From the NCBI GenBank assembly GCA_031763465.1, contig JARFOE010000203.1:5727725-5778681 (forward strand): a stretch of 50,957 nucleotides of DNA, given 5' to 3'. Positions 1-50,957 of this stretch are shown in pieces (position 1 is the first letter of the stretch; each line of letters opens with the position of its first letter). The translations under genes and the position numbers were made by a program. This stretch comes from Squatina squatina. Its lineage: Eukaryota. A model generated the notes under the pieces. The model had not been told where the DNA came from and made no database searches. It saw nothing but the letters and a program-made list of their open reading frames with translations.

Positions 1-245
1 AGTGTAATATACACAGGGACAGTAACAGCGTAATATACACAGTTACAGAGTGTAATATACACAGTGTCAGTAACAGAGTGTAATGTACACGGGTCAGTAA
101 CAGTGTAATGTACACGGGTCAGTAACAGTGTAATGTACACGGGGTCAGTATCAGTGTAATATACACAGGGACATTAATGGAGTGTAATATACACAGGGAC
201 ACTAATGGAGTGTAATATACACAGGGACAGTAACAGATTGTAATA
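1..245. repeat. ~29-31 bp minisatellite (AGTGTAATATACACAGGGACAGTAACAG-like), intronic to the TAP-family gene
   Basis: Unit visibly repeated about 8 times with small variations. Confidence 0.85.
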
Positions 246-318
246 AGCCCAGTGCTCAGACTGTTCTCCTCGAAATCCCCATGGTAACCTCAGACTGACA
301 GTTATGATTCTTCATTAG

Positions 319-478
319 GTAGCGCTCGTAAGTCAGGAGCCAGTTCTCTTTGCTCGTTCAGTGAATGATAACATCGCCTATGGCCTTCAGGACACGTCTC
401 CCAACTCCATCGTCAATGCTGCAAAATTGGCCAACGCGCATGGCTTCATTTCTGATATGAAAGACGGATACGAAACAG
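319..478 (+). CDS. Internal exon of a TAP-family ABC half-transporter (TAP2/TAP1/ABCB9-like), nucleotide-binding domain Q-loop region
   Basis: ttcattag|...|gtgag splice sites around a 160-nt exon reading VALVSQEPVLFARSVNDNIAYGLQDTSPNSIVNAAKLANAHGFISDMKDGYET. The QEPVLF...NIAYGL...A.A..FI motif is typical of TAP/ABCB9. The paralog cannot be resolved from one exon; the MHC context favours TAP. Confidence 0.85.
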
Positions 479-602
479 GTGAGAAGGAGTTAGGGACACA
501 GCCNNNNNNNNNNNNNNNNNNNNNNNNNNNNNNNNNNNNNNNNNNNNNNNNNNNNNNNNNNNNNNNNNNNNNNNNNNNNNNNNNNNNNNNNNNNNNNNNN
601 NN

Positions 603-1500
603 NGAGTCACCACCTCCACCTCCATTGGACCAGAATTTATTGCCATTTCTTCACACCGGACAAAGTGTTCCTGAACAATGTGGAAAAGGTGAATCTCCCT
701 CCACTTGAATGAGGGAGAAAGTGGAGCAAACTCTATAATATTAAAGAGCATCAGCCCAGAAATTGTCTTCTGCGACATTAATGATTATTTGAATCGCGTG
801 AACATTCCTTCACTTTCAGATCTGCTGTTCCCATGTTCAGATCACCCTGTGGGAGGCAATTCGTCCGGGAAGATCATTCATCTCAAATTCCACCTTCTGA
901 TTTTACAAGAGTCAAGCTCACCCACTCAGATCTGTGGTGGGCTATCAAAGGCAGGAATCACTGCTGGGACAGGTAGAGCTGGACAGGGTCTTGAAGGTTA
1001 CTTGTGGCTCGCTGCCAGCACCCCAGGTCCTAATCTGCAATGACGGGCTGGCATGGTACGAGGACATTGCAGATTGTGGACTGCGGTCCGGCTAAAGTCA
1101 TAAAATGACGACTGACCCCAAAGGTACCTGTAGATGGGGTGAGCTAAACTACAGTGAGTCAGTGTCTCCATGGGTGCCAATCCGGGAATGCCTGAAGGTT
1201 CTGCTCGAGATGCTTGTAGCCCTGCAGCAGCTCCTCCACTTGCTCACCAAAGAAGCCCTCAGCATCAAAGGGAATCTGCAGTAGTTGCTGCTTCAGTTCC
1301 TGAATGAATCACAAGTGCGCAGACAAGATAAGCGATGATGTAAGAAAATACATCAGCACAAATCTTTCAACACCCAAATCCTTCTGCCTAATCTGCTGCG
1401 TTTCACTGTTTGTGCTGTTCAGATCTTCTGCCCGACCACACTCAGTCTGCGATCGGTCAGCCAGTTGGTCACAGTCAGTGCAGCTCCCTTTCCTTCACTT
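603..1500 (-). mobile_element. Possible decayed DIRS-type retrotransposon fragment
   Basis: The minus strand near 1220-1310 reads IQELKQQLLQIPFDAEGFFGEQVEELLQ, resembling the L..LPF.G..LFG motif of DIRS ORF1. The remainder is degenerate. Confidence 0.3.
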
Positions 1501-2293
1501 AAACTGGTTGTGCAGACTCCTGCCTCAAACTGTCCCAGTTTACAAACCTATAGTGATGTCTGATCTCATTGTACAGTATGAGGGTGAGGCTTGCCCTGTG
1601 GTGTCAAGGTTTGACCCATCCAGTTAATGGGGCCTCACCTTGTGTTTGGAAAACCCTTGGGCTTTATTTAGGTTACAATGACGTGATACACTGGAATGTA
1701 GTGACAGGTTTCCATGTGGTTACAAACCAGAGAACAGGGTGAGCGGGCGATAGGCACTGATGGGATAGTTTACCTGTTACCAGTGATCTTCAGTACTTGC
1801 ACACCTTTACAGCAACTGGAATATCCATTCAGCCCCTGGAGCCTGTTCATCCATTTAATTACATAATGCCTTATCTGTAACACAATTCTATTTATCAACC
1901 TTCAATCCATATCCGTTGATGAACTTAGGGACATAGGAATTGGAGTAGGCCCCTCGAGCCTGTGTCACAATTCAAATCAGGTCATGGCTGCTCAGATTCT
2001 TAACTCCATCGACCCCACTTGGATCCATATTTCTTATTATCGATCCTGACATAAATTTATCAATGCATTATTTGGAATTTTCAATTGACATTTCAAAACA
2101 GCAACTGTGTTGGGTGAATGAAGACAGGAGTTAAAGGGGCATTATTTGCCTGGAAAGTGCAGTGATATTGTTCCCGCTGTCTGAGGCTGAACCAGACTGT
2201 TGGTAACCTTGGTGTCATATTTGGCCCTGAAATGAGCTCCTGACCACATAACCAAGACTCCTTTGACATTTGTTTCTGAGCTAAAATTGACTA

Positions 2294-2366
2294 CACCCCA
2301 GATGGGACTTGAACCCACAATCTCTGGCTTAGGAGGCCAGTGCCTTATCCATTAGGCCACTGGGGC
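2294..2366 (-). tRNA. tRNA-Arg (anticodon CCT)
   Basis: Reverse complement is GCCCCAGTGGCCTAATGGATAAGGCACTGGCCTCCTAAGCCAGAGATTGTGGGTTCAAGTCCCATCTGGGGTG (73 nt). It has acceptor stem GCCCCAG/CTGGGGT, anticodon arm CTGGC-CTCCTAA-GCCAG and a GGTTCAA T-arm, and is nearly identical to vertebrate tRNA-Arg-CCT as I recall it. Confidence 0.88.
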
Positions 2367-2733
2367 TATGCACAATGAGAGATTGGAGTTTGCAACTTGT
2401 CTCTTTTTCTCTATGTATTGACTGCCAAATTTGAGGCCTTTTGTGGGCCGGCCCTTCCCTTTCACAAACAACCACATTGTATCAATTCTAAAGACCCAGC
2501 AATGATGGGACAGGATCTGACTTCCTTTTACGCGTTTGCGATTGGTACAGTTGATTGCTGGGTAAAATGCTGTTTGTCTGTGAAAAGCAAGTGGTTTTGC
2601 AGAAGTTTCCTTGTTTGCCCTGGCCCTAAGTTTCAGTGATTGACAAATCAGCATCCTGACTGAAGCTATTTGATCTCTACACATTTCAGCCATGAGAACA
2701 AAGAGCTGGTTTTCATAGAATGAAGATCGTGCT

Positions 2734-2772
2734 TACCCCAAATGGGACTTGAACCCACAATCCCTGCCTTAA
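2734..2772 (-). pseudogene. Truncated tRNA-Arg(CCT) 3' half
   Basis: taccccaaatgggacttgaacccacaatccctgccttaa matches the 3' half of the 2294-2366 tRNA; the 5' half is absent. Confidence 0.65.
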
Positions 2773-3340
2773 ACATCAGACCACAGAAGCCTTGATAATT
2801 GCTCTACATTCTCACTCCATTCTGTATGTCACTGTGGCCACGCAATTTATTTGCATCAACATTTCTACCAATTCCACATCATTTAGCAATGATTGTTAGC
2901 AGTCGTCTGCGCAGTTGATTTCCTGAAGCCACTTGCTAAATGATTCATTTTATCTTCTTGGAAATGTCACTGCCTATTGTTCAGAATGACGTTTACAGAG
3001 CTTTCCTTAAGATGCTGCCCCTCACTTTGACCAGCTACGTTGATTAGGCTCCAATGCTGGATATCTGCTCTGACTTATAACAGACTGATATTTGGTAACA
3101 ACTGTTAGCGGGCTCGAGGATGTCTCAAAGCGTTTACAGCTAATGACGTACTTTTGAAGAGTAGTCACTGTTGTAATGTAGGAAACCTGAGGGCCAATTT
3201 GTGCACAGCAAGCTCCCACAAACAACAATGTGATAATGACNNNNNNNNNNNNNNNNNNNNNNNNNNNNNNNNNNNNNNNNNNNNNNNNNNNNNNNNNNNN
3301 NNNNNNNNNNNNNNNNNNNNNNNNNNNNNNNNNNNNNNNN

Positions 3341-5345
3341 AGTTACTGGGGTACAGAGAAGGATCTGCAGTTATTGGAGGGAGCAGAGAAAAGGATATTC
3401 AGTTATTGGGGTACCGAGAAGGGTATTCAATTATTAGGGTGCAGAGAAGGATATTCAGTTATTGGGGTAGAGAAGGATATTCAGTTATTCGGGTACAGAG
3501 CAGGATATTCAGTTACTGGTGTCCAGAGTCGCATATACAGTTACTGGGGTACAGAGAAGCATATTCAGTTATTGGGGCACAGAAAAGGATATTCAGTTAT
3601 TGGGGCACAGAGAAGGATATTCAGTTATTGGGGTACAGAGAGGGAGGTTCAGTTGTTGGGGTACAGAGAGGGTTATTCAGTTATTGGGGGGAGCAGAGAA
3701 AAGGATATTCATTAATTCAGTACAGAGAAGGATATTCAGTTATTGGGGTACAGAGAGGGAGGTTCAGTTATTCGGGTACAGAGAGAGTTATTCAGTTATT
3801 GGGGTACTGAAAAGAATATTCATTTCTTGGGGGGACAGATTGTGTTCTCGGTTATTGGGGTACAGGGACAGATATTCATTTATTGGGGTACAGAGAAGGA
3901 TCTTCAGTTATTGGGTAACAGAGAAGGATATTCAGTTATTGGGGCACAGAGAAGGATATTCAGTTATTGGGGTACAGACAAGGATATTCAGTTATTGGTG
4001 TACAGAGAAGGATTTTCAGTTATAGGGGCACAGAGAAGGATATTCAGTTATTGGGATACAGTGATGGATATTCAGTTATTGGGGTACAGAGAAGGATATT
4101 CAGTTACTGGGGTACATTGAATGATATTCAGTTATTGGGGNNNNNNNNNNNNNNNNNNNNNNNNNNNNNNNNNNNNNNNNNNNNNNNNNNNNNNNNNNNN
4201 NNNNNNNNNNNNNNNNNNNNNNNNNNNNNNNNNNNNNNNNTATTCAGTTATTGGGGTTCAGAGAGGATAATCCGTTAATGAGGAACAGAAAATGGTATTC
4301 TATTATTGTGGTACAGAGAAGGATATTCAGTTATTGGGGTACAGAGGAGGATAATCAGTTATTGGGGTGCTGAGAATGATGTTCAGTTATTGGAATACAG
4401 AGAATGTTAGTCAGTTATTGGCGTGCAGAGAAGGATATTCAGTTATTGCGGTACAGAAAACAATATTCAGTTATTGGATTACACAGGTGGATATTCAGGT
4501 GTTGGGGTGCAGAGAAGGATATTCAGTAATTGGAGTACAGGGAAGGATATTCAGTTATTGGGGTACTGAAAATTATATTCATTTACTGGGATACAGTGAA
4601 ACAGATTCAGTTACTGGAGTGCAGAGGAGGCTATTCAGTTATTTCTGGACAGAGAAAGATATTCAGTTATTGGCGTACACAGAAGGATAATCTGTTATTG
4701 GGGTATGGAGAAGGATGTTCAGTTATTGGGGTCCAGAGAAGGATTAACAGTTACTGGGGTACAGAGAAGGATATTCAGTTACTGGGGTACTGAAAATTAT
4801 ATTCATTTACTGGGGTACAGCGAAGCAGATTCAGTTACTGGAGTACATAGGAGGCTATTCAGTTATTGGAGTACAGTTAAGGCTATTCAGTTATTGGAGT
4901 ACAGAGAAAGATATTCAGTTATTGGAGTACAGGGATAGATACTCAGTTATTGGGGTACAGAGACAGATATTCTGTTATTGGGGTACAAAGAAAAACATTC
5001 AGATATTGGAGTACAGAGAAAGATATTCAGTTATTGGGGTACCGAAAATTATATTCATTTATTGGTGTACAGCAAAGCAGATTCAGTTTACTGGAGTACA
5101 GAGGAGGCTATTCAGTTATTGGAGTACAGAGGAAGATATTCAGTTATTGCCATAAAGAGAAATATATTCTGTTATTGGTGTGCGGTGAAAGATATTCATT
5201 TGTTGGAGCATAGAGAAGCATATTGAGTTATTGCTGTACAGAGAAGGATAATCAGGTGTTGGGGTATAGAGGAGGATAATCAGTTACTGGGATACAGAGA
5301 AAGTTATTCAGTTATTGGTGTACAGGGAAATATATTCATTTAATG
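3341..5345. repeat. ~27-28 bp minisatellite array (GGGGTACAGAGAAGGATATTCAGTTATT), interrupted by a gap
   Basis: Dozens of tandem diverged copies; they explain the repetitive ORFs in 3154-5226. Confidence 0.95.
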
Positions 5346-5370
5346 ATGTACAGAGAAAGATACAATAGAG

Positions 5371-5729
5371 ATGGCAGGGCAGGTGACGTGTTGCAGCTGT
5401 ATGCTGTGGGAGCTGCTGGACACCAGGGTGATCCAAGGCGACCACATCTGCAGTAAGTGTCTGCAGCTCGAGGAACTCCGGCTCCGAGTTGAGGAGCTGG
5501 AGTCCGAACTACAGACATTGCGATGCATCAGGGAGGAGGAGAGTTATCTGGACATTTTGCTCCAGGAGGCAGTCACACCCCTTAGAGTAGATAATTCACT
5601 TTTGGTCTGTGATCAGGGACAGCAGGGTGTGACTTCAGGTGAGGCAGGTACAGGGATCCAGGAGGTAGTGTTGGAGGAGCCTCGGCCCCTGCACTTGTCC
5701 AACAGTTACGAGGTTCTTGCGAGCTGTGT
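5371..5729 (+). mobile_element. CR1 LINE ORF1 N-terminus (zinc finger plus leucine zipper)
   Basis: MAGQVTCCSCMLWE...HICSKCLQLEELRLRVEELESEL: CxxC...CxxC followed by a coiled coil, typical of CR1 ORF1. Confidence 0.75.
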
Positions 5730-5829
5730 NNNNNNNNNNNNNNNNNNNNNNNNNNNNNNNNNNNNNNNNNNNNNNNNNNNNNNNNNNNNNNNNNNNNNNN
5801 NNNNNNNNNNNNNNNNNNNNNNNNNNNNN

Positions 5830-8072
5830 TTAATTTGCAATTAAAGTAAATGGATATTTCACCAGATTCCTCAACTGCTTCCTGAACTTAGTTTGTTTCA
5901 CAGCATAAATGCAAGTATTTGTGCAGCAACTCAGGAGCTGGAGCATGAATCCTATTTCCATTACATAACCAGGTAGATTTACAGACCTATCCCCTAAACG
6001 CCACACACGGCTCCATGTTGAATACATCATGAGCACCAACCATAAGAGTATGAAATTTCCTGAAATAAAAAACAGTAAAATGATGGATTTCCTCCGGCTC
6101 TCGATCTCTGGATCTCTTGGACTTTCACCACTTCTGGGACCTCGGAATCTCCTCCGAGCTCTGCTGGCCAATAAAATGTGTCTGACGGTTACAGCATTGA
6201 GCAGCAGAATTAGGACAAATGGGACACATGGTGTGAAAATATGATGAAGAAACTCGATTGCTGACCAGACGGGTGAAAATTGGATATCGAATAGTGCATA
6301 ACAAAACCAGGGAGTGTTCAAAAATTAATATCTACCTGTCAACATAAAATACCAGAAAATGTTCTTCAAACAGCTCAGAACAGTCACTATTCCCAGAATG
6401 AAAGCTGCAGTTGTCTCGGTGCAATATATAGTTTTCAGCTTTTGGCAACAAATGGCAACAAATCTGTTTAAGGTGAAAGTGACGGTGAACCAGACAGAAC
6501 AGTCTGTGGCTGCATAAAGCAGGACGGCGTGGATATTACACACATGGATAGAATTTAAGAAATAAAACTGCTCCCGGTAAACAAGCGGAATCTGCCTCAA
6601 TATCAGGTCAAGGATAACAACCTGTAGATCCTCCGCTGCCATGGCCACCAGGTAACGAGTGATACATTTGGAGAGACCGCACTTTCCCCGAGAAAGAATC
6701 ACAATCGTCACTGAGTTAACTGTGTGGAAGGGAAATAAACAGGGAAATTATTCATGAGGCTTGGAGCAAGAACAGCAGTTTGATGGAATTCTGCAACTCA
6801 TTACCGACATTCATTGATATCATCAATTCTATGACGTGTGGAGTTGAATACTGTGTTTATTATAATCAGGAATGTACTGTGGAATCAATGAAAAATAATA
6901 AATAGAAAATGCAGTGAACAGGTGTTTGATCACTGAGAAAGTAAGTGAGAGATCTGCCTTTTGCCCAGCAGACAAAAGCACCACCTGAGCTCCCAGGGAC
7001 ACAATGGAAGGCTTCGTGTCCCAGGAAAGTTCAGCAGTTGGACCGGTGCAATTCTCTTCTGTGCTCCCAGGTTAGGGAGCGGGGAATCCCATTTTAGATC
7101 ATGCTCCTGGTTAGAATATCCATTATAGTTAGAACTGAGCATGAATACAACAGCAAAATACAGAAAGTGCAACCTTGATGGGCAACAATTACAGGCAATT
7201 GAGTTTACAATGCACGGACATGGTTTGCAAATGGTAAGATCAGAAATAAAAGTGCACCGCAGTTAGACAGCTAACCTGGTCGGGCGAAGAGATTTGAATA
7301 ATTAGCTTATTCAAATTTTGTTAAAATACAGAAATAACATTATTAAGAATGGACATTGGATTAAAACAAATAGTTATCTTTCTCCAGGTAATGTCCCACT
7401 AAATGCAGTTCTTCACATTGAAATTAGAGGAATCATCCAAAAGGCATTGTGCCACAGATTGTTTTAGTAAAGTATCTGAACAGGAATTGGAGAGATTTAT
7501 CCTTGAAACCTTTCACCTGTTGGTTTCCATCTTGTTTAGGGAATCAGATGGAAACGCCGAAGAGGATTTTCTTATCTGCAGTATTTTAGTTACAATTACT
7601 TGGGATAGCTGGAGCACAGCAGGAGGCAATAGGTATGTTGTCTGCCAGAATTTGTTCCTGCGACTCTGTGTAAATAACCATACTGAGCAATAGGTGAAAA
7701 CAAATGCAATATAAAATGGATGCTGCAAATCTCAAATAAGATCAGAAAATGTTGGAAATACTTATCATGTCAAGCAGCATCAGAGTGGAGAGAATCAGAT
7801 TTAATCTTCCAGTTCGATGTCTTTCCAACATTTGGTGAAAAACTCATAAACCAAGGGAAGATTCTCCTTATTTTTTACACATGACCAGAGCAAGAATAAT
7901 ATTGCACAGCAATACGTTTTATAGAATTAATTAATAGACATAGATACTTACTAGGAACAGCAACTGCAGCGAGGAAGGGATAGTAAATCTTTTGTATGCA
8001 CAAAATTATCTCCACAATCCGCAAGACTTGACTCAAATTATCAAGAATGGGTGGTGCGGGGGGTGGACCCAT
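5830..8072 (-). pseudogene. GPR139/GPR142-like class A GPCR, two exons (8072-7952 and 6719-5830), with an in-frame stop
   Basis: Exon 1 MGPPP...QKIYYPFLAAVAVP ends at a gtaagt donor (phase 1). Exon 2 follows ccacacag and reads INSVTIVILSRGKCGLSKCITRYLVAMAA...CSVWFTVTFTLNRFVAIC...MLQLLSCCTNTCIYAV. A TAA at 6325-6327 separates two in-frame ORFs, and DRF is altered to NRF. Confidence 0.85.
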
Positions 8073-8289
8073 GCTGCCCCTTCTGCGAGTCGCTGTCGGT
8101 GCTGAATGTCTGAGGTGATACAGTGAAGGGAGCTCCTTATGTACAGCAGAGATAAATCCCCAAATGACATCATTAGGCCGCACTGTAACTGGCATTAATT
8201 ACAGACATTTAACAAACAGACTCACTGAACCGTTTTACCCTCTACACTCTCCCTATCATAACAATTATATAGAGGATAAATTGATGAAC

Positions 8290-8680
8290 GTCGAAAACAA
8301 GATTTCAGAACAGAGCGGCTACAACTATCAGGAAAGAGTGAATAGGCTGGCGATCCTTTCTCTAACAAGAGAGCAGAGTGAGGGCTGACCCAATAGAGCT
8401 CATCTCATTATGAACTGCTTCGCTGTGGCAAACGTCCGGTAAACCATCACACTATTTGGGAACTCCAAAGCTTTTTCTGGAAATATAAAATAATCCCCAG
8501 TAATGCCAACAGTGAATTTGGTGAAACATGTTTACCAGTAGAAGGGTTACAATGTGGAACCAGCTGCCGCATGGAGCAGTTGAAGCGAATCGCATTGATG
8601 AGTTTAAGGGGAAGCTGGATAAACACTTGTGGGTGAAGGGAATGGCAGGATCTGCTGATAAGTTGAGAGGAGGACGGTTC
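8290..8680 (+). mobile_element. Decayed CR1 LINE 3' end
   Basis: Reads like the CR1 RT C-terminus (YNYQERVNRLAILSL...; ...RRVTMWNQLP; FKGKLDK). Confidence 0.65.
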
Positions 8681-8689
8681 AGTTACAGC

Positions 8690-10365
8690 TCAGGATAGGT
8701 ACATCGTACAGATTAAACCTCCCTCTATCATCTCCCATCAAATACTCACAGGTCTGGTACAGCATGTGTCAGGTTCAGAGTAAATCTCCATCAAAACTAT
8801 CCCATCAAACACTCCCAGGGCAGGTACATCTCAGGTGAGACTCAGATTAAACCTCTCACTATATTGTCCAATTAAACACAGCCAGGGCAGTTACAGCATG
8901 GATTAGGTAGAAATAACACTCCCATGAACTGTCCCATCAAACACTCCGAGTGCTGGTATAGCACGGGTCATGTACAGTGTAAATCTCCCTCTACACTGTT
9001 CCATCAAACACGCTCAGGTCAGGTGCAACACATGTCATATATAGAGTATACCTCCCGCTATACTCGCCCATTAAACACTCACAGGGCTGGTACACGCACG
9101 AGCAATCTGCAGAGCAAATCTCCCTCTGCACTGTCAGGTGCAGCTCGGGATAGATTGGGAGAAGATTTCCCTCCACATCCTCCCATTAAACATTCACAGG
9201 GCTGGTACAGCAAAGACAAAGTACAGAATAAATATTCCTGCGCACTGCACCATCAAACTGTACCTGCACATGTACAGCACTGTTTAGATACAGAGTACAC
9301 TTCCCTCTGCACTGTCCGATCAAACACTCACAGGGCAGGTACAGCACGAGTTCGGTACAGTGTAAATGTCTCTCTAAATTGTCCCAGCATAGTCTCACAA
9401 TGCTGGTACGGTACTGTTGTGTGGAGTGTAAATCTCCCTCCATACTGCCATGAATCACACCCAGGGTTCAAAAGGCGCTGGTAAGGCTCAGATTAAAGCT
9501 TACTATAAATCTCCCTCTAAACTGTCCCATCTCACTCTCACAGTACTGGCACAGCAGGTGTTCGGCCCAGTGTACACACTCTACACTGAACATTATACAC
9601 ACCCAGGGCTTTTTCAGCACGGGTTCGGCACAGAGTAAAGCTCCCTCCAAAGTGACCTATCAAAAACTTATAGTGCCCGTACAGCAAAGATTAGTTACAG
9701 AGTTAAGCTCACTCTACATTCTCCATCAAACACAAGCAGGAAAGTAAACACACTGGTTACACATAGAATAAACCTAACTCTACACTGACCTATCAAATGC
9801 GCACAGGTCTGTAACAGCACAGATTAGGTGCAGAATAAATTTCCCTCTGCAGTGGCCCAGAAAACAATCCTGGGGCCAGGTACAAAACAGCTGAGATACA
9901 GATAGAAGCTGCTTCTATATTGTTGCAATACTCCCACCCATGGCTGACACAGCACGGGGTGGTACACAGTAAATCTCTCTCCAAATTGTCCCATCAATCA
10001 TTCCCAGGGCAGGTACAGCACGAGTTCGGAAAGAGTAAATTTACCTCCACATTGACACATCAAAAACTCCCAGGCCAGGCACAGCATTGCTTAAACACAG
10101 ACTAAATCTCCCTCGACATTGTCCCATCAAATAATCACTGGACTGGCATAGCACGGGTTAGGTAATGAGTTAATCTATACTGCCCATGGCACACAGCCAG
10201 GGCAGTTAAAACACAGGGTTTGGTAAAGATTGAAAATTACTTTACACGGTGCCATCAACCACTCACAGGGCTGTTACAGCACGGGTTAGTAAATGAGGAA
10301 ACCTCCCACTACATTGTCCCATCAAAAAAATCCCAGAGCTGGTAACGAACGGCGTGTTAAAGAGG
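8690..10365 (+). repeat. Diverged ~63 bp satellite array (CTCCCTCTACACTGTCCCATCAAACACTCCCAGGGCAGGTACAGCACGGGTTAGATACAGAGTAAA)
   Basis: Roughly 25 degenerate tandem copies; the same family is in reverse orientation at 16750-17275 and 27300-27790. Confidence 0.85.
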
Positions 10366-10665
10366 TAAATTCTGGCTGTGGCGGTTCCGTCGGATGGTTA
10401 ATTCGGATGGGAATCTACTCATGGGGGTTTAGAAGAATGAGGGGCGATCTTATTGAAAAATATCAGATTCTAAAGGGCTATACAGTGTAAATGCTGAGAG
10501 GATGTTTCCACTCATGGGAGAGTCTAGGACCAGAGGGCATAGTCTCAGAATAAGGGGGTGCCCATNNNNNNNNNNNNNNNNNNNNNNNNNNNNNNNNNNN
10601 NNNNNNNNNNNNNNNNNNNNNNNNNNNNNNNNNNNNNNNNNNNNNNNNNNNNNNNNNNNNNNNNN

Positions 10666-11371
10666 TGATGCTCAATCAAATAACCTGATCTGTAAAATCG
10701 CTTTTTACACACTGTGCATTCAAACGGTTTCTCTCCGGTGTGAATTTTCTGATGCTGCGTCAAGAGGCTGGATGTATAAAATCGCTTTTTACACACGGCA
10801 CATTCAAACGGTTTCTCTTCAGCGTGAATTTGTTGATGCTGGATCAAGTTACTGGACGTGTGAAATCTCTTCTTACACACTGGACATTCAAACGGTTTCT
10901 CTCCTGTGTGAATTCGCTGATGTTTGCTCAGGTCACAAGACCTGTAAAATTTCTTTGTGCACACAGTACACTCAAACGGTTTCTCCCCGGTGTGAATTTT
11001 CTGATGCTGGATCAAGTTGCTGGACGTGTGAAATCTCTTCTTACACACTGTACATTCAAATGGTTTCTCTCCTGTGTGAAATCGTTGATGTTTGGTCACT
11101 TCACTGGATGTGTAAAATCGCATTTTACACACAGTACATTCAAACGGCTTCTCTCCAGTGTGAACACGCAGGTGTGTGTCCAACAGGCTGGGCCAGCGGA
11201 ATCCTTTTCCACACACACTGCATTGTAAGGCGTCCACTCCTCGATTGCCAGATGCCCGCTGATTGGATCCAGCTGCTTCAGATGAGCTGCACCCACCATG
11301 CATTAACATTTCAGTTTCTTTCTTTATTTCCATGCTGACCCTTCGTTCCAAAGTGTACGAGCACAGACTGT
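10666..11371 (-). CDS. C2H2 (Kruppel-type) zinc-finger protein exon with 6 complete fingers and 1 cut by a gap
   Basis: Repeated CxxC-x12-HxxxH with TGEKPFEC linkers in an open frame; probable acceptor ttgtttggtag ending at 11372. Confidence 0.9.
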
Positions 11372-11612
11372 CTACCAAACAAGAAAAAAGCATCAGTGAA
11401 CTCAGCGGCAGGTTATCTGTGCCAGGGGAATCCTGCAGGAAATATAGCTACTGATATCAAAGGAGACACTACTACAGACCTTGCAACGGTCACAGTTACA
11501 GATATTTCCCTANNNNNNNNNNNNNNNNNNNNNNNNNNNNNNNNNNNNNNNNNNNNNNNNNNNNNNNNNNNNNNNNNNNNNNNNNNNNNNNNNNNNNNNN
11601 NNNNNNNNNNNN

Positions 11613-12300
11613 GGGAGACTACTCGACGAAGGCTTTACCCAGCCAACAGGGTCTACAGGCCTAGAGTCACTTTCCTGGAACTGTCTGAGGAAGAGTGCAT
11701 GAGGAGGCTGCGCTTCTCCAGACAGGCTGTCACTGACCTGTGCAGCCTCCTGCAACAAGACTTAATGCCTGCTGGTCCAGGGGGGCATGCTCTGCCCGTG
11801 GCAGTGAAAGTCACCACCGCCCTTAACTTTTTTGCTTCAGGCTCCTTCCAGGGTGCCGCAGGTGACATTTCTCACATCAGTCAGTCTGCAGTTCATAAAT
11901 GCATAAAACAGGTCACCAATGCCCTCTTTGCCAGGGCCAACGACTACATCTGTTTTCCAATGGATGCCAACAGTCAGAATGAAAGGGCAGTGGGATTTGC
12001 TGCAGTGGCTGGCTTCCCTCGAGTGCAGGGGGTCATAGATTGCACACATATTGCCATCAAGGCACCTGACAATCAGCCAGCAGCCTTTAACAGGAAAGGT
12101 TATTATTCTATCAATGTGCAGTTGGTCTGTGATCACCACCACAGGATCATGCAGGTGTGTGCCCGGTTTCCAGGCAGCTGTCACGATGCCTTCATTCTGC
12201 ACCAGTCAACCATCCCCCCACTATTCCACTCGTGTCAGAACTTCAAAGGCTGGCTGATAGGAGACAAGGACTACCCCCTCCACACATGGCTCATGACACC
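11613..12300 (+). mobile_element. PIF/Harbinger transposase (HARBI1-like DDE nuclease), partial and bounded by gaps
   Basis: Open frame with ALNFFASGSFQ, ISQS, GFPRVQGVIDCTH, NRKGYYSINVQLVCD, FPGSCHDAFIL and WLIGDKDYP motifs. Confidence 0.9.
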
Positions 12301-12400
12301 NNNNNNNNNNNNNNNNNNNNNNNNNNNNNNNNNNNNNNNNNNNNNNNNNNNNNNNNNNNNNNNNNNNNNNNNNNNNNNNNNNNNNNNNNNNNNNNNNNNN

Positions 12401-12810
12401 GGGCACGGATTTGAGATGACAACATGTTCAAGGAATTGAGAGGAATGGGTGGTTGGAGATGGGGTGCTAGTATGCAAGAACAGAGAGGTCAAGGGTGTTT
12501 TTTTTGAGAGGAGTAATGACAGCAGATTTGAAAGGGATGGAGACAGCACCTGAGGAGAGGGAACCAATAATATCAGTTAACATGGGGGCCTGGAAGGGAT
12601 GTTGGGTGACCAGCAGTTTGATGGGAATAGGGTCGAGGGAACAGGAGTTGGGTCTCATGGACAAGATGAGCTCAGAGAGGGGAAACTGGAGAGAAACTAG
12701 AAAACGATGTGAGTTCAGAGCTCGGGTGGGGGAACCTTAGNNNNNNNNNNATGGTCTCAATCTTAGTGACAATAAAGTTCACAAGCTCCTCACACTTGAT
12801 GTTGGAGCCC
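12401..12810 (-). mobile_element. L2-clade LINE ORF2 fragment
   Basis: SCSLDPIPIKLL...PFKSAVITPLKKNTLD, the pre-RT region of L2/CR1. Confidence 0.75.
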
Positions 12811-13163
12811 AGTAGTCACATCCTGTCAATTGGAATACATACCCATTATCCCTACTCTGTCTTCTACCTCCCACCCAATTCTCTACCCCTGTCAATAGGT
12901 CGCCTCCAGTTCACGTGCTTTCATTTTTGCTAACAGTCCCTTGTGTGGAACCTTGTTGAATGCCTCGAAATCCATATAAATAACATCCATAGACATCTGA
13001 TCAAGATGTTNNNNNNNNNNNNNNNNNNNNNNNNNNNNNNNNNNNNNNNNNNNNNNNNNNNNNNNNNNNNNNNNNNNNNNNNNNNNNNNNNNNNNNNNNN
13101 NNNNNNNNNNTTAAAAGGTGCGCTAGGCGAGTGTGTGTTGACCTGCTGTGGTTGAGCACTCAC

Positions 13164-13308
13164 CTGTCCTGGTAATGCAGTCCCTGGAGCTGAGTGGCCA
13201 GGTACTGGGGCAGCTCCCACGTCACTTCGTTGGTTTGAACGCTCCAGTAATAATAGCAGCCGGTGTTCTCATCCCACACCTCTTGCCAGTCGCCCATCTC
13301 CACGTTAA
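13164..13308 (-). CDS. FNBP4: Formin-binding protein 4 exon encoding a WW domain
   Basis: tgtacag|...|gtgagt around a 145-nt exon reading NVEMGDWQEVWDENTGCYYYWSVQTNEVTWELPQYLATQLQGLHYQD, essentially the FNBP4 first WW domain as I recall it. Confidence 0.85.
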
Positions 13309-13404
13309 CTGTACAGTGACAGACAAGGACCACATTCGTTACTCGCACACTCATGTCAAGCACAAAGCCCACCCACTCCCAGCACACATGGTCCNNNNNN
13401 NNNN

Positions 13405-14067
13405 TGGTCCTGCAGCAGGTAGGGTAAGCTGGCCTGACCCATGGGTAGGGAATTGGTTAAAATAGGCATGTACTCCAATTGGTAGATGATTAGTGGTGTC
13501 CCCCAGGAATCTGTACTATGATACAGCTTTCCACTGTATTTATCAACAACTTAGATGGAAGGATAGGAGAGCTGTGCATCCAAGTTTACTGACAACAGCA
13601 AGTTAGGTGGAACAGTAAGTAGTGTGGATGGAAGCAGAATGTTGCAAAGGGTCATTGATAGATTAAATGTGGGCAAAACAGAGTTTAATGTGGGAAAGGG
13701 TGAAGTCATCCACTTTGGACCAAGAAGGATAAAATCAGAGTATTTCGAAATGGCAAGAAGCTAGGAACTGTGGATGAGTGGAGATTTCGGGGTCGAAGTA
13801 TAGAAATCGTGGATAGGTGCAAAAAATTAACAAAGGCTCCTGAAATATTAGCCTTTATCTCAGGGGCTGCAATACAAAACTGTGGAAGTTATATTACAGT
13901 TGTACAGAGCTCGGTTAGTTCCCCATCTGGAGTACTGTGTTCAGATCTGACGGCCGCACATCAGGAAGGATATATTGGCCTTGGAGGGGGTGCGGCAGAT
14001 TCACTGGAATGATTCCGGCTAAAAGGGTTAAATTATGAGGACAGGTTGCATAGACGAGGCTTGTATT
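13405..14067 (+). mobile_element. Decayed CR1 LINE reverse transcriptase fragment
   Basis: SGVPQESVL, KFTDNSKLGG, FNVGKGEVIHFG and HLEYCVQ-like motifs with frameshifts. Confidence 0.8.
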
Positions 14068-14167
14068 NNNNNNNNNNNNNNNNNNNNNNNNNNNNNNNNN
14101 NNNNNNNNNNNNNNNNNNNNNNNNNNNNNNNNNNNNNNNNNNNNNNNNNNNNNNNNNNNNNNNNNNN

Positions 14168-14369
14168 TTTTGTTATTGTACCGGTCCCGTCCGTCCCTGT
14201 CGTTATTGTACCGGTCCCCTATGTCCCTGTCGTTAGTGTCCCGGTCCCCTATGTCCCTTTCGTTATTGTACCGGTCCCGTCTGTCCCTGTCGTTATTGTT
14301 CCAGTCCCGTCTGTCCCACTCGTTGTTGTACCGGTCCTGTCTGTCCCTGTTCTTTTTGTACCGGTCCCA
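14168..14369. repeat. 30 bp minisatellite (TTGTACCGGTCCCGTCTGTCCCTGTCGTTA)
   Basis: About 6-7 tandem copies. Confidence 0.9.
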
Positions 14370-14794
14370 TGATTGGATTCTTCATGTGGATGGAAAGTTA
14401 TGTGGCTCAATCCGATCCGAGGCTACTAATTCTAAACAAACGAAATTATGAAGGTATGAGGTGCTAATTTGGCTATGATAGATTGGGGAACTTCATTAAA
14501 AGACATGACAGTGATCGGCAATGGCTAACGTTTGAAGAATGAATGCATGAATTGCAACTGTTATACACTCCCTTCTGGCACAAAAACACAACAGACAAAG
14601 TGGCCCAACCATGGCTCACAAAAGAAATTCAGAGTAGTATTTGATCCAAAGAGGAGTCATCCAAAGTTGCCAGAAATCCTATTAAGACTGAGAANNNNNN
14701 NNNNNNNNNNNNNNNNNNNNNNNNNNNNNNNNNNNNNNNNNNNNNNNNNNNNNNNNNNNNNNNNNNNNNNNNNNNNNNNNNNNNNNNNNNNNNN

Positions 14795-15686
14795 ATCCCC
14801 TTCCCTCCCTCCCCCCCCCACCGCCCCAACCCAACGTCCTTCTGTGTCCACCCATGGAAAAACACTCTCCTGGCTTTCTAACAACTGCACTTACGAAATC
14901 CCACCTGTCCTTTGGTCCTCCATTCACCAGGACATTTCTACAGCTACCGATCTGCTCACACACACCTGGTACGGCCCTTATCTTCATTCCCTTAAGTTCA
15001 AGGGACACAGACTCGAACAGACATGGCGAACAACTGGTTTAGCCATTAACCACCAGATCTGGTGGACCACAAAGCATTAATCGAGTCCTGCTCTCATCGG
15101 CACAATCATTCTGGAATGCAAAGATAAATCCCGGTTTCTATTCTTGACTGCTAACTGTCTTCTTAAACCCCTCTCCCATCTCCTCCACCCTCACCTCAAA
15201 GATTGAGGAGCTCATGGATTTCTTGTCTCTAAGTTTGAGGCCATCCATTCAGCTGCCTCTGCCACTTCCCTTCCATCCCCTAACCCACTGGATCAAATTT
15301 CCTCTAAGGTTTCTCCCTGCCCTAGTCCTGAACTCATATCTTTCTCCAGTTTCTCTCCGATCCGCCCTCATGACCTCTCCGCGCTCATCTTGTCCACAAG
15401 ACCCACTTCCTGCTCCCTCGACTCAATTCTCAGCAAACTGCTGACCACCCAAATTCCTTTTCTGGCTCCCATGTTAGCGGTCATTATTAATAGTTGTCTC
15501 TCCTCAGGTACTGTCCTTGTCTCACTCAACCTGCCGTCATCACCCTTCTCCTCAAAATAAACAACCTTGACCACCCCACCCCTGACCTTGCAAACTACTG
15601 CCCCACCTCCAACCTCCCTTTCCTCTCCAAAGTCTTTGAACGTGTTGTCACCTCCCAAGTCCCTGCCCATCTTCCTCGCAATTCCA
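14795..15686 (+). mobile_element. L2-clade LINE ORF2 fragment
   Basis: AVITLLLKINNLD...LANYCPTSNLPFLSKVFERVV, a degenerate NYRPISNLPFLSK motif. Confidence 0.8.
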
Positions 15687-15786
15687 NNNNNNNNNNNNNN
15701 NNNNNNNNNNNNNNNNNNNNNNNNNNNNNNNNNNNNNNNNNNNNNNNNNNNNNNNNNNNNNNNNNNNNNNNNNNNNNNNNNNNNNN

Positions 15787-16400
15787 TCTGTTCTGAATCT
15801 GTCCCATTTAGCACGGTGGTAGTGCCACACAACACGATGGAGGGTGTCCTCGGTGTGAAGACGCGACTTTGTCTCCACAATGACTGTGCGGTGGTCACTG
15901 CTACCAATGCTGTCATGGACAGATGCTTCTGCTACCAGTAGATTGGTGAGGACAAGGGTCAAGCAGGTTTTTCCCTCGTGTTGGTTCTTTGACCACCTGT
16001 CGCAGCCTCTGTCCGGCAGCAACGTCCTTCAGGACATGACCAGTTCGGTCAGTAGTGGTGCTATCGAGGTGATAGGTGGTAATCAGCAGGAGGTTTCCTT
16101 GCCCGTGCTTGACCTGAAGCCATGAGATTTCATGGGGGCCAGAGTCATTGTTGAGGTCTGACTGTATACCACTGTGCTGCCTCCTCGGCTGGGTCAATCC
16201 TGACGTTGGGCAGAGACATCCTCAGGGATGGTGATGGAGGAGTCTGGGACATTAGCTGAAAGGTGTGATTCTGTGTCAGGCTGTTGCGTGACTAGTCTGT
16301 GGGACATCGCTCCCAATTTTGGCACAAGTCCCTAGATGTTGGTGAGGAGGGTTTTGCAGGGTCGACTGGGCTGGGTGTGCTGTTTTTGATTCCGTAGCCG
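15787..16400 (-). mobile_element. LINE (CR1-group) endonuclease fragment
   Basis: LRQVVKEPTRGKNLLD and IGSSDHRTV, which are AP-endonuclease motifs. Confidence 0.75.
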
Positions 16401-16749
16401 GTGCCATGTGATCCGTCCAGTTTATTCTTATTTTGAAGCAATTGTGGACAACTGAGTGGCTTGCTAGGCCATTTCAGAGGGCAGATAAAAGTCAACCACA
16501 TTGCTGTGGGTCTGGAGTCACATATAGGCCAGACTAGGTAAGGATGGCAGATTCCCTTCCCGAAAGGGCATTACAACAATCCGATTGTTTTAATGTCACC
16601 ATTGCTGACACGAGCTTTTTTATTCCAGATTATTTAATTAACTGAATTTAAATTCCACAGCTGATGTGGTGGGATTTGAACTCACATCTCTGGATCAATA
16701 GTCCAAGACTCTGGATTATTAGTTAACCACTACGCTACCGAGTCCCCAT

Positions 16750-17275
16750 GTGTAGAGGGAGCTTTACTCTGTATCTTTCCTCTGCTGGACCTGTCCTTGG
16801 AGTGTTTGAGGGGACAGTGTCGAGGGAGTTTTAATGTGTATGTTTCCACTGCTGGACTTGACCTGGGAGTGTCTGATGGGACTGTGCGGAGGGTGCTTTA
16901 CTCTGTATCGAACCCGTGTGTACCTGCCCTGGGAGTGTTTGATGGGGCCAGAGTAGAGAATGCTTTATTATGTATCTAACCCGTGATGCACCTGCCCTGG
17001 GTATGTTTGGGGAAAGAAAGGGAGCTTTACTCTGCATCTAAACCCGTGCTGTCCCTTCCCTGGGAGTGTTTGATAGGACAGTGTCGAGGGAGCTTTACTC
17101 TGTATCTAACACGTATTCAACCTGCCCTGGGAGTAGTTGACGGGACAGTGTAGAAGGAGCTTTACTTTGTATCTAACCCCATGCTGTACCTACCCTGGGA
17201 GTAGTTGACGGGACAGTTTAGAGGGAGCTTTACTCTACCTAACCCGTCCCGTGCTGTGCCTGCCCTGGGAGTATT
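16750..17275 (-). repeat. ~63 bp satellite array in reverse orientation
   Basis: Repeated TGCCCTGGGAGTGTTTGATGGGACAGTGTAGAGGGAGCTTTACTCTGTATCTAACCC. Confidence 0.88.
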
Positions 17276-17429
17276 TCCCAACCTCTTTTCCCCCTCTCTC
17301 CCCCTCCGCCTCTCTCCCCCATTATCCTTTGTGTTAAGTGCTTCCTCACATCTGTGTGTGTGTGTTTCTGTATGTCTGAGCCTGTGATTCTGCATGTGTG
17401 GTTCTGTGTGTCTATAACCTGACACAGTG

Positions 17430-18660
17430 AACCCTGTCCAACAAAAATCTCTCAATCTGAGTTTGAATTTTACTATTGGGCTCCGGCCTCAACAGCTTTT
17501 TTTGGCAGAGAGTTCCTGATTTCTGCTACCCTTTGTGTGAATAAGTGCTTCCTGACATCACCCCTGAACGGCCCAACTTTAATTTTAATGGTATGCCCCC
17601 TTGTTCTGGACTCTCCCACCAGATGAAATAGTATCTCTCCCTCATCTTAAACACTTCAATGATATCGCCTTTAATTTTCTATATTCAGGTTGATAAACTC
17701 AGGAACAGAAATGGTCTGGAGCGGGGATGGGAGACAGTAACAGTGGTAATGTCAGTGTAAGGTAGGGGGAGCTCTGTATTGAACCTGCCTGTGAGGGCTC
17801 GATGCTGATACTCTGTATAAAGCAGAGGTTGGAACACAGCAGACCATTCCGCCCCTTGAGCCTGTCACCCCATTCAGTGAGATCAGGGTTGATCTGTATT
17901 TTAGCTCCAGCCACCTGACTTGGCTTCCTATCCTTTTAGACCCTTGCCTGGCAAAAAAAGCTATTCATCTCAGATTTAAAATCATTAATTGTGCCAGCAT
18001 TTACTGCTTTTTGTGGGAGAGAGTTCCACACTTCCACCACCCTTTGTGTGGAGAAATGTTTCCGAACATCTCTCCTGAATGGCCTGGCTTTGAAATTAAG
18101 ATTATGTCCCCTTGTCCTGGACTCCTCCACCAGTGGAAGAAGGTTCTCTCTATCCACCAGCTCCTTTCAACATCCTAAAATCCCCAAGCAAATTAAATCA
18201 TCCCTTAACCTCCTATGTTGTAAGGAATACAAACCCAGTTTATGTAATCTCTCATATTCCTGGAACTCCGTCCCTAGCAGCACTGTGGGAGGACCTTCAC
18301 CACACGGACTGCAGCGGTTCAAGCAGGAGGCTCACCACCAGCTTCTCGAGGGCAATTAAGGATGGGCAATAAATGGCAGCCTTGTCAGCGACGCCCACAT
18401 CCCAGGAACAAATACAATAAATAATTGAACCCTCGGGAGCCCTGGTAACATTCTGGTGAATCTGTGCTGCGCTCCCTCCAAGGCCAGTATATCCTACCTG
18501 AGGTGCGGTGCCCAGAACTGAAGGCAGTTCTCCAGATGGGGTCTTTTCAGAGCTCTGTGCAGCTGAAGCACCAACAATCTATTAGCTGTTTAATTATTTT
18601 TGTACCTGTCGACATTTCCACTGATTTAAGTAGTTGGACCCCTACATCTCTCTGCTCATC
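17430..18660 (-). mobile_element. Several CR1 LINE 3' fragments
   Basis: For example ESRTRGHNLNFKARPFRRDVRKHFSTQRVVEVWNSLP (17936-18157). Confidence 0.8.
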
Positions 18661-18923
18661 CTGGTCCTGGTGTCTAGTCAGTTTGAGGTCTGTGTGCGCG
18701 TCTATCTGTCTGAGTGTGTCTGTCTGCCGATCTGTGTGCATGTCTGTGTTCCATCTTCTTGTTCTTTTCCTTTTGAAATGCTGTTCGGTACCAATGTGTG
18801 GTACTTCCCCAGAAAGTGCTGATTTATTTGTTTAAATTGTTGCATGATAATTAATTTGATTCTGGTGTTTAAGAGCAGCAAACAACTCCTGCAACTCAGC
18901 AACTGATTCTCTGTTTGGAATAG

Positions 18924-19018
18924 TTCACCATTCGGTGACTGCTCCAACTTGCCCTCCGTGTCGGTCTGTCCCACTGTCCTTTCCCGGTGGGTTCGGATGG
19001 TGCAGACCGGAACAGTGA
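18924..19018 (+). pseudogene. Decayed beta-defensin exon 2 (paralog of 26711-26830)
   Basis: Ends FPGGFGWCRPEQ* versus CRGETGCCRPKQ* in the intact copy (C to F, C to W). The 5' part reads PFGDCSNLPSV, then shifts frame into CRSV. It is followed by a near-identical 3' UTR and AATAAA. No exon 1 was found. Confidence 0.7.
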
Positions 19019-19527
19019 AAGATCCAGTGAGGGATTTCCCCTAGCCCGAGCTCTCCACCTTCTCACTGAATGAAACCTCCGCTCACAGGAAGCAGGCTCT
19101 GTTTGATTGTTTAGGTCCTGTAATCCCTGACCCTGTGTTACTGCTGTCTGAATAATGGGCTGTGCTCAGAAATAAAACTCTCTGCATTGATCACAGCTTC
19201 ACCTCCGTGTCTTGTTTCTCCTTCAGGGTCAGTGTGTCCGAGGACAAGGTGTTTGGGGGGTGGAACGAGGCTGGGAGAAGATTTGGGAATCGCAGGAAAT
19301 GAGAAGAGCAAACCGCTGCAGGGAATCTCTGCAAGTGCCGAATAACACATTCAGAAAGATACTGAGGTAAGACCGGTGTCCCAGAATGTCAGCACTGTGG
19401 CTGTTCGGGGTTCAAGATATCTCAGTTGAACAGGTTTCTTTAGGCAGATTGGAAATAGACATCCATTGCATCAAACCCACAGACAGTTTGATGGGACAGT
19501 GTAGAGGGAGATTGACTCTATCTGATC
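18990..19527 (+). repeat. Local duplication, copy A (copy B at about 26802-27345)
   Basis: The defensin C-terminus, 3' UTR, polyA signal, downstream flank and satellite start align directly by eye. Confidence 0.9.
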
Positions 19528-20075
19528 TGTGCTTCCTCTATCGCATTTTTTCTCTCTTTCGCTATCTGCCTCATTTTATATCCGTCTCTCTGCTTCAACT
19601 CGCTCTGTGTCACTCTCCCCTCTTTGTTTCTTTCACTGGCTCTATCTCTCCTCGCCTCTTTTTCTCTCACTCTCTCACTCACCTTTGCTCTCTCTCTCTC
19701 TCCTCTCTACCGGTCTCATTTTTCTCTGCCTCGCTGTCTCTCGCTCTTTCTGCCTTTCTCTCCGCCTCGCTCTCAGTCCACCTCTCTCTACATCTATTGA
19801 GCCTTTGTCTTCTCTCTGCTTATTTCTCTCTCTCGCTCACTATCTTAGCCACTATCTCGTCTTTCCCTCCTCTGCCTCATTCTCTCTCTCCCTCTCTCTC
19901 CCTCTCCAGTCGCTCTGTTAATCATTTATTTTACAGTTGGTTTCCTTTCTGCCCATCTTTCTGTCACTCTTTTCTCACTCTACCACTCTTTCTCCCCTCT
20001 GTCTTTGATTCCTCTCTCTGCCCCTGTCTCTCTCCCAGTTTCTTTCCCTCTCCCTCTCCCTCTCCCTCTCCAAGA
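19528..20075. repeat. CT-rich low-complexity tract
   Basis: Degenerate (CT)n; it produces spurious Leu/Ser ORFs. Confidence 0.85.
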
Positions 20076-20559
20076 TTCCTGATGTAACAGGACTGTTCAA
20101 ACACAACACAGGCCCATCCTGTACTCCAAACACATTGCAGGAGCTGACCACAACTTCTACACCCTTAGTTTTAAAATGAGCTGTCCAGGATGTGCCAGGC
20201 CCCACCAGGGGCCTGCAAGATTTCGCTGTTTACCTAGAGGGAAGCTTGCTTTAGGTTCTAACCTCTGCCTCCAAATCTCATCCAGCTCCATTCCTGAGCT
20301 CATTTTATTACATTTCATCGTCCAGTGACCTCTCCACCCGCTTATGTCCACATTGTCTCCGATGTGCTCCGCTCTGTAAATCTATTGGGTCTTGTTTTTC
20401 CTTATTATTGACAGTCTGTTTCTTCAATTTAATCTGTTTGGTCATTTGGTACAATTTTGAGGAATTGGCCAGCGATTCCTGCTGATCTGCTGAGTGTATT
20501 TCCATATAGGGCACAGATCTCTCTGCGGGGCAGGGTTAAAATAATGCTAAAACAGTTAT

Positions 20560-23070
20560 TCTACAGAATGTATTGGAGGGAACATATTTTAGTAAATCTA
20601 TAAAATAAGTAAAATAATCGTGGGACATTTCAGTGACAAGAAATGTTCTGGCCAGAGGTCGGGAAAGGGGAAAAGGGAATGGAGAATTTACAGTGTGTTC
20701 AGGACTCCTTTCTCACCCAGTGTGTAAGAAGCTCAGTGCGAGAGGAATCACTGCTTGATCTATAATGGGGAATCAACCAGAGCAGATCAAAGATGCTCAA
20801 CTGAAAATCTCGCCTTTATCAATCACAACATATTGAGGTGATGAAAATGGAACTGGGGAAGATAAACTGGAACAGAATATTGACCGAGATAGAACAGCAG
20901 TGGGAAATATTTAAAAAGGTGACCAATAGAGTTCAGGAGAAATATATTCTACTTAACAAACGAGGCAATAATGAAACATCATTGATGAATAAAGAGAAAA
21001 GGGCAAGATTGAAACTGAGGAACAAGGCAGACACGGAGTACAGTGACAGTAAAGGAGAGGATGACAAAGGGAATAGGAAGAGGTTAGCAAAGAATTAGAG
21101 AAATTACATTAAACTTGTACAGAACCTTGGTTAGACCACACGTGGAGCACTGTGTAGAGTCCTGGTTTCCTAATTACAAAAGGAGACCAAGGCACTGTTG
21201 TAGGTGCAACAAAGATTGAAAAGTATGATACCAGAACTGCGGGGTTATAAGTATCCAGAATGATTAAACCTGCTGGGGCTCCTATGTCTAGAGAAGAGAA
21301 GGCTGAGTGGTGATGTAATAGAGATCTTGATGGGGCAGGTGTAGAGAATATGTTACCACTTGTGGACAGTTCAAAACTAGGATTCATAAATATAAGATCG
21401 TCATTAATAAATACAATAAGGAATTCAGGAGAAACCTCTTTACCCAGACATTCCAATTCTGGGCACCACACTTTAGGAAGGGCGGGAAGGCATTGGAGAG
21501 GGTACAGAAGAGATTTACTAGAATGGTTCCAGAGTTGAAGGGTTACAGTTACGTGAATAGACTGGCGAAGCTGGAGTCATTCTCCTTCGAGCAGAGAAGG
21601 CTAGGAGGAGATTTGATAGAGGTGCTTAAAATCATGAAGGGCTTAGACAGAGTAAATAAAGAGGAACTGATTCCAATCGCTGACTAGTCAATAACCAGAT
21701 TTAAGGTGATTGGCAAAAGAACTTGAGGTGACATGAAGAAAACTTGTCAATGCCACACATTGCTAGGATTTGGAATGCACTGCCTGTCCGGGTGCTGGAT
21801 GCAGATTCAATGGTAACTTTCAAATGGCAATTGGATAAAAACTTGAAGGGAGAAGAAATTGCAGGGATATGGGGAAAGAACCAGGGGAGTGAACTAACTG
21901 GATTGCTCTTCGAAAGAGCCGGCACAGAATCGATGGGTCGAATGGCCTCCTTGTGTGCTGTATTGTTCTTTGATTCTATGATCGTAAACACCTTAATTAA
22001 TCCTTTGTGTCAGGGAATACTTACCTAGTCTGTACAAGGTGCCCTCATAATGGAGCCCTTTTAGCTCCGGGGTCATTCTGGTGAATGTGCACTGCACCCA
22101 CTCCAAGCCCAATATATCCTTCCTGAGATGCGGTGCCCAGACTGAATGCAGTTCTCTAGGTGGGGTCTAACCAGAGCTCTGGACAGCTGAAGCTTCACTT
22201 CATCCCCTTTGTATTCCAGCCCTCTTGAGATACAGACTCACATTCCATTAGACTTTTTCATTATTTTTTGTACCTGTCCATTATAATTTTGTGATTCCTG
22301 TACTCGGACACGTAAATCTCTCTGGTCATCCACAGTTCCTATCCTATCGATGTTTCGAGAAGTGGACGTGTGTTTATGTATGTATGTGTGGGTTGTCTGT
22401 CGATATTGGATGAAGGCAGCAAGTGCTTTGTAGCCACATTTGGTGATGATACAAAGATATCATTTCTGGAGTAAGAGAATTTCAAAGCAAAGACGTTCTT
22501 TTAAATTTGTATAGAACCTTGGTTAGACCACACTTGGAGTACTGTGTACAGATCTGGTCTGCATATTAGGAAAAGGATATAGAGACACTGGAGAGGGTGC
22601 AAAATAGATTGACAAAATGATACCAGAACTGGGCGGTTATAAGTAACAAGAATGACTGAACATGCTGGGGCTCGTTTCTCCAAAAAAGAGCAGGCTGAAG
22701 GATAATCTAATGAAGATCTTTCAAATTATGAAGGGGTTTGATAGGGTAGATGTAGAGCAGATGTTGCCATTTGTGGGGAGCCCAAAACTAGGGTCATAAA
22801 TATCTGCAATTACTAATAAATCCACTAAGGAATTCATGAGAAACCTCTTTAACCCAGGGAGTGATTAGAATGTGGAGCTTGTGAGCACATGGAGTAATTG
22901 AAGTGAATGGCAGAGGTCCTTTAAGGAGAAGGTAGATAAGTACATGAGAGAGAAAGGAATAGAAGGATATGATAGGGTGAGGTGAAGTAAGGTAAGAGGA
23001 TGCTCGTGTGGAGCATTAACACCAGAATGGACCTGCTGCGCTGGATCTGTGCTGTAAATACTATGTAATT
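20560..23070. mobile_element. Cluster of nested CR1 LINE fragments, mostly +, one - at about 22000-22350
   Basis: LERVQKRFTRMVPELKGYSYVNRLAKL...RRLGGDLIEVLKIMKG and LVRPH.E motifs recur several times. Confidence 0.8.
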
Positions 23071-23429
23071 GGTTGTTGAGTCAAGACATGGTACAGCACT
23101 CAAAACAATCGTCAGCAATGGGCTGTGTATTGGGGTCAAAACTCCCACCTTTCACCCCTACTGATCTAAAGGACTTGTGTAAAATGAATGTGGGGACTTC
23201 AAACACAGTCCTTGGTGAGGGATCAGATTTGTGTCAAACTGGACCCTAAATTGGCAGACTGACTGTTGCTTGCCGAACAAGTGTCTTGAAAAGACTGTTT
23301 AAACTCTCTCTCTCTCTAACTGATTTCAATCCACCTACAACCGTAACCCTCTCCCTCCAGCTCAGTATGTGTGTGTGTGTCTGACTGTCCGTGCGTATTG
23401 TGTTGTCTGCACATGTTTTTGTGTGTTTC

Positions 23430-24680
23430 TTGGCAGCATGTGCAGATCCCGCATCTATTTTACCCTCTACATTCCGCGCAGTGCCAGTTTCTGAGCTGGT
23501 GTTGCGAGTGTCAGGTACAGTGACGGAGGGCAGTCTTCATCTCCTCTCTCCTCCATTACTTTGGGGACAGGCTGTTTGGGTGGAAGACCTTGGCCATCTG
23601 AAAGCAGAAAGGCACAAGAGTCGGGTTATGGTGAGGGGAGGGAGGAACACGAGATATCCATGTGTGCAGCATCAGCAGCTTGTAAGTGAGAAGATATTGT
23701 GGGGTATCGGGTAAGTGGGATGTGAGAAGGAGGATTAGGAATGAGCCTACCGTTACTGTCCCCAAGGGCTTCAGTTTTCCCGTTCCCACAGCCTCGGTGC
23801 TTTCCCCTCCAATGAGGTCGAACACCGACTCCTCCAGGTGGTAAAGGCCTGTAAAGCGGCTTGGCCGCCTCTACTATGCTGTTGCTCGTGTCGGTTGTGA
23901 GCCACCTTGGCCTGTGAGAGAAAGGGAATTGTGTCAGTGAGGGTAGTGAGTGTTTGGCTGATGTCTGTGATAGTTGTACAGCTGTCAGTGTGTGCAAGGT
24001 CTGAGATGTGGGTGTTATTGTTGCAGCACTGGTAAGGCTGCGAGATGAAGTGAATTTGCGATTGTGAGGTCTCTGGTGAAAGGTAGAGACTGTTGGTAGG
24101 TGAGTGATGGGGCTGTGGTGCATTGAGCAGTGTGTAAGGCTTGTGGTGCAGATGGTGGAATGTGGCAATTGCTGAAGCCTTCACTCACCTTGACCTGTCG
24201 TGTGAAGCCATTAAACTTCTTCTGGCACTAGATCCATGTCCGCGGTATGACACCGTTGGTCGTGACACGAAACCATTGACCGTGACGTACCCAGATGTCT
24301 CCTGCCACGGCCTCCTGTCCACTGTCACGACCAAAGACTCCAGAGCTGCATCGGAGTATCTTCGGGCTCGTTCTCTTTGCTGCTGCTGAGCCTTGTGTCC
24401 CAGCAGCAATTCCAGCTCCTACTCCAATGACAATGAGGTGCTGCTGCATCAAAGCACCTCAAGTGTGGATAGTGGAGAAAGACCAGGTCAGACATTACTG
24501 GCCTGGTGAGCAGTAAGCCAATTAGCAGTGCGTTTAGTGAGATCAGCACTACAGTCATATAAGTGAGCGAGCAGCATGAATTTTGCATGTTGCCTGGAAC
24601 ACTTTGAACGGGTCAGATAGCACTGACGCTGATAGTCATGACACTGCAAGTTTTTGCGCAATGTCCAATTCTGAGGCCTT
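23430..24680 (-). mobile_element. Harbinger-type element remnant with a Myb/SANT-like accessory ORF
   Basis: QQQRERARRYSDAALESLVVTVDRR (about 24310-24390) resembles the R..RFS...LE.LV..V..R start of Harbinger Myb/SANT proteins. Boundaries are approximate. Confidence 0.5.
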
Positions 24681-25028
24681 AGATTTGAACACTGAGAGGA
24701 TTTGATGGGCTAAATGTCTTGTTAAGAACATAAGGACATAAGAATTAAGAGCAGTGGTGGGGCATATGGCCCTTCAATCCTGCTCCAGCATTCAAGAAGA
24801 TCACGGATGATCTTCGACCTGAACTCCACTTTCCCGCTCGATTCCCATAATGTTTGTGTACCTGGTCCATCATGCCAGCTGAGCTCCTGTGTTAAAACCT
24901 GGAGTTAGGCCAAAACACACAACCTTGTCTTCTGAAAGATAGAGAACTGCCAACTGATCCATCACACAGAAAGGAAACGCCTTTTCCCAGGATATCGTCA
25001 GAGCAGAGCCACTCCCCGTCTGTGTGAT

Positions 25029-25034
25029 TATAAA
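25029..25034 (+). promoter_or_regulatory. TATA box of the beta-defensin gene
   Basis: TATAAA about 80 nt upstream of the ATG at 25111. Confidence 0.6.
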
Positions 25035-25110
25035 TCCAGCAAACTCTGATTGCAGATTCAGAACATTTCCACTACAGCCACCTGACCCTGACTCAGAAAC
25101 AACACGGAAC

Positions 25111-26830
25111 ATGAATCCTCTAATCTTAATTCTTGGATTTCTGTTGCTGATGAGGCCCACCTCCACTCAAAAGAGGCTCGATGGAGCTCCCGGTCTGAGG
25201 ATCCGAGGAAAAGTAAGTTCTGGTCTGTAAATTTCTCCCATGTCTCCGCAGCCAGTGTTCAGGCAGTTTTATTTTAAAAAGAACAATTCTCTGTTTGAAT
25301 GTCACGGTTTCGTTGGTTGAGTGAAGGTGAAGGTGAGGTTGTAAGAAAGTCTGAAGAATTTACCCTGAACCAGTTCCACAGGTGAATCCCCTGATTGTTT
25401 ACTCTGAGCGGGTAGAGGGAATGGTGGCTCTTGTTTGCTGATCCAAACAGATCAGCAATAAAACCACAAATTACTGATCGGTGCTAAGTGGGCGGATCTC
25501 AGCCGGAGCATTGACCCGGTCGTGAAAGTCTGTAAGTGGCCTCAGTATCCAGTACTACGGAGGGGAAACTCCCAGTCACTGCTCCCGATCACTGCTACCT
25601 GCTGCACAGTGTGAGAGTGCGGACTCTGTGTGAGGACAGGATCGGGAGCTCCTTCAGTCACTTTCCCCCACACCCACTGCCCAGTCTCACAGATGAAGAA
25701 TGGTGAATTGGGAGCGATACTGGAGGTGTGTGTGGAACCGGTCCCCAGACACGAGTCAGCTTTTCATAGCATAACAGGAAATAGGATCAAAGGGGTTTCA
25801 GAACAGGTTTATTTAAATTGCATAATTCTGCAGCTGTCATAGTGATCGGGTTGAGAGAACACGGACTAAGTAGAGGAGACAAGCGGTGAATTGATCCATT
25901 GTCAGTAGCTGGGTGTCAGTTTGGCTCAGTTTGGAAGTTGAGTGAACAAGTTGTGGGTTGATGCCCCACACTGGTACATACAGCCTGGCACTGAGGAAAT
26001 GTTGCACTGTTGGAGGTAAAAATCCAGCACTGGGGGTGTGCTACACTGCTGGAGGTAAAAGCCCAGCACTGGGGGAGTGCTACACTGCTGGAGGTAAAAG
26101 CCCAGCACTGGGGGAGTGCTACACCGCTGGAGGTGTCATGTTATGGATGAAACGTTCAACAGGGACCCGCTTTACCTGTTCATGGGGCAGGAAACATGTG
26201 GTGACATTATTTGAAGAGCTGGGAGTTCTCCTAGTGTCTTGGACCAACCTCACTCCCTCAACCAACATGACCAGAAACTCCCCATCCTGTCAAATCCCAT
26301 TTGCTGTTTATGGGACTTTGCTGTGAGCCAATTGGCGGCCGCGTTTGCTACAGAACAGTGTCGTCACTTCAGAAACATCCGCTGTTTGTGAAACTCTTTG
26401 GGTCTTCTGGTGCCGGGAAAGGTTCTACATCAATGTCAGATCCTTCCTCTCCATGTCTCTGGTCTCAGATAGCGGGTGTGGGGGCTCCATTCGGAGGGAA
26501 CCCCCTTGGGCTGCCCTTCAGGACGAAGAGTGAGTCTGTGCAGGTCGGGGGAGGGGGAGCGGTGCGGGCTTTCATTAATATAAAAGGGTTAAGGTCCGTG
26601 TGTGGTCCAGAGTCAGTCCCAGTAACACTGACAGACTCAGCTTCATGTTTTCTCATTGTTCTCCCTCCCTCTGTGTACAGAACCATAAATCAATTCATTC
26701 TTCATTCTAGATTATAGGGCGCTGTGAGTCGTATAAAGGAATGTGTCGCGTCAACTGTAACGCAGATGAGGTGTCTTCCCTCGGCCTATTCTGCCGCGGT
26801 GAAACCGGATGTTGCAGACCGAAACAGTGA
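25111..26830 (+). CDS. Beta-defensin precursor, 2 exons (25111-25212, 26711-26830), 73 aa
   Basis: Exon 1 MNPLILILGFLLLMRPTSTQKRLDGAPGLRIRGK has a hydrophobic signal peptide and ends at a gtaagt donor (phase 0). Exon 2 follows ttcattctag and reads IIGRCESYKGMCRVNCNADEVSSLGLFCRGETGCCRPKQ*, with six cysteines spaced C-X6-C-X3-C-X11-C-X5-CC and G-X-C before Cys2. There is a TATA box upstream and AATAAA downstream. Confidence 0.88.
25930..26445 (+). mobile_element. SINE (probably DeuSINE/L2-tailed type) in the defensin intron, with an internal ~39 bp tandem repeat
   Basis: The tail TTGCTGTTTATGGGACTTTGCTGTG...AATTGGC is shared with other copies in the window (about 3100-3240 and 31550-31670, reverse). 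The unit CAGCACTGGGGGAGTGCTACACTGCTGGAGGTAAAAGCC occurs about 3-4 times. Confidence 0.55.
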
Positions 26831-26982
26831 AAGATCCAGTGATGGATTCCCTCCAGCCCGAGCTCTCCACCTTCTCACTGAATGAAACCTCCGCTCACGG
26901 GAAGCAGGCTCTGTTTGATTGTTTAGGTCCTGTAACCCCTGACCCTGTGTTACTGCTGTCTGAATAATGGGCTGTACTCAGA

Positions 26983-26988
26983 AATAAA
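26983..26988 (+). terminator. Polyadenylation signal of the beta-defensin gene
   Basis: AATAAA about 150 nt after the stop; conserved in the paralog at 19171-19176. Confidence 0.7.
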
Positions 26989-27299
26989 ACTCACTGCATT
27001 GATCACAGCTTAACATCCGTGTCTTGTTTCCCTTCAGGATCAGTGTGTCCGAGGACAAGGTGTTCGGGGGGTGGAATGAGGCTGGGAGAAGAGGTGGGGA
27101 ATTACAGGAAATGGGAAGAGGAACCCGCTGCAGGGAATTCCAAATAGTCTAAATTCCAATAACACATTCGGAAAGGTACTGGGATAACACTGGTGTCCCA
27201 GAGTGTCAGCACTCTGACTGTTCGGGGTTCAGAGGAGCTGAAGGCATTTCTTCAGGCAGATTGGAAGCAGACATAAATTGCATCAGACCCACAGACCTT

Positions 27300-27790
27300 T
27301 TGATGTGACAGTACAGAGGGAGATTTACTCTGTATCTAACCTGTACTATATCTACCCTTGGGAATATTTGATTGGACAGTGTAGAGGGAGCTTTACACTG
27401 TATCTAACCCATGCTATACCTGCCCTGGGAGTGTTTGATGGGACAGTGTAGAGGGAGTTTTACTCTGTATCTAACCCCGTGCTGTACATGCCCTGGGAGT
27501 GTTTGATGGGACAGTGTAGAGGGAGCTTTACCCTGTATCTATCCCGTGCTGTACCTGCCCTGGGAGTGTTTGATGGGACAGTGTAGAGGGAGTTTTACTC
27601 TGTATCTAACCCCGTGCTGTTCCTGCCCTGGGAGTGTTTGATGGGATAGTGTGGAGGGAGCATTACTCTGTATCTAACCCGTGCTGTACCTGTCCTGGGA
27701 GTGTTTGATGGGACAGTGTGGAGGGAGCTTTACCCTGTATCTACCCCGTGCTGTACCTGCCCTGGGAGTGTTTGATGGGACAGTGTAGAG
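27300..27790 (-). repeat. ~63 bp satellite array with homogeneous copies
   Basis: About 8 near-identical units of the same family as 8690-10365. Confidence 0.92.
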
Positions 27791-28224
27791 CAGGGTGGCC
27801 AGTATTTGGGCTGGAGGGCCATTTAACCAGTTTCGGTGAGTTGTTGAGGGTCACACACCAGTGTTCCCCCTGAGGGGCGGGGCCGGGCGGTCACGGACCA
27901 ATCCCGAGGTCACGTGCAGGAGGCTCAATAACGACACACAAATAAAATAGATTGTGATTCCAGCAACCATTCAAATTTGTTCTGGCATTTATTGTAAAAT
28001 GAGCCCCTCATGTCGTTTTCACACTTAATAAAAATAACAACACTTACGAACAGGCTGATGAACATGATGTAGGTTTACGAGTCACATTGAAAGGTGCACG
28101 GTCTGTTTATTCCAAATAGTCTGAATTCATTCTTACAGTGGAAAATGAGAGATCGATTCTGCTTCCACTGGCAATTCTAAACCAGTTATAAATCAAGGAT
28201 AATACCATTTATACACCATTTATC

Positions 28225-28515
28225 CAGGGGGCACAGTCTCAGGATAAGGGGTCGGCCATTTAAGACAGAGATGAGGAGGAATTCCTTCACTCAGGGGTTT
28301 GTGAATCTTTGGAATTCTTTACCCCAGAGGACTGTGGATGCTGAATCTCTGAGTATATTAAAGACTGTGACAGACAGATTGTTGGACTCCAGGGGAATCA
28401 AGGGATATGGAGATCAGGCGGGCTAGTGGAGTAGAGGTCGATGATCAGCCATGATCTTATTGAATGGTGGAGCAGGCTCGAGGGTTCGACTCCTGCTCCT
28501 ATTTCTTATGTTCTT
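28225..28515 (+). mobile_element. CR1 LINE 3' end
   Basis: RGHSLRIRGRPFKTEMRRNSFTQGFVNLWNSLP. Confidence 0.8.
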
Positions 28516-28539
28516 TAAAAACTGCACATAAACGTACAA

Positions 28540-29219
28540 TGTTTTGCTTTTTCTCTCTGTCTCACTTCATTTCTTTCTGTCTTTCTGCCAACGTTATTCT
28601 CTTCTTTTTCTCTCCCTGCTCTCTTTCTCTGTGGAGGTCTCTCTCTCCCTTGATCTTGTCTGTATCCCTCTCACTATCCCTCTGTCCTTCCATGTTGTCT
28701 ATCTTTCTCTCCCTCTTGTCTCTGTCCCCTCTCTGTTTCTCGCTCTCTTTATCTCTGAGTCTATTTTTCATCCCGTCAGTCATTCACTCTTTCTCCTGTC
28801 TCTACGCTTCTGTATTGCTGTTTTACTCTGTCCTCCCTATTCTCTCTACTCTGTGATTCTGTGTCTCTCTCCCCTTCTCACTCAGATTTCTCTGTCGCTC
28901 ACTCTCACTCTGTGTCTGTTTGTCCCTCTTTCCTTCTCTCTGCCCTGCTTTCACTCTGATTTACTCTCTGTTTCTCCATCTTGCACTCTGTCTCTCTCAT
29001 TGTCTACCCCTGTTACACTCGCACTCTCTTTCAGTCCCATTTCTCTCACTATCTTTCTGTTCTCTGTGCCCTCGCTCTGCTTTCTATCTGTTTCTCTCTG
29101 TGCCTATCTGTCTCCCATCTCTTGTCTTTCTCTCTCTCTCTAACTGTCGCTCCGTCCCTCCAGCTTGTCTATCTTTCTATCGCTCTTGTCCCTCTCCCTT
29201 CTCTCCCATTCTCCTGCTG
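28540..29219. repeat. CT-rich low-complexity tract
   Basis: Degenerate (CT)n; positional counterpart of 19528-20075. Confidence 0.85.
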
Positions 29220-29319
29220 NNNNNNNNNNNNNNNNNNNNNNNNNNNNNNNNNNNNNNNNNNNNNNNNNNNNNNNNNNNNNNNNNNNNNNNNNNNNNNNNN
29301 NNNNNNNNNNNNNNNNNNN

Positions 29320-29710
29320 ATTTTCAATTGACTTAGCCTCAATAGCTTTTTGGAGGAGTGAGTTCCAGATTTGTGTGAAGTGCTTTCTGACATCATCCCT
29401 GAATGGTCTGGCTCTAATTTTAAGGTTATGCTCACTTGTTCTGGACTCTCCCACCAGAGGAAATATTCTCTCTCTCTCTCGTAATCATCTTTAAACACCT
29501 CGGGTAGATCACCCACTAATCTTCTGTGTTCAAGGGAATACAAGCCTAATCTATTCAACCTGTCCTCATAATTTAACTTAGTCCTGGCACCATTCTGGTG
29601 AATCTGCGCTGCACCCATTCCAAGGTTAATATATCCTTCCTGAGGTGCCGTGCCCAGAACTGAATGCAGAACTCTAAATGGGGTCTAACCAGAGCTTTAT
29701 ATGTTTGTAA
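29320..29710 (-). mobile_element. CR1 LINE RT C-terminal fragment
   Basis: [20 protein letters not shown] and ESRTSEHNLKIRARPF motifs. Confidence 0.8.
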
Positions 29711-32700
29711 TTCACTGATTTCCTACTCCATATCAGGGTCATTGAGGCCAGAATCTCTGCACTCATTTTTAGTGTGCTGCACCTGCTTGAAAATGGTACC
29801 TCTCATTTAATAGAAAGTATAAGGGCGTTGTCTGCTGGGAGCACAGTGTGTTGCTATAATCAAATGTTGTCTTAGCTGGCATTGTGATACAGTCCTCAAG
29901 TCGGGCCTGTGCATTCAGCATTTCCTGTGCCAGCTTCCCCAAGATTTGAGTGTCGTAGAACTCTGACAAGGAAAGCGAAAATACTGCAAGGCAGCAATTG
30001 TGTTTAAGAGTATTGTGTCATCTGGCTCTATTCATTGGCTCCATTTCCACTCCCCAGCCCCACTCCTCTCCTGTAGATGCCAGAGCCTAGCAGAGAGTTG
30101 GGCACTGGCAACTCTCTGGTATCTTGCTCAGGTGGTCATGTTAGTCCAGTGTTCACAGACTATTCAACCATGAACGCCATTGCAGCTAAGCCTTGTTCTG
30201 GCCTCATTTATCATCCTTCAATACACACTTTCCAGTACAAGNNNNNNNNNNNNNNNNNNNNNNNNNNNNNNNNNNNNNNNNNNNNNNNNNNNNNNNNNNN
30301 NNNNNNNNNNNNNNNNNNNNNNNNNNNNNNNNNNNNNNNNNACCCGGGAATAGTGACTAAGAGCCCAATTCCGGGTCAGCAACCTTCGCTGCTGGCATTC
30401 CCATGGTGAGGAGGCCTCAAATGCCGGGTGCTGTCCAATTGAGCCCCCTAATTCTGTTTCTCTCTCCATAGATACTGTCTGACCTGCTGAGTGTTTCCAA
30501 CATTTTTACTTTTAAATTGTGTTTAACTTGGTTCCAAATTTTTCCTAAGCAGGATGGGTCCGAGGCTTGGGAGACTGACCAGGGAATCAGAGGTGAGCTA
30601 CAGTTCAGGTGGGTACTTAAAAACCTTCACTGTTCCATCTGAATAAAAGCTCAGTTATTGCAGCTGCTGTCTGAGTTCCCTCTGGCAAATGTTTGGCTGA
30701 GAGTGCTTGTGTGGATACAGCTTTGTTCAACATTGGAGGATTTCAAATTGGCAAGATCAGGATGGGAGGCGCCTTGGATGTGTTTGACAGCACATCAGAA
30801 GAGGAAGACCATCACCATCCACGGCAGCAACGGTATTTGTTCTGTGATGCGATCAGCACATGCACAGGAGGGAAATTTGCAGTTGGAGGAGGACAAAGGG
30901 GCTCATCGCTCAGCTTTGGATGAGGAGAGCAGAGAGAGGAGGAGCAGGAGAATGGAAACGGGGCACCCATCGGCAGACCAGCAGCTGCCAGGGCTGCCTT
31001 AATATCGCCACNNNNNNNNNNNNNNNNNNNNNNNNNNNNNNNNNNNNNNNNNNNNNNNNNNNNNNNNNNNNNNNNNNNNNNNNNNNNNNNNNNNNNNNNN
31101 NNNNNNNNNNNCTTATGACGTCATAGCGCCACGATAAAGTTTCAGCTAGCGCTTTGAGACTTAGAGGCCTTGCGCCCGTTTTGCGCCGGCGCTGACGGGA
31201 CCCGAATTTTGCGCCTGCGTTTGGATGCCCAAACATGTATGCCCGTTTTGCGCTGATTTCACGCCAAAAGTTTACCCGCGAATTTGGCGCCCACTGTCTC
31301 TTCCATATTAGTCCTCCCAAAGTGCATCACTTCACATTTCTCCGCTTTGAACTTCATCTGCCATGCTTCTACCCATTTCACCATCCTATCTCTGTCATCC
31401 TGAAGCCTAATAAATGCTTACAATTTTCTTCACAAAGTATAAGGCTAAAAAGAGTTAGAATCATAGGATGGTTACAGCACAGAAGGAGGCCATTCGGCCC
31501 GTCAAGCCTGTGCTGGCTCTCTGCAAGAGCACTTCAGCTGGTCCCACGACCTCCGGACATCTTAAAGCGCTTTACAGACAATGAAGTACAGTGACTTTTA
31601 ATGCAGAGAAAGTGGCAGCCAATGTGTGCACAGCAAGCTCCCACAAACAGCAGTGTGATAATGACCAGATTTGGAAGCGAGTTGCTGTAGACAGGCTGGG
31701 CTTCATTTCTCTATGGAGGACCACATCGAGTAAACGCTGAGGACCAGATCCACTATCCCGAAGGTAGAGTCTTGGATCCTCATTTTAGTGAGCTGAGAAT
31801 CCCAGTGACTCCTGGGACCTGTATGTGTTTACACTATTGAACGGACACCTGACCTAGCCTCCCTGGTCCACCATCTTCATATTCCCTAGCCTCTTGCCAG
31901 TCACAATTACTCAACCTCCCACTAACCTCCCCACTTTCCCAGACTCAGCACCAGTCCTCTGCTCTGTGTTCCAATAGCCTGACTTCAATCATTGATTCCA
32001 AGTTCAAAGAACTCCTAGTTAAAGCTGGCAATTAATCTCATTTGTTAATATGTAAAATAAACTTCCCATCATGGCTATAGAGAAAATACGGGTCAGTGCG
32101 ATTGGGTAAAGTAATGTGTGTACATGAAGCTGAAAACACCTTTGCATTACAAGTGGCAGGACAAGTTGATAAAGCTGTTAAAAAAGCATATGGGATTCTT
32201 GGTTTTATAATTCGAAGTATAGAGTGTAAAAGCAAGGAAGTGGTGGTAAACCTTTACAAATCACTGGTATGCTGCAACAGTCCTTGCTGATAGACTCGGC
32301 AATCAAAGACCTGAAATGGCATGAACTTGGGGTACTTGCCCAGTAGGTCCCCTATAAAAAGTTANNNNNNNNNNNNNNNNNNNNNNNNNNNNNNNNNNNN
32401 NNNNNNNNNNNNNNNNNNNNNNNNNNNNNNNNNNNNNNNNNNNNNNNNNNNNNNNNNNNNNNNNNNNNNNNNNNNNNNNNNNNNNNNNNNNNNNNNNNNN
32501 NNNNNNNNNNNNNNNNNNNNNNNNNNNNNNNNNNNNNNNNNNNNNNNNNNNNNNNNNNNNNNNNNNNNNNNNNNNNNNNNNNNNNNNNNNNNNNNNNNNN
32601 NNNNNNNNNNNNNNNNNNNNNNNNNNNNNNNNNNNNNNNNNNNNNNNNNNNNNNNNNNNNNNNNNNNNNNNNNNNNNNNNNNNNNNNNNNNNNNNNNNNN

Positions 32701-33501
32701 NNNNNNNNNNNNNNNNNNNNNNNNNNNNNNNNNNNNNNNNNNNNNNNNNNNNNNNNNNNNNNNNNNNNNNNNNNNNNNNNNNNNNNNNNNNNNNNNNNNN
32801 NNNNNNNNNNNNNNNNNNNNNNNNNNNNNNNNNNNNNNNNNNNNNNNNNNNNNNNNNNNNNNNNNNNNNNNNNNNNNNNNNNNNNNNNNNNNNNNNNNNN
32901 NNNNNNNNNNNNNNNNNNNNNNNNNNNNNNNNNNNNNNNNNNNNNNNNNNNNNNNNNNNNNNNNNNNNNNNNNNNNNNNNNNNNNNNNNNNNNNNNNNNN
33001 NNNNNNNNNNNNNNNNNNNNNNNNNNNNNNNNNNNNNNNNNNNNNNNNNNNNNNNNNNNNNNNNNNNNNNNNNNNNNNNNNNNNNNNNNNNNNNNNNNNN
33101 NNNNNNNNNNNNNNNNNNNNNNNNNNNNNNNNNNNNNNNNNNNNNNNNNNNNNNNNNNNNNNNNNNNNNNNNNNNNNNNNACTTGAGTGAGGGACTGGAC
33201 TGCTTGTGGGTACCCAATGCCCTAGTCCCCTTTGGCCCCAGTGATCTTCAGGAGAGGAGAGGAGAAAATTAAAGCACAAGGCCATGCGTTGAAATGAACT
33301 GTGATTCGCTCAACACCAGTTAACACATGCCAAGGCTCAGTGTGCACGTATGCACGATGAAGGATTCTTAAATTTCAGCGGGCTCTAATGGTTCCAATGG
33401 AACACAGGAACAGGAGTAGGCCATTCAGTTTGTTCAGCCCCCGTTCAATTAGATCAAGGCTGTATCTTAACTCCATCTACCCGCCTTTGTAAAATTTTGC
33501 C

Positions 33502-33578
33502 TCAGCCCCTAGATATTCCTCGAACCCCACAATCCCTGGCTTAGGAAGCCAGTGCCTTATCCATTAGGTCACTGGGGC
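33502..33578 (-). pseudogene. Decayed tRNA-Arg(CCT) copy
   Basis: The 5' two-thirds match 2294-2366; the T-arm and 3' acceptor strand are disrupted. Confidence 0.7.
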
Positions 33579-35906
33579 AACAATGGAACGTGAGAGCCAA
33601 CCAAATGGCAAAAACTGGACATTCGGTCTGTGCCTCAGACAGAGGCTGTCCCTGCACCATGACGATCAGCCAGCATGCGATCATCCCAAAGCGGGTAGCT
33701 GTGGTTAGTATCATGCCCGACTTTATTGGAGGCCGGGTGTGGTGGGGGTGTAAGAGGCGCAGAGGGAGCAGGAGAACAGTGATGCTGAGCAGGACTTGCT
33801 TTCCGGAATCGGCCATTGGCTCAGTCTCTACTCGCANNNNNNNNNNNNNNNNNNNNNNNNNNNNNNNNNNNNNNNNNNNNNNNNNNNNNNNNNNNNNNNN
33901 NNNNNNNNNNNNNNNNNNNNNNNNNNNNNNNNNNNNTAGGTATATTGCTGGGAGAGACCAGGGCAGTGATTTTAGTCTTTGATTGCTCTAGCTAAGACCT
34001 GGCACAGACACGATGGTTGAGTGGCCTCCTTCTGTGCTATAAACATTTATGGTTCAATGGCACACATCTCACCGGAAAATCTACAAATTTACATATAACA
34101 CAATGCAATCTGGTGTATTTCCCTATTCTATTATTGATTTATATTTTGTTCCAGGGTACAACATAATATATAATGCAAGGGTACACAACTATATTCCACT
34201 TACTGTATCCATTAATCTTACCGAGGCCTGGATAGGGCACTACGTTAATCCTAATTTTTAAGGTGGCCAATGAAAAATATTTCACTGTACTCTATCCCTT
34301 TATCTGTTACTCTCCCCCTCTCTTATATGTTTCCTGTAACTTAAATTCCTGTTCTCGTTAATTTTAACAAAAACGTAGATGTGCGTTTAAAGCAATGTTT
34401 CCTCCAGCAAAGACAGGAAAATTATAATACATTACAACAGTGACTACACTTCAGTCGTACCTCATTAGACATAAAGTGTTTTGGGATGTCCTGAGCTTGT
34501 GAAAGATGCTATACAAATGCAAGTTAGTTTCTTTCTTTGTTTCTTTCTTTCTTTCCTTCTTTGTTTCTTTTTTCTAGTAGTTTACTGTGGAATTGCTCAT
34601 GGTAAATGATTTTTGTCCATCTCTCATTCTGTAGCTGTGATTTCATTGTACACCTTTGTCTTATGTCATAATATCTGTTTTTGTCTTTAAGCTGAAATTT
34701 TGTCATTGTGATATTTGCACCTTACAATGGCGTCTTGGTTTATTTGTGTATAGAATTGAGATCATCCATTTAGCTGTCCCTGATGCACCCCTTCCCCTTA
34801 TCCACCAAGACAAATTTCCCCTAGGTTCTGCCCTGCCCAAGCTCTGAACCTGTGTCTTTCTCTAGTTTCTCTCCTATCTCACCTCATGCCCTCTCCGAGC
34901 TCATCTTTTCCATAAGATCCACCTTTTTGATCCCCTGATCCCATTCCGATTAAACTGCTGATCACCCAACTTCCCTTCCTGGACCGAATGGTAGATGACA
35001 TTGTAAGGGGGACTCGGCAGCCGCCATTTTGGTGAGGACCTTAGCGCTGCCGATATCAGCATTGGCCCTGGAGATGTAAGTGAAGAGAGAGTGACGTCAG
35101 TCATCGTGCAACACCGACTTGACACCATGTCTGTGAACTGTGACCTTTGTGGTGAGTTCAGCGCTGAGTCCTAAGCTCGCTCTGAAAAGCAAGCGTTCAG
35201 CAGACTGATAGAGACAATGTCTGCACTTGTAAAAGGGACACACACATCTTTCAGCTAAGTTTGAATTTAAGCTTTTGGACTTTTTTTATTTTATTGAAGT
35301 AGCGGTTTGATGTAATACATGTTAAAAGTTTATTAAGTATAGAGGGAGTGCTGGGAGTGCTACTGAACGCTTGCAAGGCCTCAGATGGTAAAGGAATACT
35401 TCTGAGAAGAAAGAAAATGCTGCAAATACTCAGCAACTCGTGGAGAGAGAAACAGAGTTCACCTCTCAGGTCGAGATGCTGGCTGGCCTGTTGAGTATTT
35501 CCAGCATTTTATGCTTTATCTCAGATTTACAGCATCTACTTGCAGAGGGAAGAGGAAGATGCAGAAGAGGAAGAAGCAGAAGAAGAGGAAGCAGAAGAAA
35601 GGATGCAAACACAACAGCCCCTTTCTCGTCAAGATATCCACGATGGAATCACCTGCCTGTGGTACCAGTAACCGCAACCTCAATTCCACTTTTAACATTT
35701 GTCCCACACCTTACCTTCCCTCTGTTACTGACCATCAGTGTCCTTTGGCCACAATGTTGAGATAAAAGCTACCACAAAGCAAATTTTCCAATCCAACCTT
35801 ATACATNNNNNNNNNNNNNNNNNNNNNNNNNNNNNNNNNNNNNNNNNNNNNNNNNNNNNNNNNNNNNNNNNNNNNNNNNNNNNNNNNNNNNNNNNNNNNN
35901 NNNNNN

Positions 35907-36230
35907 CAAGCCCTATCCACTTGAGTCGCAACTTTCAAAGATCTATGAACATGGACTCCTAGATCCCTCTGTTCCTCCACCTCTCCAAGAACCCTACCGT
36001 TAATTCTATACTCCGCATTCGTATTAGTCCTTCCAAAATGGACCACCTCACACTTGGCAAGGTTAAACTCCATCTGCCATTATGTCCTCATAATTTAACC
36101 CTTTTACCACATGTATCATTCTGGGGGAATCCACACTGCAACCCCTCCAAGGCCAATATAACCTTCCTGAGGTGCAAGTGCCCAGAACTGAATGCAGTGT
36201 CTAAATGTGGTCTAACCAGTATCATCAAGC
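35907..36230 (-). mobile_element. CR1 LINE RT fragments
   Basis: MEFNLAKCEVVHFGRTN...EQRDLGVHVHRSLK and LVRPHL. Confidence 0.85.
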
Positions 36231-36659
36231 GCCAAAAGCTAATTTGCATGACTTTTCCATTTGCTTGATTGTAATCAGGGTCTTGAGACTGATAAAGAAA
36301 AGAACAAAAGCACACCAAACAAAGAGGAATAAAAATTCGAGACATTTTAATACAAACCTTGTGCTCAAAAAACAAGATTGCCAAAATTAACATTCTTTAT
36401 TGAAAGTTAATGAAAGCAGTAAAATATTTCTAATGTCAGTTATTATTTCTCAGAGAAAAAAAGGTGCCTGCATTTCAGTAGAATTGGATGGCTAGGCAGT
36501 AATGGAACACTGATTAGATGTAGTTTAACTGTTTTCCTAAACAACATGAACTGCCTCATCACTATCCGCAGACTTAGTTACCTGCCAATTGATTTTCAGT
36601 ACAAATAAAAATGTAAAATAGAAGTACTACCTGTATTTAAAAATAAGGACAGAAAATAT

Positions 36660-38065
36660 GGCCAGGATTTTTCTCGCCTTGGCGGGTCCGTGACGGGACA
36701 TGTCGGTGGTGGGTCCCGACCCCACTCCTGACTCCATCCCGCTCTATATAAAGAATCTTCTGTTGATAGGGCTTGTTAAGCCCACCGATCACCTTTCCTG
36801 GCCAATTGACAGGAACTGAGTCTGATGATGTAATTTGATGATGTGTCATCAGCCGGCTTCCTTAAAGGGACCATGCTCAAATTCAGTTTGTCAGTTGTGC
36901 TGTCAGTGTTCTGCAGCATTGAGGTGCTGACAAGCACTGCACAGAGGCACACGGCTGCACCCAAGCTCTCCCATGACTCCCTTCAGATGCTTATGAAGGG
37001 AGTCACAGCACGCAGGGAGGTTCTCTTCCCTTCCAATGGGTAGAAGAGACCTCCCCAGGAGATCCACGCAGACTGGTTGAACATTGCACAGGAGGACACA
37101 AGCAGGGACGTCGTCAGGAGGACCAGGCTGCAGTGAGTTGCAATGAATGGTGAGACATAACAATACCCGCCGCAATGGTGATGAGTGTGAAAGGAATGGC
37201 TTGGACATTGCAGGAATGCATTATCGTGCTGGTGTGAGGTGGTGCCAATCTGGCGCATCATATGGCAGCCAGGGTGTACAGCGTCAAGTGAAGAAATATG
37301 GCCATGGTGAGGTTATTCCTGCCCTCCTGGGCAGCAAAGTGGTCAGGTGCTGATACCCTGTGTCCTGTGCCACTTCAGGTGACTGCGGAGAAGGTTGGTG
37401 TTGTTGTTGGTTCTGATGGAGTGACTGGTGATGCTGCTATGGCTGGTGATGCTGGTGTGCCTGGTGATGTTGCTGTTGGAGCTGATCATCGTGGGATTCT
37501 GAGGACCAAGGTGCGATTTTTTTTTCAAGGACACTGATGCTGATGGAATAAATAGCACGTGAAGTTCAGATGACAGAGGCAATCTGTCAGTGGTGAGAAA
37601 GGTTGCTCCAAGCAGTTGACAGTGGATGGAGCTTCATAAAGCTTAAAAGTGTATCACAAAACCTGAATGCTCCAGCTTCTGAGATTGGAAGGTGAACAGC
37701 TGTGATGTGGTAGCTTTTATACCACATTTGCAGCTGTCAACTAATCAGAAGAATGGATACTCATTGAGAAGGCAACCTACTTAACTGTTGTGATCCCTGA
37801 GTACCGTGAACCTTTTGAAAAAGCTGGAAAAATGGTAAATACATAGTAAAATGCTGTTTAAGTACCGTTTAACAAGCTGTTAATGATGTCAGTTGCCTCC
37901 CCCATTGCTTGGTGTTGGGCCTGTTATGCACTGAAAGATCCGACACTTGGGAGACTAGTGTGAAGGTGGGTTGACAGCGGACTGCTGACCCACTGTCAAT
38001 CTTTTCTATTTTGACAGCGGACCCGTCTCCGAAGCCACTGTCTCAGTGCCGGCAAAATTCTGGCC
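36660..38065. mobile_element. Complete non-autonomous PIF/Harbinger element (about 1.4 kb)
   Basis: Terminal inverted repeats GGCCAGGATTTT ... AAAATTCTGGCC with TAT on both sides (3-bp target duplication). Inside is a decayed Myb/SANT ORF AAPKLSHDSLQMLMKGVTARREVLFPSNG. Confidence 0.72.
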
Positions 38066-39159
38066 TATGTTTCGTGCAAAATCTCTTGCCTGGTCACTTC
38101 TAGCAGTGCACTNNNNNNNNNNNNNNNNNNNNNNNNNNNNNNNNNNNNNNNNNNNNNNNNNNNNNNNNNNNNNNNNNNNNNNNNNNNNNNNNNNNNNNNN
38201 NNNNNNNNNNNNTGCTGAACTCTAAATTTCTCCCAGTCCTCAGGTTTGCTGCTTTTTCTGGCCAATTTGCATGCCTCTTCCTTGGATTTAATACTGTCTC
38301 TAATTTCCCTTGTTAGCCACGGTTCAGCCACCTTCCCTGGGCTGAGACTTGAAGCCACAACCTTCTGCCTCAGTCTGCTAATAACTGAGCCATGGCTAAC
38401 ACTTCAGAGATTCGTGAGCTTTCATAAGGGTGCAAAACACAAGACAATAATATCAATCATCATCAAATTCATCATTATATCACTTCCACATCATGAAGGT
38501 GAAAGCATTTGATGCCACAGTGCACAAGGTGGGTCTCAAGAAGTCTGTGTGAATGAAGCTTCATTATTGTCAATGCTGTATCTGTCCACTACCCACCTTG
38601 GGTGAGATGAGCAACCCTCAGCACACAGCAGGCACTGAGCCGGGCAACTGCCTGGTCTGTGCAGCTCAGGACCCCAGCACACTGTGTGTTTCCCTGCTGA
38701 GTATTTTCATAATCTGATGGCCCAGGTAACATTTCAACCTGGAATTTTCCAGCTTGGAGGAAGAGTGCGCTCTGTAATTGGCCACTGAATCTGATGACAT
38801 GATCGTACATGTAATGTAATTGGGTGTCTACATTTCAAAGTAGCAACTTTGGGTGTCTACATTTCAATATAGCAACTGTGCCTGGGTGTTGGGTAAACTG
38901 AAGACAGGAGTTAAAGAGACAGTGTTTGCCTGGAAAGTGCAGATGGCATTGTGCCCTGAGTGTTGGGATGGCGAACAGCTTGGTAGAAGCATTGCGTTGG
39001 ATTGTGCCACTGGAAAGCAAGCGACAGATTGAGAAGGGTCCTGAACAGGAACTGCCCAGATTGGTTGATAAGTTAAAAGGAAAGCTACCTGCCTGTCACA
39101 GAATGCGGCAATATTTACAGAAGGTGCTTTGAAATTTGTTTCTGGGCCAAAGATTACTT

Positions 39160-39230
39160 CATCCCAGATGACTTGATCCCACCATCCCTGGCTTAGGAGG
39201 CTAGTGCCTTATCCATTCGGCCACTGGGGC
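39160..39230 (-). pseudogene. Decayed tRNA-Arg(CCT) copy within a duplicated flank
   Basis: Matches 2294-2366 with T-arm indels; the flanks also align to 2104-2490. Confidence 0.75.
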
Positions 39231-40746
39231 TGTACACAATGAGAGTTTTGTGTTTGCAACTTGCCACTTAGACTCTATGTAATCGCTGCCAAATTTGATG
39301 CCTTTTTGGGGCCCGCCCTTTCTTTTAATAGACAACCTCATTGTATCATAGAATGATGCAGCACAGGAGGCCATTCGGCCCATCACACCTGCGTCTACTC
39401 TTTGAAAGAGCTGTCCAATTAGTCCCACTCCCCGGCTCTGACCCCATAGTCCTGTAATTTCTTTTCTCTTCTATGTATTTATCCAATTCCCTTTTGAAAG
39501 TTACTATTCAATCTGCTTCCAGCACCCTTTCAGGCAATTGATTGCAGATCATAACTTTCGTGTTCGTTGTTCTATGTCTTCACAGAAACAGTGAGGGGGT
39601 TCCAGCACATAAGAAGTCTTTATTAACTCGGAACAGACTACAACTATATTACAAAAAATGGATGCTCACAGCCGACCGCACACCCTCATGGCATGTAGCG
39701 GGCAAGACACACACCTATATACACCGCTCGCCATAGCGCCATCTGCCGCACAGGAGGAGGAGTGACAGGGCTGAGACATCCTGGGACAGCGNNNNNNNNN
39801 NNNNNNNNNNNNNNNNNNNNNNNNNNNNNNNNNNNNNNNNNNNNNNNNNNNNNNNNNNNNNNNNNNNNNNNNNNNNNNNNNNNNNNNNNNNCATGTGGTC
39901 TTTTACATCCATTTGAGAGGCAGAGAGGCCTTACAGTTTAACGTCTCATCTGAAAGACGGCACCTCTGACAGTGCAGCACACCCTCAGAAGTGCAATGTG
40001 TATGTCAGCCTAGATTATGAGCTCCACTCTCTGGTCAACCCCACAATCTTCTGACTCAGATTGAGTCTCAAACATCAGTGCAAGAGGATTGTTTGATTGG
40101 GAGCAGGTGGTGGGGGCTGCTGGAACTGGTTACTGATGTATGGACTCACCATTTTGGAGTGGCTGGAATGGCAATCTCAGGGTTTGAATTCCTGGCCTGA
40201 GGAATGGCACATTGGATATCTATCAGGGTGCCTATACATGGGCTGTGGGTGAATTAAAATAAAATAGTAGGTACGTTAGATAGTTACTGGAGCTGTGTCA
40301 CATTGGAGCTATGCACTGTCCAGTGGGCAGAGTGGGTGGTTGAAGGAGGGAAAGTGGTTCGATAGGTTTGTCTGCAGTCCCATCCACAGCTCTATAGGGG
40401 TCACTCTACATCTACTGAGACTTTTCAGCGCTGGCTTGGAGCCGGTCACCCAGTGACTGATGATGCTTTTGAGACTTAGATTGTGATTGGTGAATGCTGG
40501 CAGTGAGAACGCTGGAAATGTTCCATGGTTTCTGTGGCTGGGAGCCCGGTATCACTTCTCGGGAATTTCCAGCTCCAGTCACGAGTTCTCATTGTTAAAA
40601 ACCAGAGGAACCAGTTGGAGAGGAAACAGCGAACACAATAATGTTTNNNNNNNNNNNNNNNNNNNNNNNNNNNNNNNNNNNNNNNNNNNNNNNNNNNNNN
40701 NNNNNNNNNNNNNNNNNNNNNNNNNNNNNNNNNNNNNNNNNNNNNN

Positions 40747-41100
40747 AAGATTATGACAGGTTTGGATAAGGTAGACAAAGAAAAGCTGTTCCCATTAGCT
40801 GATGGTACAAGGACTTGGGGACAGAGATTTAAGGTTTTGGGCAAGAGATACAGGGGGGATGTGAGGAAGAACATTTTTACGCAGCGAGTGGTGATGACCT
40901 GGAACTCGCTGCCTGCGAGGGTGGTGGATGTGGAGACGATCAATGATTTCAGAAGAAAATTGGATAGGCACTTGAGGGAAATCAATTTGCAGGGCTATGG
41001 GAATACAGCAGGGGAATGGGACTGACTGCATTGTTCTAAAGAGAGCCGGCATGGACTAGATGGTCCAAATGGCCTCCTGTGCTGTAATGATTCTATATGA
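40747..41100 (+). mobile_element. CR1 LINE 3' end
   Basis: MTGLDKVDKEKLFPL...FTQRVVMTWNSLP...FRRKLDRHL followed by a CR1-type 3' UTR. Confidence 0.85.
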
Positions 41101-42129
41101 TGAGGGACTTCTGCACTTGAACCAACACCCCCACTCCCTGTTACCAAAAACCCTTGAAATAACTTGAAATAAAGCTGTTTCAGTTGCAGGAAGTAGCAAA
41201 CAGCGGCTTAAACTGCTGAACCATGTCAGTTGCAACTGATTGTGGATGACGCCATTAAATATTGCTGCTGCAGCCTGCTTCCTGCTGGTAGTAAACAGCT
41301 TTCCCTGTCATCGTTCTGCGCTGATGGCAAGTACAATGGCTAAATGCAATGACATCACGATCCCTTTCATTTAAAGCTCCCTGGTACTAGTGTTTACTGG
41401 CAGCTCCAATGTTCCTCGCTGATGGATCTGCCACCAGCTGGTGGAAGAGCACCAGCCGCCGTCTTTTCACCATTTCATGGTGGTAGTGGCCGGCACTAGA
41501 GCGTCCAATTTCTCCAAGAGTTAGCCTGGATCTAACAGGTTGCACAATAGCAGATGGTAGGCTTCACCATGCAGCTTGAGGTGATTTTTTGAGATACATG
41601 AAGGGGTACAAGTAACAGGCAGACACTCTGCTCAGAGAAGCCACCAGCCTTGCCATCTACAATGAGCATCACTCTTGAAGCTTTCTACTCCATCTGGATG
41701 AGGGCCATGATGCTGGAGGACCTTTCCCAGTCTTACTGCTTATTTTAGTTATGTGCCATTTTGTCCTGCAGAAAGAGAATTATTGAGTGGCTACTGAAAA
41801 AGCAAGTGGTTTGTGGGGCTTCTGCATTTAGTGCACATGCTAAGGGGGAGCAGAAGCAAGATGCAAATAGGATGAGGAAGTGTTTCATTTAAAGCAAGTG
41901 CTGGAGTATGGTGAGGAAGGAGTCAAGAGAGGAGTTCCTGGTTCTGCAATTGCTACCATGTGAGACCAGAATGCTGTTGATGTCTGCTGCAAAAACAATA
42001 AGCAAGAGGTGAGTGTGTGTTTTGACTGAGAATGAGGTGGTTTGCCATGCCCTTGTGATTTCTGGTGCATAAAGTGATGTTGGAGGAGGTGGGGCTGTTA
42101 TTGAAAGAGTTGGAGAAATGACGAGCTGA

Positions 42130-42570
42130 ACTTACCCTTACTGCTCTTGTCAGTTCATTGAAACGTTTCCTGATTGGATCCAGGTCCTGGGGTTGCTACT
42201 CCTAGGACTGACAGCCTCTGGCATCACTCTCTAGACCTGGTCCATCTACATCTTGGCAATCCTCTTCCCACTACTGGAAAACAGAATGTTGTTGCTTTCC
42301 CTCACCTCTTCCACTAAGACCTCCAGGGAAGTGTCAGAGAACCTGGGGACAGCCTTGTGTTTCATTTCTTCATTCACAAACAAATCTGCCAGAAGTGAAT
42401 GGAACCTCCCTTTAAGAGGAGCATTCCCGCTTGGGTCACTGAAGGCCCTCCGGATATCCTGCCCAGTAAGGGACGGGCTCCCAATGTGAGCAGGGTAGCT
42501 ATTCAACCGAGGCCATCGTGTGGGTTTGATGCTCACCCGAAACCTGCTCCCAGTCAAACTCTTCCCATGG
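42130..42570 (-). mobile_element. Harbinger Myb/SANT-like ORF remnant
   Basis: HKAVPRFSDTSLEVLVEEVRESNNILFSSSGKR. Confidence 0.6.
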
Positions 42571-42733
42571 TATCAGTATTTTAAGATCTCATCCCACACC
42601 CAAAATTACTTAGGACTAAAACTCCAAAGTAACGGTGTGCGGAACAAGGACATAAACACAGCAGTGGGCCAGGAACCCAGAATCCCTGACCACACCGTGC
42701 TCCACTCCAGGGGAGGGACCCACAGTCTCTTAC

Positions 42734-42982
42734 CTTTGGGCTCCGGGGTCCCGCCCGACAGGTTCTTCCAAACATTTAAATTCTGTTTCATGATGGCGAT
42801 ATTGCTGGAGATCCCCGCCTCTCCACCCTGTATTGTGTGGCCCTGGAACTCGGGGATCCGCGGCACCTCCTTCTTCAGGTTGAAATCCATGTAGAGAACC
42901 TCATCCCCGTCCAGCTCCAGATCGAACTGCTTGTTGGGGCTGCGCTCCTGCACCATGTAGACCTGGAACTCTCGGTGCAGGT
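42734..42982 (-). CDS. MHC class II alpha chain, exon 2 (alpha-1 peptide-binding domain)
   Basis: ctctcccag|...|gtaag around a 249-nt phase 1-1 exon reading LHREFQVYMVQERSPNKQFDLELDGDEVLYMDFNLKKEVPRIPEFQGHTIQGGEAGISSNIAIMKQNLNVWKNLSGGTPEPK. It has the DGDE.Y.DF..K..V.R.PEF signature and an NLS glycosylation site, and closely resembles shark class II alpha as I recall it. Confidence 0.95.
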
Positions 42983-43704
42983 CTGGGAGAGAGAGAGAGC
43001 GAGCCAGTCAGGACCAAACCAACTGCACCTCACTGACAGCATTCACCCAGGGAGGAAACGTATTTATATTAAACCTGGAAAAACGCAGATATTTTAACAG
43101 GAATAAACAAGATATTAACCCAGGATAAACCAGATATTGTACAGAGATGGACTGAAATATTAAACAAATAGAATCTGGAATGTACACCAAATGAAAATCA
43201 TCCAATGTTAATATAATAACCTTCCGAGTTATTTTTCTGATATATTGACCCTTAACCTTTATTGTGCGCGAATGGCCAAAGTACCTCTGAAATCCTGAAA
43301 GTTGCGAGGTCAAAGTTACACAAGTCAAGAGTACCACTGATTAAACTCTATTTTGTTCTATTTTGTGTAAGTGTTTAACCAGATGGCCAGGACATTACTC
43401 GGCTTCAACAATATAGTTACAACCTGCACTGATGTATTTTACTTTTATTCTCATGAAACGTGCCAAACTATTTTACAGAGGTGAAAATAAATATAAACCA
43501 AGAAGTGGCAGGAAAGCAATTAAGGCTGGTGACTGACACCAAGAGGGAGGTTTCCAGGAGACTTCTAAAATGGGAGGAGAGGTAGGAAAGGCACACAGGT
43601 TTGGAGATAGAAGTTCCATAATGTGGGGCCAAGACAGCTAAAGGCAAATTAAATAGATTTCTTTCAGCAAATAACATCTTTGGGATACAGTATTAGGGAC
43701 ATAT

Positions 43705-44009
43705 AAACAGAATGCTGGAAAAACTCAGCAGGTCAGGCAGCATCTGTGGAGAGAGAAACAGAGTTAATGTTTGAGGTCAGTGACTCTTCGTCAGAACTGG
43801 AAAAAGTTAGAATTGTAGCAGGTTTTTAAGGCAGGGAAAAGGGGGGAGGGGAGAAAGAACAGAAGGGAAGGTCTATGATCAGGTGGAAAGCAGAAAAGAT
43901 TAGGGAACATTAAGAGTGGGTACAAGAGAAAAAGAAATGGTAATGAGCAAGTTCAGAACAAACGAGGTGTCTAGATAGGGTGTAAATGGGGAATTAAACA
44001 GCCGTAAGA
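43705..44009 (+). repeat. Interspersed repeat (possibly a Penelope-like terminus); other copies at 50700-50957, about 7715-7830 and 35410-35540
   Basis: Shared AATGCTGGAAA.ACTCAGCAGGTCAGGCAGCATCTGTGGAGAGAGAAAC core; the family assignment is tentative. Confidence 0.6.
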
Positions 44010-44109
44010 NNNNNNNNNNNNNNNNNNNNNNNNNNNNNNNNNNNNNNNNNNNNNNNNNNNNNNNNNNNNNNNNNNNNNNNNNNNNNNNNNNNNNNNNNNN
44101 NNNNNNNNN

Positions 44110-45034
44110 TGTCCAGGGAGTGTGATCAGTCCCAGTGTAGTGAGGGACAGTCTGCACTGTACTGTCCAGGGAGTGTGATCAGTCCCGGGGTAGTGAGGGA
44201 GGGTCTGCACTGTACTGTCCAGGGAGTGTGATCAGTCCCGGGGTAGTGAGGGAAGGTCTGCACTGTACTGTCCAGGGAATGTGATCAGTCCCGGAGTAGT
44301 GAGGGACAGTCTGCACTGTACTGTCCAGGGAGTGTCATCAGTCCCAGTTCCATGAGCGACAGTCTGCACTGTACAGTCCAGGGAGCGTAATCAGTCCCAG
44401 TGTAGTGAGGGACGGTCTGCACTGTACTGTCCAGGGAGTGTGATCAGTCCCAGTGTAGTGAGGAACAGTCTGCACTGTACTGTCCAGGGATTGTGATCAG
44501 TCCCAGTGTAGTGAGGGACAGTCTGCACTGTACTGTCCAGGGAGTGTGATCAGTCCCAGTGTACTGAGGGATAGTCTGCACTGTTCTGTCCAGGGAGGGT
44601 CATCAATCCCAGTGTAGTGAGGGACGGTCTGCATTGTACTGTCCAGGGAATGTAATCAGTCCCAGTGTAGTGAGGGAGGGTTTGCACTGTACTGTCCAGG
44701 GAGTGTGCTCAGTCCCAGTGTAGTGAGGGACGGTCTGCACTGTACTGTCCAGGGAGTGTGATCAGTCCTGAGTAGTGAGGGACAGTCTGCACTGTACTGT
44801 CCAGGGAGTGTGATCAGTCCCAGTGTAGTGCGGAACAGTCTGCACTGTACTGTCCGGGGAGTGTGATCAGTCCCAGTGTAGAGAGGGACGGTCTGCACTT
44901 TACTGTCCAGGGAGTGTGACCAGTCCCGGTGTAGTGAGGGACAGTCTGCACTGGACAGTCCAGGGAGTGTGATCAGTCCCAGTGTAGTGAGGGACAGTCT
45001 GCACTGTACTGTCCAGGGAGTGTGATCAGTCCCA
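44110..45034. repeat. 53 bp minisatellite (GTCCAGGGAGTGTGATCAGTCCCAGTGTAGTGAGGGACAGTCTGCACTGTACT), about 17 copies, gap-bounded
   Basis: Period measured from 44111 to 44164; copies are highly homogeneous. Confidence 0.95.
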
Positions 45035-45134
45035 NNNNNNNNNNNNNNNNNNNNNNNNNNNNNNNNNNNNNNNNNNNNNNNNNNNNNNNNNNNNNNNNNN
45101 NNNNNNNNNNNNNNNNNNNNNNNNNNNNNNNNNN

Positions 45135-46045
45135 GGTGATTGGTAGGATTAGAGGGGACATGAGGAAAAACTTTACCCAGAAGGTGGTGGGTGTCTGGAA
45201 ACCATCAACTCTTTTATAAAAAAGGTACCTGGACCTGCACCTGAAGTGTTGTAAGCTGCAGGGCTATGGACCAGGTGCTGGAAGGTGGGATTAGAATGGG
45301 TACCTAGTTGTTCAAGCTGACAGACACAATGGGCCAAATGTGCTGTATCTTTTTTATGGTGTTCCCCAGGGGTCAGTACTGGGACCATTGCCCTTTTGAT
45401 ATATATTAATGAACTGCACTTGGGTATAAAGGACATAATTTCAAAATCTGCAGATGACACAAAGAGGATAGTAGTAGACTTCAGGACATAGGCAGATTGG
45501 TGAAATGGGAAGACACACAGATGAAATTTAATGCAGAAGTTTGAAGTGATGCAGTTTAGAAGGAAAAATGACGAGGCAGTATAAACTAAATGGCACAATT
45601 TTAAAAAGGGAAACAGAGACCTGTGGGTGTATGTACACAAATCTTTGAAGGTGGCAGGACAAGGTAATAAGGGCTATTAAAAATATGCAGCACCTGTGGC
45701 TTTACGAATAAAACAGTACGGCAAGGAAGATATGCTAAACCTTTATAAATCACTGGTTAGAACTCAGCTAGAGTATGGTGTCCAATTCTGGGCACTACAC
45801 TTTAGAAAGGATGTCAAGGTCTTGGGAGAGGGTGTGGAGGAAATTTACTAGAATGTTGCCAGGGATGAGAGTTTCAGTTATCAGGAAACTAGAGAAGCTG
45901 AATTTGTTCCCCTTACAGCGGAGAAAGATAAGGGGGATATTTAATTGGTGTTCAAAGAGCAGGGAGTTGGACTAATTGGTAGCTCTTTCAGGGAGTTGGC
46001 ACAGACACGATGGGTTGGATGGCCTCATTCTGTGCTGTATGATTT
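45135..46045 (+). mobile_element. CR1 LINE fragments
   Basis: GVPQGSVLGP, SADDTK, KFNAEV and LERV.RKFTRMLPG motifs with frameshifts. Confidence 0.8.
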
Positions 46046-47943
46046 GATGTGATCACTTAAGAACTAAGCTCTAGCCACACCCAATGATGGAAGTTCATGC
46101 TTATGATAAGCCACTGAACATTTTGTAAATAGATAATTAAGAAATTGTATCCCTAAGAAAATCTGCACCATAATGTTTCTGACCTTGAATATTTCATTGA
46201 CAAAAAGGGCTGCCTTGCTTACTGCTCTTACTGTTCCATATCTTGAGCACATGCATATTTCAGCTTGCAACTCAACTGTATGCATATTATTTCTTGAATG
46301 CTTCACAAATCTATTTAATAAAGACACAGATGTTGTTTTAAAGAACACTTTTACTGTACAGGTTTGAGAACTGAAGGTTTAACAAATACACATTGTCACA
46401 TACTTCCTGTCTGATATGTATCTGTAGTTGGGCTAAGTCCTGCCGTGTGGAGAATTGTTTACATCTCTATCGAAACCTTGTTACAAAACGTTTCAAAGTA
46501 AAACTGACATATCGACAGATTTTAGATTTCCAAAATTAAAAAGGACCATTAAATGACAAGCTAATATTCACACCAGACTTTTCTAACATTGGTTGTTAAG
46601 GGGTTTGTAAATTGTTACCATAACACAGCACGCCTTGCAGCAGCCCCGATGTCTAACAGAGCAGAGCGGGCTGACGGGGTGGGCAGAGGAATTATCGACA
46701 GGAAACGTGGAAGCACATACTTCTTCTGCAGCTTTCTCACCCTGCAGCCAGCCTGATTGATAGGATTGCCGGGTGGGAAGGCTTGCAGCAGACCCACGCA
46801 GNNNNNNNNNNNNNNNNNNNNNNNNNNNNNNNNNNNNNNNNNNNNNNNNNNNNNNNNNNNNNNNNNNNNNNNNNNNNNNNNNNNNNNNNNNNNNNNNNNN
46901 NCGCTCTTAGCCAAGTCGTGCAACTGAGCAAGACAGGGCACCAATTGGAAGGATAACCAGCAAGACTATCCAATCAGCCTAGTCCAAACCAAGAGGGAGG
47001 GGAAATAAGGTAGGCACATCAAGCGATTGCTTACAAACTGTGCACTGACCAACACCACCATGGTTACAGCGTTACTGCTCTGCATTCAAGTATTGGATGT
47101 GGGAAAATAAAGCAATGGGCAGAGCTCAACTTTATCTGCTCATGTTCACAGTCAGACTACTGCCGTTTCAAAATGCTTCTCGAATCGCCATGCTAACTCG
47201 GACTAGTAAACTCAGCAAAGGGAGCCAGTGGCCTCTGGACAGTGACTGAACAGTCGAGATGGAGCACAATCCTTCTGAACCATTGTAAAACATGTAATGA
47301 ACTAAAATTTAAAAGAAAATTTAAAAAACCCTCCACTGAACATTGCTATATAACATGGGTTTCAGAGTGACAGTTCAGAGACCAACAGCTTAAAATGCTT
47401 TCAAACTGGAAAAACCTTCCAAAACAAAAATAAAACGGCTTANNNNNNNNNNNNNNNNNNNNNNNNNNNNNNNNNNNNNNNNNNNNNNNNNNNNNNNNNN
47501 NNNNNNNNNNNNNNNNNNNNNNNNNNNNNNNNNNNNNNNNNNNNNNNNNNNNNNNNNNNNNNNNNNNNNNNNNNNNNNNNNNNNNNNNNNNNNNNNNNNN
47601 NNNNNNNNNNNNNNNNNNNNNNNNNNNNNNNNNNNNNNNNNNNNNNCTTGCACACGGCACACACTTTTGGGACAGACGAGTTAAGAGATCTAGCTGATGT
47701 GTAAGGGAGTGGTACAATCCTCTGCCAGGTCTGTCCTTGCGATGCATCGCTTGTGTCGTTTTTTTTAATATACAAAAACCAAATCACATCAAACCATGTA
47801 CACTGCAGTCAGTAACGGCAGGCAGGTGGGGACAGGCCATCTCCCAACAGTCTGGTTCATACTTCGTCCGACCCCGCAGATTAGTTCGAACCAATCCTAC
47901 ACCAATTCCCCCTGCCAGAAACCTGCCAATGCATTTGCCACTT

Positions 47944-50033
47944 CTAACCAGAGTCAGAATCACTGGTGTCTGATGAACTCGATCCACTGGAAGTGCTACT
48001 AGTGTCAGATCCTGAAGAACTACTGCTGCTGGCACTGAGCCGCGAAGGGCCCACTGGCTGAACAGGATCCGGCTTTTCAGTTGCTGCAAAGAGAAATCTT
48101 ATTAAAGTATTGTTTCTCACAAGTGGTTTGAAAAGGTACACAAATTTTTACCATCTAACAAGCCTGGCTGAACACTTAAGCTCCNNNNNNNNNNNNNNNN
48201 NNNNNNNNNNNNNNNNNNNNNNNNNNNNNNNNNNNNNNNNNNNNNNNNNNNNNNNNNNNNNNNNNNNNNNNNNNNNNNNNNNNNNNNNNNNNNNNNNNNN
48301 NNNNNNNNNNNNNNNNNNNNNNNNNNNNNNNNNNNNNNNNNNNNNNNNNNNNNNNNNNNNNNNNNNNNNNNNNNNNNNNNNNNNNNNNNNNNNNNNNNNN
48401 NNNNNNNNNNNNNNNNNNNNNNNNNNNNNNNNNNNNNNNNNNNNNNNNNNNNNNNNNNNNNNNNNNNNNNNNNNNNNNNNNNNNNNNNNNNNNNNNNNNN
48501 NNNNNNNNNNNNNNNNNNNNNNNNNNNNNNNNNNNNNNNNNNNNNNNNNNNNNNNNNNNNNNNNNNNNNNNNNNNNNNNNNNNNNNNNNNNNNNNNNNNN
48601 NNNNNNNNNNNNNNNNNNNNNNNNNNNNNNNNNNNNNNNNNNNNNNNNNNNNNNNNNNNNNNNNNNNNNNNNNNNNNNNNNNNNNNNNNNNNNNNNNNNN
48701 NNNNNNNNNNNNNNCTGCCCGCTCACATCCTGCAGCCGTTTTTCTAACTCTTTCTTCTTCTCCAGAGCCAATTCTTCCTTGGACTTCCCTGCTTGTTTCT
48801 TTGCTGTAGGATTAATGCAGTAGCAGTTAGTAAAGTGACTTCCCAATTTGGGCAGACTGAAAGGGACAGGAGTGGGAACCAAAACCTCGCAGTGTCAAGA
48901 CATACCCCCTCCCAACAGGCTCCACACAAGCCTCCTCCCACAACCTCTTCATCTAACCCGATCAGCATATCCTTTTGTCCTCGTGTTTTTCTAGCATCCT
49001 CTTGAATGTATCTACGCTAGAATCTTTTTTGAATTTTGAGGGGATAACAACTTTATCAAGTGCAGGTGGTGCATAGGTTAATTACATTTTCATACCCTAC
49101 ACATGGGTAAAGGAGGTTCACATGAACAGATGAGTTTAATGGACATCCCCAAAATGCTTTTTCTTACCCAAGTTAGACCAGACAGAATTTCCCCTTTGGG
49201 CATCTGCTTCAAATCTGCAGTCAGTCTTTCTGGTCAGCAATGTTGACAGTTAATCATACTGTGGGAATTTGGGGCATAAATTACAACCCCAACACGAGCA
49301 AGGGCTTCCTACTTACACTGNNNNNNNNNNNNNNNNNNNNNNNNNNNNNNNNNNNNNNNNNNNNNNNNNNNNNNNNNNNNNNNNNNNNNNNNNNNNNNNN
49401 NNNNNNNNNNNNNNNNNNNNCTTACACTGGTCAATATTTACACCAGCTCCCATCCAACAAGGATTCCTGCACATGACAGTCTGTTTCACACAGAGCCCAC
49501 TCTACTGGCTGTTTCTGACACCAAAAAAGATTATCCCTACCCAACAGGCCACTGGTCCTAAATTGTAAGTATAAAGCACAAGCTAGCTAGGAGACCAATC
49601 ACAACATTTCATATTTTTAGGCTTAATCATTTTCTGACTACACAAAAGATGGATTAAATGAACACAGGCCCCAGAATAGCAGAACACATTACAACTGCCC
49701 ATCCTGTACACTTCAGACTTACAGTAAGGTTTGCGAGGTTTCTTCCGTAAGCAGGACATAACATAGCGTTCAAGCTCCCGAAGGGTGGAGGGTTTAAGAG
49801 TTTCAAAGTCTATCTCAATCTCATCGGGATTGGAGTCCCGAAGGGATGGCTCTCGGGATTGGATGATATGTACCACACGGCCTAGTTTGTCACCAGGCAG
49901 TTTATTAATGTCCAAGCTCAACTGTCGCTTCTCGTCATAAGTCATGGGCCTGCAGTTATCTTCTTCTTCTGAATCATAGCCAGGAGGGGGTGGTGGTGGT
50001 GGTGGGGGAGGTTGTTTCACCTTCTTGGACTGC
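47944..50033 (-). CDS. BRD2: Bromodomain-containing protein 2 (RING3), last three coding exons: 50033-49723 (ET domain), 48803-<48715 (cut by a gap), 48083-47944
   Basis: ET domain [27 protein letters not shown]...[17 protein letters not shown], then [22 protein letters not shown], and a terminal [11 protein letters not shown]. The LRKKPRKPY and DTSDSDSG endings fit BRD2 better than BRD3 or BRD4. Splice sites are canonical. Confidence 0.9.
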
Positions 50034-50957
50034 CTGCAAAGAGTAAACCCAAAAGTAAAAGGAAGCAGGCTCTACTGGGAAGCAAATGCACAATTCTTGA
50101 TCCCTAAACACCATCTATAAAGAACCTTTTAGAGAGAGAGTGTTCCATTGCAATTCAGTCACTGTCACCATCAGACATTTTTGGCTTCAAAATATATTCT
50201 GACTTCAAAATATATTTACACCCTTCATAGCATGCATATGCTGGAGTACATCATTGGATTAAGTATACACCGCCATGAGAATTCAGAAAGACCTAACACA
50301 CTTCAAAATATGAATAAAGAGCATTGAACTACAGCAAAGTTCAAAAATCAAACATTTGAGGCAAAGAATTAACATTTTCCAAAATAAATAGAGCAGCAAA
50401 AAAAAGTGTTCTCGAAGCCTTGCTTTACATACTGGATATTTCACACAATTCCGCATTCATCAAAGGCTTTCTGCACCTCAAGCTTCACCCTTCATTCTTC
50501 CACACCAGTTACCTTCATAGCTCTGCCATTCATAAAAACATAGATAGAAACATATTCAATATGATCATGGCTGATCATCTAAATTCAGTACCCTGTTCCN
50601 NNNNNNNNNTATTGCCAGATCTAACATCTTGCTCAGGTCTGTAGACTTAACTATTTAGAATTCTATCTGTAACTCTCAATTTCCCAGACCAACAATACAA
50701 AAACAAAACACTGCAGATGCTGGAAATCTGAAATAGAAACAGAAAATGCTGGAAACACTCAGCAGGTCAGGCAACACCTGTGGAGAGAGAAACCGAGTTA
50801 ACGTTTCAGATCGATGACCTATCATCAAAACTGGAAAATGTTAGAGATGTAACAGATTTTAAGCAGGTACAGAGGCAGGGAAAGGGGGCAGGGGAGGAAA
50901 GAACAAAAGGGAAGATCTGTGATAGGGTGGAAGGCAGGAGAGATTAAATGACTAAAG

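Follow-up and report, generated by a model that had tools for sequence, protein, structure and literature searches.

A predicted beta-defensin-like gene of Squatina squatina and a neighboring locus that shares its 3' end

Introduction

Beta-defensins have a three-stranded sheet and the disulfides C1-C5, C2-C4 and C3-C6. In the parts of the literature available to us, mammalian two-exon beta-defensin genes are described as carrying all six cysteines in the last exon (PMC11541337), beta-defensins and big defensins as having in common a phase-1 intron before the cysteine domain, and beta-defensins as spanning teleosts to mammals (both PMC7203481). For sharks, the accessible part of a review of antimicrobials includes no beta-defensin (PMC6795676), and we found no report of one in the literature searched, outside which subscription fish-immunology journals largely fall. 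The word "defensin" is likewise absent from the accessible text and supplement of PMC10751288, a supplement that gives locus ids and not product names.

We analyzed a window of 50,957 nucleotides from Squatina squatina (GCA_031763465.1, JARFOE010000203.1:5727725-5778681), in which a predicted defensin-like gene, the downstream gene, has its 3' end in common with a locus upstream of it. Like vertebrate beta-defensins (PF13841, PF00711), the downstream gene has six cysteines spaced C-X6-C-X3-C...C-X5-CC and, as predicted, a signal-like first exon. Unlike them, it has a longer C3-C4 loop, a long basic pro-piece, an elasmobranch host and an MHC-region context, and its intron is in phase 0 under a two-exon model, phase 1 requiring an inferred middle exon. 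It resembles teleost beta-defensins in its fish host and its six cysteines, its own role being predicted (for teleosts, the accessible parts of PMC8231796 and PMC11541337). However, teleost genes split the cysteines 4+2 across exons 2 and 3, whereas here one exon holds all six.

The resemblance to the big defensins of molluscs, horseshoe crab and amphioxus lies in a dibasic site within the prodomain and in the phase-1 intron ahead of the cysteine domain (PMC7203481, as far as accessible), and it applies to a three-exon model only. The N-terminal hydrophobic domain of big defensins was not found in the downstream gene; that domain has about 40 residues, whereas the candidate middle exon encodes 20, and exon 1, the middle exon and the cysteine exon, scanned separately, gave no big-defensin Pfam match. 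Sharp similarity boundaries between paralogues also occur in primate alpha- and theta-defensin clusters, where they are read as conversion or interlocus recombination (PMC4018336, accessible part). In those clusters the signal and pro-segment are conserved and the mature exon is alignable, whereas at our locus the 3' end alone is shared.

Results

The two loci share a block of 86.3% identity over 549 columns (blastn, 18994-19533 versus 26806-27347). An earlier note on this DNA had put the differences between the UTR copies at roughly ten, and we counted exactly 10 mismatches in 200 positions (19019-19218 versus 26831-27030); the further 300 nt or so of similarity that it described is present as well, since the block reaches 19533 and 27347. 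The abrupt collapse that it placed inside the coding exon is also there, with the best single change point at 18994, to the right of which the coding nucleotides 18994-19018 mismatch the downstream copy at 2 of 25 positions. To the left lies a weak shoulder (18965-18993 versus 26777-26805, p = 0.012), with a second break at 18965. Because this shoulder preserves L-x-x-x-G around the position of C4, the proposed substitutions of C4 by F and of C5 by W are fair readings.

Identity within the block is itself uneven, with 272 of 288 columns identical in the core (94%) and 79% in the flank, a contrast reached by none of 500 permutations. Both copies fall in a single N-free stretch (15787-29219), they differ throughout the block, and the window holds no third copy. 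A secondary-structure test of the cassette UTR gave a z of 0.02, and an Rfam scan returned one snoRNA match, below threshold. As judged from the alignments, nothing is shared beyond this cassette, which takes in between 8 and about 17 terminal codons, the 3' UTR with its poly(A) signal and some 250 nt of flank. The locations of these and the other features are given in Table 1.

TABLE 1 Features of the two loci and of the MHC-region setting, in window positions
Feature	Position	Strand	Remarks
Left block, intron-end-like	18806..18930	+	AG at 18922-18923 is weak; not homologous to the defensin gene; present in several contigs of relatives
Upstream exon-like stretch	18924..19018	+	95 nt; entered in phase 1, it reads through to the shared stop, with 3 Cys in that frame and no defensin spacing
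Shoulder	18965..18993	+	Weak homology to 26777-26805, 15/29 identical
Cassette core, upstream copy	18994..19281	+	Last 8 codons including stop, 3' UTR, AATAAA at 19171
Cassette 3' flank, upstream copy	19282..19533	+	162/204 identical to 19485; terminates in part of a 67-bp satellite unit
TATA-like box	25029..25035	+	82 nt upstream of ATG; seen by eye in the sequence
Exon 1, defensin-like gene (predicted)	25111..25212	+	Signal-peptide-like hydrophobic core, basic pro-piece
Candidate middle exon (inferred only)	26469..26529	+	61 nt, rich in Gly and Pro; entered in phase 0, left in phase 1
Last coding exon	26711..26830	+	C-X6-C-X3-C-X11-C-X5-CC; entry at 26711 (phase 0) or 26718 (phase 1)
Cassette, downstream copy	26806..27347	+	AATAAA at 26983; blastn
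MHC class II alpha-1 exon	42735..42983	-	Best matches elasmobranch (80%)
BET-family ET-domain exon, BRD2-like by context	49700..50038	-	PF17035, E 2.9e-29

Upstream of the cassette we could not recover the diverged peptide exon that had been proposed. The stretch 18880-18964 scored 13 locally against the defensin exon, compared with a shuffle mean of 14.6; its anchored global p was about 0.1, and four scoring schemes gave p values of 0.2-0.85. The reconstructed PFGD-C...C peptide requires a free frameshift and lacks C3, and a frameshifted C-X6-C pattern, under a definition of the pattern that is our own, appeared by chance at rates of 6.2% among 20,000 stretches drawn at random from the window and 4.5% among 20,000 shuffles. 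The upstream copy retains at most three of the six cysteines, C6 alone within clearly homologous sequence. The exon-like stretch gave no Pfam or Atlas match, and its 52-aa frame matched none of nine candidates among longer proteins. A protein search with a two-row alignment of both copies, which was weak (the alignment is poor and three shared 5-mers were required), yielded no candidate. The acceptor at 18922-18923 scored -0.9, against 3.1-8.2 for the sites of the defensin gene, on a rough matrix.

A search for a missing first exon had been suggested as well. Neither exon 1 nor the intron has a paralogue in 17277-18993 or in the rest of the window outside its N runs. A match to the start of the defensin intron was not robust across schemes (p about 0.045 under one, 0.36-0.6 under two others), and we rejected it. 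Also rejected were a copy of the candidate middle exon with a deletion (18900-18975, p 0.12-0.36) and the tail of an MHC class II alpha gene, for which tblastn with 4 shark proteins from a set of 17 gave no match. Accelerated evolution of the peptide exon, one of the two explanations first offered, is not supported: compared with a relative's copy, the exon-like stretch has diverged at about the rate of the UTR, its listed differences favor no codon position, and the intron, which a flank identity of 79% should leave alignable, is not. The other explanation, which put a breakpoint of conversion or recombination close to the CC codons, agrees with the data. An absence of homology upstream of about 18990 was to mean that only a 3' fragment had been duplicated, and the data come close to this, homology fading at about 18965-18994, with the shoulder as the exception.

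We compared 18600-19530, at 80% likeness, with contigs from 4 of 16 listed runs, one for each of organisms A-D; the comparison covers 40 of 132 difference rows, 12 of 24 indel rows and 32 of 4110 pieces. Among the matches listed, at least five pieces from organisms A, C and D span position 18994 with upstream-type 5' sequence (X1 records 2 and 3, X6 record 28, X14 records 9 and 10). Since the junction is bridged in at least three other organisms, it is old and real and not an assembly error. The proposed frameshift fared less well, and three of the five spanning contigs are ungapped at its site: X14 record 9, which has two gaps, at 18930 and 18933, and X1 record 3 and X14 record 10, which extend 18-21 letters on the 5' side. 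The gaps of X1 record 2 (16 of them) and of X6 record 28 (two extra letters) are at unlisted places, and because of those two letters the frameshift may exist in the organism of X6 record 28.

Differences in the relatives are spread across the upstream copy, X6 record 28 having five listed ones in 18910-19018, four in 19019-19132 and three unlisted. Whichever frame is chosen, the eight differences listed for 18936-18986 are not biased toward any codon position, and two or three of them are synonymous, in a count from which five further X14 rows and the indels at 18930-18940 were partly omitted as poorly aligned. It had been suggested that relatives might keep the second defensin intact; no change restores a cysteine at C4 or C5 (18981, 19000) among the 40 of 132 difference rows listed. 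Given that rows of weaker support are listed and still none restores a cysteine, we infer that the upstream F and W are common to the relatives, although further rows may hold exceptions. Of the sites at which the two copies differ, 14 are listed, and at 13 of them the relatives agree with the downstream copy; thus the upstream copy is the drifting one.

Four pieces among the matches listed share the UTR and depart from the window sequence 5' of 18988, 18997, 19043 and 19067. Two of these, X14 record 12 (18988) and X1 record 4 (18997), depart at the break position of the window's defensin, of which they may be orthologues. In organism B the number of matching contigs was 3-16 at 18826-18907, 1-3 at 18950-18982 and, at most listed sites, 21-43 from 19037, and organisms B and D both have a coverage valley at 18931-18983 between multi-contig flanks; such counts are a hint only, summed contig depth being no copy number and the same copies not needing to carry both flanks. 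With few contigs in the valley of organism B and many in its two flanks, the counts hint that the cassette block may be a multi-copy family in the relatives.

The downstream gene contains a six-cysteine motif with a terminal CC that is unique in the six frames of the window and occurred in none of 60 simulated windows. Its cysteine exon matched Pfam PF13841 (Defensin_beta_2) at E 0.0055, with 17.5-17.8 bits, under the gathering cut-off of 22.2. The nearest solved chain was human beta-defensin 106 (PDB 2lwl, E 0.22), and beta-defensin clusters of the Atlas came up at 0.82, a lead only. The predicted first exon has a hydrophobic core of 3.4 and a strong phase-0 donor at 25213. Joined directly to the last exon, it is predicted to give 73 aa with a phase-0 intron; via the candidate middle exon (acceptor 4.2, donor 2.9, no Pfam match) the prediction is 91 aa with R-x-K-R ahead of the cysteine domain and, under this model only, a phase-1 intron before that domain. 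The strongest nearby acceptor on the same rough matrix, at 26680, reads into a stop before the cysteine domain, so that the gene may be partly disabled itself, or alternatively spliced.

Protein searches, weak because the queries are short, found no relative of the downstream gene, though annotated shark proteomes were included. Searching the cysteine exon against 1.84 billion representatives with phmmer gave one match, a 950-aa repeat protein without a matched stretch, which we rejected. Two DNA patterns had no match in metagenome contigs, and a single-sequence structure model of the cysteine peptide was too poor for use (pLDDT 53) and gave no Foldseek match. We read the gene as encoding a predicted six-cysteine beta-defensin-like peptide, apparently undescribed. 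From the motif and what is known of the family, the product is probably a secreted, protease-matured, three-disulfide, weakly cationic (+2) host-defense peptide, and its predicted action is probably like that of vertebrate beta-defensins, antimicrobial or chemotactic.

Discussion

With moderate confidence, we favor an old duplication or recombination of the 3' end only, followed by conversion or UTR constraint, with an upstream copy that is probably dead. An old partial duplication or unequal recombination would have put the cassette onto 5' sequence that has no demonstrable defensin ancestry, and the bridging contigs date this joining to before the window's organism and at least three relatives parted. 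The core of about 290 nt may then have been kept more alike than the flank, either by gene conversion at a later time or by constraint acting on the UTR. The upstream copy lacks a matching signal exon, should be unable to adopt a defensin fold and gathers private changes, so it is probably a dead fragment. We prefer duplication of the 3' end alone because an intron would still be alignable at about 20% neutral divergence, and yet it does not align. Deeper, decayed homology is nonetheless possible, given the p values of the shoulder (0.012) and of the C1-C2 pattern (about 0.05).

The upstream locus could instead belong to a multi-copy family of defensin type, from whose other members it diverged anciently and in which the intron end and the UTR are conserved while the peptide exon is hypervariable, a reading that we think possible although on the whole doubtful. 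Its cysteines would have been lost before the sampled species split, and its 3' end re-homogenized with that of its neighbor by conversion. The coverage valley in organisms B and D, the shoulder reaching to 18965 and the phase-1 frame open to the same stop all suit such a family, and conversion and pseudogenes are known from primate alpha-defensin clusters (accessible part of PMC4018336). However, 18880-18964 has no significant DNA or protein homology to the defensin, three contigs are ungapped at the proposed frameshift, and no listed difference restores a cysteine at 18981 or 19000. Moreover, the Arg codon after the second cysteine (18963), on which the good-looking match was based, differs in three of the four relatives, and among the matches listed no contig combines both flanks with a different middle. 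Conserved flanks around a variable middle, as in organism B, are the pattern expected of a hypervariable peptide family; phase 1, in which the stretch is open, is the phase conserved in beta-defensins; and a missing exon 1 could sit in the N runs upstream of 15787.

A broader and rather unlikely proposal would make the two loci part of an unannotated, multi-copy defensin-type gene family of sharks that lies within the MHC class II region. Recombination would join a constant 3' cassette, with the terminal cysteines, the UTR and the poly(A) site, to peptide exons that vary, and the intact member would be an intermediate between big and beta-defensins. That member would retain the ancestral phase-1 intron along with a remnant middle exon and a furin-type site.

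Still less probable, to our minds, is that the upstream stretch still functions as the last exon for a secreted peptide that derives from a defensin and is poor in cysteine, reached from a signal-like ORF at 18740 by splicing from a donor at 18801 to 18924. This model is in frame without a frameshift, its hydrophobic core scores 2.9, and relatives retain the stretch at 86-95%. However, both splice sites score below 0, comparable ORFs have a frequency of 0.28 per kb per strand, and the stretch has no codon-position bias, no Atlas match at a recognition of 1493 and no protein relatives. In organisms C and D, moreover, its copies show a net gain of 2 nt. An assembly chimera, in which a short-read assembler fused unrelated sequence with a collapsed UTR copy, is highly improbable despite the 29 N runs of the window, since both copies lie in N-free sequence and differ throughout and three other organisms bridge the junction, although single-base errors may be present in the window sequence.

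Read as a 3'-only duplicate, the upstream copy is ordinary multigene-family debris, and the intact downstream neighbor matters more. If that neighbor is a real elasmobranch beta-defensin, the family would go back to the ancestor of jawed vertebrates, and an early exon layout of it would be revealed. The conserved UTR cassette could serve as a probe for recovering the family from shark genomes, where protein searches fail.

If the linkage to the class II region holds, an innate effector would be added to the ancestral MHC. That linkage rests on scaffolding, because nine of the N runs lie between the cassette loci and the class II exon and the alpha-1 exon is the only part of a class II gene found in the window. 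The exon itself is well supported (Pfam E 6.6e-16), and its 17 matches include 15 named proteins from sharks or rays, with identities of 68-80%. According to the accessible part of PMC10751288, class II genes lie 3' of BRD2 in white shark and small-spotted catshark, and the class II and BRD2-like exons of our window stand in that same order.

Satellite repeats and the shared segment

Both copies of the cassette, the shared 3' segment comprising the last codons, 3' UTR and flank, have as their end point a unit of a 67-bp satellite. The satellite is a possible substrate for recombination. In organism D, one of the coded relatives, part of the cassette flank (window 19240-19360) seems to be tandemly repeated, and a joint that goes back from 19358 to 19259 was supported by up to 40 contigs.

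Predicted structure of the downstream defensin-like gene

Three candidate acceptors lie inside 37 nt (26680-26717) ahead of the defensin Cys domain. Among the splice models tested, the strongest of these led to an early stop. A candidate 61-nt middle exon would restore the conserved phase-1 intron in the predicted gene, and it would create a furin-type site ahead of the Cys domain of the predicted product. The CpG observed/expected ratio was 1.28 in the Cys exon (26711-26830) versus 0.35 window-wide, in line with expectation for a constrained or unmethylated exon.

Other genes and repeats

We looked for the alpha-2 and membrane exons of the MHC class II gene and did not find them, which could reflect either gaps or a pseudogene. 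An open-looking stretch at 11613-12300 may resemble a Harbinger-type transposase.

Gene-like and repeat features in the window
Feature	Position	Strand	Remark
Rhodopsin-family GPCR fragment	6004-6300	minus	7tm_1 match, E 0.0017
67-bp satellite arrays	8707-10326 (inverted), 16750-17276, 27299-27790		flank region on both sides
Tandem array, 84-bp unit, C2H2 zinc finger-like	10690-11164	minus	reading by eye
Candidate middle exon, 61 nt	26469-26529	plus	inferred only
MHC class II alpha-1 exon, lone	42735-42983	minus	~7 kb from BET ET-domain exon

What the first reader, a model, noticed from the sequence alone, without database searches (positions are those of the whole stretch)
25029..26988. Hidden two-exon beta-defensin gene in an MHC-like neighbourhood of a cartilaginous fish
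Seen: TATA box, a signal-peptide exon (34 codons, gtaagt donor), a 1.5 kb intron, an in-phase exon IIGRCESYKGMCRVNCNADEVSSLGLFCRGETGCCRPKQ* and AATAAA, all on one gap-free contig. The ORF track misses exon 2 because it is only 39 codons. Established: six cysteines ending in CC after a signal peptide define beta-defensins, and mammalian clusters lie outside the MHC core. Inference: this is a functional antimicrobial or chemotactic peptide gene placed between TAP-family and class II alpha/BRD2 sequences, i.e. an innate effector inside an ancestral-type MHC. I have an unverified recollection that MHC-linked shark defensins have been reported, so novelty may be at the gene or species level.
Basis: partly seen in the sequence, partly recalled or inferred. 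Interest (0 to 1): 0.9.

Follow-up and report, generated by a model that had tools for sequence, protein, structure and literature searches.

The report
Shark beta-defensin from large gene family
This is an intact two-exon shark gene for a small six-cysteine peptide of the beta-defensin type, one of about two dozen related copies in this genome, which likely acts as a secreted antimicrobial defence peptide and probably lies in the shark's main immune-gene region (MHC), although that position rests only on a heavily gapped scaffold.

Summary
The gene is real. TATA box, signal-peptide exon, 1.5 kb intron, six-cysteine exon (C-x6-C-x3-C-x11-C-x5-CC) and AATAAA sit at the stated coordinates on a gap-free 13.4 kb contig. 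Pfam's only match is beta-defensin (below cut-off), and the predicted fold's top matches are beta-defensins. It belongs to a family: 18 other contigs carry exon 2 (11 intact, 7 degenerate) and 23 carry exon 1. The peptide exon diverges 2-3 times faster than its flanks. Both keep the same defensin core; no read decides between them. The neighbours are shark class II alpha, BRD2-type and TAP2-like exons in the published MHC order, but 9 and 13 N-gaps separate them from the defensin, and no gap-free link was found. I recall, unverified, a published report of MHC-linked nurse shark beta-defensins; ten searches did not surface it. Verdict: a new member of a known kind, moderately interesting.

The parts
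25029..25034 (+). TATA box (TATAAA)
   Evidence: Sequence; TATAAA or a one-base variant at the same place in the 9 paralogues aligned
25111..25212 (+).
   Evidence: Translation; hydropathy peak over residues 3-14; same hydrophobic leader in 19 aligned copies. No SignalP available; cleavage site inferred
25213..25218 (+). Donor A, GTAAGT, phase 0; private to this copy
   Evidence: Best U1 match, 7 of 9; GTAAGT at this position in 0 of 22 paralogues
25223..25228 (+). Donor B, GTCTGT, phase 1; the donor of this copy's long-exon-1 subfamily (exon 1 coding part then ends at 25222)
   Evidence: GT at this position in 7 of 9 long-exon paralogues; needed for an in-frame product in the intact paralogue L014
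25227..25232 (+). Donor C, GTAAAT: positional homologue of the donor of the short-exon copies; phase 2 here, gives out-of-frame products
   Evidence: GT here in 22 of 22 paralogues (21 by alignment, L023 by eye), phase 1 in the 13 short-exon copies; out of frame here
25223..26717 (+).
   Evidence: Intron homologous along its length to paralogue introns, about 72-93% identity in the main blocks
26709..26710 (+).
   Evidence: AG at this position in 0 of 18 paralogues
26716..26717 (+). Acceptor B, family AG, phase 1
   Evidence: AG at this position in 16 of 18 paralogues
26718..26830 (+).
   Evidence: Pfam PF13841 E 0.0045; AlphaFold2 helix plus three strands, pLDDT 83.5; top fold matches beta-defensins
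26831..27007 (+). 3' UTR with AATAAA (26983-26988) and likely cleavage site after the CA at 27006-27007
   Evidence: Sequence; a contig of another species' run guessed to be RNA has a poly(A) loose end behind 27007 (run X8)
18924..19533 (+). Second unit on the same gap-free contig: shares the last codons, stop, 3' UTR, AATAAA (19171) and downstream flank, but has an unrelated 5' part
   Evidence: 86% over 549 nt with 26806-27347; further copies elsewhere in G000
42741..42962 (-). Neighbour: MHC class II alpha, alpha-1 domain exon (9 N-gaps away)
   Evidence: Pfam PF00993 E 2.7e-15; shark and ray class II alpha hits 61-84%
49583..50068 (-). Neighbour: BET/BRD2-type ET-domain exon
   Evidence: Pfam PF17035 E 6.5e-29; bromodomain exon further along the scaffold
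319..480 (+). Neighbour: ABC-B transporter exon, probably TAP2 (13 N-gaps away)
   Evidence: This exon alone is ambiguous: ABCB1 and ABCB9 score above TAP2; the exon upstream on the same strand has TAP2 as best hit, E 4.5e-18

Best explanation
This is an intact two-exon beta-defensin gene of a shark, one copy of a family of about two dozen, which likely makes a secreted, disulfide-bonded defence peptide and probably sits in a cluster within the MHC between TAP2 and class II alpha. Shown: promoter motif, open frames, six cysteines, poly(A) signal, family membership, birth-and-death pattern, fast divergence of the peptide exon. Inferred: transcription from the TATA box; splicing at either the family's phase-1 junction (74 aa) or this copy's own phase-0 junction (73 aa), both giving the same core (my odds: own junction dominant 0.5, family junction 0.35, out-of-frame products dominant 0.15); ER entry and signal cleavage near residue 19; disulfides 1-5, 2-4, 3-6 by homology; a helix-plus-three-strand fold (predicted). 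The core alone is only weakly cationic (net +2); with the basic pro-segment kept it is +6, so membrane-directed killing of microbes would depend on how much of that segment is retained, and chemokine-like attraction of leukocytes is a plausible second role.
For: Anatomy. Motif absent from 100 shuffles. Pfam Defensin_beta_2 matches 11 of 15 aligned members, best E 7.5e-05. Family profile hits three PDB sequences, all human beta-defensins, best E 0.00069. Atlas top clusters are beta-defensins, 0.82 and 0.76, lead level. Model pLDDT 83.5; Foldseek ranks 1-4 are beta-defensins, TM 0.63-0.71, E 0.27-0.41; VIA top five are four beta-defensins and the big-defensin beta-defensin-like domain, Z 3.8-4.6. 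11 of 18 paralogous exon-2 copies keep six cysteines and an open frame although amino-acid-changing distance averages 0.63 against 0.27 in the adjacent intron and 0.23 in the UTR (66 pairs): cysteines are being preserved. In another species' runs guessed to be RNA the 3' UTR stands far above intron depth, one contig ends in poly(A) at the expected site and one joins 5' UTR to 3' UTR. Scaffold order TAP2-like, class II alpha, BRD2-type, ZIP transporter fits the elasmobranch MHC order described in PMC10751288.
Against: Pfam score 17.5-17.8 bits is under the 22.2 cut-off; no fold match reaches E 0.001 or Z 5 (short peptide). Third cysteine spacer is 11, one longer than the 9-10 of the avian motif in PMC3161384. 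No read or contig spans this copy's junction; the RNA label is a guess and the 3' UTR signal could come from any paralogue or from the second unit type. Four of six splice combinations are out of frame. The nearest exon-2 relatives L002 and L023 have aberrant cysteines. dN exceeds dS in only 15 of 66 intact pairs, so positive selection is not formally shown. MHC position: 23 of the window's 29 gaps are exactly 100 N, 0 of 90 C1-set exons lie on this scaffold, the class II beta hit is on another contig, and no MHC exon was found in gap-free sequence with a defensin.
Confidence: 0.72

Rival explanations
1. This copy is a young pseudogene or null allele: the two new splice sites are neutral damage, and most transcripts splice out of frame or are not made.
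For: 7 of 18 paralogous exon-2 copies are degenerate; four of six junction pairs are out of frame; closest relatives L002 and L023 carry odd cysteines; no transcript seen for this copy.
Against: Promoter, start codon, both in-frame junctions, six cysteines, stop and poly(A) signal are all intact; the two private sites are the textbook best donor (7 of 9 U1 matches) and the first AG after the pyrimidine tract, and together they keep the frame.
Confidence: 0.15
2. The gene is a real beta-defensin but its place in the MHC is an artefact of scaffolding: a multi-copy contig dropped among MHC fragments.
For: Window is 30 small pieces joined mostly by 100-N gaps with no end overlaps of 20 nt or more to the defensin contig among 149 pieces tested; unrelated fragments (potassium channel, GPCR, zinc finger, transposase) are interleaved; every other defensin copy found is on a small contig of at most 37 kb.
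Against: The 13.4 kb defensin contig is the longest piece in the window, the easiest to place; the other anchors are in the published order and BRD2 exons are in the right order; I recall (unverified) MHC class II-linked beta-defensins in nurse shark.
Confidence: 0.2
3. The peptide has the beta-defensin fold but its main job is not killing microbes; it acts in reproduction, as an enzyme or channel binder, or in a defensive secretion, as other peptides of this fold do.
For: Core net charge is +2, and across 15 copies ranges from -3 to +6; the fold list also holds an amylase inhibitor, an egg defensin and animal venom peptides at similar low scores; large fast-diverging families are not unique to antimicrobials (own knowledge).
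Against: Best sequence and fold matches are ordinary vertebrate beta-defensins; duplication with fast change in the mature peptide is the known pattern of antimicrobial beta-defensin clusters (PMC3161384, passages).
Confidence: 0.2

Closest known systems
Vertebrate beta-defensins (Pfam PF13841 Defensin_beta_2, PF00711; human beta-defensin 106/hBD-6, hBD-1, hBD-4, crocodile CpoBD13)
   Same: Signal-peptide exon followed by a six-cysteine exon ending in CC; predicted helix plus three-stranded sheet; best sequence and fold matches.
   Different: Third spacer 11-12 residues in this family; only about 30-35% identity to the nearest solved structures; long glycine-rich pro-segment in this copy's subfamily, shortened and basic in this copy.
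Avian beta-defensin cluster (PMC3161384, passages read)
   Same: Tandem-type family with conserved signal peptides and rapidly changing mature peptides.
   Different: Avian genes have four exons and no broken copies were seen there; here two exons and 7 of 18 exon-2 copies are degenerate.
Nurse shark beta-defensins reported in the MHC class II region (recalled from memory, about 2023; not found in the library, nothing read)
   Same: If my recollection is right: same gene type, same animal group, same position beside class II genes.
   Different: I recall two characterised genes; this genome holds about two dozen copies. Orthology could not be tested because no such sequence was returned by any search.
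Elasmobranch core MHC (PMC10751288; abstract, first part of Results, term searches of text and supplement)
   Same: Order class Ia region with TAP, then class II, BRD2, then slc39a7 and col11a2 matches the scaffold.
   Different: That paper's text and supplementary tables contain no 'defensin' or 'defb'; its figures could not be seen.

Membership tests
Beta-defensins | Six cysteines in the pattern C-x4-6-C-x3-5-C-x9-10-C-x5-6-CC (avian definition, PMC3161384) | tested here: met
   Spacing 6-3-11-5-0: six cysteines, terminal CC, four of five spacers in range; third spacer one residue longer, as in the whole family.
Beta-defensins | Profile match at the curated Pfam threshold | tested here: inconclusive
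   PF13841 is the only match, 17.5-17.8 bits against a cut-off of 22.2; 11 of 15 members match at E up to 1.
Beta-defensins | N-terminal secretory signal peptide on an upstream exon | tested here: met
   Hydrophobic core residues 3-14 by hydropathy, conserved in 19 aligned copies; no dedicated predictor was available.
Beta-defensins | Short helix plus three-stranded antiparallel sheet | tested here: met
   Predicted H2-5, E8-10, E17-20, E30-34, pLDDT 83.5 (best of five models; three scored 62-64); top structural matches beta-defensins at rmsd 1.2-2.2.
Beta-defensins | Disulfide connectivity 1-5, 2-4, 3-6 | not testable with these tools
Beta-defensins | Cationic mature peptide | tested here: inconclusive
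   Core +2; +6 if the segment after the predicted signal cleavage is kept.
Beta-defensins | Antimicrobial or chemotactic activity | not testable with these tools
   Needs synthesis and assay.
Expressed gene | Spliced, polyadenylated transcript of this copy | tested here: inconclusive
   No junction for this copy; poly(A) end at the equivalent of 27007 and a 5'-to-3' UTR join in another species' contigs.
MHC-resident gene | Physical linkage to TAP, class II and BRD2 in contiguous sequence | tested here: inconclusive
   Same scaffold in plausible order, but 9 and 13 N-gaps; no MHC exon among 356 open frames scanned from gap-poor defensin contigs; no end overlaps.
Big defensins | Extra hydrophobic N-terminal domain of about 40 residues ahead of the beta-defensin domain | tested here: not met
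   Only 15-19 polar, basic residues lie between predicted signal and first cysteine; structural matches cover only the C-terminal domain of big defensins.

The most novel reading that the evidence does not exclude
This shark carries an array of two dozen fast-diverging beta-defensins inside the core MHC between TAP2 and class II alpha, far larger than the few copies known from fish, and this copy has slid its intron from phase 1 to phase 0 through two compensating point changes (a new donor 10 nt upstream and a new acceptor 7 nt upstream) while a sister lineage swapped the cysteine core for an unrelated proline-rich exon that keeps the defensin 3' end.
Probability: 0.25. Interest if true: 0.62.

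Novelty: new member of a known kind. Interest (0 to 1): 0.38.

Why it matters
If the linkage holds, it adds another shark lineage to the case that innate effector peptides sat inside the ancestral jawed-vertebrate MHC, and shows the cluster can expand to about two dozen copies by birth and death. The family is missed by ordinary annotation (no relative came back from three large protein searches), and gives a dozen natural peptide variants of charge -3 to +6 to assay. The copy-private pair of splice sites is a simple, testable candidate for compensated intron sliding: one RNA-seq library would decide it.

Tried and rejected
1) Pseudogene by nonsense codon: paralogues read Trp where this copy reads a stop just before exon 2, which first suggested an upstream acceptor at 26679-26680 and a premature stop. 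Rejected after the DNA alignment showed that stretch to be intron in the whole family. 2) Transcript evidence: no RNA holder listed for the stretch; four runs of contigs laid gave no junction for this copy; the difference table was cut, so whether related species carry the two private splice sites could not be read. 3) Protein databases: exon-2 alignment, 2 candidates, none significant, 19-74 aa searched; exon-1 alignment, 613 candidates, none at E up to 10, 13-74 aa searched; profile search of 1.84 billion representatives gave 4 hits, cysteine-repeat proteins, three looked up and none a named vertebrate defensin. These blanks do not show novelty. 4) Two weak exon-2 hits (C765751, C189) showed no DNA homology or motif and were dropped. 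5) Scaffold-independent linkage: 63 frames from the window's contig and 293 of 366 listed frames from the larger paralogue contigs were scanned with Pfam; only one reverse transcriptase hit; exons under 60-75 codons would be missed. None of 90 C1-set hits lies on a defensin contig. 6) Literature: 10 full-text searches found no paper on shark beta-defensins or their MHC linkage; two DOIs recalled from memory are not held. The library lacks most subscription journals, so this is not evidence of absence. 7) Earlier scan findings: none. 8) The tree of 15 copies is mostly unresolved, 3 of 12 inner branches supported.

Full report
OBSERVATION. All lie in the N-free stretch 15787-29219. The cysteine spacing is 6-3-11-5-0. 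A defensin-type pattern occurs once in the six frames of the window and in 0 of 100 shuffles.

IDENTITY. Pfam gives one family, Defensin_beta_2, E 0.0055 and 0.0045 for the two versions of the exon, below the curated cut-off; 11 of 15 aligned family members match it. A profile of 12 intact copies hits three PDB sequences, all human beta-defensins. The Atlas returns beta-defensin clusters at lead level, 0.82 and 0.76. AlphaFold2 on the family alignment gives a helix and three strands, mean pLDDT 83.5 for the best model; Foldseek ranks 1-4 are beta-defensins, none at E 0.001, and VIA-align's top five are four beta-defensins and the C-terminal domain of a big defensin, Z 3.8-4.6. Each line is weak, as expected for 36 residues, but all point the same way. 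Disulfide pairing was not measured.

A FAMILY, NOT A SINGLE GENE. Searching the genome with exon 2 gave 19 matches including the window; two weak ones were dropped for lack of DNA homology, and two more came from the exon-1 search, giving 18 paralogous exon-2 copies. Eleven keep six cysteines and an open frame; seven are degenerate (extra or lost cysteines, stops, shifted acceptor). Exon 1 is on 23 other contigs, 22 with the donor region. These are lower bounds from a capped search, and some near-identical pairs could be alleles. Seven other contigs hold both exons with an intact frame. Among 66 pairs of intact copies the mean amino-acid-changing distance is 0.63 and the silent distance 0.88, against 0.27 for the last 200 nt of intron and 0.23 for the 3' UTR; dN exceeds the intron distance in 64 of 66 pairs but exceeds dS in only 15. 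So the peptide exon changes much faster than its flanks while keeping cysteines; positive selection is likely but not formally shown, and the exon's high CpG content (8.8 per 100 nt against 2.3 in the intron) or homogenisation of flanks may contribute. Duplication with fast change in the mature peptide is the known pattern for avian beta-defensins (PMC3161384, passages).

THE SPLICE JUNCTION. The family intron is phase 1. Thirteen short-exon copies have a phase-1 donor at the position of window 25227. Nine long-exon copies, the window's subfamily, have that GT out of phase, and 7 of 9 carry a GT four bases upstream (window 25223) that restores phase 1; the two that lack it have stops in the exon-1 frame.

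EXPRESSION. No RNA holder was listed. Laying four runs of contigs gave no junction for this copy. In two runs of another species guessed to be RNA, summed depth over 26824-26971 (3,500-9,500) far exceeds that over the intron (0-530), one contig has a poly(A) loose end behind 27007, 19 bases after AATAAA at a CA that is not followed by genomic A's, and one contig joins 25094 to 26874 with unknown letters between. This supports transcription of the family in a relative, not of this copy; contig depth is a poor measure and the second unit type shares the same 3' UTR.

NEIGHBOURHOOD. The class II alpha exon's named hits are all sharks and rays, best 84%. BET and bromodomain exons follow in order. 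An upstream ABC exon has TAP2 as best hit; the window's own ABC exon is ambiguous. Further along lie a URGCP GTPase, a PRY-SPRY exon and a ZIP transporter exon, and an exon I recognise from memory as COL11A2-like. This fits the order in PMC10751288 (abstract, first part of Results and term passages read). But the window has 29 N-gaps, 23 of exactly 100 N; 9 lie between the defensin contig and class II alpha and 13 between it and the ABC exon. The scaffold lacks all 90 C1-set exons found in the genome, so class II alpha exon 3 and beta-2-microglobulin are not placed, and the class II beta hit is on another contig. The pattern looks like small contigs ordered on a related reference (inference). 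No gap-free link was found. Linkage is probable, about 0.75, but not shown here.

MECHANISM. Most likely the precursor enters the ER, loses a signal peptide near residue 19, forms three disulfides and is secreted. The core is net +2; with the basic pro-segment +6. Killing by binding anionic microbial envelopes, and attraction of leukocytes, follow from established knowledge of beta-defensins and are untested. Rivals: young pseudogene (0.15), misplacement on the scaffold (0.2, affects only the linkage), non-antimicrobial role (0.2).

WHAT IS KNOWN. A 2019 review lists no defensin among shark antimicrobial peptides (PMC6795676, section 14 read). PMC10751288 does not mention defensins in text or supplementary tables; its figures were not visible. 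Ten searches found no paper on shark beta-defensins. I put about 0.75 on its existence, so the linkage itself is probably not new. That human clusters lie outside the MHC core, one of them on 6p12, is also from memory. Other papers opened by term search only and found irrelevant: PMC10707392, PMC11929084, PMC12734493, PMC13337447, PMC12474679, PMC11004436, PMC7350212, PMC3509574 and bioRxiv 10.64898/2026.03.23.713620 (its supplements were not opened).

VERDICT. A real, probably functional shark beta-defensin: new member of a known kind. The additions of value are the size and turnover of the family, the uncertain and possibly slid intron, and the second unit type. Interest 0.38.

Noticed in passing
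window 18924-19533 (+); L059, L060, L061, L063: Second unit sharing the defensin's last codons, stop, 3' UTR and poly(A) signal but with an unrelated proline-rich 5' part behind an acceptor-like AG; at least four more copies in the genome, one with an in-frame 6-nt deletion; the same junction appears as loose ends in three other organisms' contigs. No exon 1 found for it; phase differs between copies, so it may be a relic.
   Followed up: partly
L014, L025, L026, L027, L028 exon 1: The window's subfamily has a glycine-rich pro-segment of variable length (up to 11 consecutive glycines in L026) between signal peptide and defensin core; the window copy has a shorter, arginine-rich version.
   Followed up: partly
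G000 contigs C336784 and C336785 (L035, L015): Consecutively numbered contigs each carry a defensin copy, one degenerate and one intact, hinting at a tandem array.
   Followed up: no
window 13160-13393 (-): WW-domain exon (Pfam E 2.5e-08), FNBP4-like by recall; FNBP4 and KCNQ4 are listed on lungfish chromosome 9 in the supplement of PMC10751288, and a KCNQ-type exon lies upstream on this scaffold (L057:6069-6485).
   Followed up: partly
window 5830-6747 (-); L054:9662-10000, L055:1-669: Rhodopsin-family GPCR frames, the window copy interrupted by a stop near 6325; several similar fragments in the region.
   Followed up: no
window 10666-11447 (-) and 11613-12300 (+): C2H2 zinc-finger array and a Harbinger-type DDE transposase fragment on small contigs between the ABC exon and the defensin; PMC10751288 notes zinc-finger genes around MHC-Ia-like genes.
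   Followed up: no
L054:184-1569 (+), L048:6543-6860 (+), L056:5066-6094 (-): URGCP-like very large GTPase, a dynamin-family GTPase exon and a chaperonin-like frame among the MHC anchors on the scaffold.
   Followed up: no
run X3 on window 25306-25581: One public run has a 276-nt contig with no difference to the intron, so a very close relative or the same species is sequenced, but at low depth and not across the splice sites.
   Followed up: no
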